Shown piece after piece: positions 1-64,000 of a stretch of 64,000 bases of DNA. Every line of letters begins with the position of its first letter. Within the stretch, counting starts at the first letter, position 1. A program made the position numbers and the translations under genes. The notes beneath the pieces were generated by a model. It worked only from the letters and a program-made list of their open reading frames with translations. It was not told the DNA's origin and did not search any database. This DNA comes from an uncultured Acidobacteriota bacterium. Its GTDB lineage: Bacteria > Acidobacteriota > Vicinamibacteria > Vicinamibacterales > UBA2999. The stretch lies in NCBI GenBank assembly GCA_963724485.1, contig CAVRUW010000008.1, positions 78,931 through 142,930 of the forward strand. The letters are read 5' to 3'.

Positions 1-129
1 GTATGGACTCGACGATGCCGACGACATGGCCCGCGCCTCGTTCTCTCGACTCGTGGTGATGCCGCTTCGCGAGCGTCAGGAGATTGAATCGGCAGGTACG
101 ACGCGATCCCTCAAGGCGACTCACGCCGA

Positions 130-3100
130 CTAACGAGTCAGTGTGACGGGCCGACCGAATCGCGAATAGAGCACCGGGACGACCACCATGTTGAGCGCGG
201 TCGAGCTCGCCAGGCCGAACATTATGACCATGGCCATCGGTGCCTGGATCTCGCTCCCAGGCTCACCGGCCGAGAGCGCGATCGGCACCAGCGCCAGACC
301 CGCGGCCAGCGCCGTCATCAGAATCGGAACGAGCCGCTCGCTGGCGCCACGGACGACCGCCGTGCGGAAGTCCGTTACGCCTTCGTGCTCCTGCAGATGC
401 CGGATGTGCGAGACGAGCATGATGCCGTTGCGCGTCGCGATACCGAAGAGCGTGATGAAGCCGACGATCGACGCGACGGACAGTACACCGCCGGCGAGAT
501 ACACCCCGATGACGCCACCGATCAGCGCGAGCGGCAGGTTCAGCATGATCAGCGCGCCATCACGTGACGAGCCGAAGGCGGCCGACAAGATGAAAAAGAT
601 CGCGACGATGACTCCGGCCGACAGCCACAGCAGCTGCTGCGACGCCTGCGCTTCGCTTTCGAACTGGCCGCCGTAATCGATGTGGTAGCCCTGCGGCAGC
701 CGGACGTTCTGGCCGACGCGCGCCTGGATGTCGTTGACGACGCTGCGCAGGTCGCGGCCGGACACGTTGCTCTGCACCACGATCCGCCGCTGGACGTTCT
801 CGCGCATCACGAAATTGGGCCCGCGATCCTCCTGGATGAGGGCGACGGAGGACAGCGGGATCTGCCGTCGATCCGGCGTCTGGATCTGCGTCGTTCCAAT
901 CGTGTCGAGCTCGCTCGGATGGTCGTTCGCGTAGCGCACGACGAGCGGAAACGCGATCTGGCCCTGCACGATTTGTCCGACCGCATGGCCAACCCGCGCC
1001 GTCTGCAGGGCTTCGGCCACCGTGCCCGACTCGAGCCCCTGCCGCGCCGCCGCCGCCGGATCGACGCGCACTTTCAGTGTCGGAATATCGGTCTGCTGCT
1101 CGGTGGCCAGATCAACGACGCCTTCGACCTGCGCCATCTCGCCGTGAACTTGCGCGGCCAGTTGCCGCAGCATTGGCAGATCGTCGCCGAAGATCTTCAC
1201 GGCGATGTTGGCCCGCGTGCCGGACAGCATATGGTCGATGCGGTGCGAGATCGGCTGTCCGATCGTGACGTTCGTGCCGGGCAGTAGTGAGGCCTTCTGC
1301 CGCAGCTCCTCGATCACCGCGTCGCGCGACCGGTCCTTCATCTCGAGCCGCACGTCGATCTCCGCGGACTCGACACCTTGCACGTGCTCGTCGAGCTCCG
1401 CGCGACCGGTCCGGCGCGCCGTGGACGTCACTTCGGGCACGCTCAGCATCAGCCGCTCCAGGCCGTTCCCGAGCGCATTGGAATCGGCGAGGCTCGTGCC
1501 GGGGATCGTCACAGCACTGACCGTGAGTGCACCTTCGTTGAATTCGGGGAGGAACGACCGACCGGCCGACAAGAGACCCACGATGGCGGCGACCAGCAGC
1601 GCGGCGGCGACCGTCAGCACCGTGCGCCAGTAATGGAGGAAGTGGCCTAGCCAGCGCTCGTAGGTGGCCTTCAGCCGTCGCGTCAGCCGCGGCTCTGAGC
1701 CCGAGGCGATCAGACGTGACTGCGGCAGCAGCCAGGAGCAGAGCACCGGCGTCACCGTCAGCGCCACGATCAGTGACGCGGTCAGTGCGACGACGTAGGC
1801 GAAGCCAAGCGGCCGCAGCAGACGGCCTTCCACGCTGGTCAGCATGAACAGGGGCAGGAACACGAGCGCGACGATGACCGTGGCGAACACCACCGAGTGG
1901 CGAATCTCGCTGCTCGCCTGGTAGACGACGTCGATGACGGGGAGGCCCTCTCCCTCGGGGCGCGCGGCGTTCTCGCGCAGCCGTCGCACCACGTTCTCCA
2001 CGTCGATGATCGCATCGTCTACGAGCTCGCCAATCGCGATGGCGAGACCCCCGAGGCTCATGCTGTTGATCGTCAGGCCGAAGCGGTCCATGCCGATCAC
2101 CGCCGCGACGAGCGAGAGCGGGAGCGCGAGAAGCGTGATGATCGCCGCCCGCATGTTCATCAGGAACACGACGACCACGAGAATCACGAGCGCCGCGCCT
2201 TCGAGAAGCGCGCGGAACAGATTGTCCAGCGATTGCTCGATGAAATCGGCCTGCCGGAACAGATCACGATGGATCTGCATGCCTTGGGGGAGTGCGCGCT
2301 GAATGTCTTCGAGCGTCGCGTCGATCCGCGCCGTCAGCTCCAGCGTGTTCACAGCCGGTTGTTTCTGGATGCCGACGATCACCGCGGGACGCGCGTTGTG
2401 TGACCCTTCGCCGCGTTTGATCGCTGCGCCTTCGCGGACCGTGGCGATGTCGCGAATCAAGATCGGCGCCGCCTCCGTGAACTTCACGCTGACTGCGGCG
2501 ATGGCCTCGACGTCGGCGAGCCGACCGACGCCGCGCACCAGATACTCCTGTCCCTGCGACACCTGGAAGCCCGCGGTCGCGTTCCGGTTGGCCGCAGTCA
2601 GTGCCTGCTCGACTTCGGACAGCGTTACTTGGTGCGCCGCCAGTCGCGACGGATCGATCACGACCTCGGTACTGTTTCTGCTCGCCGCCGGTCGCGATGA
2701 CCTGCGACACGCCGGGCACGGCAAGCAGCCGCCGCCGCACGACCGTCTCGGCTGTGGTGCGCAGTTCCAGCGGCGTGTGCCGATCCGATTCCAGGTCGAT
2801 GAACAGGATCTCGCCCATGATCGAGGACACAGGAGTAAGGAATGGCGGCTCGACATCCGGTGGAAGCGATCCGGACACGAGAGTGAGTTTCTCGGCCACG
2901 GTCTGGCGCGCGCGCTGAATGTCCTGGCCCCAGTCGAATTCAACCCACACGATCGCGACGCCGACGGCGGTCGCCGAGCGCACGCGCCGCACGCCGGCCG
3001 CGCCGTTGAGCGCCGATTCGATCGGAAAGGTGACGAGTGATTCGATCTCGAGCGGGTCCATGCCCGGCGCTTCCGTCAGGATCGTGACCGTTGGCGCGGT

Positions 3101-3226
3101 GAGATCCGGCAGCACGTCGAGGGGAATGCGCGTGGCGGTCCAGCCGCCCCAGACCAGGAATGCGGCCGCCAGCGCCACGACGATGGGTCGGTGTCTCAGC
3201 GACCAGCGAATGAGTCCGTCAATCAT
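130..3226 (-). pseudogene. CusA/CzcA-family heavy-metal efflux RND inner-membrane pump, frame broken once near 2667-2672
   Basis: ORF 2264..3226 (MIDGLIRWSLRHRPIVV...ATGGEQKQY) and ORF 130..2943 (EVVIDPSRLAAHQVTLSEVEQAL...AIGELVDDAIIDVENV...) are the N- and C-parts of one ~1030-aa HME-RND protein. They join at cag tac C gag gtc, which is one extra base. Confidence 0.9.
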
Positions 3227-4776
3227 CAGCCGCCTCGATCAGTGCACGTGGCCGTGCGCGGGCACCGTTCGTCGAGAGTGACGCGAGACGCACGAGGTAC
3301 GCGCCTTTGGTGACGACGCGCTCTCCCGGCTTGACGCCTTCAATGATCTGAACGAGATCGCCTGACCTCGGCCCCACCGTGACCGCCCGCCGCTCGAAGG
3401 TCTCGCCTTCGCGCTGTACGAACACAATCAGCCGGCCGGCATCGTCGACGAGTGCGGCCGCGGGCACCGCCGGTCGCGCCGCCGTCGCGTCCATCAGCAG
3501 ATGGAGAGCCACCGTTTGCCCGACAGGGAAGGCAAGCTTGCTGTTGTCGAACGCAAACGTGATCGGCAGGGTGCGCGCTTGCGCATCGAGCACCTTGCCG
3601 ACGCTGACCAGGCGGCCCGCTGGCACCCGGTCCGTTTGTCCCAGCACTTCGATCTCGGCCGCGCTCACGAGCCGCGCCCGCGCGGCGTCCGCCTCGGGAA
3701 TCTGACCGATGACATGCACCTGGGACGCATCGACGACGCGGAACAGCACGTCGCCGGCGCTGACGTTCGCACCTGTCGCGGCCTCGCGTTGGGCGATGAC
3801 GCCGCTCACCGGCCCTCGAATCACGAACAGCCCCTCGCCATTCGCTGTGCCGCCAGCGCGCGCCGCGTTGTACTGCGCCAGTGTCGCGTCGGCTGCGGCG
3901 AGGCGCGTCTTCGCCTGATCTTCCACCGAGCGCGCCTCGTCAAGCCGCTTCTCGGGCGCCGCGCCGGCGGTCGTCAGGCGTTCGGCGCGTTCGCGATCGC
4001 GCGTGGCCAGACGCCAGCGCGGTTTGGGCGTCGGCGCGTGCGCGCTGAAGCTGCGGCAGGTCGCCCGGTAGCGATGGCGGGGGCGACAGACGCGCGAGCT
4101 CCTGCCCACGAGAGACGCTGGCGCCGATGGCCAGTTCCGCGACGCGTGTCAATCGGCCGTCGATCGGCGCGACGACGTCCGCGGCGCCGCCCGGCCTGGC
4201 GTCGAGACGCGCCGGCACGCGGATCGATTCGCGAACGGACGCCTCCTTGACGAGCGCCGTGCCGAAGTCCAGGCTCCACTGCTGTTCCTTCAGGAAGCTG
4301 ATGCCAGGCGCATCTTCTTCGCCGGCGGGTGCGGCGGCGCGCGCGGCGTCGGCGTTGGCGTGGACCTCGACGTCTCCAACGCGATGCTCATCGCTGATGC
4401 CGCGCGCATTCAGCACGATGACCATCTCCCGTTTACCGGGAGTGGCGGGCTTTACGTCGACGCCGAAGATGCCTGGCCGCGACGGTCCCTCCACGCGAAA
4501 CACCTCCGGCTGGCCGGCGCCGCCTTGGAGGCGGACTTCCACCACGCCGTCGGTGATCGCCTTGAAGGGGTCGAGCTGCGTGAGATGAATCGCGAACCGC
4601 GAGGTCGAGCCGACCGCCAGGGGCGGATACTCCGCGAACAACTCGGTCTTGTCCGTCCATCGCGTCACGCTCAGCGCTTCCGGTTCTTCCAACGCGCCCT
4701 CGGGAGGCGTGGCCGATCGACCGCAAGCGGCGGCGATGGCGATGACAAGGACACCAGCGAAGAATCTCAAGGCCAC
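3219..4776 (-). pseudogene. Efflux RND periplasmic adaptor (CusB/CzcB-like, lipoprotein signal AAACG), frame broken near 4011
   Basis: ORF 3940..4776 ends ...LPQLQRARADAQTALA. ORF 3219..4109 continues LATRDRERAERLTTAGAAPEKRLDEA... plus beta-barrel and MPD-like parts. Together they make a typical MFP. The start overlaps the OMF stop. Confidence 0.85.
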
Positions 4777-5979
4777 AACGTGTCTCCCACGGCCCGTTCG
4801 AGCGCCAGCTGCGCCAGCCGGGCATCGAGGCGCAGATCGATGGCGCGCATGCGTGCGCGTGCCGACACGCGCACGGCGTCGAGCAGTTCAAGGATGCCGA
4901 CATCGCCTTCGCGGTAGGCGACTTCGGCAATCTGCACGAGCTCGTCGCCGGCGCCCTGCGGCTCCTGAGCGAGAGCGCCGAGCCGCACATCAAGGACTTC
5001 TCGCGCACCGCTGATTTCGCCGCGAATGCGCGACTCGATTGACACGCGCTCGGCCTCGACGCGGGCGCGCTCCGCGTCCCAGCGCGCGGCTTCGCGGCTG
5101 CCCGAATCGAAAAGCGGCAGCGAGGCACTGACGCCGAACACACCACCCGTGTCACGCCCACTGAGATCGTCGGCGCGTTTGAGCCCGCCGAACACTGTCG
5201 GCGACGGGCGGCGCGCGCGGCGGGCGGCGTCGGCCTCGAACGTCGCACGGTCGGCGAGCTGCTGAAGTGCGCGCAACTCGGCACGCGCCAATGTAGCCTT
5301 CGCGATCAGGGTGTCCACGGCATCGACGGCGCCGGCCGACACCGGTGTCGCGATCACAGTGCTAACGGCTACCCCCGGGGGCAGCATCCCCGTCAGCGTG
5401 GCGCGCGCCTCGGCCGCGGCCACAATCGCGTCGGTGAGCGACTGCCGCGTATCTCGCAACTCCTGCTCGGCGCGTACGCGGTCGAACCGCGATCCCTCGC
5501 CTTCCCGCTCGCGCGTGCGCAGAATCTCGATGAGGCGTTCGACCTCACGAATCTGTGCCTGTGCAGCCGCCGCACGTGCCTGCTCGGCAGCGAGCCGCGC
5601 CACGGCGGCCGCCGCCTCTGCGCGGAGCATCCACAGCCGCACGTCGCGCTCGGCCTCCGCGGCGGCGGTAGTGGCCGCGCCGGCACGCGCAAGGGCGTGC
5701 ACGCACGCCGAACAGCGGCAGCACCTGCTCAGCCTGCAGGAATTCGGTGAATCCTGCGCCCTCGCGGCTGTAGGTCACCGACGGATTCGGGTAGGCGAGT
5801 CGTGCCAGCTGCTCGCGGCGAGTGACGTCGGTCTCGGCCCTGATCGCGCGTGCCTGGGGGCTGTCGCGGAGCACCAGCTCCACGACGTCGCGCTCGGTGC
5901 GGTCCTGCCCAGCGGCCAGCGACGGCACCAGCAGGCCAACCGCGGCGATCCAGGTACAAACCTGGAATCGAGTCGGCAT
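4767..5979 (-). pseudogene. TolC-family outer membrane efflux protein, frame broken near 5698-5708
   Basis: ORF 5545..5979 (signal peptide, ...AEQVLPLFGVR) and ORF 4767..5702 (ALARAGAATTAAAEAERDV... coiled-coil/beta repeats ...LERAVGDTLWP) form one OMF. There is a GAGGA RBS before the ATG at 5979. Confidence 0.85.
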
Positions 5980-6054
5980 AACGATCCTCGAAATGATTCG
6001 GACTGACGGAGAGCCGGACGTCGCCGCGCAGGCGGCTGCAGCCCGGTCAAGGAA

Positions 6055-6450
6055 TCAGGCGAGCACGAACGATGGTGGGGCGCGGGAGGAGGAGGGACCG
6101 CGAGGCGGCGGACCGTGCACGCGCACGTCGGCTGGCGCCAGCGCGCGCTTGATTGGTGGAGCCGGAACCTTGAGTACGGCGGGAATCAGCGCCGCATCGA
6201 TCGTCGGGATCGGTTGCGGCGTGGTGGCGATGAAGGTAAACGCCTTCGCGTGCAGCCCTGGCTCGCAGCGCTCGATGATCGGAGCGGCCTCTGGGCGATG
6301 AGCCGGGCGCGAGTGGTGCTCGTGCGCCGCTAGACCATGCTGGTGCTCGGCATGCTCGTGCGCCTCGTAGACATGCGTATGCAGCAGAGCCACCAGGCTC
6401 GAGATTCCCAGAAACGCGGGAATCAGCAACGCGGCAACAATGCGGCGCAC
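6055..6450 (-). CDS. Small His-rich membrane-anchored protein upstream of the efflux operon. The start is uncertain (GTG at 6450).
   Basis: VRRIVAALLIPAFLGISSLVALLHTHVYEAHEHAEHQHGLAAHEHHSRPAH... has one TM helix followed by an H-x-H-rich stretch. It lies 75 nt upstream of the OMF gene on the same strand. I do not recognise a family. Confidence 0.4.
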   Translation of the reverse strand: MRRIVAALLIPAFLGISSLVALLHTHVYEAHEHAEHQHGLAAHEHHSRPAHRPEAAPIIERCEPGLHAKAFTFIATTPQPIPTIDAALIPAVLKVPAPPIKRALAPADVRVHGPPPRGPSSSRAPPSFVLA

Positions 6451-6556
6451 GGAGTCAGTGTAGTGAGTGAGGAGTGCTGCCGTCAAAGCGTGCGGTCGGG
6501 CGCGATTCTCAAGCGTTGATGTGACCCCTCGGGCCGGGCAAGATTTGCCGCGGGCG

Positions 6557-6805
6557 TCAGGTTCGGATACTCCAGTTCGCGAGTTTGACCGGCGGACTGA
6601 GTTCGCGACCGCGACGGTCGACGCTCGTGTGCCAGATCGATCCACTGCCTCGCAATTGCTCGGCGCGCCGCAGGGCCTCGCGAAGCGAAGAAAAGGGCCC
6701 AGCCACCGTTTTGTTTGTAGTGGCATCCAGGACGCGGTACGACGACTCGGCGCCGACGGAGTAGCCGACGATCAGGACGTCGCCGCAGCAGGGTTTGCTC
6801 GGCAT
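6557..6805 (-). CDS. Hypothetical small protein
   Basis: MPSKPCCGDVLIVGYSVGAESSYRVLDATTNKTVAGPFSSLREALRRAEQLRGSGSIWH... has non-shadow-like composition, and GAGGG lies before the ATG at 6805. Confidence 0.4.
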   Translation of the reverse strand: MPSKPCCGDVLIVGYSVGAESSYRVLDATTNKTVAGPFSSLREALRRAEQLRGSGSIWHTSVDRRGRELSPPVKLANWSIRT

Positions 6806-7063
6806 GGACCCTCGTCGAAGCAGCAAGGGGAGTACCATTGGGTGGTCAGGAATCTACAAATGTTCACCCGCGCACGTTTCTGTGCGCCTGAGTCCCTTAT
6901 GAAGTGCGAAATGGATGACGCGGCGAATGGGTGAGTCCGTCACACCTCAGCTTGCGCTTCGACTAGCCCCATCCGGATCTAGACGAATGTTCACGCTCGG
7001 CTGTATCGCAAAGACCTGAAACGACTCGTAGACGAGACTGACCAACGCGAGGAGGGTTGTCCC

Positions 7064-7975
7064 ATGGGCACGACAGCAGGCAGCGAAAAACTGATCGCCG
7101 TGACCGGCGCAACGGGTCGGCAGGGAGGCGGAGTCGTACGTGCTCTGCGGGCCAGCGGCCAATTCAAAGTACGCGCGCTGAGCCGCAATCCAGACACGCA
7201 TCGCGACCTGGCCGACGAAGTCGTCGAAGCAGATCTAGACCGGCCGGAGACCCTCGCCGCAGCATTCGAAGGCGCACATGGCGTCTTTCTCGTCACCAAC
7301 TTTTGGGAAGAAGGGACCGACGAGGCCAAGCAGGCAACCGAAGCCGTCCGTACTGCCAAGGATGCCGGTGTCAAACACGTAATCTGGTCAACCCTGCCGA
7401 ACGTCGAAGCCATCAGCGGCGGCAGGTTCAACGTTCCTCATTTTACCGGCAAGGCCAAGATTGATCGGATCGTCAAGGAAGCCGGGTTTGTCCATCACAC
7501 GTTCGTCATCGCGCCTTTCTACTACCAGAATCTTGTGGGCACTCTCGCCCCGCAACAGCAGGCAGACGGATCCGTGGGCTGGGCTCTTCCTCTCGATCCC
7601 GATGTGCGTTGCCTTCACATGGGCGATATCAGCGAACTGGGGAGCATCGTGGCCGGAGCATTCGCAGAGCCGGATGAGGCAGGCGATGGCGAGTATCTGC
7701 CACTCGTCGGTGATTTCATGAGCTTCAACAAGATCGTCGACACCCTGAATCGACAGGGTCACAACTTCTCGTTCAACCAGGCCCCAAAGGAAGTTTTTGC
7801 GAATCTGTTTCCTGGAGCCGCTGAGGTCGCAGAGACGTTCAGTTACTTCCAGACTCATACCTACTTGGGTTCCCCTTCGCATGACCGCATTGTCCACGCA
7901 AACAAAATAGCGGGCCGGCACCCGAGCTCGTTCTCGACGTGGGCTCGCGTGAATGTCCCAGTGCAGGCAGTTTGA
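7064..7975 (+). CDS. NmrA-family NAD(P)-binding protein
   Basis: IAVTGATGRQGGGVVRAL Rossmann motif, plus full-length NmrA-like sequence (...VFLVTNFWE...HFTGKAKI...). Confidence 0.85.
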   Translation: MGTTAGSEKLIAVTGATGRQGGGVVRALRASGQFKVRALSRNPDTHRDLADEVVEADLDRPETLAAAFEGAHGVFLVTNFWEEGTDEAKQATEAVRTAKDAGVKHVIWSTLPNVEAISGGRFNVPHFTGKAKIDRIVKEAGFVHHTFVIAPFYYQNLVGTLAPQQQADGSVGWALPLDPDVRCLHMGDISELGSIVAGAFAEPDEAGDGEYLPLVGDFMSFNKIVDTLNRQGHNFSFNQAPKEVFANLFPGAAEVAETFSYFQTHTYLGSPSHDRIVHANKIAGRHPSSFSTWARVNVPVQAV

Positions 7976-7990
7976 CTTGCACTCGTTCCA

Positions 7991-9820
7991 ATGCTGCCAA
8001 ACCGCTACGCTCCCATCGAAGACTACGGCATCATCGGCGACCTTCACACCGTCGCGCTGGTCAGCAAGAACGGGTCGATCGACTTCCTCTGCCTCCCGTC
8101 GTTTGACTCACCCTCAGTGTTTGCGGCTCTCCTCGACGCCGACCGCGGCGGCAGCTTCCAGATCGCGCCGCAGCTCGACGACGCGGTCCACAGGCAGCTC
8201 TATTTGCCGGACACGAATGTGTTGCTCACCAGGTTCCTGTCGGACAGCGGCGTGGCTGAGGTGTCGGACTTCATGCCGGTGGAGGACGCCGGCGTCGCTC
8301 ACAATCTCGTGCGTCGCGCGAAAACCGTCCGTGGCGAACTCCGTTTCGAAATGCGGTGCGATCCACGATTTGACTACGCTCGCGCCACGCATACCGTAGA
8401 GAGGCGCAGCGACACGGAAATCCTGTTCGTTGGCCGCGCCGGAGCGCGCGAGCTGGTGCTGCGGTTACGTTCGTCCGTACCAATGCAGCTCGAGGAGGGA
8501 GCCGCCGTCGCGGAGTTCACGCTCGGGGCTGACCAATCCGCGTGGTTCGTCCTCGAAATGGTCGCCTCGGACGAGCCGTCGCCATGCGCGCATCCCGATT
8601 ATTCGCGCGATGCGTTCAAACAAACCGTGAACTTCTGGCGCGGCTGGATCAGCCGCAGCACGTACAAGAACCGCTGGCGGGAGATGGTGAACCGTTCCGC
8701 GCTCGTGCTGAAGCTGCTCACGTCCAGAGACCACGGGTCAATCGTCGCCGCACCCACGTTCGGGCTGCCCGAGACCATCGGCGGGGTGCGCAACTGGGAC
8801 TACCGCTACTCGTGGATTCGCGACTCGTCGTTCACCCTCTACGGACTCATGCGACTTGGCTACACCGACGAGGCCGCGGCGTTCATGCGCTGGATGATGG
8901 CGCGCTGTGAGGAGCTGCCGCCAGACGGATCGCTCCAGATCATGTACGCCATCGACGGCCGTCCCGTGATGCGCGAGGAAACGCTGGACCACTTCGAGGG
9001 CTACATGGGCTCGCGTCCGGTCCGCATTGGCAACGACGCCCACGCTCATCATCAGCTCGACATCTACGGCGAGTTGATGGACTCGGTATACCTGTATGAC
9101 AAGTATGGGTCGCCGATCGGACACGACGCGTGGATGAACGTCGTCCGGCTGATCGACTGGGTGTGTGAACACTGGCGCGAGAAGGATGAGAGCATCTGGG
9201 AGGTGCGAGGCGGGCGCCGGGAGTTTCTCTACTCGCGCGTAATGTGCTGGGTGGCGATTGACCGCGCCCTCCGCCTCGCGAACAGACGCTCGTTCCCGGC
9301 TCCCTCCTCTCGCTGGTACGAGGCACGGGACACGATCTACCGCGACATCTACGAACGCTTCTGGGATTCGTCGCGCCGCGGCTTCGTCCAGCACCCGGGC
9401 GCGACCACATTCGATGCCGCAGCGCTGCTCATGCCCCTGGTCCGCTTCGTGTCGCCGACCGACCCGCGGTGGCTCGACACGCTGCGCGGCATCGAGCAGG
9501 AGCTGGTGAGCGACTCCCTGGTCTATCGCTACCGTCTCGGGGAGAGTTTCTCCGACGGCCTCACCGGTCAGGAGGGCACGTTCTCGATGTGCTCGTTCTG
9601 GTACGTCGAGTGCCTCTCCCGCATGGGCGATCTCCCCAAGGCGCGGTTCTTCTTCGAGAAGATGCTTGGGTATGCGAATCACCTGGGACTGTACGGCGAG
9701 GAGCTGGGCCCGCGAGCGCAGCACCTCGGCAACTTCCCGCAGGCTTTTACCCACCTGGCGTTGATCAGTGCCGCCTACGATCTGGATCGACGGCTCTCGG
9801 CGGCCGGCCACCTCGGCTGA
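7991..9820 (+). CDS. Glycoside hydrolase family 15 protein (glucoamylase/trehalase-like)
   Basis: 609 aa. N-terminus is [33 protein letters not shown], with ...[21 protein letters not shown]... and ...LGLYGEELG...[16 protein letters not shown], typical of GH15. Confidence 0.9.
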
Positions 9821-9832
9821 CGTCGTGAGCTA

Positions 9833-10201
9833 TCACCGTTCCTGAGTTCGACGTTCTCGAATCTTTTCGAACTGCCGCTTGAGCGCCTCGAGCTGCTCGT
9901 CATCAAACTCTTCGAGGTTGATCAGCTGAGGCCGTGCTCCCGCCGTACTTCGGATCAACTCATCGAGCTTGAGCTGCAAGGCACGCGTGTCGCGGTTTTG
10001 GGTGTTTTGAAGCAGAAATGCGATGAGGAAGGTTACCTGCGACGCCGCCGTGTTCATCGTCAGCTGCCAGGTGTCCGAGAAGTGAAATACGGGCCCGAGG
10101 ATCAACCACAGTGCTGTCAGCGCGACGTTCGCGGCAAAGGTCCACGGAGAACCGACAAACGACGCCGTGGCGTCGGCAACTCGCCTGAATCTGTTGATCA
10201 T
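9833..10201 (-). CDS. Low-affinity iron permease family protein
   Basis: FVGSPWTFAANVALTALWLILGPVFHFSDTWQLTMNTAASQVTFLIAFLLQNTQNRDTRALQLKLDELIR matches the Iron_permease (PF04120-type) pattern. Confidence 0.8.
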   Translation of the reverse strand: MINRFRRVADATASFVGSPWTFAANVALTALWLILGPVFHFSDTWQLTMNTAASQVTFLIAFLLQNTQNRDTRALQLKLDELIRSTAGARPQLINLEEFDDEQLEALKRQFEKIRERRTQER

Positions 10202-10317
10202 CGCTCCTCCTGCGCAGGGACACGCCACCATAGCAGGTCGCCCGGTGCCGGCGGAGCGATCGGCACGAGACGCGTATTATTGGAGTTGCGGCTCCTGTCG
10301 GCCGCGCACGGCGGAGC

Positions 10318-10734
10318 ATGACCATGACCCTGACCACGACCACTAAGACCGTCGGACTCGTTACGCTGCTCCTCACGGCAACGCTGGCGGGTCAGCCCAA
10401 GGATGAATACACCCCGAGCGATCCGGCGCGCGTCGGCGCGACCGGCAATCCGCAGCTCGTCGAGTTCTACCATCCACTTTGACTGGGCTGTCAGAAGATG
10501 AAGCCCATCGTGCATGGGCTCGAGCACAAATACGCGAAGCGGATCGACTTTCTCTTTCTCGACACCGGCGATGCTCGCACGGAGGCGGCGCGTCAGCGTC
10601 TCGGCTTCAAGAGCACGCCGCAGTTCGTCCTCCTGCATCCCGATGGCACGAAGTTTCGCGAGTGGACCGGCCTCGTGCCGGAAGCCGAGCTGAGCGCCGG
10701 GCTGGACGAGCTGCTGAAGTCACGACGGCGGTAA
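10318..10734 (+). CDS. Exported thioredoxin-fold protein with an in-frame TGA (10480-10482) at the first Cys position of CxxC. It is either a candidate selenoprotein (U-L-G-C) or a nonsense pseudogene.
   Basis: The ATG at 10318 and the ORF at 10498..10734 are in the same frame (180 nt apart). The read-through product is MTMTLTTTTKTVGLVTLLLTATLAGQP...NPQLVEFYHPL-[TGA]-LGCQKMKPIVHGLEHKYAKRIDFLFLD...STPQFVLLHPDG..., which follows the thioredoxin pattern F-x-A-x-W-C-G-P-C-x-x-M. Confidence 0.6.
10502..10520 (+). promoter_or_regulatory. Hairpin AGCCCAU-CGUGC-AUGGGCU starting 19 nt 3' of the in-frame UGA, a candidate bacterial SECIS element
   Basis: The perfect 7-bp stem (10502-10508 / 10514-10520) and 5-nt loop containing GU were read directly from the sequence. 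Confidence 0.35.
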
Positions 10735-10823
10735 TCTGCTGCGTGATCCGATTCGGAAGATCCCGAAGTCCTGCCGTCGCCATTCTTTGCATCATAAAGT
10801 TCTTTGTAGTAGGGTAGCGAAAC

Positions 10824-12044
10824 GTGGCCAAGCGCTGGAATCGGATAGAGACCTGGCTCACGCTGGTCGCTCTCGGCGTCGGCCTGGTGATCCTGGGGAT
10901 TGCGGGGCTGTGGATATACGTGAGTGCCACGGCGACACCCCTGCACCCGGACCCTCGGAGCGTGACCTCCGTGACGCTTTCGGACCCCTCGCAACAGTGG
11001 ACCGGTGCCGTGGAACGCGGGCGAGCAATCATGCGCGCAGGTCTCACCGAGCAGAACCTGCCGGGGCTCTCCGTAGCGGTCGGTGTCGGCGGTGACATCG
11101 TGTGGGCCGAAGGCTTCGGCTGGGCGGATCTCGAGAAACGCGCGCCCGTCACGCCGAATCACCGGTTCAGGATCGGCACCGCTTCCGCCGTGCTCACATC
11201 GGCCGCGGTCGGCTTGCTGCTGGAGAGGGACCGGTTGAAGCTGGACGAGGAGATTCAGACCTACGTCCCTGAATTTCCGAAGAAACCCTGGCCCGTGACA
11301 CTGCGCCAGTTGCTCGGGCATGTGGCCGGCGTCAGGACCGACGGCGGTGACGAAGGGCCGCTGTTTTCTCAGCGCTGCGAGCGACCGGTCGAAGCGCTGG
11401 AGTTCTTTGCGGATCGCGAGCTGCTCTTCGAGCCGGGGACCCAGTATCGCTATTCGAGCTACGGCTGGATCGTGGTCAGCGCGGCGGTCGAAGCTGCCGC
11501 GGGCGCGCCGTTTCTCACCTTCATGCGGGACCAAATCTTCGATCCGTTGCGGATGCGCGACACGAGGGCGGACGCCGCGACGAAGGAGATCGAGGACATC
11601 GCGACGTTCTACTTCCCAAGGTTCGCGGCGGATCCCCGCTATGGGCCGGACCCCATGCGAGAGATCGACCTTTCGTGTTACGCGGGCGCCAGCGTTTTCT
11701 TATCCACGCCGTCCGACCTGGTTCGCTTCGGGATGGCAATCAACGGCGGCAAACTGTTGCAACCGGCCACGGTGGAATTACTCCAGACCTCACAGCGATT
11801 GCCATCGGGGCAGGAGACAGGCTACGGCCTTGGCTGGGACCTCGAGACCGTGCCGCTGTCGGGTCAACAAACGCCGGTGGTCGGCCATGACGGCGAGGTG
11901 TTGGGCGGCCCCGTGACGTCGTTGATGACATTGCGGGAGCGGGGGATTGTCGTGGCTGTGATGTCGAACACCTCGTTCGCGGACACGTTCGGTCTGGCGA
12001 CGAAAATCGCGGAGGCATTCGCGAACGCGCGAGAGGCCCAGTAG
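10824..12044 (+). CDS. Beta-lactamase-related serine-hydrolase-fold protein with an N-terminal TM anchor. The catalytic motifs look degenerate.
   Basis: LPGLSVAVGVGGDIVWAEGFGWADLE...FRIGTASAVLTSAAV...LRQLLGHVAGV...FEPGTQYRYSSYGW...VVGHDG. T-A-S-A replaces the usual S-x-x-K, and YSS replaces YSN. Confidence 0.8.
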   Translation: MAKRWNRIETWLTLVALGVGLVILGIAGLWIYVSATATPLHPDPRSVTSVTLSDPSQQWTGAVERGRAIMRAGLTEQNLPGLSVAVGVGGDIVWAEGFGWADLEKRAPVTPNHRFRIGTASAVLTSAAVGLLLERDRLKLDEEIQTYVPEFPKKPWPVTLRQLLGHVAGVRTDGGDEGPLFSQRCERPVEALEFFADRELLFEPGTQYRYSSYGWIVVSAAVEAAAGAPFLTFMRDQIFDPLRMRDTRADAATKEIEDIATFYFPRFAADPRYGPDPMREIDLSCYAGASVFLSTPSDLVRFGMAINGGKLLQPATVELLQTSQRLPSGQETGYGLGWDLETVPLSGQQTPVVGHDGEVLGGPVTSLMTLRERGIVVAVMSNTSFADTFGLATKIAEAFANAREAQ

Positions 12045-12062
12045 GCAAGTAATGAGCGCGCA

Positions 12063-12338
12063 ACCAAGCTCGGCTTCGACATCACGGACGTCAAAGTGCT
12101 CCTGAACTCGTCGCCGTATGGCGACCACGCGGGCGGGCTCGAGCGCAGCTTCCGCGTGCTGCGCAGCCTCCCCGCCGACATCTGGGTGACCTCGCGTGCA
12201 AGGCCATGGGGCAGGTATCGCAAGTTTGTCGCGAGCCAGACGGCGGAGAACCCGGTGGACGCATTCATCGACCCCGAGGGCTACCGCGCCTATGTTGACG
12301 CCGCTGAGGCGGAGTTCCGCCAGGGCGTTGTGCACTAG
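12063..12338 (+). pseudogene. Remnant of a subclass-B3-like metallo-beta-lactamase-fold gene, N-terminally truncated and internally deleted
   Basis: The frame reads ...KLGFDITDVKVLLNSSPYGDHAGGL (compare the usual SHAHxDHAGG), then jumps to the family's C-terminal part LRSLPADIWVTSRARPWG...NPVDAFIDPEGYRAYVDAAEAEF. About 90 aa remain out of an expected ~280. No start codon or N-terminal domain is present. Confidence 0.45.
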
Positions 12339-12360
12339 CAGCACCGCCGCGCTGCTTTTT
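12337..12360 (+). terminator. Rho-independent-type terminator after the MBL remnant
   Basis: AGCAGC-accgccgc-GCTGCT is followed by TTTT. Confidence 0.45.
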
Positions 12361-12428
12361 CACGCTACTCGGCAGAGCCGCGGCGACCCCTTGGAATCTA
12401 GAGGTCTTCTCCGCTGCCCGAAGCGGCC

Positions 12429-12457
12429 TTGACAATCCATAAGCATTTGCTTATACG
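12429..12457 (+). promoter_or_regulatory. Sigma70-like promoter (TTGACA-17 bp-TATACG) with an embedded perfect palindrome ATAAGCAttTGCTTAT (12439-12454), the likely ArsR-family operator
   Basis: Hexamers and the 7-2-7 palindrome were read directly. The -10 ends 6 nt before the ArsR ATG at 12464. Confidence 0.55.
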
Positions 12458-12463
12458 TAATGG

Positions 12464-12793
12464 ATGCCGAGCGCAGCCGTGCTCGAAGACAAGATCTTCC
12501 AGGCGCTGGCGGACCCCAGCCGCCGGGCGATCTTCAAGTCGATCATGCGTGGCGAAACCGCGGTGAAGGACCTCACAGCGCGCTTCGATATCTCGCAGCC
12601 GGCGGTCTCGCAGCACCTCGCCACGTTGAAAGACGCCGGCCTGGTGAACGGCCGGCGCGAGGGGCGTTTGGTCTACTACCGCGTGGAGCCGCGCGGGATG
12701 AAGCCGCTCATCGACTGGATCGCGCACTACCGCGCCTTCTGGACGGAGCACGTTGATCGCCTTGAACAACTGCTGGAGAAGATGGACAAATGA
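12464..12793 (+). CDS. ArsR/SmtB-family transcriptional regulator
   Basis: IFQALADPSRRAIFKSIMRGETAVKDLTARFDISQPAVSQHLATLKDAGLV is a winged-HTH signature. Confidence 0.9.
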   Translation: MPSAAVLEDKIFQALADPSRRAIFKSIMRGETAVKDLTARFDISQPAVSQHLATLKDAGLVNGRREGRLVYYRVEPRGMKPLIDWIAHYRAFWTEHVDRLEQLLEKMDK

Positions 12794-13230
12794 CTGCCGT
12801 CGACACGACCCCACCATCGCAGACCGAATCGCTTTCGTTCGAATTCGATTTGCATCATGCGCCGGAGAAAGTGTGGCGCGCGCTCACTGACCCTGCGCTG
12901 CTCGCCGAGTGGCTCCTGCCCGTCATCGACTTGAAGCTCGAGCCGGGAGCCGCGTTCACGTTCAAGACGCAGTCGTATCCGGGTTGGGACGGCATCGTGA
13001 ATTGCCGGCTGCTCGAGATCGAAACGCATCGGAAGCTCAGTTACACGTGGAGCGTCCCCTTCCTCGACACCGTCGTGACGTTCACGCTCACGCCCACGGC
13101 GTCTGGCACGCGCCTGTCCCTCGTGCAGTCGGGCTTCAAGACGGACCAGAAGAAGGAGTTCGGTGGCGCGCGCTACGGCTGGAAGATGATGGGCGGAAAG
13201 CTCGTCGATCTACTCGCGAGGATCTCATGA
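12790..13230 (+). CDS. SRPBCC / AHSA1 (activator of Hsp90 ATPase-like) domain protein
   Basis: A 4-nt start/stop overlap with ArsR. ...PEKVWRALTDPALLAEWL...GWDGIVNCRLLEIETHRKLSYTW... is the typical ArsR partner. Confidence 0.85.
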   Translation: MTAVDTTPPSQTESLSFEFDLHHAPEKVWRALTDPALLAEWLLPVIDLKLEPGAAFTFKTQSYPGWDGIVNCRLLEIETHRKLSYTWSVPFLDTVVTFTLTPTASGTRLSLVQSGFKTDQKKEFGGARYGWKMMGGKLVDLLARIS

Positions 13231-13445
13231 GCAAATTGATTCGGCAGACCCACCGCTGGCTGTCCATTGCCTTCACGTTGACGGTCATCGCCAACTTCGT
13301 CCACATCGCCGCCTTCGGACCCGAGAACCCTCCTGGGTTGGTGACCTACTCGCCGCTGCCCCCGCTGGCCTTGCTCCTGTTCAGCGGTCTGTACCTGTTC
13401 GTGCTGCCCTACACCACCAAGTGGCGCCGGCGAAGCGCCTCCTGA
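13227..13445 (+). CDS. Small two-TM membrane protein
   Basis: ATGA overlap with the SRPBCC stop. MSKLIRQTHRWLSIAFTLTVIANFVHIAAF...LALLLFSGLYLFVLPY. Confidence 0.5.
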   Translation: MSKLIRQTHRWLSIAFTLTVIANFVHIAAFGPENPPGLVTYSPLPPLALLLFSGLYLFVLPYTTKWRRRSAS

Positions 13446-13493
13446 CCGCCGGTCGCCAACGCCTAGATTTTTTACGAGGAGATTCTCAGCATC

Positions 13494-13880
13494 ATGAAGA
13501 AGAGCAACGTGATCGAAGCGAAGAACGATGTTCTGAACGACTGGCGGGGCGAAACGCTCTCTCGCATCCGCACGCTGATCAAGCAGGCCGACCCCGACAT
13601 GGTCGAAGAGCGGAAATGGAAAAAGCCGTCGAATCCGGCAGGTGTCCCAGCCTGGTCGCATAACGGGCTCGTCTGCACCGGTGAGACGTACAAGAACGCC
13701 GTGAAGATGACTTTTGCCCAGGGAGCATCTCTGAAGGACCCTTCAGGCCTCTTCAATTCCAGTCTCGACGGCAACACCAGGCGCGCCATCGATATCCACG
13801 AGGGCGACACGATCAACGAGAAGGCATTCAAGGCACTCATCAAGGCGGCCGTAAAGCTGAACGCGCCGGGCCGCGACTAG
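13494..13880 (+). CDS. DUF1801 (YdhG-like) domain protein
   Basis: ...WRGETLSRIRTLIKQADPDMVEERKWKKPSNPAGVPAWSHNGLVCTGETYKNAVKMTFAQGASL... Confidence 0.8.
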   Translation: MKKSNVIEAKNDVLNDWRGETLSRIRTLIKQADPDMVEERKWKKPSNPAGVPAWSHNGLVCTGETYKNAVKMTFAQGASLKDPSGLFNSSLDGNTRRAIDIHEGDTINEKAFKALIKAAVKLNAPGRD

Positions 13881-13892
13881 GCGCGGACGACC

Positions 13893-14751
13893 TCAGCGAA
13901 GCCGCCGGAGTTCCGCCTCCGAGACGATGAATCCAAACCCGGGCCAACCGCCCGACTGGATCGATCGCTCGAACCACGTGCGCGCCTGCGCCTTGTCGCC
14001 GCGCACGAGGTACCAGTTCCCCAGGCCGTAAGCGAGCGTGGCGACCTGCACGTCCTCGGTATCCGTCGGCGTGACCACGGCTTCGGGACCAATCTCGCCA
14101 CGATAGAGCTGCAGGCGCCGCGTGTAGGCGTTGGTCACCGGCTTCGAGTCCGGCCGCCGATCGAGCATCGCCTTCGCTTCCGCGCCGCGACCGGCTCGGC
14201 TGAGCGACATCCACAACCAGTCCGTGGACCCCGCCAGTTCGCCGGCGTCCGGGGCGATCGGCTGAGCCTTGGCGAACGATGCGGCCGCCTCGGCAAAGTC
14301 TCCGCGCAGGTACTGGACGATACCGAGGTGGTACCAGATTCCGTAGATCGGTACTGTCGATGGCGCCGCCGCGCGTGAGATCGGCGAACGCGCGATCGAA
14401 TTCACGCACGGACAGATATCGATGCCCGCGCCATCGGAGGAGCAGCGCGTTGTTCGGCTCGATCTCGAGCCCCCGCGTGAACGTCGCGATGGCTTCGCGA
14501 AACTGCCGCGCACCCGATTGGGCGACGCCAAGGTCGATAATGCGCGCAATGTTTTTCGGGTTGGCCTCGAGAGCGGTTCGCGCGCTCTTGACGGCGTCCG
14601 TATCGGGGAGCGAGCGATACTCGACGCCCTCGGGCGACCGGTATTGCACCGATTGCACGCCTGTCTGGCCTGCTTCGAGCGCAGGCGCCAGAGCGATCAC
14701 CGCGGCGATGGTCGACGTCAATGCGGCACGCTGAATGTTTCTGAATGGCAT
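13893..14751 (-). pseudogene. Secreted TPR-repeat protein, frame broken at 14351-14356
   Basis: ORF 13840..14751 is good up to ...ADLTRGGAIDS. ORF 13893..14549 is good from PIYGIWYHLGIVQYLRGDFAEAAASF... The junction is on ACAGTACCGA. Confidence 0.8.
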
Positions 14752-14810
14752 AGGTCCGGATTCTACTGGAGCGGACGACCCAGTTGGCGGCTCGTGGCAT
14801 GATCGCGACC

Positions 14811-17234
<2,424 letters not shown>

Positions 17235-17292
17235 GCGAGTTAAGCACTAAGGCTCGACTCCTCTCGATATCAAGCTTCAAGGGTTCAGTGCA

Positions 17293-17311
17293 GTTCAAGG
17301 AATCCTTGAAC
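17293..17311. repeat. Perfect 9-1-9 palindrome GTTCAAGGAaTCCTTGAAC between the uvrA paralogue and the kinase gene
   Basis: Read directly. It is part of three TTCAAGG copies (17276, 17294, inverted 17304) and an alternative pairing AAGGGTTCA (17279-87) / TGAACCCTT (17307-15). Confidence 0.6.
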
Positions 17312-17350
17312 CCTTCGACGCCAGAAGGTAGCATCCAGCCCATCCCGAAG

Positions 17351-19948
17351 ATGACCGTCGCCCCCGGTTCGCGCCTCGGGAGTTACGAAATCATCAGCCT
17401 GCTCGGCGCGGGCGGAATGGGTGAAGTCTACCGCGCGCATCACGTCAAGCTGGGGCGCGATGTCGCACTCAAGGTGTTGCCGCCTGCGGTCAGCCACGAC
17501 GCGGATCGCGTCACCAGGTTCGAACGCGAAGCGCGCGCCGTCGCCGCGCTCTCTCATCCCAACATCCTCGCGATTCACGATTTCGGCAGCGACAACGGTG
17601 TGCACTACGCCGTCACCGAATTGCTCGAAGGCCAGACGCTGCGCGACCTGGTCCGCGGCGGTCCACTGTCGCCGCCGAAGGCGACCGCCATCGCGACGCA
17701 GATTGCGCGCGGGCTCGAAGCCGCGCATGCCCGCGGCATCGTGCATCGCGATCTCAAGCCCGACAACGTCTTCGTCCTCAACGACGGACAGGTGAAGATT
17801 CTCGACTTCGGTCTCGCCAAGAGCACCACCGTCGAGCCTGACGCCTCCGCCGCCACGCAGGCACCGACGGTGACCGGTGGCCTCACGAGCGCGGGAATGG
17901 TGCTGGGCACGGCCGGCTACATGGCGCCGGAGCAGGTGCGGGGCGGAGCGATCGATCATCGGGCCGACATCTTCGCGTTTGGCTGCATCCTCTACGAGCT
18001 CCTCGCCGGACGGCGCGCGTTCCAGGGCGATTCGTCGATCGACACGATGCACGCGACGCTGCACGCCGACCCGCCGATCGTCGCGACGCTGGCCGCGGTC
18101 CCCGAGGCCCTTTCGCGCATCGTCGGTCACTGCCTCGAGAAACAACCGGCGAACCGCTTCCAGACCGCGACCGATCTGCGGTTCGCGCTCGACGCGATCG
18201 GCGACGGCTCGCGGAATGCGACACCGGCGCCCCCGCGGCGTTGGCCGTCGATGATGCCGGTGGCTGTGGCGACGGTCGTCATCGCGGCGCTGGCGGTGGG
18301 CGGTTGGTATTGGCGCGCATCGCGGGGCAGCGATCCATCCGCGCCCGCGCTGCCGCAGGCCCGTGGCATCGCCGTGCTGCCCTTCGAAAATCTCGGTGAC
18401 GCCGGGCAGGCGTACTTCGCCGCCGGTGTGACCGAAGAGGTGACCCTGCAGCTGGCGAAGGTGAGCTCGCTGCGCGTGATGAGCCGGGCCGCGGTGTTGC
18501 GCTTCAAAAATCCCGCCGCGCAGCTCCCCGACATGGCGCGCGATCTCGGCATCGGCGCCGTGCTCACCGGGACCGTGCGGCACGCCGGCTCCCAGGTGCG
18601 TGTTGGCGTCCAGCTGCTGTCCGCGCCGAGCGGCGAGTCGATGTGGACCGAACAATACGAGCGCACGCTGTCGAACATCTTCGAAGTGCAGAGCGACATC
18701 GCGGTGCGCGTCACGCGCGCGCTGCAGGCGTCGCTGGCCCCGGCCGAGCGTCAACGCATCGAGCGCGCGCCGACCGCGAACAGCGAGGCGTACGAGCTCT
18801 ATCTGCAGCAGCGGCGTCTGTCACTCGGCATCCCCGAGCAGAATCAGCAAGGCATCGACAGCCTGCAGAAAGCCATCGCGCTCGATCCGCAGTTTGCGCT
18901 GGCCTACGCGGTGCTGGCGCAGCGCTTTTCGTTCAAGGGCGGCATCTATGGACGGGCCGAATTCCTGCGAGGCATCGAGGCCGGGCGGCAGGCCGTGCGC
19001 CTCGATCCTCAACTCGCGCGCGGCCACTATGGGTTGGGCAACGTGCTGTCGGCGGCGGGACACGCCGACGAGGCCCGGCTCTCGATGCAGCGGGCCATCG
19101 AGCTCGACCACAATTATTCCGGGGCGATGAACGACCTGTCGTTGCTCGAGCTCAATGCCGGCCGTCTCGATCAGTCGGCGTACTGGGCGATGCGCGCCTG
19201 GCCGCTTTCCCCGAATGTGCCGAACGCGTATTACCACGTCTCGATTGCGCTGGGCTTCTTCGACGATGACATCGCCCGGCGCTGGGTGGCGGCGGCGGCC
19301 GCGCGCTTCAAGGCCGACGACCCGGCGGGCGGCCAGCGCATCCCGTTGATTCAGGCCCAGTTGGCGTTGCGTCGCGGTGATTACGCTGCGGCCATCGCCT
19401 TGTGCCGCGAGTCGATGCGTGCCCGTCCCGGCGGCGCGGAAGGGCTGTTGTACCTGACCGAGTTCGCGACCTATGCGGGTAGTCCCGACGCGGAGGCGAT
19501 GGTCGATGCTGCGCTCAAGGAGCGGCCGGACGGCCGTGGCTTGTGGAATGGCTACACGCCGCGCACCCTGCGCGCCTTTCTCTACGTGCGCGCGGGCCGG
19601 CGCGATATGGCGCGCCCGCTGCTCGAGACGGTGCTGGACGTCAATCGCCGCGCCATCGCCGAAGGCGACCGCAGTTTCCCGCCCGTCTACGAAGATGTGG
19701 CGGTGCAGGCGATGCTCGGCAATCGCGAGGCGGCGCTGGCCGCATGGGAGCGCGCGGTCGAGATGGGCTGGCCCGAGCCGAAGGTCGACGTCTACGACCC
19801 GCTGATCGCGCCGGTGAAAGACGACCCGCGGTTCATCGCCGCGCTTGACCGGGCCAAGCGCCGGGTGGCGGAGATGTTCGCGCGCGTCGACGTCAAGACG
19901 CTCGACGAATGGATCGCGCGCGGCGCCCCCGTGAATCCGGTGCGCTGA
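17351..19948 (+). CDS. Ser/Thr protein kinase with a TM helix, a TolB_N-like segment and C-terminal TPR repeats
   Basis: GSYEIISLLGAGGMGEVYRAHH...HRDLKPDNV...DFGLAK...GTAGYMAPE, then TM VAVATVVIAALAVGGWYW, then GIAVLPFENLGD... and TPRs. An alternative start is GTG at 17288. Confidence 0.9.
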   Translation: MTVAPGSRLGSYEIISLLGAGGMGEVYRAHHVKLGRDVALKVLPPAVSHDADRVTRFEREARAVAALSHPNILAIHDFGSDNGVHYAVTELLEGQTLRDLVRGGPLSPPKATAIATQIARGLEAAHARGIVHRDLKPDNVFVLNDGQVKILDFGLAKSTTVEPDASAATQAPTVTGGLTSAGMVLGTAGYMAPEQVRGGAIDHRADIFAFGCILYELLAGRRAFQGDSSIDTMHATLHADPPIVATLAAVPEALSRIVGHCLEKQPANRFQTATDLRFALDAIGDGSRNATPAPPRRWPSMMPVAVATVVIAALAVGGWYWRASRGSDPSAPALPQARGIAVLPFENLGDAGQAYFAAGVTEEVTLQLAKVSSLRVMSRAAVLRFKNPAAQLPDMARDLGIGAVLTGTVRHAGSQVRVGVQLLSAPSGESMWTEQYERTLSNIFEVQSDIAVRVTRALQASLAPAERQRIERAPTANSEAYELYLQQRRLSLGIPEQNQQGIDSLQKAIALDPQFALAYAVLAQRFSFKGGIYGRAEFLRGIEAGRQAVRLDPQLARGHYGLGNVLSAAGHADEARLSMQRAIELDHNYSGAMNDLSLLELNAGRLDQSAYWAMRAWPLSPNVPNAYYHVSIALGFFDDDIARRWVAAAAARFKADDPAGGQRIPLIQAQLALRRGDYAAAIALCRESMRARPGGAEGLLYLTEFATYAGSPDAEAMVDAALKERPDGRGLWNGYTPRTLRAFLYVRAGRRDMARPLLETVLDVNRRAIAEGDRSFPPVYEDVAVQAMLGNREAALAAWERAVEMGWPEPKVDVYDPLIAPVKDDPRFIAALDRAKRRVAEMFARVDVKTLDEWIARGAPVNPVR

Positions 19949-20018
19949 GCCATGAGCCTGGCACCTGCACACGACTGGCGTATGAGGTGGTCGGGCTCAT
20001 CGGCGCGGGCGGCATTGT

Positions 20019-20630
20019 CTAGGGGCAGGTCACTGCCGTCCGGACAAACGATAGAAGTAATAGTCCGCTTCTGTACGGCACCAGTGCTCGCCTCTCCGTC
20101 TCGTTGCACGGCGTGGTGGGCGCGATCCCGCCGATCGTATTCACACGATGAATGTAGGTCGCCGCGGTCAGGCGGTCGCCGCCGGTTGGCCCTGATTCCT
20201 CGCCGACAACCGTGAGTCGCAGCCAGGGGATCGCGCCAGGTGCCACGTAGTTCGAATCCGACGACGGAATGGCCATTCCCGCCCAGATCGCACTCGTGTC
20301 GCGCGAATCCTGCCACGTCGCTCGCAGTGCCCACCCCTGATCTGGATTGGGGCTGAGGAAGTGCGTCATCACCTGCCCGAGCTCCTCGTTAAACAGTGTC
20401 GCCTGAGGTCCGAACGGCACCCAGGCCGAGCTGGCGCCGGAGGACAGACAGAAGTATCCCTGCGTCCCAACCGCGTGAGCGACCAGGAATGGCACGTGTC
20501 CATCCGGCACCTCGATCTCCTGCGGTACGTCGGGCGCGATAACGCGATTTGGTCCCGCCGCCTCGGGCCGGCTCATTGCCGGCGTCAGCGCGAGCACACA
20601 CATGACAGCTAACACGTTCTTCATTTTCAT
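20019..20630 (-). pseudogene. DUF3455-family secreted protein with a C-terminal frameshift near 20069-20076
   Basis: ...VPDGHVPFLVAHAVGTQGYFC...IPWLRLTVVG...IHRVNTIGGIAPTTPC...ALVPY, after which the called frame gives RSGLLLLSF.... The +1 frame gives ADYYFYRLSGRQ* (stop at 20030), which I recall as the family-typical end. AGGAGA lies before the ATGs at 20630 and 20624. Confidence 0.7.
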
Positions 20631-20750
20631 TCTCCTGCGGTGTATGAAAGCGGTTCCGGAGACCGTGGACTTGAATGCACGCATCCCCGGAACCATGACC
20701 CACGAACCGTATGAATCCTTCAGCGGTTTGAACCGTGAACGTGGAGCCCG

Positions 20751-21575
20751 CTACACGCGCTCCCCGGTGGTCAGCCAGTACTCACGAGGGACCGTGATGC
20801 CGAGCTCGGTCGGAAAGCCCGCGTGAAACGCGATGAAGTCCGTGCGCAGTGCCTCGCGCCGCTCGGGATCGAGGCTGGCGGCGAGCGCACGCGTCGGTCC
20901 ATAGCCGGTCGAGAAGGTGTCCCAGGCGGCCTCGGCGTTCGGCTCGCGATAGTAAGAGACCCCCTTTTCGAACCGCAGCGTAAAGGCGCTGCCGAGCAGC
21001 TCGCGGAGGCGTACGGTCTGTCCCCATTCGAATGGCGAACGCGGGGCCGGGCTCGCGGGCGGCGGCGCGTACCGACGCATGACCTGAAACATCTTGAAGA
21101 GATTGCTGTCGGACAACCAGGTCGTCAATGCGATCCGGCCGCCCTTGCGGCAGACGCGCGCGAGTTCGGCGGCAGCTATTTCGGGCCGGCTCGCAAACAT
21201 GATCCCGAACGTCGAGACAACGGCGTCGAATGCCCCGGTCTCGAACGGCAAGTCCTCCGCGTCGCCAATCTGGTAGGTGATGGGCAGGCCTTCGGAATCG
21301 GCCTTCTCTCTCGCCGCTTCGAGCAGATCGGTGGCGATGTCAGCGCCGATCACGGACGCGCCGCGGCGCGCGACGATCCGCGATGTCCACCCCGTTCCGG
21401 TGGAGAGGTCGAGAATCCTTTCGCCCGGCTGCGGGTTCAGCCGCAGCACGCAGTGCTCGAGCGCGTCGGCAATGCCTCTGCTGATCTGGTCGTAACCCCG
21501 TCCCCCGCTGCTCCACACGGTCGCCGGCCGCTCGTTGTGCGGTTGAATCCTGCCCGCCTGTAGTGTTGCGTTCAT
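20751..21575 (-). CDS. Class I SAM-dependent methyltransferase
   Basis: ERILDLSTGTGWTSRIVARRGASVIGADIA...AFDAVVSTFGIMF...GGRIALTTW. Confidence 0.9.
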   Translation of the reverse strand: MNATLQAGRIQPHNERPATVWSSGGRGYDQISRGIADALEHCVLRLNPQPGERILDLSTGTGWTSRIVARRGASVIGADIATDLLEAAREKADSEGLPITYQIGDAEDLPFETGAFDAVVSTFGIMFASRPEIAAAELARVCRKGGRIALTTWLSDSNLFKMFQVMRRYAPPPASPAPRSPFEWGQTVRLRELLGSAFTLRFEKGVSYYREPNAEAAWDTFSTGYGPTRALAASLDPERREALRTDFIAFHAGFPTELGITVPREYWLTTGERV

Positions 21576-21806
21576 TGTCGTTTTCCTTCTAAGAGGTCAT
21601 TTCCTTGGGAAAGGCCTTTTCCTTGGGCCTTCTGTTTTCTGCGCCACCCGGGATGGATGTGCGCCCCATCAAGAAAGGCGTCAATGGCGGGCGGAAGTGC
21701 TAACGAGGAAAGGGGGAGAGAAAGGGGACTGTCCCTGTTAAGGGAACGTTAACTCTTCCCCTGGCGGCCAGGGGCTGTTTGATAATGTGTGCCGGGCCAC
21801 AACGGC

Positions 21807-22376
21807 ATGTCTTCCGAGCCCAACATCACGCAATTGCTCGTCGCGTGGGGCAATGGCGATCAAGCGGCGTTCGATCGCCTGGCGCCGGCGGTCCACCAGC
21901 ACCTGCATCGGCTGGCGGCGCACTACATGGCAGGGGAACGGCCCGGACATGTGCTCCAGACCACGGCGCTGGTGAACGAGGCATACGTTCGGCTTGTGGA
22001 CTGGAAGGACGTCCAGTGGCAGAACCGGGCGCACTTCTTCGGTGTCGCTGCACAAGCGATGCGGCACATTCTTGTGGATGCGGCGCGGAACCGGCGCCGG
22101 TCGAAACGGGGCGGCGGCGAGCTCAATGTCTCACTTTCGGACGTCGCCGACTTTGGCATCGCGAAGAGCGCCGATCTGGTGGCCCTCGACGATGCGCTGA
22201 CGACGCTGGAGACATTGAATCCGCGCCATAGCCGAGTGGTGGAGCTTCGCTTCTTCGGTGGTCTCAGCCTCAAGGAAGTCGCGCACGTTCTCAACGTGTC
22301 GGTTGGCACGGTTCGGCGCGATTGGAGCCTTGCCCAGGCCTGGCTGTATCGAGAGCTGACTCACGGCAGCACCTGA
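21807..22376 (+). CDS. ECF-type RNA polymerase sigma factor of the kinase-associated group (as I recall, TIGR02999 / ECF43-like)
   Basis: ITQLLVAWGNGDQAAFDRLAPAVHQHLHRLAAHYMAGERPGHVLQTTALVNEAYVRLVD...VVELRFFGGLSLKEVAHVLNVSVGTVRRDWSLAQAWL. An alternative GTG start is 21789. Confidence 0.85.
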   Translation: MSSEPNITQLLVAWGNGDQAAFDRLAPAVHQHLHRLAAHYMAGERPGHVLQTTALVNEAYVRLVDWKDVQWQNRAHFFGVAAQAMRHILVDAARNRRRSKRGGGELNVSLSDVADFGIAKSADLVALDDALTTLETLNPRHSRVVELRFFGGLSLKEVAHVLNVSVGTVRRDWSLAQAWLYRELTHGST

Positions 22377-25333
22377 TGGATCCGGAGCGATATCAGAAAG
22401 CCGGCGATTTGTACCACGCCGCCCTCGAGCTCGCGCCGGAGGATCGCACCGCGTTTCTCGAGCAATCCTGTGGCGGCGACGTCGATCTCCGCAGCGAGGT
22501 CGAATCGCTCCTCGCGGCACACCACCAGGCGGGACAGTTCATCGAGGAACCACACGAGCACGCGAGTTCCCTGCTGCGGTCGATGCTCGACGGCGCCGGA
22601 CGCGCGCCATCGAGAATTGCGACCGACGAGGGATTGCCTCACGACAACGACGAGCCGTCGTTGACTCCAGGACAACGGCTCGGGCGTTACGAGGTGCTCG
22701 ACCTTCTCGGCTCTGGAGGAATGGGCCGCGTCTATCGCGCGCTCGACTCGAGCTTGGGCCGCGAAGTGGCGATCAAAGCGCTGGCCGGCACGTTCCGCGG
22801 CGATTCGACGAGCTTGAAGCGGTTTGAACGCGAAGCACGCGTGCTCGCGACGCTCAACCATCCCAGCATCGCCACGATCTATGGGTTCGAACATCTGGAC
22901 GGCTCGCCCTATCTCGTCCTCGAGCGAGTCGATGGTCAGACGCTCGCCAGCCGTTTGCGGCGCGGTGCCATCTCCGTCAAAGAGGCGGTCGGCATTGCGA
23001 TGCAGATCGTCGATGGGCTCGAGGAGGCGCACAGTAAGGGGATCGTCCATCGGGATCTGAAGCCATCGAACGTCATGTTGACGCCTGACGGGCGTGTGAA
23101 GCTCGTCGACTTCGGCCTCGCCAAGGCGACGCGAGCCGCCCCGCGCGACGTCTCGGTGGACCCGATCACCGCGTCAGGGGTCGTCCTCGGCACCGCGCGC
23201 TACATGAGTCCCGAGCAGGTCAAGGGCGAGGACCAGGACGTGCGCACCGATGTGTGGGCATTCGGCTGCGTGCTCTACGAGATGCTGACCGGACGCCCCG
23301 CGTTTGCCGGGCGGTCGGTCTCAGAGGTCGTGGCCGCCGTGCTGCGTGACGATCCCAACTGGAATGCTCTGCCCCCGGTGGTACCGCGAAACGTCGCTCG
23401 CCTGCTCCGCCGTTGCCTGCGTCGCGATCCGCGCCTGCGCCTCCAGCATGTGGGAGACGCGCGCCTCGATCTCATCGAGGAGGACGAGCCAGCAACAGCT
23501 GCAGCCGGCGCCAGTCGCTCTGTCGTATCACGTAACGCTGCTATCGCGATCTCGATTGCGGCCATCGCGGCGCTGGGTGTCTACCTCTCGTTGCGCTCGC
23601 CTCGAACAGCCCCGCCGAATCGTCCGGCCCTGTTGAGCCTCGAGTTACCCGCGCGATTGACCTTGGCCGACGAGTTCTCTGCGCCGTTCGCCATCGACCC
23701 TGGCGGGTCCCACATCGTGTTCGAAGCACTCGAGGGTGCGACGCAGCAACTGTATGTCCGCGATCTGACCGATCCGAATGTGCGAGCCCTCGCAAGTACC
23801 GAGGGCGCGCGCCAGCCGTTCTTCTCCGACGACGGGGCGTGGATCGCCTTTTTCGCAAACCGCAAGCTCTCGAAAGTGCCGGTTGGCGGCGGTCCGGTGT
23901 TGTTGGTGGCGGATACTGGCAGCAATCCACGCGGGGGCGTGTGGGCCCCCGATGGGACCATCGTGTTCGCGGGGCCGGAAACGGCCGGACTCTCGCGTGT
24001 CTCCGGAAGCGGCGGCAAACCGACCCCGCTGACGACGCTCGACAAGGCGCGCGGCGAGCACTCGCATCGCTGGCCGGATCTGCTGCCGGGCGGCAAGTGG
24101 GTGCTCTTCACGATCGGATTGGAAGACGCACCGTACGAAGAAGCCCGCATCGAAGCGGTGTCGCTCGAAACCGGCGAGCGTCGCCGCGTGATCGAGAACG
24201 CCAGCTTCGCGCGCTACTCCCCGGATGGCCGGCTGCTGTTCGTTCGCGGTGGCCACGTTCATGCCGTAGGGTTCGATCGCGATCGGCTCACCGTACAGGG
24301 AACGCCAGAAGTCGTGCTCGACCCGGTTCGTTTCAATCGTCGCAACGGCGGCGCTCATCTCGCCGTCTCAGCGTCGGGCGTTCTCGTCTACGGGTCAGGC
24401 GAGCCGACCAGCTCCGAGTACTACCTGTCGTGGGTCAATCGAGACGGCGTGCTCACGAGGGCAAGCGACACGCCGCGGCCGTTCCGAAACGTCAGGGTAA
24501 GCCCGGACGGTCGCCGGATCGCGACGGTCATTGGGACGTCCACGGAGTCCGACCTCTGGCTCGTTGACGCGAACGGCACGTTGACACGGTTGTCCTTTGC
24601 GCTATCGCCGCATCGACCCACGTGGACATCCAACGGCAGCGGCATCACGGTCGGCGCACCCAAGGACAGCATCTGGCGTCTGATTACGCTCGCCGCCGAT
24701 GGGAAGAGCGAGCCGACGGTCTTGCTCGAGAGCCCGCACCGCGTCTATCCGAATGCGTGGTCGCATGATGGTCGCTACCTGATCTTCCAGGAGAACCGGC
24801 CGGAAAGCGGCTGGGATCTCATGGTGCTCGAGGTCGACGCGTCCAGCCGTCCAGTCGGCGCTCCCCGGGCGCTTGCGAGCACGCCGTTTCACGAAACGAG
24901 CGCCGCACTCTCGCTGGAGGGACGATGGGTCTCGTACGAGTCTGACGAGCTCGATGGCCTGGTGCAGGTCTATGTGCGCTCGTTCCCGGAAGGCGCCAAC
25001 AAGATCCGCGTGTCGCCCGTCGGCGCGCGATTACCGGCCTGGGACTCGCACGGTAATCTTCATTACTGGCAGACCCCCGAGTACACGATGTGGGCGGTTC
25101 ACCCCAGGGAGAAGAACGGACAACCGGTTGTGGGCACGCCGGAAGCGGTCTGGCGCGGTACGGATGCGCCCACTCTCCTGAGGCGCATCGTCACTCCACT
25201 GTGGGGCACCGGCTACGACGTCGACCCCGGCGGCACAAGATTTCTCGTGCTGGAGGCGCCGGCCACAAGCTCGCCCCCGCAGTTGTCGCACCCGACGATC
25301 GTGCTGGACTGGGCCCAGCCTCGCCGCGATTGA
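22376..25333 (+). CDS. Ser/Thr protein kinase with a C-terminal TolB/PD40-type beta-propeller
   Basis: The start overlaps the sigma stop (TGATG). There is an N-terminal ~110-aa extension, then GRYEVLDLLGSGGMGRVYRA...HRDLKPSNV...DFGLAK, then a TM helix and repeated PD40-like units (SPDGR..., WSHDGRYLIF). Confidence 0.9.
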   Translation: MDPERYQKAGDLYHAALELAPEDRTAFLEQSCGGDVDLRSEVESLLAAHHQAGQFIEEPHEHASSLLRSMLDGAGRAPSRIATDEGLPHDNDEPSLTPGQRLGRYEVLDLLGSGGMGRVYRALDSSLGREVAIKALAGTFRGDSTSLKRFEREARVLATLNHPSIATIYGFEHLDGSPYLVLERVDGQTLASRLRRGAISVKEAVGIAMQIVDGLEEAHSKGIVHRDLKPSNVMLTPDGRVKLVDFGLAKATRAAPRDVSVDPITASGVVLGTARYMSPEQVKGEDQDVRTDVWAFGCVLYEMLTGRPAFAGRSVSEVVAAVLRDDPNWNALPPVVPRNVARLLRRCLRRDPRLRLQHVGDARLDLIEEDEPATAAAGASRSVVSRNAAIAISIAAIAALGVYLSLRSPRTAPPNRPALLSLELPARLTLADEFSAPFAIDPGGSHIVFEALEGATQQLYVRDLTDPNVRALASTEGARQPFFSDDGAWIAFFANRKLSKVPVGGGPVLLVADTGSNPRGGVWAPDGTIVFAGPETAGLSRVSGSGGKPTPLTTLDKARGEHSHRWPDLLPGGKWVLFTIGLEDAPYEEARIEAVSLETGERRRVIENASFARYSPDGRLLFVRGGHVHAVGFDRDRLTVQGTPEVVLDPVRFNRRNGGAHLAVSASGVLVYGSGEPTSSEYYLSWVNRDGVLTRASDTPRPFRNVRVSPDGRRIATVIGTSTESDLWLVDANGTLTRLSFALSPHRPTWTSNGSGITVGAPKDSIWRLITLAADGKSEPTVLLESPHRVYPNAWSHDGRYLIFQENRPESGWDLMVLEVDASSRPVGAPRALASTPFHETSAALSLEGRWVSYESDELDGLVQVYVRSFPEGANKIRVSPVGARLPAWDSHGNLHYWQTPEYTMWAVHPREKNGQPVVGTPEAVWRGTDAPTLLRRIVTPLWGTGYDVDPGGTRFLVLEAPATSSPPQLSHPTIVLDWAQPRRD

Positions 25334-25401
25334 TTCGAGATTGTCGTCGCTGGTGGCCTCGAGCGAGTTGAACTCGACATGCTCACCATATACCGTTAGC
25401 C

Positions 25402-27893
25402 ATGCTCTTCCGCGATCTGGTTTTTGCCGCCCGTACCCTGCGCCGGAGTCCCGTCTTCACGGTCGCGGCCGCGCTGACAATCGCGCTGGGAATTGGCGCG
25501 AGCACGGCGATCTTCACCGTGACCAACAGCGTCCTGCTCCGTCCGCTGCCATACAAGGACCCCGATCGCCTGGTGGTCATGTACATGGACCTGCTCGTGC
25601 GCAACAGTCTCGGGATGCCGCTCTCGAACGAAAACTTCATCGACATCCGCGACGGGATCGAAGGGATCGTTCGAAGACATGGCGGCGTTTACCACCGGCC
25701 GGCAAGTGCTGCCCGGCCTCGATGGCACGCCCGAACAGGTGCGCCTCGCAGTGGTCACCGTCAACTTTTTCCGTCTGATGGGTGCATCGGTTGCGCTCGG
25801 TCGCGACTTCGAGGAGGCCGACGGCGTCCCGCAGCCGGCGCCGCAGAATCCTCAAGCAGGCGGCGCCCCAGCCGCGCCAGGGCCGCCGCCGCTGCCGGTC
25901 GTGGCCATCCTGAGTCATGAATACTGGCAGCGGCGGTACGGCGGCGATCCAGCCGTGCTCGGTCAGCGCATTCCCGCCGGCCCGCGCCCGGAGATCGTCG
26001 GCGTCCTCGCGCCAGGGTTCGAATTGCACTTCCCGCCCGCGACGAACGTCGAGCAGCGGCCGGACTTCTGGATCGCCAACCGTCTCAACTACAACAACGC
26101 CAACCGCAACACCTTCGGCCTGCGGCCGGTCGGCCGGTTGAAGCCCGGCGCCGCACTCGTGCGTGCGCAGGAGGAGGCCGACGCGGTCTCGGCCCATATT
26201 CGCGAGCAGTTTCCGGTGTCAAAAGGCTCCGGTTTCCACGCCCGGCTCGAGCCGATCCACAAGACGCTCGTCGACGAAGTCCGGCCGGCGATCCTGGCGC
26301 TGATGGGCGCGGTGATCTTCCTGTTGCTCATCGCGTGCGCGAACGTGGCGAACCTGCTCCTCGTGCGCTCGTCGCTCAGGCAGCCTGAGCTCGCCGTGCG
26401 CGCGGCGCTCGGCGCCGGTCGTGGACGCGTCATCCGGCAGATGCTGGCGGAGGCGGTTGTGCTGACCGCGCTCGGCGCCGCCGGAGGAATCGCACTCGCG
26501 TGGGTCGGCATTCGGCAGCTGTTGTCAATTGCTCCTGCGAATCTTCCGCGGCTCGAAACGATCCGCATCGATCCCATCGTGTTGCTGTTCACGCTGGCCA
26601 TCGCCCTGGCGGCCGCGTGTCTGTTCGGCATGGTGCCGGCCTTGAGCGCATTCAGGATGGATCTGGTGAACGCCCTCGGTGGCGCGGCCCGCACGGCGGG
26701 ATTGCGCGGCGGCGGCCGCCTGTTCAGAAACGCGGTTGTCGTCATCGAGGTCGCGCTCTGTTTCGTGCTGCTTGTCGGATCGGGTTTGATGATTCGCAGC
26801 TTTCTCGAGCTGCAGCGGATCGACCCCGGCTACGACCCGCGCGGCCTCCTGACGTTTCAACTGCTCGGCGGCGGTCCAGTGACACAGGAGCAAGGCGCGG
26901 CGAGGGGGCGCCAGCTCGAGGAGCGGCTGCGCGCGATTCCAGGCGTGCAGAGCGTCACGGCGTCGTTCCCGTTTCCGCTCGGCGGTGGCTTCAGCACCAT
27001 CAGGTGGGGACTGGAAGACGCGCTGACCGACACTTCGAAGTTTCAGGCCGTCGATTTTCAGGTCGTTCGCCCAGGTTACTTCGAAACGATGCGCACGGCG
27101 CTGGTGGCGGGGAGGACGTTCGCCGAGGCGGACAACAATGCGAAACGCAACGTCGTGGTCGTCGACACCATGCTGGCCGCGAAGGCCTTTCCGAATGAAT
27201 CCGCCGTCGGCAAGCGCATCCTGATTCGCATTCGTACGCCCGAGCCCGAGTGGGTCGAGATCATCGGGGTCGTCCAGCATCAGCGGGTGACGTCGCTCGC
27301 CGATCCGGGACGCGAGCAGGTCTATTTCGCCGACGGCTTCCTCGGGTTTGGCGCCGCCAACCGGTGGGCCGTTCGTACGGGTGGCGATCCCGCGCAGATC
27401 GCAGGGGCGGTTCGCGCCGCGGTCGCGGAGGTCAATCCGCTGTACCTGGTCATGGAGTTACGGCCGATGGACGCGCTCGTCCAGCAGGCACAGGCCAGCA
27501 CGCGATTCTCGCTGATGCTCATCGGCGTGTTCGCCGTGATGGCGGCGCTGCTGGTGGCGGTTGGCCTCTACGGCGTCCTGTCGACGGTCGTGCGCCAGCG
27601 CACCGCGGAGATCGGCGTACGCATGGCGGTTGGTGCGGCGCCCGGTCAGATCCTCCGCCTCGTGGTCGGCCACGGCCTGCGCTTGAGCGCGGGTGGCGTG
27701 CTCCTGGGCATTGTCGCCGCGGTCGCCGCTCACCAGGGCGATGACGACCATGCTGGTCGGTGTCAGGCCCACGGATCCGCTGACGTTCGCTGCGATGGGC
27801 GTTCTGTTCTTCGTCATTGCGATCGTGTCGTCCTGGCTGCCGGCGCGGCGCGCGGCGGGACTGGATCCCACGACGGCCCTGAGGGAAGGGTGA
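25402..27893 (+). pseudogene. ADOP-type duplicated FtsX/MacB-like permease with two frameshifts (~25669 and ~27727-27731)
   Basis: Three ORF pieces join into one protein. 25402.. ends ...DIRDGIEGI. 25679.. runs FEDMAAFTTG... to ...GVLLGIVAAVAA. 27693.. reads LTRAMTTMLVGVRPTDPLTFAAMGVLFFVIAIVSSWLPARRAAGLDPTTALREG*. The result is colinear with the intact paralogue 38524..41100. Confidence 0.85.
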
Positions 27894-27902
27894 CGCGCTT
27901 CA

Positions 27903-28307
27903 ATGCTGACCCACTTTCCACAAGCCGTTCCCGAGATTCCGGTGAGCAACGTTGACAAAGCCGCGGAGTACTACGTGAATGTGCTCGGATTCAGTTTTGA
28001 CTGGGGAAATGATGACGGCGGGATTGGCGGCATCTCGCAGGGGGAATGCCGAATGTTCCTCACGAACGCGCCGTTCCGCGCCGTCCACGGGCCGAAAGGC
28101 CCGGTGATCGTCTGGCTGAATCTCAACAGCAAACAGGAAGTCGACGAACTGTTCGAGCGCTGGAAAGATACCGGGGCGAAGATTATCGAGGCAGTGGAAG
28201 ACAAACCGTGGAACCTGCGTGAGTTCAGGGCCGCGGATCTGGACGGCAATCAGCTGCGTGTGTTCTACGACTTCAACTGGGAAATGAGCGAGGGGCGCAG
28301 TCGATAA
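27903..28307 (+). CDS. VOC-family (glyoxalase/bleomycin-resistance fold) protein
   Basis: IPVSNVDKAAEYYVNVLGFSFDW...FLTNAP...WNLREFRAADLDGNQLRVFYDF. Confidence 0.8.
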   Translation: MLTHFPQAVPEIPVSNVDKAAEYYVNVLGFSFDWGNDDGGIGGISQGECRMFLTNAPFRAVHGPKGPVIVWLNLNSKQEVDELFERWKDTGAKIIEAVEDKPWNLREFRAADLDGNQLRVFYDFNWEMSEGRSR

Positions 28308-28323
28308 TGCCGGGGCACGGCTG

Positions 28324-29769
28324 CTAGGGGCGATTCGCAACAACCGGCGCGCGAATGGCGCGGCCGGGTCGCGCGGCTGTGACGTCGCCGTTCTCGACCA
28401 CAACCTGGCCGCCGACAATAACGTAGGGGATTCCTGCCGAAGCGATCGTCGCGTCCTCGTAGGTCGATCGGTCGATCACCGAATCCGCATCGAAGATCGT
28501 CAGGTCGGCGTCGGCGCCGACCTTGAGGCGTCCCTTGTTCGTCATGGCGGGCGTCCGCCGTTCCAGACGCCGTGCCGGTTCCAACGTCATGCGGCGCAGC
28601 GCATCCATCAACGACACGGACTTCTCTTCGCGGACGTATTTCCCCAACACCTTGGCGTACGTCCCGGTCGTTCGCGGATGTCCTCGGCCGCCCTCGATGA
28701 ACCCGTCGCTGGCGATCATGGAAAGTGGGCTGACGATGGCCGCCCGTGTCTGCTCTTCCGATCGCCCGTGGATAATCACCGTCCCGCCAACCGCGCGCGC
28801 CTTTGCAAACGACTCGCGGGTGAGACGCTCGCCGCTGGAGACGAGCTGGTGCAAGCCGAACCGTTCATTCGGCCATTTCTCCCAGTCATCAAACAGCGCC
28901 GACTGGATCTCCGTCATGCCCGCGCCGTACGGATAAGCCTCCGTGGTCACATCCTGTCCCGCGTCGCGCGCAGCTTTGATGGCGGCGAGAAACGCGCCGA
29001 GCTCGTCGCCGGCTGACGAATTCACGTGCACGATATGCAACGCAGCCTTTGCAGTCCGCGCGGCAGCAATCGTTTCCTCCAGGCCTTCGATCCCGCCGCG
29101 CATGTGGATGTGCGCGGACGCGCCGCCTTCGGCCGCGACGCGAAACATCCGCTCGATCTCTGAGATGGGCGCGCCCGGAGTGTACGCGCTGCCGAATCCG
29201 ACGGCGACCGCGCCCTGCGCCAACCCCTCGCGGAGGATCGCTTCCATCGCTGCCAGGTGTGCTTCGGTCGCCGCGCCGCTGCCGCCAATGCCCGCGGGTA
29301 GCAGGCCCCTGCCTGGATCACCCAGCACTTTCATTCGTGCAGGGATGTGGCCAATGGACACGCCGTAGTTCACGATCTGCCCAGGGGCGCGCGCTGCATA
29401 CCATGCGGCGACATCACCCGTGCCGACCTCCAGCTCGAAGGCCGACGTGACACCGTCGCGCACCATCAGGCGGTACGATTCTTCCTGTTGACCGTGCTCG
29501 TGCAGGTCGATGAAACCTGGCGAGACGACGTGGCGTGACGCATCGATGACGCGGACGCCTGTCAGCGGGGTCTCGGAAATCGACTCGATTTTCGCGTCTC
29601 GGATACCGATATGTCGGACACCGTCAAGGCCCGACTCGGGATCCACGACGCGTCCGTTGGCGATGACGAGATCGTAGGGCGGCTGGGCAGGCGCGCAGGC
29701 CGCAATCGTCACGCAGACCACAGCGACCGTGAGCGCCCTCGAGCGGATCATGGTGGCGGACGGTAGCAC
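28324..29769 (-). CDS. Amidohydrolase-family protein (D-aminoacylase-like) with a signal peptide
   Basis: YDLVIANGRVVDPESGLDGVRHIGIRDAKI...VSPGFIDLHEHG...IHVNSSAG...IASDG...GRLKVGADADLTIFD. Confidence 0.85.
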   Translation of the reverse strand: MLPSATMIRSRALTVAVVCVTIAACAPAQPPYDLVIANGRVVDPESGLDGVRHIGIRDAKIESISETPLTGVRVIDASRHVVSPGFIDLHEHGQQEESYRLMVRDGVTSAFELEVGTGDVAAWYAARAPGQIVNYGVSIGHIPARMKVLGDPGRGLLPAGIGGSGAATEAHLAAMEAILREGLAQGAVAVGFGSAYTPGAPISEIERMFRVAAEGGASAHIHMRGGIEGLEETIAAARTAKAALHIVHVNSSAGDELGAFLAAIKAARDAGQDVTTEAYPYGAGMTEIQSALFDDWEKWPNERFGLHQLVSSGERLTRESFAKARAVGGTVIIHGRSEEQTRAAIVSPLSMIASDGFIEGGRGHPRTTGTYAKVLGKYVREEKSVSLMDALRRMTLEPARRLERRTPAMTNKGRLKVGADADLTIFDADSVIDRSTYEDATIASAGIPYVIVGGQVVVENGDVTAARPGRAIRAPVVANRP

Positions 29770-29859
29770 ACATTACATCAGTTGATTGCGATAGTAAGTG
29801 CGTGTACGGAACCTTTCAAAGCAAACGGTGGCGTTACCGCAAACCGGAAGGACCAAGGA

Positions 29860-30300
29860 ATGGAGGACACAATGGCTTCGACGCAGTCCCAGATTGCAGA
29901 ACTACTAGATAGTCAATCCCAGGCCGTTCGGGCAAAGAACGTCGATCGACTCATATCGCTTTATTCTCCCGACATCATCTATTACGACGTTGTACCTCCG
30001 CTCCAGTACGTCGGGTCTGCTGCGCTCCGCGGCAGGTTCTCGCAGTGGTTTGATGGCTACAACGGTGCAATCGACATGCAAACCCACGACGTGCATGTTC
30101 TGGGGAGCGAGGATTTCGCGGTCGCATGCAGGTTCAGCCGGGTAAGCGGAACCCTGAAAAATGGGCACGAGGTTGGATCGTGGGTACGTGTGACCAGTAC
30201 CTGCCAACGTTCAGATCGCGGGTGGGTGATTACGCACGAACATGTCTCGCTGCCTGTTGATCTGATGAGCGGCAGTGCGGCCAAGGACCTTGTGCCCTGA
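29860..30300 (+). CDS. SnoaL/ketosteroid-isomerase-like (NTF2-fold, DUF4440-type) protein
   Basis: QIAELLDSQSQAVRAKNVDRLISLYSPDIIYYD...RVTSTCQRSDRGWVITHEHVSLP. An alternative ATG at 29872 has the better RBS (GGAGGA). Confidence 0.75.
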   Translation: MEDTMASTQSQIAELLDSQSQAVRAKNVDRLISLYSPDIIYYDVVPPLQYVGSAALRGRFSQWFDGYNGAIDMQTHDVHVLGSEDFAVACRFSRVSGTLKNGHEVGSWVRVTSTCQRSDRGWVITHEHVSLPVDLMSGSAAKDLVP

Positions 30301-30341
30301 GCCGGACCCACCGCGCTGCGATCATGATTCGAGGGCGCCGT

Positions 30342-31085
30342 TCACTTCTGCATCGCGGCGAGCTGCGACGTCAGACGCCCCGGGTTGTGGCAGTTCTTGC
30401 ACGTGACCTTGGTCGTCTCCGCAGTGGCCGGATTCGCCTTCCATTGCTGTGCCGTCGTCTCGTACGGTGTGCCTTGCATCAGCGCGATCATGCGGTCGAG
30501 ATGCTGCGCCATCTCCTCGGTCCGGCCGGTGCGCTGCGCCGACTGAACGAGGCCGCCGAGGACTTCGCCCCGGTGATGCACCGGGAGCTTGTCGATGGCC
30601 GCACCCTGCTGTTTCCACAGGGTCGAGTAATTTGCGTACGCGTCCGCCCAAGCGGTGGCGCGGTGTGGCTCGGGCAGGCGATCGGCAAACACGGAATAGG
30701 TTCCGCCGGTGATCGCGGCCACACCGTCGTTGCCGGACGTCTGCTTCGCCGCTTCGGCGAAAGCCGCACGCGCGGCCTCGAGCTGGGTGCGGAACTCGTC
30801 GGCCTTGCCTGATTCGAGCGCGAGCACCGCCCGATGCATCGTGGCCAACCCTTTCCACGCCAGCACGTTGCCGCGTTGGTCGGGACGATCCTTGAGCAGC
30901 TGCTCGATGTTCCGCTCGGCGCGCGCGAAGCGAACCATGTCGTTCGCCATGAACCCGGCGAACACGTCCTCGCGCAGCAAGGTATGCACCGTCAGCCGCG
31001 TGTCCGCAAGCGGCGGCTCCGGTGACTGTGCCGTGACGCCGCCGATCAGGCCGAAAACAACGACGAGACTCGCCAATACGCGCAT
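30342..31085 (-). CDS. Secreted hypothetical protein with a single C-terminal CxxCH haem-c motif
   Basis: Signal peptide [21 protein letters not shown]. The protein ends ...[24 protein letters not shown]. Confidence 0.7.
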
Positions 31086-31266
31086 AGGCCCTCCAAAGCT
31101 GTCGATGCTTGCTACGGATGTCGGGGTGCCGCGGTTCCGCGGCGGCAGCGACCCTACGCTATCATGCGGATCGCCCCGCGGAGACTACCCACCGCGCGCA
31201 GTCCGCGGGGTGGGGCCCCCGGACCGGGGCAAAAGCAACGCTGCGCGTCTCGCGAGGAGTCTTGTG

Positions 31267-32229
31267 ATGCCGACGTGGTCAACCGTCGCGTTCGCCGCTG
31301 TGTCTGCCCTGGCGCTGTCCACCGCGGTCCTGGCAACCGGAGTCACACGTCAGGCCGACGTCTTCGACCGCGTGACGCACGGTTATGCCACCTCCGACGG
31401 TGGCGTGAAGATTCACTACGCGTCGCTCGGCAAGGGGCCGCTCGTCGTCATGATCCACGGCTTTCCCGACTTCTGGTACTCGTGGCGGCACCAGATGGAC
31501 GCGCTGTCGCAGACCTTCGAGGTCGTGGCGATCGATCAGCGGGGCTACAACCAGAGCGACAAGCCGAAGGGCGTCGAGAGCTATGACATGCGGCTCCTCG
31601 TCGGCGATGTCGCCGCCGTGATTCGTCACCTCGGCCGCGAACGCGCCACGATCGTCGGTCACGATTGGGGCGGCGTCGTGGCGTGGCAGTTTGCGATGAA
31701 CCTGCCGCAGATGACCGAGAACCTGGTGATTCTCAATCTCCCGCACCCGCAGGGTTTGTCGCGCGAGCTGCGCATCAACGCCGAGCAGATCAAGAACAGC
31801 GAGTACGCGCGCAACTTCCAGCAGAAGTCGCCGGCCGACCCGACAGTGTTCTTCGGCAAGCCAATGACGGCGGAAACCCTCGCGGGCTGGGTGCGCGATC
31901 CGGCGGCGCGCAAGCGCTACGTGGAAGCCTTTCAGCGCTCGGATTTCGAGGCGATGCTGAATTACTACAAACGGAACTATCCACGTCAGTCGGGTGCCGA
32001 CGCGGCGCCGCTCCCCGAGCTACCCAAGGTTCAGGCGCCCGTGCTCATGTTCCACGGCCTGCGCGATACGGCGCTGCACTCGGATGGACTCTCCGGCACA
32101 TGGAATTGGGTCGCGAAGGACCTGACGCTCGTGACGGCTCCGGAGGCGGGTCACTTCGTTCAGCAGGATGCGGCTGATCTCGTGACGACCACGATGAAGT
32201 GGTGGTTGACGAGTCGTGCGGCTCGTTAG
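31267..32229 (+). CDS. Alpha/beta hydrolase, epoxide-hydrolase-like, with a signal peptide
   Basis: [16 protein letters not shown]...[12 protein letters not shown]...HGLRDTAL...AGHFVQQD. The upstream part of ORF 30709.. is an antisense shadow. Confidence 0.85.
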
Positions 32230-32246
32230 ACGAGAAGGATCGCGTC

Positions 32247-33230
32247 GTGATCCGTTGGTGTCGCCGCCTCTCGGCCCTTGCGTTGGTTGGCGGCTTGCTG
32301 CAGGTGGCAGTTGCCTCCAGCACCGCCACTCACGGAGCAGCGAACCAGCCTGCCAATCGTCAAGAGCCATCGGACGTGTTCAGGTCGGCGGTGGACGCTG
32401 TCCTGCTCAACGTCACGGTCGTGAACACCGAGCATCGCTATGTGACCGATGTCGAAGCGAGCGAATTTTCCGTGTTCGAAGACGGCGTCAGACAGCAGCT
32501 CACGTTCTTCAGCCGGGCACAGCTGCCAATCGCCCTCTCGCTGCTCATCGACACGAGCGTCAGCATGGTGGACCAGTTGCCGGTGGCTCAGGAAGCCGCG
32601 ATTGGGTTCGTGCGTCATCTTCGCGCCCAGGATGTTGCCCAGATCGTGGACTTCGACAGCCGCGTGAAGATCATGCAGCCGTTCACGAACCAGGCGCCGG
32701 CACTCGAGCGCGCGATCCGGGCCACTCAACCCGGAGGTGCCACGGCCTTGTACAACGCCGTGTACGTTTCTCTCAAGCAACTGGCGCGAGTCGATAGCCC
32801 AGGCGTGAACCACGTTCGCCGCCGCGCCATCGTGCTGCTTTCGGACGGTAAGGATACGACCAGCCTGGTGACCTATGGCGAAGTGCTCGACCTCGCCAAG
32901 CGGTCGGACGCGACGATATATGCCATCGGGCTACCCACGAGGAAGGGGGGGTCGCCTAATGCATCGGGCGAGGCAGACGTCGTGCTGCGCCAGCTGTCCC
33001 ACCAGACCGGCGGTCGCGCGCATTTCCCCGCGCGCATCCACAATCTCGACCATGTGTATGGGGAGATCGCCGACGAATTGTCCAGCCAGTACGTGATCGG
33101 GTACGTGTCAAGCAACCCCCGTCGTGATGGCACATGGCGACGCATTGAAGTCAACCTGTCGCGTCCCAACGTTGCGGCGCGAACCCGCCGCGGCTACTAC
33201 GCTGGTGGCAGCATGGCCGATCAGCCCTGA
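32247..33230 (+). CDS. VWA-domain protein (acidobacterial VWFA-related family)
   Basis: FRSAVDAVLLNVTVVN...FSVFEDGVRQQLTFF...IALSLLIDTSVSM...GGATALYNAV...VLLSDGKDTTS...IYAIG...IADELSSQYVIGY. The GTG start at 32247 follows a GAAGGA RBS. Confidence 0.85.
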   Translation: MIRWCRRLSALALVGGLLQVAVASSTATHGAANQPANRQEPSDVFRSAVDAVLLNVTVVNTEHRYVTDVEASEFSVFEDGVRQQLTFFSRAQLPIALSLLIDTSVSMVDQLPVAQEAAIGFVRHLRAQDVAQIVDFDSRVKIMQPFTNQAPALERAIRATQPGGATALYNAVYVSLKQLARVDSPGVNHVRRRAIVLLSDGKDTTSLVTYGEVLDLAKRSDATIYAIGLPTRKGGSPNASGEADVVLRQLSHQTGGRAHFPARIHNLDHVYGEIADELSSQYVIGYVSSNPRRDGTWRRIEVNLSRPNVAARTRRGYYAGGSMADQP

Positions 33231-33285
33231 GCGAGGCCAACAAGAAACCTCCTACGCTCGAGCGAGGTTGGAAGAGAATCGTTTC

Positions 33286-33675
33286 ATGACAACTATTACT
33301 CGCGTGGCGTTCGTAACGCTGCTGATGTCGCTCAGCGCAACAGCGACCTGGCTGGTCGCGCAGAACAGTTTCGGGACACCGAAATCGATCATCCACCTGT
33401 CGGTGATCCAGTGGAAGGAGGGCGTCTCAGCGGCCGAAAAGAAACAGGCCCTCGACGGCGTGAAGGAAATGGCCGCGAAGATCCCCGGCATGAAGAACGT
33501 CTGGACGAAAGCACTGCGCGTGCAGCCCGAGGGCTATCACGACGCATTTGTCATCGAGTTCGAGAATCAGGCGGCGGCGGACCGTTACGCCAAGGACCCG
33601 GTGCACGACGCCTGGACAGAGGCGTTCGTGAAGATACGCGAGGCAAGCATCTCACCTCAGATTACGAACGACTGA
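33286..33675 (+). CDS. Dabb (stress-responsive alpha/beta-barrel) domain protein with a signal peptide
   Basis: IIHLSVIQWKEGVSAAEKKQALDGVKEMAAKIPGMKNVW...HDAFVIEFENQAAADRYAKDPVHDAW. Confidence 0.8.
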   Translation: MTTITRVAFVTLLMSLSATATWLVAQNSFGTPKSIIHLSVIQWKEGVSAAEKKQALDGVKEMAAKIPGMKNVWTKALRVQPEGYHDAFVIEFENQAAADRYAKDPVHDAWTEAFVKIREASISPQITND

Positions 33676-33712
33676 TGGCCACTTGGCCGATCCCTCGGCT
33701 GGCTGAAGCGGC

Positions 33713-34852
33713 TCAAAAGGGCGCGGAAGCGGGACGCTCGACCTGTCGTTTCAGATATTCCAGGTAGCCTCGAACAGCGTTGCGCGAACGACGGCTGATG
33801 ATGGGCCGCAGCAGCGACCCCGTCAAGCCGGTCGTTCCATCGCTCCGCGACCTGATGATCGAGAGAAGGTAGAAACCGGGCCGGGCCCGACGGTCATCGT
33901 CGGCGAGAAACCGCAGCTCGAGGGCAGTGTGGAAATAGTGGGTGGCATAGAGCTGCTTGATCGCGATGACATGCGAGACGCCGAACGGCCTGGCTGCCAG
34001 CGGATAGGTGATCACATGGTTGACCCGGAGGGTCGGTTTGAGGCCAAAGTCGACCACCGACCAGTAGAAGAAATCGTCCGCGCCGGCGGGGCGGCTGCGC
34101 GGGTACTGGTCCAGATACGTGATGAGCTCCGGCACTGGAATGAGTAGCTCCTTGCTGTTGGTGAGGAGGGCACGGAATTCCTCGGGCACCGTTAGCGGCT
34201 CGTCGCCATCGTCGTATCGGCCGAGTGCAGCGTTGCCGTTCGCCTGATACGCGTGCACCAGCTCGAGGATCATCTCGCGGACGATCTGGTGGGCTTGAAG
34301 CGATGAATTCGGCGATGACCAGCCGACTTGATCCCGGAAGCGGGTCATCGCCGAGGTCGAGAGCTTCATGCCGCATGAGCCGGGACGACAGCTAGCCAAA
34401 GCCGCAACGTCTTTTGCGGGCAGCGTCAGCGACGCCAAATCCTCGAGCTGCGGCGGATTGCTGAAGCGGCCGATTTGAGGGATGCCGGGGCCTCTCTCGA
34501 ACCGCTCGATGTCGCCGAACCGATCGAGGAAACGAGCGGCCGGGGTCTCGACGTGCACCACTCCGAAAACCGCCAACTCCTGTCGCACCGGCGTGTCGAG
34601 ACTCTTGACGACCGCCTCACCCGCGTGAATCGCCCGGAGATCGGCTTCAACGAACCGCTCGCGCCGCAACAGAGTCTCCACGACTGGAGTTGACTGTGCA
34701 GCCGGCGAAGCAACGGCGTTCAGTAGGACTGCCCCCAACCCGAGGCTGCAGAGGGCAGGCAGGAAACGGCTTTCGCAGCTGTTCACAGGTCCATTGTGCC
34801 GTGCCCGGGGCCTTTGGCAGGAAACTACCGAAAGTAGTGGTGGAGCATCCAT
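33713..34852 (-). CDS. Hypothetical secreted protein; I do not recognise a family
   Basis: The C-terminal ~350 aa of ORF 33713..35605 has protein-like composition. The ATG at 34852 (or GTG at 34786) lies just after the stop of the upstream BNR gene, and a signal-like LPALCSLGLGAVLLNAVASPAAQS follows. Confidence 0.6.
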   Translation of the reverse strand: MDAPPLLSVVSCQRPRARHNGPVNSCESRFLPALCSLGLGAVLLNAVASPAAQSTPVVETLLRRERFVEADLRAIHAGEAVVKSLDTPVRQELAVFGVVHVETPAARFLDRFGDIERFERGPGIPQIGRFSNPPQLEDLASLTLPAKDVAALASCRPGSCGMKLSTSAMTRFRDQVGWSSPNSSLQAHQIVREMILELVHAYQANGNAALGRYDDGDEPLTVPEEFRALLTNSKELLIPVPELITYLDQYPRSRPAGADDFFYWSVVDFGLKPTLRVNHVITYPLAARPFGVSHVIAIKQLYATHYFHTALELRFLADDDRRARPGFYLLSIIRSRSDGTTGLTGSLLRPIISRRSRNAVRGYLEYLKRQVERPASAPF

Positions 34853-34874
34853 TGGAAGGAAATCGCCAACCGAG

Positions 34875-35852
34875 TCACAGCACCAGCGCGAGGCCGCGCA
34901 AGTGCGGCGGCGACATCGCATAGCTGGCCGCGCGGCGCCAACTCTTCCCGCCGTCATCCGAACCGTGCACCCCGCGTTCATCCGCGGCCCAAAGTTCTCC
35001 GGCTCTGGCGCCGGCACAGAGCAGAGGCGCAATTGTGCTGGGTGTCTCCGGCCAGCCGTCGCGCACGCGCTCCCAGCTCTCGTGAGTGAGACGTCGATAC
35101 AGGCGGCCATCCGAGCGGCCAGCGACGTACGCGGAGTGCGGTCCGGACGATGCTGACACCACGACCGCATCGGGTTGCCCCGGATCGATAACCACACTGC
35201 GTAAATAGCCGACCTCGAGACCAGCGCTGGGCGATCGCCAGGTGGCCCCCGCATCGTCACTCTCGAAATATCCATCTCCAGCGGAGACACGCAGAACATC
35301 GGGAGCGTTGCGGTGAATGGCGAGTTCGTGCGTGTCCCAGGGTCCTCCGGGAACGCGGTCGCGCCAGGTACGGCCGCCATCGGTCGTGGACACGAGCGCC
35401 CCGGCCTCGACCGCGACCCAGAGTCGTTCCGGCTCCAGCGGGTGGCACGCGATCCAGCGAACGTGATGAGTGCTTGGTCTCGGCGGAAACGACCACTCAG
35501 ACGACGAGGACAGAGTCTCCAACCTGTGGGTCTGCTCCCAAGTAGTTCCCGCATCGCGTGAGCGCCACACTTCGCTTGGCTCGGTGCCGACCCAAACCAA
35601 GTCACGCTCCACGGGACTCGCGGTGACGGCCATGATCAACTTGCCCAACAGGCCGACCGACCGCCATGACGTTCCACCATCGTCGCTCCTGAACACACCT
35701 CCCCGCTGGGTCCCACACCACGCACGTCCTTGTATCAGGGGGTCCGCCGACAGGCAGGTGGGGCGGTCGCTGATCCCTTGTGCGGAGGCGGAGGTCCCTC
35801 GCTCACCGTCAACAACAACGACCTCGCGGTCGGTGGCGACCAGAATCGACAT
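34875..35852 (-). CDS. BNR/Asp-box repeat protein (sialidase-fold beta-propeller)
   Basis: Five S-x-D-x-G-x-(T/S)-W boxes: SDDGGTSW, SRDAGTTW, TTDGGRTW, SDDAGATW, SDDGGKSW. Confidence 0.85.
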   Translation of the reverse strand: MSILVATDREVVVVDGERGTSASAQGISDRPTCLSADPLIQGRAWCGTQRGGVFRSDDGGTSWRSVGLLGKLIMAVTASPVERDLVWVGTEPSEVWRSRDAGTTWEQTHRLETLSSSSEWSFPPRPSTHHVRWIACHPLEPERLWVAVEAGALVSTTDGGRTWRDRVPGGPWDTHELAIHRNAPDVLRVSAGDGYFESDDAGATWRSPSAGLEVGYLRSVVIDPGQPDAVVVSASSGPHSAYVAGRSDGRLYRRLTHESWERVRDGWPETPSTIAPLLCAGARAGELWAADERGVHGSDDGGKSWRRAASYAMSPPHLRGLALVL

Positions 35853-35947
35853 CGCTCAATTTTCCTCGAACGCGAGGCCGCCAACCTCTGCGTTTGCTGA
35901 ACGAGCGTTGCTGAGCCGGCTGGACGCCCTTTCGCACATTGTGAGGT

Positions 35948-36343
35948 ATGAAGCAGTTGGCTGTCCTCACGCTCGTCGGTGTCCTGATGAACTCCACGGC
36001 CTCCGCTCAATCAATCAGCGCGAGCGCCGCAAAACTCGCGGAGAGCACGGCGGTTCAATCAACCCCAAAACGTGACTCGGTTCTCAACGGTGCGCTGATT
36101 GGCGGTGCGATCGGCCTGGGCACAACGCTGATTCTCGCCCAGCAGGCGTGCGGCACGCTGAGCCGCAATTCTGAATGCGCCGAGATCTGGGTACCGGGCG
36201 GTCTCTCGCTGTTCGTGCCGGCTGGCATCATCACTGGTGCGCTGATCGATCACGCCATTGGAAACAGTCGTGTGATGGTCGGTCCAGTGATCGGCAAGAG
36301 CGAGGCAGGGCTTGTGGGAACGATTCGATTGGGCAAGAAATGA
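35948..36343 (+). CDS. Small secreted/membrane glycine-zipper-like protein
   Basis: Signal peptide MKQLAVLTLVGVLMNSTASAQ, then NGALIGGAIGLGTTLIL... and PAGIITGALID. Confidence 0.6.
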   Translation: MKQLAVLTLVGVLMNSTASAQSISASAAKLAESTAVQSTPKRDSVLNGALIGGAIGLGTTLILAQQACGTLSRNSECAEIWVPGGLSLFVPAGIITGALIDHAIGNSRVMVGPVIGKSEAGLVGTIRLGKK

Positions 36344-36492
36344 CCCCTATAATCCACACGACTTGGCACTGACATCCGGCACTCGACTCGGCGTCTACGA
36401 GATCGTTACGCAGATTGGCGAGGGCGGGATGGGGTTGGTCTACAGCGCCCGCTGACCGTCATCGTCAACTGGACCTCGACGCTCCAGAAATA
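36340..36492 (+). pseudogene. Ghost of a Ser/Thr kinase-PD40 gene: only the N-terminal P-loop and the last ~14 codons survive
   Basis: One frame reads LTSGTRLGVYEIVTQIGEGGMGLVYSAR*. The next frame then reads PLTVIVNWTSTLQK*, which compares with the C-terminus of the intact kinase, ...HPTIVLDWAQPRRD*. The ATG at 36340 still overlaps the upstream stop (ATGA). Confidence 0.5.
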
Positions 36493-36507
36493 ACGCGTCG
36501 TAGGACT

Positions 36508-38073
36508 CTACAGTCGCATTCCCGCAAGCTGCCCGGCTCCAACTCCGTTGTCGCCCGTGGACTCATTCACCGGAATCTGCACCCGCAGTCGCGTTCCCTT
36601 CTTCAATTCCGTCTCAATACTGAGGGTGCCTCCGGCGAGCCTCACCCGTTCCGTGATGCTGACGAGCCCCAGGCCCTTGCCTTTCGTGGGGGAACCTGCG
36701 AGATCGAATCCTCTGCCGTCGTCGGCAATCGTGAGCTCCCCGCTCTCGCCGATACGACGCAGCCGGACGTCCGCCATGCTGGCGCCGGCGTGCGCCGCGA
36801 CGTTGCGGAGCGCCTCCTGCGCGATCCGATAGAGACAGAGCGCCGCGTCGGGCGTGAGGCACTCGAAGTCTCCTTCGGCACTGCACGTGATCGCGACACC
36901 GTGTACACGCGCAAGCTCGGCGCAATAGTCAGTCAGGGCGGACACCAGCCCCACGTGCCGGAGCACGGACGGGTGCAGGTCGTGCGAGAGGTGGCGGACG
37001 TTCTCGGTCAGCATGAGCGTGCGCTGCTGCAGCACCCACAGGTCTCGTTCCACATTCTCGCTGCCTGGCAGCGCGGCCACACGCCGTGTGAGGCCGCTGA
37101 AGGCGATGGACAATCCGGCGAGTTGCTGGCTCACGTCATCGTGCAAGTCGCGCGCGACGCGTGCGCGCTCGGCATCCTGCGCTTCGATCAAACGGCCCGC
37201 GAGATGGTGAATCTCGCGATGGCTGATCTGCAAGGCCGCCTCGCTTTCGCGGATTGTCTCTTCGGCCCGCTTGCGCTCCGTGATGTCCACCTTCGTGCCG
37301 ACCATGCGCTGCAAGGTGCCATCCGCGCGGCGCATCGCCGACCCGCGCGAGAGGAACCATTTCGCGCTGCCATCCTTGTGCAACATCCGGTGCTCGATTT
37401 CGTATGTTTCGGTTTCGCCCTCGACGCAGGCCTTGATCCGGGCGGCGGCCGCCGGCACATCGTCAGGATGCACTCTCGCGCCCCAGTCCTCCGGACGTTT
37501 CGAGATCTCCGCGTCGCCGAATCCCAACAGCGATTTCAGCACTGGATCGACGTACAACTCGTTTGTCTCGAAGTTCCAGTCCCACACGCCGAGGGCCGCC
37601 GCGCCGGTCGCGAGCCCATAGCGCCGTTGACTTTCCAGCAGCGCCAACTCGGTGCGCCGGCGCCGCCCTCGCTGGAGGATCAACGCGCCAATCAGCAACG
37701 TCTGGAGAACGAGGACCAGGCCGGCGCCGACGAGAGGCAGCTGGCTCTCGCTGATGCCCCATCGCTGCAGCTGTCGCGAGTCGAACATCGGTACGACACG
37801 CACCTGTTCTGAGGGCACGTCGCCAGGCGGTGTGCCCGGTGCCTGGGCTCGCATCGGGACGACTACGGACCATGCGCCGATCAGTGCCGCCGTCAAGATC
37901 GTGCGGCACACTGCGCGCACTGCGGCGAGACGACGTGCTGTGCAAGCTCGATTCACAGTATTCCTATCCAGATTCCTATCCAGATGCCTATCCAGATGCC
38001 TCCGAAGAGAAGAGATGCCAGTTGATTCTATCGTTTCACGACGACGAAATGGTGACAGCGGCCTTAACCTCAC
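36508..38073 (-). CDS. Sensor histidine kinase (TM-TM-PAS-HisKA_3-HATPase_c, NarL-partner type). No response regulator is adjacent and the start is uncertain.
   Basis: ...GVWDWNFETNELYVDP...HPDD...ITERKRAEE...ERARVARDLHDDVSQQLAGL...HDLHPSVL...LYRIAQEALRNVAAHAGAS...DDGRGF...GLGLVSITERV. The periplasmic loop is only ~35 aa and ends FDSRQLQRWGISESQLP. Confidence 0.85.
   Translation of the reverse strand: MRLRPLSPFRRRETIESTGISSLRRHLDRHLDRNLDRNTVNRACTARRLAAVRAVCRTILTAALIGAWSVVVPMRAQAPGTPPGDVPSEQVRVVPMFDSRQLQRWGISESQLPLVGAGLVLVLQTLLIGALILQRGRRRRTELALLESQRRYGLATGAAALGVWDWNFETNELYVDPVLKSLLGFGDAEISKRPEDWGARVHPDDVPAAAARIKACVEGETETYEIEHRMLHKDGSAKWFLSRGSAMRRADGTLQRMVGTKVDITERKRAEETIRESEAALQISHREIHHLAGRLIEAQDAERARVARDLHDDVSQQLAGLSIAFSGLTRRVAALPGSENVERDLWVLQQRTLMLTENVRHLSHDLHPSVLRHVGLVSALTDYCAELARVHGVAITCSAEGDFECLTPDAALCLYRIAQEALRNVAAHAGASMADVRLRRIGESGELTIADDGRGFDLAGSPTKGKGLGLVSITERVRLAGGTLSIETELKKGTRLRVQIPVNESTGDNGVGAGQLAGMRL
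37961..38008. repeat. 12-bp tandem repeat TTCCTATCCAGA x2, TGCCTATCCAGA x1, plus one degenerate unit
   Basis: Read directly. It lies in the 5' end (or leader) of the histidine kinase ORF, where it encodes ...RHLDRHLDRNLDRN... if the ATG at 38073 is used. Confidence 0.8.
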
Positions 38074-38161
38074 CTGAATCGACTATAGACTCTTTTGTGT
38101 ATATACTGCGCTGGGCATAAACATTCGCCCCGGCCAGGTAAGGGATTGAGGTTAACGCACC

Positions 38162-38527
38162 ATGCCTGACAAGTTGAGAAGCGTCGACCGGCTGTTGCCG
38201 CTCAAACCGAAGGTTCTCCACATTTTGTTGGCGGTGGCAGATGGGCCTCGGCATGGCTACAGCATCATGCAGGAGGTAGCGAAGCGCACGGACGGCCAGG
38301 TTCGCCTGTGGCCCGCGGCATTGTACGGATTGCTTCGGGAACTCGAGAAGACCGATTTGATTGTGGAGTCGAATATCCGGCCGGCCGCCGAGGAAGATGA
38401 CGAGCGGCGCCGGTACTTTACGCTCACGCCGCACGGGAAGCGTGTGCTGGATGCCGAGGTTCGGCGCCTCGAGGCGATTGTCAGTCACGCTCGCTCGAGC
38501 CGTGCGTTGCGGAAGGCTCGCGCATGA
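38162..38527 (+). CDS. PadR-family transcriptional regulator
   Basis: LKPKVLHILLAVADGPRHGYSIMQEVAKRTDGQVRLWPAALYGLLRELEKTDLI...RRYFTLTPHGKRVL. Confidence 0.9.
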   Translation: MPDKLRSVDRLLPLKPKVLHILLAVADGPRHGYSIMQEVAKRTDGQVRLWPAALYGLLRELEKTDLIVESNIRPAAEEDDERRRYFTLTPHGKRVLDAEVRRLEAIVSHARSSRALRKARA

Positions 38528-41100
38528 CGACCGATCGGCGTGCCGTCCGCGAAGACGGCGACCGACTGCTCGACGACGCTCGCGCGCGTGGGCCAGTCAG
38601 CTTCGCGACGACTTGGTTTGCACTTCTCTGGGATCTCGTCTTCGTCGGAGCCAGGCACGATCTTGCGCAGGCACTGCGGACGCTCGTTCGATCGCCGGCA
38701 GTCACCGTCGGCACTTCACTGCTCCTCGGGCTTGGTGTCGCGGCGACGACCACGCTCTTCGCGTTTGTTGACGCAGTACTCCTTCGACCGCTGCCCTACG
38801 ATCAACCAGATCGGCTGGTCCTGATGTTTGAATCGAATGTCAGCCAGGATCGCCTGCGCGAGGGCCCGTCCCCGGGCAATGTCCTCGACTGGGTCGCCCG
38901 GAATGACGCGTTCGATGCGATCACCGCCGTGATGACGATCTCGGCCACCCTCCGGGGACGCGACGGTGGCACGCCGGTCAGCGGCGTACATGTCACGCGC
39001 GGTTTCTTCGACGTGTATCGTCGTCAACCACTGCTGGGACGCACGTTTCATGCGGACGAATACGAGGGCGCGGCGTCGATAATGTCGCGGCAGCCATCCA
39101 GCGGCGAACCGGTCGTCGTTCTAAGTCATCGCCTGTGGCAGACCCTGGGCGCCGATCCTCAGATGGTTGGCCGGACCGTCTCCGTGGAAGGCCGCGACTG
39201 GCGCGTGATTGGGGTGATGCCCGACGACTTCGCGGCGCCCGACGCGGCGGCGGCCTTTTGGGCGCCGTGGGACATGCGTGTGTCGTACCGCGGCGAGCGT
39301 TTTCCGAACGGGCCCCCTCGCGACGCCCGGTTCTTGCGCGTCGTTGGCCGGATGACAGCAGGGATGTCCATCGAAGGCGCAACGGCGCGAATGCAAACAC
39401 TGGCAAGCGGAATGGCGTCGGAGCATCCGGAGGTCAACGCCGGTTGGGGTGTTCGGCTCTCTCCGCTCACGGATGAAATCACACGCACGAGTCGTCTGGA
39501 GCTCCTCCTCGTCTTTGCCGCGATGTTCTGCCTGCTGTTGCTGGTGTGTGCCAACGTCGCCAGCCTGGCCATCGCGCGCGGGGTCGGCCGCGCGAGGGAG
39601 ATTGCGATTCGCCTGGCGCTCGGAGCCGGTGGGAGGCGCGTCACGCGACAGTTGATCGCCGAAAGTGTGCTGAGCGCCATCGTCACGATGGTCATCGCGA
39701 TCGTTCTCGCGACGTGGTGGTTGGACGCGGCCCTCTCGATAGCGCCCGCCGGCATTCCGCGCCTGCACGAAGTGGCCATGAACGCGCGAGTCGCGTCGTT
39801 TGCTGCCGTTCTCGCGCTCCTGGTCACGGCTGTCGGAAACGCCGTACCGACCTTTCGCGCGAGCCGGACACCGATTGCGGGAGCGCTCAAAGACGGGACC
39901 ACTGTTTCGACGAGCGCGTCTGGCCGGCTGCGCGCGGGACTGGTGGTGGGCGAGATTGCGGCTGCCGTGATGCTGCTCGTCGGAGCTGGGTTGTTGGCCA
40001 GGACATTTGCGGAGTTACGACGAGTTGATGTGGGCTTCAACACGAACAACCTTCTTGTCTTGCGCATCACCCCCGATGTCGCGCGATATCGCACTGGCGC
40101 GCAGACGACCGCTTACTACCGTCGGGTGCTCGATTCACTCCGCGAGGTTCCCGCGGTTGCGTCAGTGGCAGCGGTCACGTCCCTGCCGATGAGCACGATC
40201 GGTTCCGACTTTACCCGGCCGTACTGGCCTGAGCATGCCCGCCCTGAAGGCAACGCGGTGCCGGAAGCCAGCATTCGCATGGCGACACCTGGATACTTCG
40301 GGACGTTGGGCCGTCCCGTGATTGCTGGACGCGAGTTCTCGGACCGCGACGACGCTGACGCACCCCGTGTGGTCATCATCAATCAGACACTCGCGAGAAA
40401 CGCGTGGGGCAGTGAAAACCCGGTTGGACGAAACCTGGTTCTCGACTACCAGGGCGGGCCCTATCCCTATGAAGTGGTTGGCGTGGTGCGCGACGATCGT
40501 CACGATGGGCCGCGAAGTGAGCCGGTGCCTGAGATTTTCATTCCACACTCCCAGAACCCGTACCTCGTCCTGAACGTGATCGCTCGGACGACGATGGATC
40601 CCGTGGCCGTCGCCCAGACGGCTCGCGCCCACGCGCTTCGTGTCGACCCCGATCAACCCGTGCACTCGGTGACCACGATGGACCAACTGCTCGGCGATGT
40701 CGTGCAGCTCGATCGATTCGCCATGCTGCTCATCACGCTGTTCGCGGTTGGAGGGCTCATCACCGCGGCCGGTGGTGTGTACGCCCTGCTCGCCTACACC
40801 GTGGTGCAACGCCGTCGGGAGATTGCGATGCGGATGGCGCTGGGGGCGTCCCCGCGGCGTGTCGCACGGTCGATCGTGATGGAATCGCTGGTTCTCGCCG
40901 TCGCTGGCGGCACGATCGGCCTCATCGGTGCGGCGGCAAGCACCCGTTTTGCGCGCACGCTGCTCTTTGGTGTGGCGCCGCAGGATCCCATAACGCTCGT
41001 GACGGCCGTTGCCGTGCTCCTTGTAGTGGTCGTGGCTGCCAGCTGGTTGCCGGCGCGCCGTGCCTCACTGATCGACCCAGGGCGCGCGATGCGGATTTGA
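38524..41100 (+). CDS. ADOP-type duplicated FtsX/MacB-like permease (intact)
   Basis: ATGA overlap with PadR. ...TTTLFAFVDAVLLRPLPYDQPDRLVLMF..., two MacB_PCD+FtsX halves, and it ends ...AASWLPARRASLIDPGRAMRI. Confidence 0.9.
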   Translation: MTTDRRAVREDGDRLLDDARARGPVSFATTWFALLWDLVFVGARHDLAQALRTLVRSPAVTVGTSLLLGLGVAATTTLFAFVDAVLLRPLPYDQPDRLVLMFESNVSQDRLREGPSPGNVLDWVARNDAFDAITAVMTISATLRGRDGGTPVSGVHVTRGFFDVYRRQPLLGRTFHADEYEGAASIMSRQPSSGEPVVVLSHRLWQTLGADPQMVGRTVSVEGRDWRVIGVMPDDFAAPDAAAAFWAPWDMRVSYRGERFPNGPPRDARFLRVVGRMTAGMSIEGATARMQTLASGMASEHPEVNAGWGVRLSPLTDEITRTSRLELLLVFAAMFCLLLLVCANVASLAIARGVGRAREIAIRLALGAGGRRVTRQLIAESVLSAIVTMVIAIVLATWWLDAALSIAPAGIPRLHEVAMNARVASFAAVLALLVTAVGNAVPTFRASRTPIAGALKDGTTVSTSASGRLRAGLVVGEIAAAVMLLVGAGLLARTFAELRRVDVGFNTNNLLVLRITPDVARYRTGAQTTAYYRRVLDSLREVPAVASVAAVTSLPMSTIGSDFTRPYWPEHARPEGNAVPEASIRMATPGYFGTLGRPVIAGREFSDRDDADAPRVVIINQTLARNAWGSENPVGRNLVLDYQGGPYPYEVVGVVRDDRHDGPRSEPVPEIFIPHSQNPYLVLNVIARTTMDPVAVAQTARAHALRVDPDQPVHSVTTMDQLLGDVVQLDRFAMLLITLFAVGGLITAAGGVYALLAYTVVQRRREIAMRMALGASPRRVARSIVMESLVLAVAGGTIGLIGAAASTRFARTLLFGVAPQDPITLVTAVAVLLVVVVAASWLPARRASLIDPGRAMRI

Positions 41101-41270
41101 GGCGGCCGAGGGGTCTAAGGTGCCTGGGTGCCTAACTGCCTGGCATGCGCAAACGTGACGGACCGCACCATCCGATCCACTTCACGGCTGCGAGCCGAAG
41201 GTTGATCGTGGCGTACTCGTTCCCAACGAGTCGTATCGCGCATCAGGATGTTCATGCTTCAGGAGGTGAC

Positions 41271-43710
41271 TTGAACGATTTCCGTCTCGCGATTCGGGCC
41301 CTTCGCGTTGCTCCCCTCGTGTCGGCGGCAGCCATCGTCTCCCTTGCTATTGGCATGGGTGCAAACACGACCGTGTTCTCGGTCATCAACGCGATTCTCC
41401 TGAAGCCGGCTCCTTATCCTGAACCCGATCGCCTCGTTCTGTTGGGGTACACCTTTTCCGGAACATCCGTTGCTCTCGTGTCAGAAACGAAACTGAACGT
41501 CTGGAGAGATCAGACGACCGCCTGGCAAGACATTGCAGCGTTGCGCGTGCGCGACGTGAACGTGAGTGACGGCGGCCGTGCCGAACAAGTACTGGCGCTC
41601 CAAACCAAGGCCGACTTCTTCGCCGTGTTTGATGCCCGGACGGCTCTCGGACGCACCTTCACGCCTGCGGAGGATCAACCTGGCGGCGACCGTGTTGTGG
41701 TCCTGAGCGACGGCTTCTGGAAGCGGCGATTCGGCTCGGATCCTCGCATCGTTGGGACCCAGTTGCGCGTCGACGGTTCGATCGTCACGGTCGTCGGAGT
41801 TATGGACGCGAGCGTCGATACCTCCATTTTCAACGTCACTCCGGATCTGTGGATCCCGCTGCAGCTCGATTCGAACAGCACGAGCCATGGACCGTCGCTT
41901 ATCGCCGCCGGCCGACTCAGGCCAGGCGTGTCGGCGGCGCTCGCGCAGGCCCGTGCGCGCCCGACCGCCGAAGCATTTCGTCGACAGTATCCGCAAGTGA
42001 TCGGACCTGACGACACGTTTACTATTGCACCCTTTCACGACGCGCTCGTTCAGAGCACCCGGTCGTCGTTGCTAGTCCTGGCGGGTGCCGTCGCCTTTGT
42101 CCTGTTGATCGCATGTGCCAACGTCGCGAACTTGGTGTTGATCCGCGGGTCGGTCCGGCAGCGAGAATTCACGATTCGCGCAGCGGTGGGCGCCAGCCGA
42201 TGGCAGATCGTTCGTCAACTCCTCACCGAAAGTCTGGTGCTCACGTCGCTCGGAGGCGGTCTTGGCTTGATCCTCGCCGCGATCGGCACACGAGTTCTCT
42301 TGGCGATGAATCCTACCAGCCTGCCTCGCATTGGAGCGGAGGCCAGCGGCGTTACCCTGGACTGGCGCGTGTTGTCGTTTGCGCTTGCGGTCTCGGTGGC
42401 GACCGCGCTCCTCTGTGGTCTGTGGCCCGCCTTGCACGTGTCACACGACGATTTGAGCGTGCCGCTCCGCGGGAGTGCCGGACGCGCCGGATCGACTGCG
42501 CGAGAGCGACACGTGCGGTCATTGCTGGTGGTCGGTGAGTTGGCCCTCGCGTTGGTGCTGTTGGTGGGTGCCACGCTGCTGATCCGCACGTTCGCGGCGC
42601 TGCATCAGGTTGATCGCGGCCTCGATCTTCATCAAGTGCTGACGCTGCGCGTGGCGCTCACGGATCCCCGTTTCGCGACCACGAAGACGGTCGCGGAGAT
42701 TGTGCGGACGGGGGTGCAGCGTGTCACGGCGATTCCAGGTGTCATTCATGCGGCGGCCACACGTACGTTGCCGCTGGAGTCCGACTGGCGCACGAGCATT
42801 CGCGTCGTCGGCCGGCCGGCGGATTCGTCGCCGCTCATGACCAGCTACCGCATCATCTCGCCAGGATACTTCGACGTCCTCAACATTCCCGTCCTGCGGG
42901 GCCGTGATCTAACAGATCGCGACGGAACGGGAGCGCCGCCAGTCGCCATCATCAATCAAGAGATGGCACGCCGATATTGGCCCGGCGCCGACCCGCTCAA
43001 CGACCGGCTCATTGCCTTCCCTGGTCACGTTCCGGACGAAGAGCCGGCTCGACAGATCGTGGGTCTCGTCGCCGATGTCCGTGACGGGATGCCTCTCGAC
43101 CAGGAACAACAGCCGATCGTGTACGTCCCGTTGGCGCAGCTGCTTGATCGGGAGAGCGCCACCCAGGCAGGCTCGTTGGCTTGGGTGGTTCGCACGCGCG
43201 CTGAACCCGGCGCGCTCGCGCGCATCATCGAGCGTGAGATCTCAGCGGCGAGCGGCGGCGCGCCAATCTCGAGTGTGAGATCGATGGACGAGATTGCCGG
43301 TACGTGCGATCGCACCAACCACCTTCAGCATGACCGTGCTCATCGTCTTCGGCGCCTGTGCCCTGCTCCTTGCCGCGGTCGGGATGTACGGCGTGATGGC
43401 GTATGCGGTTCAGCAGCGCACGTACGAGATTGGTGTCCGCCTCGCGTTGGGAGCTGGATTCCATCAGGTCCGCAACATGGTCCTGCTGGATGGCCTGAAG
43501 CTCGCATCCTGCGGTGTGGTGCTTGGCTGCGTAACTGCTGCCGCGCTGACCGGAACGCTGAGAGCCTATCTGTTTGACGTCCGTGCTCATGATGTTCTGA
43601 CGTTCATCCTGGCCCCAGCGTTGCTCGGCATGGTTGCCTTTATGGCCGTGTGGATTCCTGCTCGCCGAGCGTCGCGAGTCGATCCCGCGCAGGTCTTGAG
43701 AGGGCTATAA
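41271..43710 (+). pseudogene. ADOP-type duplicated permease, frame broken at 43299-43302
   Basis: AGGAGG-tgac-TTG start at 41271. LNDFRLAIRALRVAPLVSAAAIVSLAIGMGANTTVFSVINAILLKPAPYPEPDRLV... runs to ...SVRSMDEIAG. Then ORF 43294.. gives RAIAPTTFSMTVLIVFG...WIPARRASRVDPAQVLRGL*. Confidence 0.85.
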
Positions 43711-43711
43711 A

Positions 43712-43740
43712 ACTCTCGAAAAGTCGCCAGGTGGTGGCGA
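43712..43740 (-). terminator. Possible terminator of the minus-strand VWA gene
   Basis: TCGCCA-ccacc-TGGCGA (minus sense) followed by CTTTTC. The stem is only 6 bp. Confidence 0.3.
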
Positions 43741-43786
43741 TGACCTCGCTTCGTCAGAGGTGAGGCTGATGTGTGGCGGAGCGGGG

Positions 43787-44650
43787 CTAGGAGCCGGCGA
43801 GATAACCGGGCCGCGCCTTCACGATCGCGCGGCGATTCCTGACGCGCACATCGAGGCGATGCCACCCAGTAGTTGTGACACCGCGCGGCGAGTAACTCAC
43901 GAGATAGCGATGTCGAAACTCGTCAAGAATGTGCAGGAACGTCGATCGAAGATCGCCGGACGACACGATCTGAATCAGGGAACCGCCGGTGAAGGCGCTG
44001 AGGTCGCGGAGGAACGGCGATGCACCACCCGCGGTCGTAACCCCGTAGACGACGATGTTGGCGCGCTTCGCCACATCGAGGACGGCGGCGGACGTCAGCC
44101 AACTGGCCGTGTCGAGACCGTCGGAGAAGATCAGCTGAAGCGCACGGCTTGTCTCTGACTCACCCAGGATCATCGCGGCGTACGCGCCGTCGACGAGTGC
44201 CGTCTGCCCATTCCCCTGTGCGAGATCGAGCGCGGACCGAACGGCCGCGACGTCCTTCGTCAGCGGCGTGCCGAGCGAAACGGCGTGGTTGAACGTGACG
44301 AGCGCCGCGCGGTCCTCGCCCGCCAGACCGCCAAGCACAGCGTAGCTCGCCGAACGCAGATGGTCTAAGCGTTCGCCCGCCACGCTATCGCTCATGTCGA
44401 GGGCGAGCACGACGTCGAGCGGCACTTGCTCGAAGCTCACGAATTCGACATCCTGCCGGACGCCGTTGTCGAACACGTCGAAGTCAGCCGGCCCGAGTCC
44501 GGGCACCGGCTGTCCGTTCTCGGTCACGAGCGCGTCGACGCGCACCGATTCCACCCGCGCCGAGAACGTCGGCCGCTGGCTGCGCTCGGTCGCCCCTAGA
44601 ACCGCGGCAGCAATCACAAACACCATCGCAATAGCGCACTCTCTCGTCAC
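43787..44650 (-). CDS. VWA-domain protein (acidobacterial VWFA-related family)
   Basis: FSARVESVRVDALVTENGQPVPGLGPADFDVFDNGVRQDVEFVSF...VVLALDMSDSV...GQTALVDG...IFSDGLDTAS...RHRYLVSYSP. The GTG start at 44650 overlaps the upstream stop (GTGA). Confidence 0.85.
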   Translation of the reverse strand: MTRECAIAMVFVIAAAVLGATERSQRPTFSARVESVRVDALVTENGQPVPGLGPADFDVFDNGVRQDVEFVSFEQVPLDVVLALDMSDSVAGERLDHLRSASYAVLGGLAGEDRAALVTFNHAVSLGTPLTKDVAAVRSALDLAQGNGQTALVDGAYAAMILGESETSRALQLIFSDGLDTASWLTSAAVLDVAKRANIVVYGVTTAGGASPFLRDLSAFTGGSLIQIVSSGDLRSTFLHILDEFRHRYLVSYSPRGVTTTGWHRLDVRVRNRRAIVKARPGYLAGS

Positions 44651-46125
44651 TGCCGTGCCCGCTTGAACGGACGTCTCAACTCGTCCAGCCAGTCTTCCGC
44701 GTTTCTCGCGCCCACCACGAAGTAGGACCACCACGGATCGTTGCGCGCGGGATCCGTGGAGAGATCAAACATCTCCTGCGTCGCGCGCAGCGCGCCGGCG
44801 CGGTCGCCCGTGCGACGGGCGAGCTGACTCAGCGCGAGGTATGGCGACTGCGCCCGCGGGTACCCCTGCCTCGCACGCCCATACGCGGCACGGGCCGCCT
44901 CGAACCGGCCGAGCGCTTCCTCTTCCGCGCCGAGGAACAGGTCGCTGTAGTATCGCTGCTCGGCATCCGCGAGCGATTCGGACGCCGCGCGCAGCTCCGA
45001 TGCGGCGTCGGCATGCCGATCAAGCAGCCCGAGTGACCGCCCCAGACGAAGCCTCGCTTCCGCGTGTGCCGGGTCCCGCGAGAGCGCACCGCGAAAGAAC
45101 GACTCCGCGCGACGAAGCTCCAGGCGCGCGGAGTCGACGTCGATCAAAAACCCCGGCGGCAGGATCGCCGTCTGCACGGCGCTCTGAATCAGCGGACGCG
45201 CGTAGGCTTCATGCTGGCAGCCACTCAGGAACAGGATGTCCCGATCGTTCGGGAAGATCTCACGTGCGCGATCGATGTGCTTCGTGTCGTGATTTTCGGT
45301 CAGGATCATCCAGGCCGACGTGGCACGATACCAGTCGTGGACCATCCGATCGCGCTCGGGGTGGGGCATTCGCTCGTGTGGCGTGCGCACGGCGTCGAGT
45401 AACTTGCGTCCGATGTCCCAGTGGACACCCACGAGCTGTACGTCACGGTCGATGCCGTCCGACGTGGTGACGCGCACGGACTGGGGACCAATCGTCCGCA
45501 CCGCTGCATGCGCGGATGCGGGCTCTGCAGCGGCGGACGGCGCCAGCATCGCGACATCGGCGTGCAGCAGAGCGGCGCGCCGAAGGATGTAGTTGTCTTC
45601 GTCACCCGCGTCCCGGCTGGTGGCGCCGTGCTCCGCAAGGCGAGTGGCCCGTTCGTCCAACGCGCGCCTCGCCTCGAACGCGACACAATCCCGATCGTCG
45701 AGCAGGCCGGCCGCGGCGCAGGCCAACACCCTCATCCGTCGCAGGTCCGCCGGCTTGTAGATGATCCGGGTCCGAACAGGCAGTGGGCCGGTAGTGGCCC
45801 GGAACACCGTAGTCTTTCGGGTGCGCATCAAGGCGACGAGCGACTGTGCATCCACCCACAGATCTCGGAGGGCGGTCTCGGAGAACCGGCCGATCTCGAT
45901 CGCCGCGTCGTCGATCTCGCCGGGCTCGTGCTGATCGACCGCCTTCACCCAGCGCTCAAGACGATCGACGCGATCCGTCGACACGATGATCTCACGCTGC
46001 GGGGGAAGCGCCCTCTTGCGGCCGACCGCCACCTGCCCCACGACGACGGGAACCGCGAGAGGGATGAGGAGCAGGGCAAAGCCGGCGCGCCCCATGACAG
46101 GGCGCATGCTACCACTCGCGTTCAT
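44647..46125 (-). CDS. Hypothetical membrane-anchored protein with a TPR-like C-terminal region
   Basis: GGAGAGG RBS before the ATG at 46125. One TM helix (FALLLIPLAVPVVVG). The C-terminal part is ...AHAEARLRLGRSLGLLDRHADAASELRAA...RFEAARAAYGRA...SPYLALSQLARRTGD. Confidence 0.7.
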   Translation of the reverse strand: MNASGSMRPVMGRAGFALLLIPLAVPVVVGQVAVGRKRALPPQREIIVSTDRVDRLERWVKAVDQHEPGEIDDAAIEIGRFSETALRDLWVDAQSLVALMRTRKTTVFRATTGPLPVRTRIIYKPADLRRMRVLACAAAGLLDDRDCVAFEARRALDERATRLAEHGATSRDAGDEDNYILRRAALLHADVAMLAPSAAAEPASAHAAVRTIGPQSVRVTTSDGIDRDVQLVGVHWDIGRKLLDAVRTPHERMPHPERDRMVHDWYRATSAWMILTENHDTKHIDRAREIFPNDRDILFLSGCQHEAYARPLIQSAVQTAILPPGFLIDVDSARLELRRAESFFRGALSRDPAHAEARLRLGRSLGLLDRHADAASELRAASESLADAEQRYYSDLFLGAEEEALGRFEAARAAYGRARQGYPRAQSPYLALSQLARRTGDRAGALRATQEMFDLSTDPARNDPWWSYFVVGARNAEDWLDELRRPFKRARQ

Positions 46126-46465
46126 CGCCTCTCCACGCTTCGGGTGATCGCGTTCGCTCAGGCTGCAGCGACCAATGGGAAACCCAGGCTGGTGGCCTTT
46201 TGCTGTGTGCAATTCAGCATAGCGAGCGAACTGGCACGGCGCTACATTCGCGGGCGCTCTCTCTATCCCGGTCGCTCCAGGAGTCTCAACCGATGCGCTA
46301 CCTCGTCCTCGGCGTATGTGTCATTACGACAGCCTGCGCCGGCGAAATCCCAGACTCCCAAGGGTTTGCATCCGGCGAGTGTCGCAGCGACGTGGTCGCG
46401 ACGCACTGACTCATCGCCCAGGCCATTGCAAGCCGCGGGGTCAGAACTCTCCACTGAGGACCAAA

Positions 46466-47006
46466 ATGCGGCAAGTTGCCCTCGTAGTGATGATTGCGGC
46501 AGTAGCGCTGACCGCTTTGACCGCCGGCTGTGACAACAGCGACCGGCCCCCGCGCCGACCTCGCGGGCACGTACACGCTATTGATCAGCGCTGCCGATCA
46601 ATGCCGCGACAGGCTCCCGCAAGAGGCATGGACGAGACGCTATGACGCGAGGGTTACGCAGTCGGGACCTCTCCTTGACGTGTCGCTGAGCGGTGGAACT
46701 TTCGTGGTGGACGCCGTCGGAAAAGGGGACGGTTTCCGAGGCCGCATCGAGCCGGGCCGGGTGCTGTTCACGCTCGATTACGGGGATTTCGACTACTACC
46801 GGATTTGGCCTGACATCGTCGAAGAGATCAACCCTTCGCTGTACTTTGGCGTGTGGGGAGCGGTTTCTGCCGCTGTGACACCGGGCAACCTCTCCGGCAA
46901 TCTGAGCGGCACCTTCTTCACCGTCATCAGGGACCCGCGCAATTCAAATCCGGCGCCGACTTCTTCCTGCAACTCGGCGCTTCATCAATTCGTGCTTCAG
47001 CGATGA
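46466..47006 (+). pseudogene. Lipoprotein (LTAGC lipobox), frame broken in a C5 run at 46548-46552
   Basis: GAGGA RBS. MRQVALVVMIAAVALTALTAGCDNSD, then ORF 46530.. continues GPRADLAGTYTLLISAADQC... Confidence 0.65.
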
Positions 47007-47345
47007 CGAAATCAGTGCTGCTCTCAATCGTCGTCCTGGTCCTTGGCGGGTCGGGCTGCAAATCCACGCCACCGCCGGCACCAGTAGGCGTCCTTCTGAT
47101 CACGCTCGACACGACTCGTGCGGACCGATTGTCGCCCTACGGATTCATGGATGTCTCCATGCCTCACCTCGAGCGGCTCGCGCGCGAGTGCTGTCATCGA
47201 AGCGCCGGCGGACGGTGTGGCGATGGCGCTTCAACAGCGACTCTCCGCGCTTGGCTATGTCGGAAAGGGCCCGACACGAGACTCACCGCCGCGCACCAAG
47301 CTCGGCGACCCCAAAGATTTCGTCAAGCACCGCGCACTACCCTGA
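47003..47345 (+). pseudogene. Ghost of a sulfatase-family gene: N-terminal ~60 aa plus a short post-domain linker
   Basis: MTKSVLLSIVVLVLGGSGCKST...VLLITLDTTRADRLSPYGFMDVSMPHLERLARE, then another frame reads ...LQQRLSALGYVGKGPTRD...LGDPKDFVKHRALP*. The ~350-aa catalytic domain is missing. Confidence 0.5.
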
Positions 47346-47486
47346 GCCAGAATCGTCATCGTCGCGTGCTGCGATGAACCTGCGGATTTGGTACGCGTGC
47401 TAAGGGGCAAAAGGCACATCCGGCACCTACGTCCTACTCCCCCAGCTTCATGAGCACCAGGGCTTGCATGAGAGAGTAGTGTCGGC

Positions 47487-48035
47487 ATGCAGGACGTCGA
47501 GAAAACCCTGGGCAGCATCACCATGGCGCCGTATATCGTCAAGGCGATGGCGTTGATCGGGGTGAAGCGCCGCGCCGGCAGCAACATGTTTCGCCACCAG
47601 ATCAGCACGATGGCCATCCTTCTCGACTACAAGATCATCGATCCCGTGCTGCTGAAGGCTGCGGTGATCCACGATCTCTTCGAGGACGCCGCGGGCTTGC
47701 CTGGCGTCTCTCAGCGGGAGATTACGGAAATCGACTCAGACGGCCCAGCGGTCTACGACCTCGTCATGGAGATGACCATTCGTGTCGTCGACGGAGTCAA
47801 GGAACCCAAATCGGAGTACTTGTTGCGCATCATGCGGTACGGCAGCGACCGAGCCAAGATCTTGAAGCTTGCGGATCGCATCAGCAATCTCACCGCGCTG
47901 GGCTTCGTGCACGATGTCGAGTTCGTGAAGAGATACGTTCACGAGACCAGGACGTTCATCCTGCCGCACGCCGAGCGGATCAACCCGGATATGTTCAAGG
48001 AGTTGTCGGATCTCGTTGCCAGTCGTGCGCGGTAG
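47487..48035 (+). CDS. Stand-alone RelA/SpoT-type HD (ppGpp-hydrolase-like) domain protein
   Basis: RHQISTMAILLD...KAAVIHDLFEDA...VYDLVMEMT...SDRAKILKLADRISNLTAL follows the HD_4 pattern (H...HD...ED...KLADRLhN). Confidence 0.7.
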   Translation: MQDVEKTLGSITMAPYIVKAMALIGVKRRAGSNMFRHQISTMAILLDYKIIDPVLLKAAVIHDLFEDAAGLPGVSQREITEIDSDGPAVYDLVMEMTIRVVDGVKEPKSEYLLRIMRYGSDRAKILKLADRISNLTALGFVHDVEFVKRYVHETRTFILPHAERINPDMFKELSDLVASRAR

Positions 48036-48105
48036 GTGGATGACACGTCATTGCGCGTGACTTGAGCCGGACAATCGCATATAAGGCCCGTGGAAGGTGA
48101 CCCCT

Positions 48106-48768
48106 ATGCGGATTTTCCTGCTCTTCACGTTCGGGATCTGGACCGTCGGTGTTTCTCCTGCATTCGCGCAGGATCCTGTGAAGATCGACCCGGCCCACCA
48201 CAAAGTGGAGCTCGAGAACGAAGACGTGCGCGTGCTGCGCATCACATTCAGCCCGGGGGACAAGGCGCCCGTCCACGATCACCCGAACAGCGTCGCGGTG
48301 TTTCTCACTGACGGCGTGAATCGGCTGACTACCGACGGAAAATCCACGGAGACCCCGCAAAAGCGCGGCGACGTCGTACTTGTGAACGCCAGCAAGCATT
48401 CCGTCGAAAACATCGGAAAGACCCGCACCGAAGTGATCCTGGTCGAGCTGAAAAAGCCTGGCTCCGCAACCTACAAAGGGATGTCCCTGGATCCGGTCAA
48501 GGTGAATTCGAAGAATTACTCAGTCGCAGCCGAAAACGAGCACGCCCGGGTGATCCGCATCCGCGCTGCGGCGGGTGACAAGTCCATCGCTCATGAGCAC
48601 CCCTCGAACGTCAGCGTGGAGTTGAGCGATTCCGGAACCCAGAAGCCAGGCACCGTCCAGTGGCATCCGGGACCGGAAAAACATGGCGGCGACCCAAGCA
48701 CTACGCCGGCAGCACTCGACGTAATTGTCGTCGAGCTCAAGTCGGGCGCCGGAGCGGTGAAAAAATAA
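48106..48768 (+). CDS. Secreted bicupin-like protein
   Basis: A signal peptide, then two similar halves (FSPGDKAPVHDHPNSVAVFLTDG / AAGDKSIAHEHPSNVSVELSD). GGAAGG RBS. An alternative GTG start is 48097. Confidence 0.65.
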   Translation: MRIFLLFTFGIWTVGVSPAFAQDPVKIDPAHHKVELENEDVRVLRITFSPGDKAPVHDHPNSVAVFLTDGVNRLTTDGKSTETPQKRGDVVLVNASKHSVENIGKTRTEVILVELKKPGSATYKGMSLDPVKVNSKNYSVAAENEHARVIRIRAAAGDKSIAHEHPSNVSVELSDSGTQKPGTVQWHPGPEKHGGDPSTTPAALDVIVVELKSGAGAVKK

Positions 48769-48772
48769 GTGC

Positions 48773-49768
48773 TTACCATGCGCCGAGCCGATTGATGACA
48801 GCGATGGCGGCGACGCTGACCACGAGACCAGTCATGGTGGCGAGCGCCATCGCTCGAGTCACGTCGCTTGCCGTTTCAAGAATCGGATCGCGTGGATCGC
48901 CAATCCAGAGATCCGTCACCTGCCGTCCCCCGAGCCAGATTGGGCCAACGATTCGGCGCTGCACCGCGCCAGCGATCGCCGCCTCGCTCCACCCTGAATT
49001 CGGGCCAAGCAACAGCGCATGCTGACGAAGGCCCACTAGCCACGCCTTTCGGCCGGAACAGGTCGGGAGCAGCGTGGCGAGGCCGGCAATCACCAGCCAT
49101 GTCAGTCTCGCTGGAACGAAATTCATCACGTCGTCGAGCCTGGCACCGCACCATCCGAATCGCAGGTAGCGCGGCGTTTTGTAACCCACCATCGAGTCCA
49201 TCGTGCTCACGACCTTGAAGAGCACGAGACCTGGAATCCCCGCGAGCACATACCAGAACACCGGGCTCACGAATCCATCGGTGAGGTTCTCGCCGAGACT
49301 CTCCACCGCGGCACGCCGGCAGGCGCCGGCATCCATGCGATCGGTATCACGACCGACGAGCGCGCTCACGGCTACACGCGCGCGTGGCAGGTCGCCCGCA
49401 CGGACGGCGCGCTCGATCTTCCACACGTGGTGAAGCAAGTCACCGAGCGCAAGGAGGCTGTAAAGCACAAATACGTGAGCCACCCAGCCAAGGGTGGGCG
49501 AGACCGCGGCCGCAACGGCGATCGATCCGGTAATCGCGGCGACTGACGCGGCCGACAAACCGACGAACAACAGCACACCGCCGGCGTATCCATCCAAGCC
49601 GGCCGCGCGCAGCTTGTCCTCCATCCACGTCAGCACGCGTCCGACAAGCCGAACGGGATGCCATGCGTAGCTCGGGTCGCCGATCGCGAGATCGACGAGG
49701 GCCGCAACGCCGAGCAGGTACGGGTCAGGGCCGATCGCCGCAGCGAAGCCGCTTAGAGATGTCGCCAC
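48773..49768 (-). CDS. cbiB: Adenosylcobinamide-phosphate synthase CbiB/CobD
   Basis: LVDLAIGDPSYAWHPVRLVG...ALVGRDTDRMD...ESLGENLTDGFVSPVFWY...KVVSTMDSMVGYK...GW.ARLDDV.NFVPARL. The GTG start at 49768 is inferred. Confidence 0.85.
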   Translation of the reverse strand: MATSLSGFAAAIGPDPYLLGVAALVDLAIGDPSYAWHPVRLVGRVLTWMEDKLRAAGLDGYAGGVLLFVGLSAASVAAITGSIAVAAAVSPTLGWVAHVFVLYSLLALGDLLHHVWKIERAVRAGDLPRARVAVSALVGRDTDRMDAGACRRAAVESLGENLTDGFVSPVFWYVLAGIPGLVLFKVVSTMDSMVGYKTPRYLRFGWCGARLDDVMNFVPARLTWLVIAGLATLLPTCSGRKAWLVGLRQHALLLGPNSGWSEAAIAGAVQRRIVGPIWLGGRQVTDLWIGDPRDPILETASDVTRAMALATMTGLVVSVAAIAVINRLGAW

Positions 49769-50874
49769 TTCTCGGTCCAGCCGAGCGCCAATGCGCGCAG
49801 GACCAGGTCCTTCACGTCGCCACTCGCATGCGGCCGCAACCGCCCACGGAACTCGCTCCACCGCTGGATCTGCGCCGCCAGGTTCGCCGCGAGCAGCGCC
49901 GCGTGCTGCGCCATCGCATCCGGAGCCGCCGATTGGGGTACCGTTCCGAATCGCACGCGATCGCAAACCGCGGCCAGCGCGTGCGCCGCCGTCCCGACCA
50001 GTGGCTCGAAGAGGGCGGCCTTGGTGTTCTTCTGCAACAACTCGAGATCGGCATCGCCGAGAAACGGCGCGATGTCCTCGAAGAACGTCGCCTCTTTGAC
50101 GCCGTAGCGGCCCAGGGCGTGGAAGACGCCGCGCGTGTAACTGGCTTCGAGGCCGTTCTGCCATCGCAGCGCTTCCAGCGTCGCCTGTCGCGTCACGAGC
50201 CCCACGAGCTCACCAAGCTTCATGTGCGGGCTCGCGGAGGTCAGCGGCGGGCCATCGATCAACGGCACGGCAATGCAGTACTGATCGGTCCCCGTGCCGG
50301 TCGCGAGATCGACATGACGTTTGCTGGGCACGGCCAGCCGCTGCAAAGCGGCGCTCTTGCCTTCGGTCATCGTTACCACCACGCGGGCTAACGCGGCCGG
50401 CGTCAGGGGGCGGTTGATGAACAACATGGTGTTGATGGTGCCGGCGTAGGCAGGCACCTTCTCGATGCCGGCTTCGGTCTCGCGCCAGGATGCGGGTTCG
50501 CCCGCCGCGGTCGCGTTCCCTTCGACGCCGGCGGTCACGGCGGCCATGACCGCCAGGCCTTCGTCCGTTTCCTGCGCGATTGCCACGTAGTTCATGTTGG
50601 CGGCCGTGCCCATCACCGCTGTCGTCGCCGCGGGCAGCATCGCCTCGGCGCAGGCGCGGTCGTGATACGCATCGAGACCGGCTTCGACCATGAGCCGGTG
50701 TCGCTCGAGATGCGCGGTGCCCTCGCAGCTCTGATGATTGAGCAGATGCTGAAGGTAATCGACCTGCCCGCCATGCCGGACTGACGTGGTCAGCACGCGA
50801 TGCGGACCGCGCAAGTCGGCAGTCAGAAAGCGTCCGGCTCGGCGAAGACCGACCAGGTTGTTGTCGACGAGCAT
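49753..50874 (-). CDS. cbiZ: Adenosylcobinamide amidohydrolase CbiZ-like, with a ~130-aa C-terminal extension
   Basis: ...MAAVTAGVEGNATAAGEP...AGTINTMLFINRPLTPAALARVVVTMTEGKSAALQRL...LATGTGTDQYCIAV. The start is uncertain (ATG 50874 or TTG 50913). Confidence 0.75.
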   Translation of the reverse strand: MLVDNNLVGLRRAGRFLTADLRGPHRVLTTSVRHGGQVDYLQHLLNHQSCEGTAHLERHRLMVEAGLDAYHDRACAEAMLPAATTAVMGTAANMNYVAIAQETDEGLAVMAAVTAGVEGNATAAGEPASWRETEAGIEKVPAYAGTINTMLFINRPLTPAALARVVVTMTEGKSAALQRLAVPSKRHVDLATGTGTDQYCIAVPLIDGPPLTSASPHMKLGELVGLVTRQATLEALRWQNGLEASYTRGVFHALGRYGVKEATFFEDIAPFLGDADLELLQKNTKAALFEPLVGTAAHALAAVCDRVRFGTVPQSAAPDAMAQHAALLAANLAAQIQRWSEFRGRLRPHASGDVKDLVLRALALGWTEKWRHL

Positions 50875-50905
50875 TTCCCACGCGAGTCGCGCATTCTCAT
50901 TGAGG

Positions 50906-52321
50906 TCAGACAAGATCGAGCTCTCCAAAGCGTCGTTGATGTTGGTCGAACCACTTGCCCAGCCTGCGATAGTGATCCGCCTTGGCTCCCGCGTCCGGTG
51001 GCATGACGCCAAACACCGCCGCGCACACCTCAGGATTTTCGAAAGCTCCGTGCAAATAGGTACCAATCACGCGATTTGCCCAGATGCCATCCTCGCTGCC
51101 GTCCCTCAGCCTGGCAAACGGTGTGGTGCGCGCGGATGGGTCGAGCGTCGTCACGCCCAAGTGAATCTCGTAAGCGCCAAAGTCCTGGCCGGTGACGAGT
51201 TTCGCAGCAACGGCCTTCGTCATCTTTTTGGACGTGAGTACAGTCGCGGCGGGAATCAGCTGAAGGCCGTCGACGTGCGGGGCTGAGCCCTCGACGCCGG
51301 TCGGATCCTCGATGCAATCCCCGAGCATTTGATAGCCGCCGCAGATCCCGATGATCGTCGCACCGGCTCTATGGCGCGCCGTGACCCAATCCGCCAGTCC
51401 CTGGGCGCGAAGCCATTCAACGTCGGCGATCGTGTTCTTGCTGCCGGGCAGGATGATGAAATCGAATCGGTCCGATGTGGGCGCGCTGACCCAGTCGGCC
51501 CACGTCAGCAGCCGGAAATCTGTCGCATTCGACAGATGGGGCAGTCGAACGATTGCGATTCGCGCCCCCGCTGGCGGCGTCGTTCGTCGGCGTGTCTCCA
51601 ACGCCAAACTGTCTTCGGCATCGAGATGGATATCGTCGGCGTACGGAAACACGCCAAAGCATCGCGACGCGGTCAGCGCTTCCAGCGCCGGGACACCATC
51701 GTCGAACAGCGAAACGTCCCCGCGGAACTTGTTGATCATGAAGCCGCGAAACAGCGCGCGTTCCTCAGCCCTGAGCAGGTGTGTTGTGCCCACGATCGAC
51801 GCGAAGACACCGCCCCGCTCGATGTCGGCGACCAACAGCCAGGGCGCGTGCAGGGAGGTGGCCAGCCACAAGTTCACCACGTCATGCTGGCGCAGGTTCA
51901 GCTCGGAAACACTGCCGGCGCCCTCGATGACCACGACGTCGAACCGGCTTGCCAGATCGTGATAGGCCTCCAGCACCTTTGCCCGCAATACGTCCGTGCA
52001 CCGGTAGTATTCGCGAGCGCTGAGCGTGTTCCACACCTGTCCGTGGACCACGACCTGGCTGACACCATGACCGCTCGGCTTCAGCAGGATTGGATTCATC
52101 GCGGGCTCGGGTTCGAGCCCACAGGCTTCGGCCTGCGCCACCTGCGCGCGGCCGATCTCGCCTCCGGCGGCGCACGGATACGAGTTGTTCGACATGTTCT
52201 GCGCCTTGAAAGGAGCGACCGAGACCCCCCGATTGCGGAGCCAGGCGCAGATGGCCGTGACCATCCAGCTCTTGCCGGCGTTGGAACATGTACCGCCAAT
52301 GAAGATCGGGCGGGCACTCAT
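50906..52321 (-). CDS. cobQ: Cobyric acid synthase CobQ/CbiP
   Basis: MSARPIFIGGTCSNAGKSWMVTAICAWL...APFKAQNMSNNS...NPILLKP...VVIEGAGS...GICGGYQMLG...YLHG. ATGA overlap with the upstream gene. Confidence 0.9.
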   Translation of the reverse strand: MSARPIFIGGTCSNAGKSWMVTAICAWLRNRGVSVAPFKAQNMSNNSYPCAAGGEIGRAQVAQAEACGLEPEPAMNPILLKPSGHGVSQVVVHGQVWNTLSAREYYRCTDVLRAKVLEAYHDLASRFDVVVIEGAGSVSELNLRQHDVVNLWLATSLHAPWLLVADIERGGVFASIVGTTHLLRAEERALFRGFMINKFRGDVSLFDDGVPALEALTASRCFGVFPYADDIHLDAEDSLALETRRRTTPPAGARIAIVRLPHLSNATDFRLLTWADWVSAPTSDRFDFIILPGSKNTIADVEWLRAQGLADWVTARHRAGATIIGICGGYQMLGDCIEDPTGVEGSAPHVDGLQLIPAATVLTSKKMTKAVAAKLVTGQDFGAYEIHLGVTTLDPSARTTPFARLRDGSEDGIWANRVIGTYLHGAFENPEVCAAVFGVMPPDAGAKADHYRRLGKWFDQHQRRFGELDLV

Positions 52322-53178
52322 TCGTGCCCTCGTGACCCAACGACGCCATCGATCTGCCGCCGCATCCAAGCGAGGTTGCGTGCGAGCCGGTCTTCCTGAG
52401 ACACCAGCGGGCAACTTGCGCACAGCTCGCCCGCGGGTAACAAATAGAATCGGCAGCAACTGGCGCGACGCTGATAGACGTGGGTCGCGTCGCGGTAACT
52501 CACCGTATGCACCTGCGGTCTCATCAGCGCGACCAGGTCGTCGCCCGCAAAAAATTGCTGCAGCTCGGGCAACACGCCGCTCTGATCGGACCCCGCTGCC
52601 GACAGGGTGATGAGATGTGCGGCCCACGACGAGGTCAACATCCCCCAGGTCCCGCGCGGGGCGAAGCCGGACCAGACGTGGAGCGCTTCCACGACAGGAG
52701 CCGCCTGCGCGATCAACTCACGCCGCAGGCTTTGCAACAACGCGCCTCGATCGGGCACGCACCGGACGCCTGGATATTCCGCCCCGTGGTCGCCGTCGAT
52801 CAGAACGCCGCGTGGCTCATGAATTGCGGTGCGCTCGAAGAATGTCGATGCCTTGAACTTCAAGGACACGTTCTCCAACGAGATATCAGGCACGCAGCCG
52901 TATTTCACGTACGGTGCGATGGCCATTGCAGAAGCCCAGCCAAATCTCAACGCATACAGGGCGGCGATTGTCCGGCGATCGGTCGTCTCGAGCCGCGCGC
53001 CGATGCGCAACAGCAACGCGTTGAGTGGTCCCGACGTTGCGTTGGACAGCTCGCTGCCGACGATCCATCCATCGCCCCATTCCGGCCGGCCGAGCTCCAC
53101 GTTCCAGCTCGCGTTGAGGCGCTTCAAGCCTTCGAAGGCACGGGCGATCGGTGACGTGTGTTGGCCGGCCAGGCTCAT
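52318..53178 (-). CDS. FhuF-family (siderophore-iron-reductase-like) 2Fe-2S protein
   Basis: The C-terminus ...RRASCCRFYLLPAGELCASCPL gives C-C-x10-C-x2-C, the FhuF cluster motif. Both ends have ATGA overlaps (permease stop, cobQ start). Confidence 0.75.
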   Translation of the reverse strand: MSLAGQHTSPIARAFEGLKRLNASWNVELGRPEWGDGWIVGSELSNATSGPLNALLLRIGARLETTDRRTIAALYALRFGWASAMAIAPYVKYGCVPDISLENVSLKFKASTFFERTAIHEPRGVLIDGDHGAEYPGVRCVPDRGALLQSLRRELIAQAAPVVEALHVWSGFAPRGTWGMLTSSWAAHLITLSAAGSDQSGVLPELQQFFAGDDLVALMRPQVHTVSYRDATHVYQRRASCCRFYLLPAGELCASCPLVSQEDRLARNLAWMRRQIDGVVGSRGHE

Positions 53179-54167
53179 CGGGTCGCGCCCTTCCGAACCA
53201 GCCAGATCAAGTGCGGTCCGCCGATGACGGCCGTGATCGCACCCGCTGGGATTTCCGCCGGCGCGAGCATGACACGGCCCAGCGCGTCACAGGATGCCAG
53301 CAACGCGCCGCCCGCGAGGAATGCGCAGGGCATGACGATCCGATCGTCGCCGCCCACGCGCGACCGCAGCAAATGCGGTACGACCAGACCTACGAAACCA
53401 ATCGGGCCGGTCAGCGCGACCGTCGTCGCGGCGAGCACCGATCCCGCGACGTAGCCGGCAACCAACGACTGCGTCACATGCGCGCCGCGTGTCGCGGCCC
53501 ACGCTTCTCCCACAGCCAGCAAGTTCCAGCGTCGCGCCTGGCGGATGACGAGGACGCTCATCGTCAGCACAATCGCTACATAGATGGTGAGCGTGGAGTA
53601 CTCAATGGCGTCGAGACTGCCGATCAACCACCGCGAGATCGCAAAGGAGTGGGACACGCCGCTGAGGCCGTGGACCAGGAGAATGAGCGCCCCGCAGATG
53701 CTGTTGATCGCGATGCCGGCCAGAAGCAGTCCGGAGACGGAAACCTGCCGATCTCTGCGCGCAGCGCCCATGACGAGGAGCAACACCAGGGCCGCGCCGG
53801 CGAGCGCGCCGATCCACACTCCGGTCACGCCCAACATCGTGTGGAGGTCCGCCGCAATCGCGAGTACGGCACCCAGCGATGCGCCGGTCGATACACCAAG
53901 CGTGTACGGCGTAGCCAGCGCATCGCGCAGCATCGACTGAAACAGGCTCCCAGCGAGCGCCAGCGCCCCACCCGCAAACAGTCCCAGCAGCGTCCGTGAG
54001 AGACGCAACTGCGTGAGGATCGACCAGTCAGGCTCCTGCCGATGCCAGACAGCGGCCAGATCGAGGGGCGACGGACCAATGAACGGCAGGACGATCGCCG
54101 CGGTGACGAACAACGTGGCCGATCCGCCCAGCCAGACCGCGAGTGACCGGTGTGTGACCGGAGTCAT
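53175..54167 (-). CDS. FecCD/BtuC-family ABC importer permease
   Basis: ...TLLGLFAGGALALAGSLFQSMLRDALATPYTLGVSTGASLGAV...GPIGFVGLVVPHLLR...AITAVIGGPHLIWLV. Confidence 0.9.
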   Translation of the reverse strand: MTPVTHRSLAVWLGGSATLFVTAAIVLPFIGPSPLDLAAVWHRQEPDWSILTQLRLSRTLLGLFAGGALALAGSLFQSMLRDALATPYTLGVSTGASLGAVLAIAADLHTMLGVTGVWIGALAGAALVLLLVMGAARRDRQVSVSGLLLAGIAINSICGALILLVHGLSGVSHSFAISRWLIGSLDAIEYSTLTIYVAIVLTMSVLVIRQARRWNLLAVGEAWAATRGAHVTQSLVAGYVAGSVLAATTVALTGPIGFVGLVVPHLLRSRVGGDDRIVMPCAFLAGGALLASCDALGRVMLAPAEIPAGAITAVIGGPHLIWLVRKGATR

Positions 54168-54934
54168 CTGTAGCCGACCCAAGCACCAGCCGCCGGGCTG
54201 TGTTCGACCCGCAGTCGATCCGAAAAGACACGCAACCACGACGGGTCGTCGAGGGCGGCGCCAGCCCGCACGTCGAGCACCACACGGCGATCCGCGAGCA
54301 CGACCAGCCGGCTGCAAAACGTGAGCGCGAGGTTGATGTCATGCGTGACGGCAAGGCACGCCGTACCGCGACTGGCTTCGTCACGGAGCAGTGTGAAGCA
54401 GTGCAGCTGTTGATCGATGTCAAGGAACGTCGTCGGCTCGTCCAGCAGCAACAGCTGCGGTCGCTGCGCGAGGCACGCGGCAAGGTACACGCGCTGGCGC
54501 TCTCCGCCGCTCAAGGTGCCGAGCGTCCGGTCACGATACTGCAAGCAATCGCACCGCTGCATCGCCGCACTCGCGATCTCGCGATCCTCTGCTAACTCGA
54601 ACCATTGTGATGCGTGCGCATAGCGGCCCATGAGGACCAGCGCTTCCGCGCGCATCGCCAGATCGGCACGGAGGCTTTGCGGGAGATGCGCAACGACACG
54701 TGCGCGTTCGTCGGCGCTCCAGGAGCGTAGCGGTCGATTGTGAATGAGGACCTCGCCGGCGCTGGGCCGTCTCAGGCCGCCGATGATATCCAGCAAGGTG
54801 CTCTTGCCGGCGCCGTTCCGGCCCATGATGGCGACGAATTCACCCGCCGCGACATCGAGCCCGACGCCGCGCAGGATTTCGGTTGAACCCGCTTGCCAGC
54901 TCACGCTACGGACCCGGAGGAGACCCTCGCTCAT
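54164..54934 (-). CDS. ABC importer ATP-binding protein (BtuD/FhuC/FecE type)
   Basis: GRNGAGKSTLL Walker A, LSGGERQRV signature, LLLLDEPT Walker B. ATGA overlaps at both ends. Confidence 0.9.
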   Translation of the reverse strand: MSEGLLRVRSVSWQAGSTEILRGVGLDVAAGEFVAIMGRNGAGKSTLLDIIGGLRRPSAGEVLIHNRPLRSWSADERARVVAHLPQSLRADLAMRAEALVLMGRYAHASQWFELAEDREIASAAMQRCDCLQYRDRTLGTLSGGERQRVYLAACLAQRPQLLLLDEPTTFLDIDQQLHCFTLLRDEASRGTACLAVTHDINLALTFCSRLVVLADRRVVLDVRAGAALDDPSWLRVFSDRLRVEHSPAAGAWVGYR

Positions 54935-55833
54935 GGAAAGCGCACCCCGTGAAGCCACGTCGCCATCAGCTCCGCGATGTCGACCATCCGCGGGCCGGGC
55001 ACGACGAATGCGTCGTCGGTGGTCACGTGCACCGCGCCGTCACGCACCGCCTTGACGAGAGTCTGACCCTGCCAGAGACGTGCGGTGATCGCCCGCCGGC
55101 GATCCGAGTCGGCCGGCGACTCTCCCATCTCACCGACGTCGATGAGGACATCGGGCGCGACGCTGATGATCGTCTCCATCGAGATACGGGGATATTGAGT
55201 TGTCGTGTCGAGCGCATTCACGCCGCCGGCGAAGGCCGCAAGGTCGCTCAAGTACGAGCCGCGGCCGACCGCCACGATATCGGTGAGTGTGCCGGTCCGA
55301 CGCCCGACGATGATCAGGATCTTGCGAGTCGGGCGTCCCGCCACGGCCGCCTTCACGCGATCGAGCCTGGTGTTGATCTCGGTTACAAGCCGCTCGGCGC
55401 GGTCGGACACACCGGCTGCGGCCCCAATGCCGCGGATTGTGGTGAAGACGGCGGCCAACGAACCGGGTTCGACCGTCGCGGTTTTGATCCCGACCGATGC
55501 GAGCTGCGAGCCAATCGAATTTAGTCCAGTGTGGACGAAGACGAGGTCGGGTTTGAGTCGCGCGATGATCTCGGCGTCGGGCTTCAGGAACGTGCCGACC
55601 CTCGGCAGCTTCTCGACAGCAGCCGGAAAACGGCAGAAATTCGAGACGCCCACGACACTATCGCCGAGACCGAGGGCGAAGAGCGTCTCGGTGATGTTCG
55701 GCGAGGTGGACACAATTCTCGCCGGGGCAGACGACTGCCCTTGGAGGCCCGCGCCGCAAGCCACCAGCGCGAGTGCGACGAGGAGCTGCAGCCGGCGCGC
55801 CCACCTTCGCGCGCCGGCCGATGACGTCACCAT
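54931..55833 (-). CDS. Periplasmic binding protein, Peripla_BP_2 (BtuF/FhuD-like)
   Basis: RIVSTSPNITETLFALGLGDSVVGVSNFCRFP...LPRVGTFLKPDAEIIARLKPDLVFV... Confidence 0.85.
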   Translation of the reverse strand: MVTSSAGARRWARRLQLLVALALVACGAGLQGQSSAPARIVSTSPNITETLFALGLGDSVVGVSNFCRFPAAVEKLPRVGTFLKPDAEIIARLKPDLVFVHTGLNSIGSQLASVGIKTATVEPGSLAAVFTTIRGIGAAAGVSDRAERLVTEINTRLDRVKAAVAGRPTRKILIIVGRRTGTLTDIVAVGRGSYLSDLAAFAGGVNALDTTTQYPRISMETIISVAPDVLIDVGEMGESPADSDRRRAITARLWQGQTLVKAVRDGAVHVTTDDAFVVPGPRMVDIAELMATWLHGVRFP

Positions 55834-56408
55834 GCGCGCGAGAAGCGGTTCCCTTGTTTCCCTGTCACGCCGCGCAGTGAGCCGCTGACACCTGCATCGT
55901 GCTCGAGTTTGCGCCCCAGCAGCCACAAGAGATCCGACAAGCGGTTCACGTACGCCAGAATGCCTGGCTGGACGACCGTACCGGCTTCCTGCAGGCGGAC
56001 GAGCGCGCGCTCCGCGCGGCGACAGACGGTGCGTGCGACGTCGTAGGCCGCCGCAGCGCTATGCTCGCCAGCGATCGACCAGTCGCCAAGAACGCCCTCA
56101 ATCGCTTCGATGCGGTGGACTTCCGCCGTTAGACGATCGACGAGGCCCGGTTCGATGATCACCTGTGGTTTCGGGCTCTCGGGCGGCGTTGCCAGCGACG
56201 ATCCGATCTTGAACAAGTCCTGCTGGATGGTCTTCGTCAGCGCGGCGATATCCGCATCGTCACAAATGGATCGCGCAAAGCCCATCGTAGAATTCAGCTC
56301 GTCGATGGTGCCGTAAGTCTCAACCCGGATCGACGCCTTCGATACGCGCACACCGCCCGCGAGGCTGGTTTCGCCCTCATCACCTCGCATGGTGCTGATG
56401 CTTCTCAT
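55827..56408 (-). CDS. ATP:cob(I)alamin adenosyltransferase, PduO type
   Basis: STMRGDEGETSLAGG...VETYGTIDELNS...IQQDLFKIGS...RTVCRRAER...YVNRLSDLLWLL. Confidence 0.9.
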   Translation of the reverse strand: MRSISTMRGDEGETSLAGGVRVSKASIRVETYGTIDELNSTMGFARSICDDADIAALTKTIQQDLFKIGSSLATPPESPKPQVIIEPGLVDRLTAEVHRIEAIEGVLGDWSIAGEHSAAAAYDVARTVCRRAERALVRLQEAGTVVQPGILAYVNRLSDLLWLLGRKLEHDAGVSGSLRGVTGKQGNRFSRAW

Positions 56409-56479
56409 ACGATTGTCCTTTCACTTGAAAACTGGTCCGTGCGTCGACACAACGACAGCGAGCTGCTTCTGGGCCATGA

Positions 56480-58783
56480 CTAGAAGCCGAGGCGATACGA
56501 CAGCTTGAACGACGCGCCTTGGAGCGGGAAGCCCAGCTTTTCGTAATAGAACGTGTCGAAGACGTTGTTGATCGCGAGCGTGACGGCGTGCGGACGCGCC
56601 AGCCGGAAGGTGAGCGCGGCGTCGACCACCGTGAAGTCGTCGTAGTCGATGATCGGAAAGCCTGGCGCATTGAAGTTGTTGTCCTTGCGCCCTTGGACAT
56701 ACCGCCCCGAGACCCGGCTGCTGATCCGGCCGTAGTCGAAGTCGACACCCGCGCGCACGGTGTTGCTCGGGACGTTCAGAATGTCCTGCTCGGAGCCGTT
56801 CGCCAGCCGTTCTTTGCGGTTGAAGTAATGGGTGCTGTTGGCGAACACACCGACGTGACCACCAATGCGATGCTCCGCCTCGAGGTCGAGGCCGCTGATG
56901 TGCGCGTCCAAGCCGTTCGCGACGGAGACGATGATTGGCGCCGGCGGCGGCGGGTTGCTGATGACGACGTTGGAGATGAACCGGTCCTTGACCACCGTCC
57001 GAAACATGGTCACGTCAAACCGCGTGGTCCGAGAGCTCCAGTCGGTACCGACGTCGAAGGAGACGCTGCGTTCGGGCTCGAGGTCCGGGTTTCCCTGCGA
57101 GATTTGCGTGCGCCCGCTGACAACCGTGGTGGTGAACCCCGTCAGCATGATGGCCTCGGCGGGAACGAACGCTCGTCCAATGGCAAAGTGCGCCCGCAGA
57201 CCGCGCGTCAATTCCTGTTTGATGCCAAAGCTGGGATTGAAAATCGTAAACGTCGATTGCGACGGAGTGAAGTTTGTCTTGAACGGCGTCTCGAGCGTTT
57301 CTGTCGTGATGTGGTCCAGACGTCCGCCAGCCGCCACCACGGTTCGACCCTCTCGCAGCTTCAACGTGTTCTCGAGATAGATACCCGCAGTACGTTTGTT
57401 GTGGTCGGCTGAGAACGGTGCGGCGCGATCGCCGGTGCGCGTGTACGACCGGCTCAGGCTACTGACCTTCTCGTAGTCCAGGCCGATGACGAGGCCGTTC
57501 TGCCGCGACCACTGCCACGAATCCTTGATCTGTGCTCCGACCCATTCGAGATCGCTCTCGAACGACAAGTAGGGCAGAAACGGCCCATCGAGGGGATTCG
57601 TCGATGTCACGTTCGTCGTGTGACTGACATCACGCGCACGGTAACCCAGGAGCGACACCGCATGCGCGCCGACCTGACCGGCCAGGCCCACGTCCTGGGT
57701 CGATCGCTCGATGTCCTTGCTGCCTTGCGAGTTCACACCGTTGAAGAGATCCCCCGGCGTCATGATGTCCCGCCCGCGGTAGCCGTTGGCGCGGCCATCG
57801 ATCCGCCACGCGGCCGATAGGTCTACGCCGAGGCGGACGGTGCCGTCGTACGTTTCATAGCTGGTTGCGGGCCGAATGTCTCCATTGCCCATGCGGAGAT
57901 TGCCGCGCTGATCGAATGCGCTTCCGCTCAAATCGAAATCGACACGCCTGGAGACATTGCCGCCGATGCGGCCGGCGAAGTCAGACGTGCTGAAGCTGCC
58001 GCCGCCAGCGCGCAGATTGCCGTTGATCTTCCCGCGTGAACGTCGGGTGATGACGTTGACGACACCACCCATCGCGGAGGAACCGTAGACGGAGGACGCC
58101 GCGCCCTTCAGCACTTCGATTCGCTCGACATCCTCGAGAAGCAAGGTCGCGAGATTGGTCACGCCAGAGGGACGGCCGTCGATGAGCAGCAGCGATCGCT
58201 TGTTGATCCCCCCGGTCTGCGGCCGGAAGCCGCGGATCCCGATGCCCGAGAGCACGCCGCTGTACTGCACGACGTCAACGCCTGCATTCTTCTTCAAGAC
58301 GTCGGTGAGATCGGACGCTACCGTGCGCTCGATGTCTGTCGCATCGATCACCTCAATTTTTTGGGGTGTTTCGGCCAGCCGCGTCTCGGCGCGCCGGGCG
58401 GTGACGACAACGGTTTCCGCCAAGCCGGCCGGTTTCAGAATCACGCGGAGTGGTGTGTCCGATGGCGCTGTCACTTCGACGGAGAACGGCGCAAAGAGAT
58501 TCATCTCGACCAGGACGATGTACGTCCCTGGCGCCAGATTGCGAAACGAAAACGTCCCACCTGCATCGGTGGTGGTGGTTTGAGCGCCAGCGCCACGAAG
58601 GTCGGTGGCGATTACGCGTGCGCCTGGGATGACCGACCCCGCGTCGTCGACAACGATGCCGGTGAGCGCGGGCGTGGACGGCTGCGCGACTGCGTTGCCG
58701 CTCATGACGGCTATGCAGACGGGGAGTGTGAGAAGAAGAATCGAAAGCGATCGGAACGATCGTCGGGTGATGCGACCAGCCAT
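56480..58783 (-). CDS. TonB-dependent receptor with a CarboxypepD_reg-like N-domain. It is BtuB-like by context, as the first gene behind a cobalamin riboswitch.
   Basis: Signal peptide, LTGIVVDDAGSVIPGARV...GTYIVLV, a plug (IEVIDATDIERT...IRGF...LIDGRP), a 22-strand-size barrel, and a terminal ...KLSYRLGF. Confidence 0.9.
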   Translation of the reverse strand: MAGRITRRSFRSLSILLLTLPVCIAVMSGNAVAQPSTPALTGIVVDDAGSVIPGARVIATDLRGAGAQTTTTDAGGTFSFRNLAPGTYIVLVEMNLFAPFSVEVTAPSDTPLRVILKPAGLAETVVVTARRAETRLAETPQKIEVIDATDIERTVASDLTDVLKKNAGVDVVQYSGVLSGIGIRGFRPQTGGINKRSLLLIDGRPSGVTNLATLLLEDVERIEVLKGAASSVYGSSAMGGVVNVITRRSRGKINGNLRAGGGSFSTSDFAGRIGGNVSRRVDFDLSGSAFDQRGNLRMGNGDIRPATSYETYDGTVRLGVDLSAAWRIDGRANGYRGRDIMTPGDLFNGVNSQGSKDIERSTQDVGLAGQVGAHAVSLLGYRARDVSHTTNVTSTNPLDGPFLPYLSFESDLEWVGAQIKDSWQWSRQNGLVIGLDYEKVSSLSRSYTRTGDRAAPFSADHNKRTAGIYLENTLKLREGRTVVAAGGRLDHITTETLETPFKTNFTPSQSTFTIFNPSFGIKQELTRGLRAHFAIGRAFVPAEAIMLTGFTTTVVSGRTQISQGNPDLEPERSVSFDVGTDWSSRTTRFDVTMFRTVVKDRFISNVVISNPPPPAPIIVSVANGLDAHISGLDLEAEHRIGGHVGVFANSTHYFNRKERLANGSEQDILNVPSNTVRAGVDFDYGRISSRVSGRYVQGRKDNNFNAPGFPIIDYDDFTVVDAALTFRLARPHAVTLAINNVFDTFYYEKLGFPLQGASFKLSYRLGF

Positions 58784-58908
58784 AGCGTTGCCTCCGCGAG
58801 CAGGCGGCAGACATACGCGGCTTCAAGGGCGTGCGTGGAAGGACGGCAGGGACGCCGAGGGTTCCAGTGCAGCTTTCTGTCGCCGCAGAAAGTCGACCGC
58901 CGATCACC

Positions 58909-59089
58909 CCTGGGTAGGTCTCCTGGCTCGGAAGGTCGCAAATCGCGATGGTTGCGATTCGCTGGCCGCTTCACCTTCCCCGGCTCGAGGCCGAGTGGCA
59001 ATTGAAGCGACGCGCCTTCACTCACAGTGGCGGGACCGCGCCGGATTTACACCGGACTTCCCCGTTATGCCCCTCGTGGGCACCCAAGG
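58909..59089 (-). promoter_or_regulatory. Cobalamin (B12) riboswitch
   Basis: The minus strand reads ...GGUGCCCACGAGGGGCAUAACGGGGAAGUCCGGUGUAAAUCCGGCGCGGUCCCGCCACUGU...GGGAAGGUGAAGCGGCC...GAGCCAGGAGACCUACCCAGG. The conserved core GGGAA..GGUG.AAAUCC..GC.G.CCCGCCACUG and the B12 box AGCCAGGAGACCU are both present. Confidence 0.85.
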
Positions 59090-59191
59090 CAGACGGCGAT
59101 CCTAGCACAAGCCACACATCCCTATGGCCAAGGGAGAACGTTCGTCACATTCTTTTTTTCCGGTTGCAGGACGCTGCTACGCTCACCGCAC

Positions 59192-59758
59192 GTGACTAGA
59201 ACAACCGTACTGGTGATCGTTTGCGCGCTGTACGGTACGGGACTCGCGCAAGCGCAAGACGACGTATCGGCCCGCATGCAGCTCTGGTCGAAAGCCTTGG
59301 GCGTTCAGTGCACGCACTGCCATGTTGAGGGTCAATGGTCTGATGCGTCGAAGCCCACGTTCGAGTTCGCGCAAAGGATGATGCGGATGGTCGTCGGCCT
59401 CAACACCGGACCGCTGAACGGCGTTGGAGAAGTCACGTGCTGGACATGCCATCGCGGCCAATCGATTCCGCCACGCTTGCCGCGTGCATCCTGGGAGACG
59501 ATTCTCGCGGACCACCAAGCGGAGTTCGAAGGGCAGAAGAACCGTGGGCTGGCCATGAGTGTCTACGCGGCGTCGTTGGGCGTGACATGCGCACACTGTC
59601 ATGAGGACGGGGACAGGTCCGCCAACACCAAGGCGCCGAAAGCGATGGTGGCGAAGATGTCGCCAATCTTCGATGAAATCCCGAAGTACTTCGAGTCACG
59701 CAAGCCGGTGACGCAGTGCTATATGTGCCACCAGGGAAGTATCAAACCTGCAAGGTGA
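59192..59758 (+). CDS. Tetrahaem c-type cytochrome (photosynthetic-reaction-centre cytochrome c subunit-like family)
   Basis: Four CxxCH motifs (CTHCH, CWTCH, CAHCH, CYMCH) in 188 aa, behind signal peptide VTRTTVLVIVCALYGTGLAQA. The GTG start at 59192 was chosen because upstream ORF sequence overlaps the riboswitch. Confidence 0.8.
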   Translation: MTRTTVLVIVCALYGTGLAQAQDDVSARMQLWSKALGVQCTHCHVEGQWSDASKPTFEFAQRMMRMVVGLNTGPLNGVGEVTCWTCHRGQSIPPRLPRASWETILADHQAEFEGQKNRGLAMSVYAASLGVTCAHCHEDGDRSANTKAPKAMVAKMSPIFDEIPKYFESRKPVTQCYMCHQGSIKPAR

Positions 59759-59788
59759 ACAGCGCTCGGCGCGCGTGACTTGATCGCC

Positions 59789-60520
59789 TTACGCGCCGCC
59801 GCTGCGGCGGCGAGTGGATGGCGCCACGCCGCGAAGCGGACCCACTTCGAGCTCGTTGATCGTCGACCCAAGGACGATGTCGAAGTTCGCTGAGAGCTCG
59901 CCCAGCTTCGAGCCTGGCAGCGGATTGAAGTCCACGAGCAGTGTCTTGAGCGCGCGCTGATCGAGTGACTTCATGACGCCGTCGCGCGCGTTCGCGGGGT
60001 GGCCGTTGACCAGCATCTGCGACGTGAAGACGCGGCGCCCGTTCTGGCTGACGGCGAAGTGGATGTGTGCCGTCCGAAAGATGCCGATCAGCGTGTAGTC
60101 GATCGGTTTGATCGTGCGGAAGTAGTACTGCCCCTTCGCATCGCTGAGGAAACGGCCGTACCCCTGGAAGTTCTTGTCGAATCCGGTTGGCTGACGCCCG
60201 CCAGTGTGCACGTACGAGCCTGTCTGGTCGACCTGCCAGATCTCGACGAACGCGTTGCGCACCGGCTGACCCGACGTGGTGAGCACCCGGCCAGTGAGGT
60301 GCGTGATCTCGCCGACGGCCGGCGTGATGGCGTCGTTGACGATGATCAGATCGTTGTCGGTGTCGAGCGGCAGCTTGTCGGGATAGAAAGGTCCTTCCGT
60401 CGTGGTGCCGGTTTCGACGAGTTGCTGGGCGAACACGCCGCGCGTGGTGAACGCGGCCAGGCCGGCGGCGGTCAGGCCCTGGAGGAAGCGGCGACGATCC
60501 GGATAACGGACATTGGTCAT
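59789..60520 (-). CDS. Intradiol ring-cleavage dioxygenase family protein with a Tat signal
   Basis: RRRFLQGLTAAGLAAF twin-arginine signal. TEGPFYP...LTGRVLTTSGQPVRNAFVEIWQ...YYFRTIKP...RTAHIHF. Confidence 0.85.
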   Translation of the reverse strand: MTNVRYPDRRRFLQGLTAAGLAAFTTRGVFAQQLVETGTTTEGPFYPDKLPLDTDNDLIIVNDAITPAVGEITHLTGRVLTTSGQPVRNAFVEIWQVDQTGSYVHTGGRQPTGFDKNFQGYGRFLSDAKGQYYFRTIKPIDYTLIGIFRTAHIHFAVSQNGRRVFTSQMLVNGHPANARDGVMKSLDQRALKTLLVDFNPLPGSKLGELSANFDIVLGSTINELEVGPLRGVAPSTRRRSGGA

Positions 60521-60648
60521 TCGCGAGCTCCTTGGCGAGCGTTGATACTGCTCAGCTTGCGACGAGTCTAACCGATCGGCTCCTCGACGGTTCGAATCTT
60601 CGCCTGCTACCGTGGGCCCCCACTTGAAGTCGCGTGGGCTACGGAGGC

Positions 60649-61224
60649 TTACAGAAGGTGCGGGATGATCATCTTGGTTTGTCGTTGGTAGAGGGCATAG
60701 CTCTCGCCAAACGTTTTACCAAGCAATGTTTCCTCCGCGCGGCCACGCCACGCGAACGTCGGCACAATCCCGCACAGCACAATCAAGACAGCGGGCCAGC
60801 TGCTGAAAGCGAGCGCTTCGCCCAGCGCGATTAGTGCGAGGCCGAGGTAGATCGGGTGGCGCACCAAGCGATAGGGGCCGGTTGTGACGAGGCCCGTGCC
60901 CTGATCTGCCATGGGCACGAAGCTCCATGCGGGGCCAAGCTCGGCCCGTGATTTGAGGATGAGGACGGCGCCCGCGATCGCCAGAAGTGATCCCGACGCC
61001 GCGAGCCACAGCGCCGTGGACCCCTCGGGGCTGCCGGAAAAAATCAGGAGCGAAGGAAAGAACAAGGCGAAGGCTGCGAAGTTTGCCACGACTGGTGCTC
61101 TGTCGCCGCCGCGTTGACCTACTCGCGTCCTGGGTCCTGCGCGACGCCCGCTGACACGCAGCAACAGCGGCCCCGCGAGAGCGAGGAGGGCAACCGTTCG
61201 GAGAACGATGATCAGTGTGCGCAT
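60649..61224 (-). CDS. ICMT/PEMT-family membrane methyltransferase
   Basis: ...LVTTGPYRLVRHPIYLGLALIALGEAL...AEETLLGKTFGESYALYQ. The ATG at 61224 abuts the DedA stop. Confidence 0.8.
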   Translation of the reverse strand: MRTLIIVLRTVALLALAGPLLLRVSGRRAGPRTRVGQRGGDRAPVVANFAAFALFFPSLLIFSGSPEGSTALWLAASGSLLAIAGAVLILKSRAELGPAWSFVPMADQGTGLVTTGPYRLVRHPIYLGLALIALGEALAFSSWPAVLIVLCGIVPTFAWRGRAEETLLGKTFGESYALYQRQTKMIIPHLL

Positions 61225-61226
61225 TT

Positions 61227-61850
61227 CTACCGCGCTCGAAGCCGTATGAGATAGAGCGCGACCGGCAACAACAGGATGGGAAGGACATAGCTCACGACGA
61301 GCGCCACGATCGGCTGGTCGGCCCAGCCGGCGCCGATGGCGGCAAAGGCGAATGCCGTGGGCACGCCGCCGATGGTCAGGGCCGCGGTGAATTTTCTGAT
61401 CGGCATGCCCGCAAGTCCGGCCAGAAAGACGATGGCCTCCGGGACGCTGTAGGGAAGACTGCGCGTGAGGACGATCGCCCACGCGCCGCCCTGGTCAAAT
61501 ACACGCTCCATCTTCTGAAGAGACTCACGCCCAGTGACGCGCTGTAGAAATCGACGTGCTGAGGTGAGCATCAGTACGTAGCCGAGTAGACCGCCGCTAA
61601 TCAGCCCGAGGCTGCCCAGCAGTCCGCCGAGTAGTGTCCCGTAGATGATGCCGAGCGCCGCAATCACTGCAGTCTGCGGGATAGGTAACACCACGTCGGC
61701 CCAGATGAGAGCAATGCCCACGGCCCACGTCCAGCTCCCGTACGATCGGAGCGTGAGGACCGCGTCGTTTGCCTCCTCGGGCGTCGGGATTCTGACGAAG
61801 GAAGCGAACAGGATCGCCAGAGCGGTGAGTACGAGCAGGCTTGATCTCAC
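61227..61850 (-). CDS. DedA/VTT (SNARE-associated, TVP38-like) membrane protein
   Basis: ...ADVVLPIPQTAVIAALGIIYG...GAWAIVLTRSLPYSVPEAIVFLAGLAGMPIRKF... Confidence 0.8.
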   Translation of the reverse strand: MRSSLLVLTALAILFASFVRIPTPEEANDAVLTLRSYGSWTWAVGIALIWADVVLPIPQTAVIAALGIIYGTLLGGLLGSLGLISGGLLGYVLMLTSARRFLQRVTGRESLQKMERVFDQGGAWAIVLTRSLPYSVPEAIVFLAGLAGMPIRKFTAALTIGGVPTAFAFAAIGAGWADQPIVALVVSYVLPILLLPVALYLIRLRAR

Positions 61851-61895
61851 TTCGATGTCCGACGGATAAGGCAGCCGCCGCGCACTCGGCGCTCG

Positions 61896-62381
61896 CTACA
61901 GCCAGCGGCGAACGCGGGCCTTGTAGTCCCGATAGGAGTCGCCGAACCGCCGTTCCAGATACGCCTCTTCGCGCGCGACGACGCCGTAGCGGACCGTAAT
62001 GGCAAGAGGCAGCATGAGGACAAGCGTCCACGGGCTGCGCGCGGCGATGCCGATGCCGCCATAGATGAGAAACAGTCCGAGATAGATGGGATTGCGAGTC
62101 CAGCCGTGAATCCCGGTTGTCACCAACGCGCGAGTGGGCTGATTCGTGGGTACCGGTGTCGCCGCGCGGGAGAAGTTGACAATACCTGCGGCTGCGAGCG
62201 CCACTCCGATGAGGATCAGCGAGCCACCGAGCAGCCAGCCGCCACCCTGAATGGCAAATGACAAAGGCAGCAGGCGATCCGAGACCGAGCCGATCAGCAG
62301 CGCGGCGAGGAACAGGAGGGGCGGTCGTGCGATGACGCCCGCCACTGCGGTGTCGCTGGCGCGCTGAACGGCGGAGCCCAT
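61896..62381 (-). CDS. ICMT/PEMT-family membrane methyltransferase (second copy)
   Basis: ...LVTTGIHGWTRNPIYLGLFLIYGGIGI...AREEAYLERRFGDSYRDYKARVRRWL. The ATG at 62381 was chosen. The longer ORF start only translates the operator repeats. Confidence 0.8.
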   Translation of the reverse strand: MGSAVQRASDTAVAGVIARPPLLFLAALLIGSVSDRLLPLSFAIQGGGWLLGGSLILIGVALAAAGIVNFSRAATPVPTNQPTRALVTTGIHGWTRNPIYLGLFLIYGGIGIAARSPWTLVLMLPLAITVRYGVVAREEAYLERRFGDSYRDYKARVRRWL

Positions 62382-62393
62382 GTCGGAACGGTA

Positions 62394-62437
62394 TGACAAC
62401 TTAGGTGTCATTCTAGCCATTGACAACTTAGGTGTCA
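62394..62437. promoter_or_regulatory. Two identical 17-bp operators TGACAACTTAGGTGTCA (62394-62410, 62421-62437) between the divergent MarR gene and the ICMT operon
   Basis: Read directly. Each unit is a 5-7-5 inverted repeat (TGACA...TGTCA). The copies are 27 bp apart, and the second overlaps a TTGACA hexamer (62420-62425). Confidence 0.7.
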
Positions 62438-62460
62438 ATCACAGTGTTTTAGGGGATAGG

Positions 62461-62946
62461 ATGGCCACGATGCGCCAGAGAAAACGGAAAGCTCGAGTCG
62501 TTGGCAGCAGCAAGGGCGAGGCGATCGCGGACCTGATGCTCGAAGTGGCACAATTCTTTTTTCGAATACGAGCGGTTGGTCAAAGAACAGGGTTGATCAC
62601 GGGTTGGGGCGGCGGCGCGTTCGGCTTCCTCCGTAGCCTTGCGCTGATTGGTCCACTGACCGTGCCGCAGATCGCGGAGATGCGGCCGACGAGCCGCCAG
62701 CGCATGCAGCGGTTGGCGGACGAGCTCGCGGCCGAGGGGCTCGTGGAATTCATCGACAATCCGAAACACCGGCGCTCGAAGCTGGTGCGGCTGACGCCGA
62801 ACGGTGACGCGCGCTACCGCGAGCTGAACGCCCGGTTCCTGGTGATCGCATCGACGCTGGGCGTCGGTCTCGGTGAAGCGGACATCCGCAGGACTACAGA
62901 GATCGTACGGCGGCTGAGCGATGATGTGAAAGCGCGGCCTGAGTAG
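62461..62946 (+). CDS. MarR-family transcriptional regulator
   Basis: AGGGGA RBS. ...LRSLALIGPLTVPQIAEMRPTSRQRMQRLADELAAEGLVEFIDNPKHRRSKLVRLTPNGDARY. Confidence 0.85.
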   Translation: MATMRQRKRKARVVGSSKGEAIADLMLEVAQFFFRIRAVGQRTGLITGWGGGAFGFLRSLALIGPLTVPQIAEMRPTSRQRMQRLADELAAEGLVEFIDNPKHRRSKLVRLTPNGDARYRELNARFLVIASTLGVGLGEADIRRTTEIVRRLSDDVKARPE

Positions 62947-63045
62947 TGAACGAACCGATCATGGCAAGGCATCGGACACCATGGCGCCGGGCATGGGCGA
63001 TCCGCCTGCCTCGGCGACGTTGGCGGAAGCCGATCGCCTGCGACA

Positions 63046-63127
63046 AGTTTCCAGTTATCAGTTTCCAGTTCAAAGGAGGAACGTGGGGGTACCTTTGAAC
63101 TGACAACTGACAACTGGCAACTGACAC
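63046..63127. repeat. Composite repeat patch: AGTTTCCAGTT x2, an 11-bp-stem hairpin (63066-76 / 63092-102), and CTGACAA-type heptamers x4 (63100-63127)
   Basis: Read directly. It sits in the convergent gap between the MarR gene and the next minus-strand gene. Confidence 0.7.
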
Positions 63128-63147
63128 GGTTCCATCGTCGGCACTGG

Positions 63148-63648
63148 CTACTGACAGCTCGCGGCCACCATCTTCAGCGCCGTCGCATTCAACACGCCGG
63201 CAATCGTCCAGTCCTCCTTTACCGCCGTTGTCGCGCGGCCCGTCTTGGGATCCTGCGTGGTCGTCGCGGATGTAGCCGGGGGAACGTCGCTCAATTGTCC
63301 CTGCAACTCGATACGGTGACCCACGTGCGGTTTCAGCTGGGCGACCGTCAGCCCCGTAACCCGATAGGCGGTGGTCGCATCGGGCGCACCCGCCGACGTC
63401 GTGGCGCGGCCACTCGTCGCAGAACCGGCACCGCCCACGGTGATCCGGCTGCCGGCCGGAACGGCAATCGCCGCGGTGCGGAGGAAAAACTCCTCGACCG
63501 ACTGTGAGGGGCCTTGCACGAGACACCCAACGATTGTGGTGCTCGGATCGGCCTTGCGGGGTTGCTCGGGCTGCGTCTGACCGTGCGTCGCGGCCGACGC
63601 GAAGCACAACAGGGCGGCTGCGGTGATATAGGGTCGCACTCGTGTCAT
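63148..63648 (-). CDS. Hypothetical secreted Thr/Ala/Gly-rich protein
   Basis: MTRVRPYITAAALLCFASAATHGQ signal peptide. The overlapping 263-aa ORF in another frame looks like a shadow. Confidence 0.6.
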   Translation of the reverse strand: MTRVRPYITAAALLCFASAATHGQTQPEQPRKADPSTTIVGCLVQGPSQSVEEFFLRTAAIAVPAGSRITVGGAGSATSGRATTSAGAPDATTAYRVTGLTVAQLKPHVGHRIELQGQLSDVPPATSATTTQDPKTGRATTAVKEDWTIAGVLNATALKMVAASCQ

Positions 63649-63774
63649 CCTGTGCCTCCACTTCCACACAACGCTGATGCGGCATCTCGATGCAAGTTGA
63701 GGGCCGGGTGGTACGTGCGCCTGTGATGAGAGCCCATCCGGAAATCCCAGCCCCCAGGTGAAGACACCGGGTCG

Positions 63775-64000
63775 CTAGAACGTCGCCAGCGCGTTGAACG
63801 GCGACGCTGTGCCGCCTTGAATCTGAAAGATGTGCAGCGTGAACATGAACTCCCAGCGCTTCAAGCGCGCGGCCTCGCCAGCGGCGTCTTCAAGATAGGC
63901 ATTGTCGACGATGGGCAAACCGAGATTGACCTGCGTGAGCTGGTGAATCGGACGATTGATGCCCGCCACGCCCGAGGGCTGAACATCGTTCACCGCATCG
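63775..64000 (-). CDS. 3' end of a gene that runs off the window, possibly an outer-membrane beta-barrel
   Basis: The frame stays open to 64000 and ends ...GGTASPFNALATF* with a terminal aromatic residue. Confidence 0.4.
   Translation of the reverse strand, partial: DAVNDVQPSGVAGINRPIHQLTQVNLGLPIVDNAYLEDAAGEAARLKRWEFMFTLHIFQIQGGTASPFNALATF

Follow-up and report, generated by a model that had tools for sequence, protein, structure and literature searches.

A single gene in the window (the whole stretch of DNA that was analysed, 64 kb in length) very probably encodes a small exported thioredoxin-fold oxidoreductase with a U-x-x-C active site, in which an in-frame UGA would be decoded as selenocysteine (Sec). 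The assignment of Sec to this UGA is well supported by comparative sequence data, since both the TGA and a hairpin downstream of it have been retained in relatives from three phyla of soils and sediments, and the same architecture recurs in 28 or more homologous loci. In itself, the window gene is a sound but unsurprising example of a selenoprotein: UxxC thioredoxin-fold selenoproteins, exported Dsb-like ones included, are a long-established class (PMC13188914, PMC1794560), of which this is a new member, and it does not change the understanding of Sec decoding or of thioredoxin chemistry. Its wider interest is one of annotation. Gene callers split the gene into ORFs of 52 and 78 aa, so an entire clade of exported selenoproteins is invisible in present annotation; such split ORFs are found in the relatives of the window, and Acidobacteria, Gemmatimonadetes and Chloroflexota contribute dozens of database clusters of the same kind, and selenium use in these organisms is under-counted as a result.

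A UGA codon on the catalytic cysteine column

The preliminary description of this DNA had proposed that a single frame, split only by a TGA, runs from the ATG at 10318 into the ORF at 10498, and that read-through gives ...PQLVEFYHPL-TGA-LGCQKMKPIVHGLE...; the shared frame was confirmed and the quoted translation matches the sequence (features in Table 1). The read-through product has 138 codons from ATG 10318 or 136 codons from ATG 10324, and the latter is probably the true start based on the spacing of a Shine-Dalgarno-like GGAG (10313-10316), which lies 7 nt before it as against 1 nt before ATG 10318. ATG 10324 is also the start picked by gene callers in two near-identical assemblies, L035 and L036. 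The coding signal spans the TGA (GC3 of 0.76 upstream and 0.82 downstream), and no other TGA in the 64 kb is flanked by clear coding signal on each side. The same TGA scan gave two weaker candidates for a second selenoprotein gene in the window, both of which looked spurious and were rejected. Scanning the surroundings of the gene for promoters and terminators yielded nothing informative.

Table 1. Features of the candidate selenoprotein gene, in window coordinates
Feature	Position	Strand	Details
Thioredoxin-like selenoprotein CDS (predicted)	10318..10734	+	one frame; single internal TGA 10480-10482; TAA 10732-10734
Predicted N-terminal export signal, approximately residues 1-24 (MTMTLTTTTKTVGLVTLLLTATLA, then GQ)	10318..10389	+	Lys-containing n-region, hydrophobic core
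In-frame UGA, proposed Sec codon U55	10480..10482	+	column of the N-terminal nucleophilic Cys of thioredoxin CxxC
TGT codon, resolving Cys58 of U-L-G-C	10489..10491	+	column C58/C28 invariant in alignments A1 and A3
SECIS-like hairpin	10502..10520	+	stem 10502/3-10508 with 10514-10519/20; loop CGUGC 10509-10513
CCG codon, cis-proline Pro101 (K-S-T-P-Q)	10618..10620	+	invariant column P101; aligns with thioredoxin S-I-P-T cis-Pro loop

That the TGA falls on the first Cys of a CxxC motif, to give U-L-G-C, was borne out by profile alignment, in which the TGA column coincides with the leading Cys of the WCGPC motif of thioredoxins with known structures. Cys-encoding homologues read WCxxC at this column, and most full-length homologues in the databases are CxxC proteins. 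The codon is not peculiar to one assembly: L035 (99.4% nucleotide identity over 16.7 kb) and L036 (96.7%), assembled independently from other samples, both have this TGA, and a third contig, from Logan, shows the same split into ORFs of 52 and 78 aa. TGC or TGT at this codon, which had been named beforehand as an outcome that should overturn the Sec reading, was seen in neither L035 nor L036. A second such outcome, close relatives with a plain Cys codon and no conserved structure, was the opposite of what was found: the codon is TGA in each of the five distinct metagenome relatives that are close (50-92% identity) and in 23 of the 27 loci returned by a genome scan, and the hairpin is conserved. 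That scan was seeded with TG[RNK]P[QR]LVEF, a peptide encoded upstream of the codon, so that the search is not biased toward Cys or TGA; the loci came from Acidobacteria, Gemmatimonadetes, Anaerolineae/Chloroflexota and Myxococcales, and the remaining four carry TGC or TGT. Overall, TGA occupies the codon in 31 of 39 other loci (27 of them distinct), in three phyla and at protein identities down to ~38%. TGC or TGT is present in eight loci that represent seven distinct Cys forms (L020, L023, L032, L034, L037/L038, L039 and L040), and in one relative, L007, AAA (Lys) has replaced the TGA while the hairpin has been kept. In addition, 54 of the best 120 profile matches in the databases are fragments of 73-79 aa that start right after the TGA.

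A SECIS-like hairpin within the coding sequence

The 7-bp hairpin that had been reported 19 nt past the TGA (AGCCCAU-CGUGC-AUGGGCU) is present as described, inside the CDS, where it encodes K-P-I-V-H-G-L. Folded alone it has a free energy of -10.0 kcal/mol (z = -2.66). The RNA folding check that had been suggested for it went the other way: when the single sequence 10480-10545 was folded, the hairpin was out-competed by another pairing and z was only -1.6. That alternative minimum free energy pairing (10485-10490 with 10502-10507) was rejected because it is absent from the family alignment as a conserved feature. By itself the window sequence is unconvincing for the hairpin, and it is the comparative data that carry the case. 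The RNAalifold consensus of 26 aligned sequences (alignment A2) is exactly this stem, with its 6 bp 92% paired against 8-45% in controls with slid partners. Pair 28:36 is AU in 19 sequences, GC in five and GU in two, and the change from AU to GC couples an Ile-to-Val replacement to a synonymous change of His CAT to CAC; pair 27:37 is CG in 25 sequences and UA in one, L027, where the UA costs a Gly-to-Arg replacement. Third codon positions within the stem (columns 27, 33 and 39) are fixed or nearly so, and that of the Leu codon just outside it (column 42) is free. True covariation is confined to two pairs, since three of the seven never vary and the stem coincides with a conserved peptide.

Across the family the stem has 6-8 bp and starts ~19-20 nt past the UGA, the distance from UGA to loop is 26 nt, the loop is of 5 nt (3 nt in L018 and L028), and loop residues G31 and U32 are invariant. 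The published bSECIS model calls for a loop of 3-9 nt, a stem of 4-16 bp, a UGA-to-loop distance of 16-37 nt, and a G at loop position 1 or 2, after which G or U is frequent (PMC13188914). With its 5-nt loop, invariant GU, stem length, 26-nt spacing and two covarying pairs, the hairpin fits that description. Like the SECIS elements of E. coli fdhF and fdnG, it is an in-CDS hairpin 3' of the UGA with a small G-U apical loop and a fixed spacing; unlike them, it has no bulged U, there is no sequence resemblance, and its binding of SelB is presumed. A search of Rfam with 10300-10760 (E <= 10) gave no relevant family, only two weak matches to unrelated ones.

The hairpin also leaves a mark on the protein. 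At the two residues constrained by the stem, the 54 post-TGA fragments have I, V or M in every case at the first and G (50) or R (4) at the second, as against 30/63 and 31/63 for the same residues in the 63 full-length proteins, mostly CxxC, that could be parsed from the same best 120 matches (Fisher p = 7e-12 and 2e-11). This is an RNA constraint on protein sequence: P-[IVM]-V-H-[GR]-L is a fixed peptide among the Sec forms but a relaxed one among the Cys forms. At the DNA level, diverged Cys forms keep 2-5 of the six pairs, with energies of -3 to -6.6 kcal/mol vs. approximately -10 kcal/mol for Sec forms. Most Cys-encoding homologues are without the hairpin, but a recent Cys form, L037/L038, retains it, so its presence is not strictly diagnostic of Sec. 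Close Sec/Cys pairs, e.g., L014 and L037, point to a ready interchange of the two residues.

Proposed selenocysteine decoding and the alternatives to it

Based on these features, a route can be proposed from the UGA to a working enzyme. During translation the hairpin would recruit SelB and Sec-tRNA(Sec), the loop geometry being what is used (a start 26 nt past the UGA and GU at loop positions 2-3), and the UGA would be decoded as Sec and not as a stop. The signal peptide would take the finished protein over the cytoplasmic membrane, with a lipobox anchoring the Chloroflexota relatives instead. Once outside the cytoplasm, the U55 selenolate could attack substrate disulfides or bind soft metals, Cys58 would resolve it as a selenenylsulfide, and a CcdA/DsbD-type membrane electron carrier would probably re-reduce the protein. 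It is from sequence that we infer the dependence on SelB, the presence of selenium and not another residue at the UGA, the CcdA partner and any role in metal stress. Sec-decoding species are already known in Acidobacteria and Chloroflexi (PMC1794560). ARAGORN found no tRNA-Sec in the 64-kb window or the 33 loci scanned, and no recognisable selA, selB or selD was present in the window (by inspection and by Pfam and NCBIfam scans of its ORFs) or in 40 loci.

The alternative that survives best, though an improbable one, is that the UGA is recoded to a residue other than Sec. A tRNA(Cys) resembling tRNA-Sec could act with a SelB paralogue to insert Cys, an opal-suppressor allo-tRNA could read the codon, or near-cognate read-through could place Trp or Cys there. 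Such recoding has precedents, as a selC* tRNA(Cys) with SelB* has been described from Deltaproteobacteria and other anaerobes, and Acidobacteria frequently carry unusual allo-tRNAs, some of which are predicted suppressors (PMC5389517). The lack of Sec machinery in the window and the loci scanned is also in keeping with it, and sequence analysis cannot separate Sec from Cys at a SECIS-directed UGA. Against this, the reports of selC*/SelB* come from Firmicutes, Thermodesulfobacteria, Nitrospirae and Proteobacteria and not from the three phyla concerned here, and true selenoproteins are typically marked by just this pattern, in which a UGA on the redox Cys of a thioredoxin fold is accompanied by a model-conforming SECIS and coexists with Cys orthologues (PMC13188914). 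Decoding as Cys is further disfavoured because repeated switching between Sec and Cys forms (as in L014 vs. L037) would lack selective meaning if the UGA already specified Cys.

A still less probable reading takes the public records at face value and sees two separate small genes, one for a secreted peptide of 52-54 aa and the other for a 78-aa 'thioredoxin family protein' from ATG 10498. Gene callers and NCBI/JGI records do list the 73-79 aa fragments as proteins, under such names as 'hypothetical protein', 'thioredoxin family protein' and 'thioredoxin-like negative regulator of GroEL'. The 78-aa piece, however, is without beta-1 and the entire active site, which spans the TGA, and the piece before the TGA has kept its frame in the family, where PQLVEF...U..C lines up residue for residue with Cys homologues of full length. 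In addition, the supposed start Met is a conserved residue of the C-x-x-M-x-P motif and is Leu in L018, L027 and L029. Least likely of all is a nonsense mutation in a dead thioredoxin-like pseudogene or a miscalled TGC/TGT: the window does have gene defects (in-frame profile coverage is incomplete for, e.g., ADOP permeases and CusA), indels separating the related assemblies are numerous, and the homologues in two MAGs, L026 and L033, are frameshifted just past the TGA, but the recurrence of the TGA in the independent assemblies and in distinct loci of three phyla, with the coding signal unbroken across it, would mean that dozens of lineages had each acquired a nonsense mutation at this one codon independently, which is not credible.

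Fold, related families and possible role

With Cys substituted for the stop, the protein matches Pfam PF00085 (Thioredoxin) at 37.2 bits, well above the cut-off of 23.5, with U55-x-x-C58 aligned to WCGPC and T-P101 to the cis-Pro loop. For structure, the closest full-length relative, P0002, was modelled with AlphaFold in place of the window protein; the model (pLDDT 88) matched classical thioredoxins in the PDB at a TM of ~0.8, and the residue equivalent to U55 was at the N-terminus of helix 55-70. The predicted export signal has a maximum Kyte-Doolittle 12-residue mean of 2.23 and a putative cleavage site after T-L-A. The claim that the protein is exported gained support across the whole family, as the N-terminus of each member bears a signal peptide, a membrane anchor or, as L-x-A-C in the Chloroflexota, a lipobox.

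The nearest precedent is the Sec-containing thioredoxin (PF00085, UxxC), of which that of Treponema denticola is an experimentally verified example (PMC13188914 Table 1). The resemblance extends to the thioredoxin fold, Sec for the N-terminal Cys of CxxC, and a bSECIS hairpin in the CDS just downstream. The window protein differs in carrying an export signal, classical thioredoxins being cytoplasmic, in the context of its active site (F-Y-H-P-L-U-L-G-C vs. W-U/C-G-P-C), and in the distribution of its clade in Acidobacteria, Gemmatimonadetes and Chloroflexota. Its scores are also far below the TrxA equivalog cut-offs (TIGR01068, 37 vs. 96.8 bits; NF047697, 35.1 vs. 140). The dedicated thioredoxin-like selenoprotein families of NCBIfam release 20.0, namely the HUIPC-motif family NF047660, SaoT NF040730 and VPGUxxT NF041383, gave no match at E <= 1, and the clade matches no dedicated NCBIfam model. 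The Dsb-type 'thiol:disulfide interchange' selenoproteins (PF13098; representative WP_011366075.1) are extracytoplasmic thioredoxin-superfamily oxidoreductases with a predicted UxxC, and the clade may belong to the same family or to a sister family: the window protein has the UxxC motif, and its weak match to PF13098, at 25.7 bits, is just under the cut-off of 27. Among relatives in public records, the names 'thiol-disulfide isomerase/thioredoxin' and 'thiol:disulfide interchange protein' are in use; the window protein departs from the Dsb-type families in lacking both DsbA and DsbG domains. A specific description of the clade was not found in the literature on Gemmatimonadetes, Anaerolineae and Acidobacteriota, which is absence of evidence only.

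An adjacent or fused CcdA/DsbD_TM gene is typical of reductive pathways such as those of ResA, CcmG/DsbE and TlpA. Like those proteins, members of the clade are small, exported or membrane-anchored thioredoxin folds with CcdA adjacent in some relatives; unlike them, the window protein has no match to a Redoxin/AhpC-TSA (TlpA-type) domain, and its nucleophile would be Sec. In L014, L012 and L037 the next gene downstream encodes DsbD_TM/CcdA, and in L034 this domain is fused to a distant Cys form; the window has no CcdA gene, and there are no cytochrome c maturation genes nearby. From such neighbours we infer the role of an extracytoplasmic reductase fed by CcdA and possibly linked to metal stress. 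A universal operon partner was considered and rejected, as neighbours recur but none is constant and none flanks the window gene. Neither the CcdA link nor the metal-stress link is seen in the window gene's own surroundings, and both come from a minority of loci.

A somewhat different role, which we regard as unlikely, would be that of a periplasmic selenium-based metal handler, and not a generic reductase, in a module for stress by soft metals of the Hg/Cu/Cd type. If this were true, a MerP-like role would be filled by a thioredoxin-fold UxxC selenoprotein, and Sec would be systematically under-annotated in soil phyla that are largely aerobic (Gemmatimonadota, Acidobacteriota). Metal-linked neighbours do occur outside the window, with MerR-family metal regulators at no fewer than six loci (>= 6), and a MerC-like membrane protein, UPF0060/YnfA and a P-type ATPase recur among the loci, as does CcdA. 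In the window, a CzcCBA efflux operon and a regulator of the ArsR/SmtB type are found not far from the gene.

The interrupted reading frame and its relatives

Translation confirmed what the preliminary description had proposed, a single frame running from ATG 10318 through the ORF at 10498 and split by TGA alone (see table): the TGA is met 54 codons after the ATG, no further stop occurs before the TAA, and ATG 10498, the start of the ORF that gene callers would report, lies in the same frame. The read-through product is MTMTLTTTTKTVGLVTLLLTATLAGQPKDEYTPSDPARVGATGNPQLVEFYHPL-[UGA]-LGCQKMKPIVHGLEHKYAKRIDFLFLD...STPQFVLLHPDGTKFREW..., and with Cys replacing the stop this 138-aa protein scored 37.2 bits against PF00085 (Pfam Thioredoxin; cut-off 23.5). 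A window-wide TGA scan, in which composition was judged over 50 codons each side, had TGA 10480 as its sole clear case of coding-type composition on both sides. The start is likelier to be 10324 than 10318, since GGAG at 10313-10316 lies 7 nt from the former ATG and 1 nt from the latter, and the equivalent of ATG 10324 was picked by gene callers in two sister contigs.

Coordinates of the gene, its hairpin, related loci and other window features
Feature	Location	Strand	Details
Read-through gene	10318-10734	+	ATG 10318, TGA 10480-10482, TAA 10732-10734
SECIS-like hairpin	10502-10520	+	AGCCCAU-CGUGC-AUGGGCU
Sec/Cys pair, Sec form	L014 6818		TGA; Anaerolineae protein
Sec/Cys pair, Cys form	L037 gene 1501-1929; L038 gene 1076-1504		TGC; Anaerolineae protein
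L001 match to window	L001 154-692; window 47487-48025
L001 match to window	L001 1177-1364; window 12428-12614
CusA/CzcA gene	130-3075	-	incomplete in-frame profile coverage
ADOP-family (TIGR03434) duplicated permease paralogues	25523-27955, 38401-41100, 41136-43577	+	three copies
Cobalamin riboswitch RF00174	58896-59102	-	102 bits

Seven proteins were matched by the read-through query, five of which (50-92% identity) are on record as fragments of 78-82 aa. A scan of one genome per bacterial species, using the upstream peptide pattern TG[RNK]P[QR]LVEF, which is blind to the identity of the U55 codon, produced 27 loci in Acidobacteria, Gemmatimonadetes, Anaerolineae/Chloroflexota and two Myxococcales, with a top match of 63% identity among the species-representative genomes. 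The refuting case envisaged earlier was that close relatives would carry a plain Cys codon and lack a conserved downstream structure; on the contrary, they keep TGA, both before all five fragments, where an upstream in-frame ORF ends at the identical codon (FYHP[LG]-TGA-x-[GA]-C), and in 23 of the scanned loci, the other four having TGC or TGT. A profile search of a large protein collection returned 477 proteins at E <= 1e-10, and among the best 120 there were 63 parsed full-length entries, mostly CxxC forms, and 54 fragments of 73-79 aa beginning M-[KRA]-P-[IV]-V-H-G-L-E. These fragments are Sec forms cut at the UGA, and their sources name them 'hypothetical protein', 'thioredoxin family protein' or 'thioredoxin-like negative regulator of GroEL'. 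In the family profile, the U55 column aligned to the first Cys of WCGPC in solved thioredoxins, and the invariant T-P to their cis-proline loop.

A structure was modelled for P0002, the closest full-length relative (54% identity), from an alignment of 41 sequences. The model (pLDDT 88; at least 96 in the core) has a beta-alpha-beta-alpha-beta-beta-alpha thioredoxin fold with the U55-equivalent position at the N-terminus of the first long helix, and its best PDB matches were classical thioredoxins (target-normalised TM about 0.8). Export by a signal peptide had also been predicted, and a matching N-terminal hydrophobic segment was found in every family member, from which the protein would be expected to work outside the cytoplasm. 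The window's Acidobacteria-type clade has a cleavable-looking signal peptide (...LLLTATLA, with a putative cleavage site before GQ), Chloroflexota members have a lipobox (L-x-A-C) and then a Pro/Ala-rich linker, and Gemmatimonadetes members have a membrane anchor or signal peptide.

Some copies depart from the common pattern. The forest soil locus encoding P0002 (L007) has AAA (Lys) at the TGA column (853-855) and retains a perfect SECIS-like hairpin, and its gene overlaps an upstream MerC-like ORF; the AAA may be artefactual, reflect a recent inactivation or mark a single-Cys variant. Two MAG copies (L026, L033) have 1-nt deletions soon 3' of the TGA that shift the frame, which points either to consensus errors in the MAGs or to copies in decay.

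The hairpin downstream of the UGA

The perfect hairpin of the preliminary description is present as described, and comparison bore out its SECIS-like character. RNAalifold analysis of 26 distinct TGA-type sequences, aligned gap-free from TGA to +63, gave a single consensus helix, columns 24-29 with 35-40 (counted from the TGA), which is the same hairpin without its outermost, variable A-U pair. Of all cells, 92% were paired, as against 8-45% in a control with the 3' partner slid by 1-3 columns. Pair 28:36 is A-U (n=19), G-C (n=5) or G-U (n=2), an Ile-to-Val change on the 5' side covarying with a silent switch of the His codon on the 3' side from CAT to CAC. At pair 27:37, 25 sequences have C-G and the remaining one (L027) has U-A, keeping the pair at the cost of a Gly-to-Arg change. 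Loop positions G31 and U32 are invariant across the 26 sequences, and one extra closing pair in L018 and L028 leaves the loop GUU. In-stem third codon positions (columns 27, 33, 39) are fixed or nearly so, whereas all four bases are seen at column 42, a Leu third position just outside the stem. In isolation, the hairpin has a folding energy of about -10 kcal/mol (z = -2.7). Under the published model of bacterial SECIS elements, the apical loop is 3-9 nt long with G in its first two positions, often then G or U, the stem has 4-16 bp, and UGA and loop are 16-37 nt apart; the values of the conserved, covarying family hairpin, including its distance of 26 nt, fall within this model (PMC13188914).

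Diverged Cys-encoding homologues retained only two to five of six hairpin pairs, with folding energies of -3 to -6.6 kcal/mol. The first stem-constrained residue is I, V or M in all 54 Sec-type fragments and the second is G in 50 and R in four, whereas the 63 full-length proteins, mostly Cys forms, have I/V/M in 30 (Thr being commonest) and G/R in 31 (Fisher p = 7e-12 and 2e-11, respectively). From this contrast, RNA structure appears to constrain the peptide P-[IVM]-V-H-[GR]-L only where the UGA is present. A Cys form (L037 and L038, protein P0008) and the Sec form L014, which barely differ as proteins, both retain all six pairs and are both followed by a DsbD_TM/CcdA gene; this looks like the outcome of a very recent Sec/Cys switch.

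Decoding of the UGA and known families

The conserved TGA, the hairpin and the export signals make it highly probable, on comparative grounds, that this is a true selenoprotein gene with a SECIS hairpin, its product an exported protein of thioredoxin fold, as had been proposed. No tRNA-Sec, SelA, SelB or SelD was found in the 64-kb window or the homologous loci examined. Sec-decoding species are on record among Acidobacteria and Chloroflexi (PMC1794560); for Gemmatimonadetes, our literature search found no such statement. A SECIS-directed UGA could also specify Cys, through a tRNA-Sec-like tRNA(Cys), an outcome that sequence alone cannot distinguish from Sec insertion, but that system was described in phyla other than those here (PMC5389517).

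Sequencing error or a pseudogene was ruled out by the constancy of the TGA in independent assemblies. Look-up of the exact 78-aa downstream ORF found two sister assemblies from other samples, L035 (99.4% identical over 16.7 kb) and L036 (96.7% identical), and both read TAC CAT CCA CTT TGA CTG GGC TGT, in line with the earlier, slight preference for a genuine TGA; a 1.2-kb short-read contig has the same 52 + 78 aa split, as seen at the ORF level. With the TGA constant, L035 and L036 have 14 and 39 gaps, respectively, relative to the window, and so many indels between assemblies mean that the window's frameshift-like gene defects are probably assembly noise. In-frame profile coverage is incomplete for two of the three ADOP permeases and the CusA/CzcA gene, and because of these gaps their indel defects likewise look like long-read assembly errors, not real pseudogenes. 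The three ADOP permeases themselves make it probable that the window is of acidobacterial origin.

Selenoproteins with UxxC in a thioredoxin fold are an established class that goes back to the early 2000s, with families that include thioredoxin, glutaredoxin, 'thiol:disulfide interchange protein', DsbA-like, DsbG-like and 'thiol-disulfide isomerase-like', and exported selenoproteins are already known in periplasmic formate dehydrogenases and [NiFeSe] hydrogenases. A 2026 inventory holds 119 prokaryotic selenoprotein families or subfamilies, with a thioredoxin-like fold in most characterised families and Dsb-like predictions in its table (PMC13188914). The window protein is not a TrxA equivalog (37 bits; cut-off 96.8), had no match to dedicated NCBIfam thioredoxin-like selenoprotein models, and scored just under threshold for PF13098. 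Its clade may already be counted within one of the broad 'Trx' or 'thiol:disulfide interchange' families. This is a clean find with unusually clear comparative evidence, which overturns nothing and opens no long-standing question, and it brings to light an annotation gap that runs systematically through three phyla abundant in soil and sediment.

Gene neighbourhood and other window features

The family loci compared had no universal gene neighbour, and several neighbours recur. A DsbD_TM/CcdA membrane electron carrier gene is directly downstream in L014, L012 and L037, and in L034 it is fused to a distant Cys form. Regulators of the MerR family that carry a metal-type DNA-binding domain occur in L008, L033, L012, L014, L019/L031 and L040, and UPF0060/YnfA in seven distinct loci. 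A MerC-like membrane protein was recognised in L007 at 26.5 bits, marginally short of the Pfam cut-off, and tblastn alone indicated one in L008, L009 and L033. A P-type ATPase gene adjoins the family gene in L015, as do DUF255/DsbH proteins in L018 and L028. Recurrent neighbours were also noted in L003, L007, L013 and L024. Their recurrence across phyla is suggestive of a regulon for metal or redox stress. None of the MerR, UPF0060/YnfA, MerC-like, P-type ATPase or DUF255/DsbH genes flanks the window gene, which sits between an Iron_permease-family gene and a beta-lactamase-family gene, with a CzcCBA-type efflux operon some 4.5 kb upstream of it; in the downstream direction, an ArsR/SmtB regulator follows after about 1.7 kb. 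From this partial context, there is roughly an even chance that the protein acts outside the cytoplasm as a selenol/thiol reductant, with a CcdA-type carrier keeping it reduced and with possible induction by metal or oxidative stress; direct metal handling is less likely than such a CcdA-fed reductant.

In the close relative L001 (gene 92% identical in nucleotides), the selenoprotein gene lies between homologues of the window HD-domain gene and ArsR regulator, and there is no beta-lactamase gene; rearrangement has altered the local gene order relative to the window. A short ORF at 12045-12338 (+; 80-97 aa), in frame after the beta-lactamase-family gene and coding-like in composition, is called as an 80-aa gene in L035 and L036; it is without Pfam matches and, by eye, resembles a C-terminal remnant of a metallo-hydrolase. 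Elsewhere in the window, the cobalamin riboswitch lies upstream of a TonB-dependent receptor that is followed by a periplasmic binding protein, FecCD permease, FhuF_C-domain protein and CbiZ (genes 49753-58822, -), and the whole looks like a riboswitch-controlled operon for B12/cobinamide uptake and salvage.

Follow-up and report, generated by a model that had tools for sequence, protein, structure and literature searches.

The window, a stretch of 64,000 nucleotides of DNA from an uncultured Acidobacteriota bacterium, contains a nine-gene operon headed by a cobalamin riboswitch. The features are, in order:

58896..59102 (-): cobalamin riboswitch aptamer (RF00174) at the operon head, a full-length match with 102 bits and E 2.3e-24
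56480..58783 (-): TonB-dependent receptor with an N-terminal CarboxypepD_reg domain, probably with a BtuB-like role
55827..56408 (-): PduO-type corrinoid adenosyltransferase (PF01923, E 9e-48; TIGR00636, 145 bits against a cut-off of 108)
54931..55833 (-): BtuF-like periplasmic binding protein (Peripla_BP_2), the start probably being the ATG at 55833
54164..54934 (-): ABC ATPase (BtuD-like), the ATG of which at 54934 overlaps the btuF stop (ATGA)
53175..54167 (-): FecCD-family permease (BtuC-like), the ATG of which at 54167 overlaps the btuD stop (ATGA)
52318..53178 (-): FhuF-like [2Fe-2S] protein of 286 amino acids with an ATG start and the cluster ligands C241, C242, C253 and C256
50906..52321 (-): cobyric acid synthase CobQ (NF001989, 527 bits against a cut-off of 273), the start of which overlaps the stop of the FhuF-like gene
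49753..50874 (-): CbiZ adenosylcobinamide amidohydrolase with a C-terminal extension of ~140 amino acids that has no Pfam match
48773..49768 (-): CbiB adenosylcobinamide-phosphate synthase, the start probably being the GTG at 49768

The FhuF-like gene lies within the riboswitch transcription unit, with RF00174 upstream on the same strand and the genes tightly packed. The start codon (ATG, 53178-53176) shares bases with the TGA stop of the FecCD-type permease gene, which ends at 53175, and the stop codon (TGA, 52320-52318) likewise runs into the ATG of cobQ at 52321, giving an ATGA on either side. The sequence-only reading had described a gene coupled in this way to the BtuC-like permease and to cobQ inside a riboswitch-controlled corrinoid operon, and this description is confirmed by the overlaps themselves, by the riboswitch match and by the presence of PduO, CobQ, CbiZ and CbiB. 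The composition profile gave no foreign-DNA signature for the operon. Contigs from one rhizosphere metatranscriptome study match parts of the FhuF-like gene (52649-53086 in run X20, with two differences, and 52294-52467 in run X15); DNA carry-over is possible in this study, by the rule applied none of its contigs bridges the junctions of the gene with its neighbors, and the parts of the gene without contigs carry no information.

The four cysteines of the FhuF-like protein form a CC-x10-C-x2-C motif near the C-terminus and are invariant in an alignment of 30 sequences with identities down to 22%. Pfam FhuF_C (PF11575) matches the protein well above threshold (33.1 bits; cut-off 20.5); the N-terminal domain PF06276 has no Pfam match in the window protein and is matched by eight of the 30 aligned relatives. 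An AlphaFold2 model (pLDDT 92.8, pTM 0.90) was compared with known structures using Foldseek, and the top PDB match was Escherichia coli FhuF (7QP5; E 1.4e-5, TM 0.58/0.67), followed by NIS-synthetase palm domains. A profile comparison with FhuF gave E 4e-6. On the basis of the model, the protein is predicted to have the two-domain FhuF fold, consisting of a palm-like domain and a cluster loop, and with FhuF as the best PDB match of the model the motif is judged to be no chance match; the FhuF cluster motif that had been read from the C-terminus is thus upheld by both the PF11575 match and the structural comparison. A search of the ESM Atlas returned generic FhuF clusters only, and a search for longer fused forms, which itself is rated as weak evidence, found none. 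The scores for the FhuF equivalog model TIGR03951 (25 bits against a cut-off of 63.85) and for TIGR03950 (21.4 bits against 137.9) were below the cut-offs.

The genomic surroundings of the family were surveyed at 29 distinct loci with full-length relatives of at least 40% identity. Linkage to B12 genes or riboswitches, far from being unique to this genome, was found at 24 of them: cobQ adjoins the FhuF-like gene at 15 loci, the gene stands alone directly behind its own cobalamin riboswitch at five and it belongs to other B12 operons or neighborhoods at four. The riboswitches directly upstream of the single genes scored 98-108 bits at L017, L019, L020 and L026 and 34.9 bits at L012. The linked relatives occur in Acidobacteriota, Gemmatimonadota, Binatota and Myxococcota, and their presence in the same corrinoid operons or behind their own riboswitches in these four phyla bears out the earlier view that the gene is not a passenger. 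The subfamily belongs to the cobalamin regulon. At five loci with close relatives (L016, L022, L068, L069 and L070) neither a riboswitch nor a B12 gene was found within the examined stretch, and a permissive Rfam search for a weak riboswitch at four unlinked loci gave none.

As an alternative, the sequence-only reading had suggested a ferric siderophore as the cargo of the ABC system, placed under B12 control, in which case the FhuF-like protein would be an ordinary ferric-siderophore reductase. The FhuF fold and motif agree with such a role, and importers of the FecCD and Peripla_BP_2 types also carry siderophores; furthermore, a relative with 28% identity, L073, is located in a siderophore-type importer locus beside Fur and DtxR genes. 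However, no siderophore, Fur or NIS/NRPS genes were found near any relative of at least 40% identity, the remainder of the operon in the window is purely corrinoid (PduO, CobQ, CbiZ and CbiB) and the TIGR03951 score is below its cut-off. In addition, all the B12-linked copies form one clade in a quick tree, with L073 outside, which also speaks for a corrinoid reductase; the support for the clade is moderate (SH-aLRT 86). This alternative is already disfavored, and is considered highly improbable.

The survey also bears on the suggestion that the protein acts at the transporter, where it would bind to BtuCD and, in the cytoplasm, receive the corrinoid or set it free, with or without redox chemistry. 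The ATGA overlap with btuC, an arrangement that recurs in L007 and L018, would fit such a hand-off, as would the N-terminal domain of FhuF, a ligand-binding 'palm' related to siderophore synthetases. However, btuC adjoins the gene only at these three places, and elsewhere the upstream neighbor is chlID, pduO or a riboswitch. Closely related btuFDC operons dispense with the FhuF-like gene. The conserved partner is cobQ. A site of action at the transporter, as first proposed, is therefore not borne out by the wider set of loci, and appears improbable.

The gene is rare and optional. Only ten of 401 genomes sampled in the same order carry it. In this sample, cobQ is present in eight of the ten carriers versus 35 of the 391 non-carriers, a strong result for the co-occurrence check that had been suggested; conversely, only eight of the 43 cobQ-carrying genomes have the FhuF-like gene. 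In sister operons, btuC, chlID or pduO stands immediately before cobQ, and no other gene takes the place of the FhuF-like one. Transfer of the gene from another phylum was first read from counts of 0/40 relatives and ~0/400 in the phylum, and was dropped in view of the ten carriers in the order. Both de novo producers (G430 and G431, in which CbiC and CobS are present) and non-producers (G000, G427, G428 and G429, which have no CbiC) are among the carriers, and this fits a step that is common to synthesis and salvage. The optional nature of the gene agrees with a reduction that can also be carried out by generic flavodoxins or flavins; such generic donors can supply the reduction for Salmonella enterica CobA, with FldA, and for PduO enzymes.

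Gene order narrows the step further. Cobalt reduction and adenosylation precede CobQ in both known pathways, and the orders CobN-ChlID-FhuF-like-CobQ, found in 11 of the loci in the tree, and PduO-FhuF-like-CobQ, found in L023 and on the contig of P0010, therefore correspond to the slot of these two steps. The position directly after CobN-ChlID, together with the adjacency to CbiX in L024, L025 and L075, would also fit a supply of cobalt, in which the protein reduces a Co(III) chelate or otherwise delivers Co(II) to the cobaltochelatase; to this extent the adjacency counts against a corrinoid reductase. However, the genome of the window, which is 100% complete by markers, contains neither CobN, CbiX nor CbiC, and is without a cobaltochelatase and without the de novo pathway. 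There is thus no corrin into which free cobalt could be inserted, and this speaks against a supply role; G429, also without CbiC, has the same chelatase-free operon. Delivery of cobalt is regarded as quite unlikely.

A single locus points in the direction of iron. In the Polyangiales genome with L027, a cobalamin riboswitch is followed by nrdA, nrdB and then the FhuF-like gene, which hints at an iron-directed role there and counts against a corrinoid reductase. The protein could support, in a general way, enzymes that are switched on at B12 scarcity, acting as a low-potential ferredoxin or iron reductase that, for example, maintains the di-iron center of class I ribonucleotide reductase in the manner of YfaE, and the known activity of the family is indeed the reduction of Fe(III). 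YfaE, a plant-type ferredoxin, is encoded in the E. coli nrdAB-yfaE operon, so that in both cases a small 2Fe-2S protein is encoded after nrdA-nrdB; however, it differs from the FhuF-like protein in fold and motif, and the linkage to nrdAB occurs at L027 alone. Among 201 sampled Polyangiales genomes the gene occurs in just two, the second copy (L026) lies behind a riboswitch of its own, and elsewhere the neighbors are corrinoid genes. A general role of this kind is distinctly improbable.

Reductive removal of the upper ligand was also considered. In a reaction resembling that of CblC, incoming cyano-, methyl- or other Co(III) corrinoids would be cleaved to the Co(II) corrinoid for all downstream uses, and the protein would not serve the adenosyltransferase directly. 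Co-expression with the importer behind the riboswitch would agree with this, as would the stand-alone riboswitch-controlled gene in genomes with import or salvage only, such as G428, and by homology the protein is presumably a low-potential one-electron donor. However, the conserved neighbor is cobQ rather than the transporter, the gene stands beside biosynthetic genes in de novo producers (L025), where there is no upper ligand to remove, and no similarity to MMACHC/CblC was found, FhuF_C being the only Pfam match. Ligand removal is thus considered unlikely.

The fold, the conserved ligands of the cluster and the place in the pathway lead us to infer a corrinoid reductase activity. In the best reading, the FhuF-like protein would reduce corrinoid cobalt by single electrons and so supply the PduO adenosyltransferase, a candidate activity to which about an even chance is given. 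In the proposed mechanism, a cytoplasmic [2Fe-2S] protein of FhuF fold, from a subfamily recruited into the cobalamin regulon, would be made at B12 scarcity, as would the corrinoid importer and the enzymes of salvage. Corrinoids that have been imported or freshly metallated would receive single electrons at their cobalt from its exposed low-potential cluster, with reduction of Co(III) to Co(II) and, on the PduO-type adenosyltransferase, of Co(II) to Co(I). The potential of FhuF is in principle low enough for four-coordinate Co(II) bound to an adenosyltransferase. Adenosylation by PduO could follow, after which CobQ, CbiZ and CbiB, with adenosylated substrates, could act. Corrinoid cobalt would be the substrate, electrons would run from the cluster to the metal and PduO would be the partner. 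In a prediction of the complex between the PduO trimer and the FhuF-like protein, the score was 0.26 and the mark 0.32, a result that speaks neither for nor against the pairing. The five B12-unlinked close relatives count against a corrinoid reductase, as does the fact that the FhuF fold has no known corrinoid-binding motif; furthermore, to our knowledge, none of the systems studied to date requires a dedicated enzyme to reduce Co(III) corrinoids. Among open-access papers and preprints, none was found that ties FhuF-like proteins to B12. The fuller proposal, namely a dedicated riboswitch-regulated [2Fe-2S] corrinoid-cobalt reductase on the FhuF scaffold that would be the missing Co(I)-making partner of PduO in soil bacteria, in synthesis as well as in salvage, is advanced as a tentative possibility.

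Cobalt reduction before adenosylation ranks among the least well established parts of B12 metabolism: CobR has been described from a few bacteria, and elsewhere generic flavodoxins or free flavins have been invoked. The FhuF-like protein is a good candidate enzyme for the cobalt reduction of imported B12 precursors, and, as a B12-regulated protein in the reduction slot on a scaffold that reduces metal chelates, it is a concrete candidate that is easily expressed. We know of no function of the FhuF scaffold other than metal-chelate reduction. If the proposal is true, the chemistry of FhuF would broaden from iron-siderophores to cobalt-corrinoids, and the labels '(2Fe-2S)-binding protein / ferric iron reductase FhuF' in B12 loci would need to be reread. 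Since the family is rare and optional, the finding concerns a specialized accessory rather than a universal step.

The same proposed job, the supply of single electrons before adenosylation, is performed by CobR, the cob(II)yrinic acid a,c-diamide reductase of Brucella melitensis, by PduS and by FldA with CobA, and these share with the FhuF-like gene the slot in the gene order between the chelatase and CobQ. However, CobR, PduS and FldA are flavoproteins with no homology to the FhuF-like protein, PduS also having 4Fe-4S clusters. The flavin-reductase domain of the CobR type is absent from the window protein, in which FhuF_C is the only Pfam match and the fold is FhuF-like, and the likeness to CobR would therefore be functional only.

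In structure, the closest known system is E. coli FhuF (PF06276 + PF11575), with which the window protein shares the palm-like domain, the loop holding the four cluster cysteines, the CC-x10-C-x2-C motif and a conserved W178. The midpoint potential of E. coli FhuF is -370 mV at pH 7.4, with -310 mV in earlier work (PMC8068687), and by homology the window protein presumably also has a low-potential, solvent-exposed [2Fe-2S] cluster. However, the identity between the two proteins is only ~15%, the first ~83 residues of the window protein fall outside the profile alignment and an extra C-terminal helix (residues ~261-282) is absent from E. coli FhuF. In this helix, R264, R267, N268 and W271 are invariant among close relatives, and A76, Q158, W169, F172, G179, W185 and R237, among others, are conserved in the clade and mostly changed elsewhere. 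The two also differ in regulation and surroundings: E. coli FhuF is regulated by iron and FhuF proper would be expected in a siderophore or iron-regulated context, whereas the window gene is governed by a cobalamin riboswitch and has corrinoid genes as its neighbors.

The FhuF-like gene lies in a riboswitch-led operon, and the two elements concerned are as follows.

52318-53178, reverse strand: FhuF-like gene, 286 residues
58896-59102, reverse strand, the same as that of the FhuF-like gene: full-length cobalamin riboswitch (RF00174), 102 bits

Behind the riboswitch follow a TonB-dependent receptor, a PduO-type adenosyltransferase, BtuF-, BtuD- and BtuC-like proteins, the FhuF-like protein, CobQ, CbiZ and CbiB, with an ATGA overlap at every junction from btuF through cobQ. 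Read directly from the DNA, the FhuF-like ATG overlaps the permease stop at 53178-53175, and the FhuF-like stop overlaps the cobQ ATG at 52321-52318. The C-terminal CC-x10-C-x2-C corresponds to C241, C242, C253 and C256, and the protein matches Pfam FhuF_C at 33.1 bits (cut-off 20.5). The FhuF-type cysteine motif, the ATGA overlaps on both sides and the riboswitch-led corrinoid operon described in the sequence-only reading were thus all confirmed using the DNA, Pfam and Rfam. Within 49753-50340, CbiZ has a C-terminal extension of ~140 amino acids without a Pfam match; the CbiZ genes called on related contigs are of equal length (377-386 amino acids).

Neighbourhoods of relatives were covered on metagenome contigs and at 26 loci of species-representative genomes from Acidobacteriota (Vicinamibacterales, Luteitalea), Gemmatimonadota, Binatota and Myxococcota. 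They were mapped with the window's operon proteins by tblastn and scanned with Rfam, and the counts refer to 29 distinct loci, each with a full-length relative at least 40% identical. The FhuF-like gene adjoins cobQ at 15 of the 29, usually in the order PduO-BtuFDC-(unnamed ORF-CobN-ChlID)-FhuF-like-CobQ-CbiZ-CbiB, and two loci (L007 and L018) have a gene order identical to that of the window. It closes such an operon without cobQ at one locus (L004), stands alone or starts a short operon with its own cobalamin aptamer directly upstream at five (L012, L017, L019, L020 and L026; four aptamers score 98-108 bits and one 34.9), and belongs to other riboswitch-led or riboswitch-flanked units at three (L024, L025 and L027). 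The linkage behind the earlier proposal of a corrinoid reductase or release factor therefore recurs at many loci in several phyla and is not unique to this genome. B12 neighbours are still present in more distant branches of the family: at L075 (37% identity), DUF7676 and then the FhuF-like gene are next to a CbiX rich in histidine and a receptor led by a riboswitch.

No B12 link was seen at five of the 29 loci (L016, L022, L068, L069 and L070), and a permissive Rfam search of the last four found no riboswitch. The neighbours of the gene at these five loci are unrelated and are not siderophore genes. A quick maximum-likelihood tree with E. coli FhuF as the root groups all copies, B12-linked or not, in a single clade of 38 rows (SH-aLRT 86), nested in a larger clade of 68 rows with strong support. 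Outside the larger clade is a relative with 28% identity whose gene sits within an ABC importer locus, between the binding-protein gene and two FecCD permease genes and close to Fur and DtxR genes. It is highly improbable that the FhuF-like protein is a true siderophore reductase.

At L027 (4905-9578), a cobalamin riboswitch, nrdA, nrdB and the FhuF-like gene follow in order, and a second aptamer after the latter heads a YNCE-like beta-propeller gene. This single operon suggests a YfaE-like iron or ferredoxin role, which we consider improbable for the protein. At L025 (10733-15173, Binataceae), the FhuF-like gene is immediately followed by a riboswitch leading a unit that begins with a fusion of CbiX and a thioredoxin-like [2Fe-2S] ferredoxin and continues with a FAD_binding_6 oxidoreductase, PduO and CbiD. 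DUF7676 (PF24724; sites at L004:1-240, L075:3-434 and L076:291-887) immediately precedes a distant FhuF-like gene in two cases and heads one B12 operon where PduO usually stands; this is perhaps a further B12-linked family that has gone unrecognised. A search of the window's genome for it gave no match, and neither did the control genomes. A typical Vicinamibacterales-type operon also occurs in a record titled as a Bifidobacteriaceae MAG (L015, CAZUGF010000022.1); its FhuF-like protein groups with a Luteitalea copy, and the contig is probably mis-binned.

The FhuF-like gene is rare and patchy. It was found in none of the 40 nearest relatives. A sample of 401 genomes from the order to which the window's genome belongs contained 10 carriers, 201 Polyangiales genomes contained two, and 351 Gemmatimonadota genomes gave three clear matches and one weak one. 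In the order sample, cobQ is present in 8/10 carriers and 35/391 non-carriers, a descriptive comparison of related genomes and not a test. Most cobQ operons have no FhuF-like gene. For comparison, 20 cobQ loci were taken from genomes that lack it, 11 of them with a CobQ at least 60% identical to that of the window; at these 11, btuC, chlID or pduO usually abuts cobQ directly, with no intervening gene found by tblastn using the operon proteins of the window. The FhuF-like gene is therefore an optional accessory. One further locus (L031/L062, G755:C18:135592-138762) has BtuC, a small fragment of the unnamed ORF and no more than the final ~60 residues of the FhuF-like gene; CobN, ChlID and the bulk of the FhuF-like gene were apparently lost through an internal deletion.

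The window's genome, 100% complete by markers, encodes a single FhuF_C protein. CbiC, CobN and CbiX were not found in it, and it encodes several proteins with B12-binding domains, among them an ORF the size of MetH; thus, the bacterium is a B12 user that must import corrinoids. It has two cobalamin riboswitches, the second being the following.

G000:C1:738509-738747 (L039): cobalamin riboswitch, 53 bits, heading another CarboxypepD_reg-type TonB-dependent receptor

CobS (PF02654) and CobU (PF02283) were not found in this complete genome despite CobQ-CbiZ-CbiB (48773-52321). Nor was CobS found in 25 relatives or in G427 and G429, two genomes that likewise carry this operon; it was found in the Gemmatimonadales, Binataceae and Polyangiales carriers. 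Carriers include de novo producers with CbiC and CobS (G430 and G431) as well as non-producers (G427, G428 and G429). CobN and a ChlID-type (AAA+/VWA) chelatase occur inside the importer/salvage operon of genomes without CbiC, such as G427.

L002:2972-9004: CobN-ChlID stretch; the same stretch occurs in L003, L004, L006, L008-L011, L013-L015 and L021

Before CobN lies a ~310-residue ORF without a Pfam match, fused to CobN in L004. A chelatase in CbiC-less genomes suggests metallation of imported metal-free corrinoid or another chelatase use. A supply of cobalt to the chelatase by the FhuF-like protein is quite unlikely, a reading weakened because the window's genome has no chelatase.

The FhuF fold is so far known for a single chemistry, in which an exposed low-potential cluster passes one electron to a chelated metal. 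All cluster ligands of FhuF are kept in the FhuF-like protein, and corrinoid cobalt is the chelated metal common to every context of its gene. Both known B12 pathways need cobalt reduction and adenosylation at the slot after the chelatase, beside PduO/CobQ. Occurrence in producers and salvagers fits a step common to both, and a dispensable gene is in keeping with a reduction for which general reductants can substitute. For these reasons a corrinoid-cobalt reductase is favoured, with about an even chance of being correct: the protein would reduce corrinoid cobalt, which would then feed the PduO adenosyltransferase. Reductive removal of upper ligands is an unlikely role, and so is that of a hand-off factor at the transporter, which is weakened because adjacency to btuC is not conserved. 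The midpoint potential of E. coli FhuF is -370 mV at pH 7.4 (PMC8068687). No paper connecting FhuF-like proteins with cobalamin was found in the open literature.

The family is small, with 493 representative clusters at E 1e-3 among 1.8 billion, and a word-indexed search gave 414 matches. Relatives are publicly annotated as 'ferric iron reductase FhuF', '(2Fe-2S)-binding protein' or hypothetical; one (P0122, 452 residues, 50% identical) is fused to a C-terminal NUDIX domain. AlphaFold2, given 30 relatives, produced a confident model (pLDDT 92.8, pTM 0.90), and its best PDB match is the E. coli FhuF crystal structure 7QP5 (Foldseek E 1.4e-5, TM 0.58/0.67, 15% identity), which the family profile also retrieves by sequence (E 0.003). 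The next matches are palm domains of NIS siderophore synthetases, to which FhuF itself has been described as related (bioRxiv 10.1101/2023.07.04.547673). The profile alignment pairs residues 84-261 with FhuF 98-261 (E 4e-6). However, the protein is not FhuF proper: with the FhuF equivalog model TIGR03951 it reaches 25 bits, below the 63.85-bit cut-off, and A76, Q158, F172, G179 and R237 are among the positions more than 90% conserved in the B12-linked clade and less than 30% elsewhere. Furthermore, its first ~83 residues have no alignment to E. coli FhuF, and it carries a conserved C-terminal helix, whereas E. coli FhuF stops after the last cysteine.
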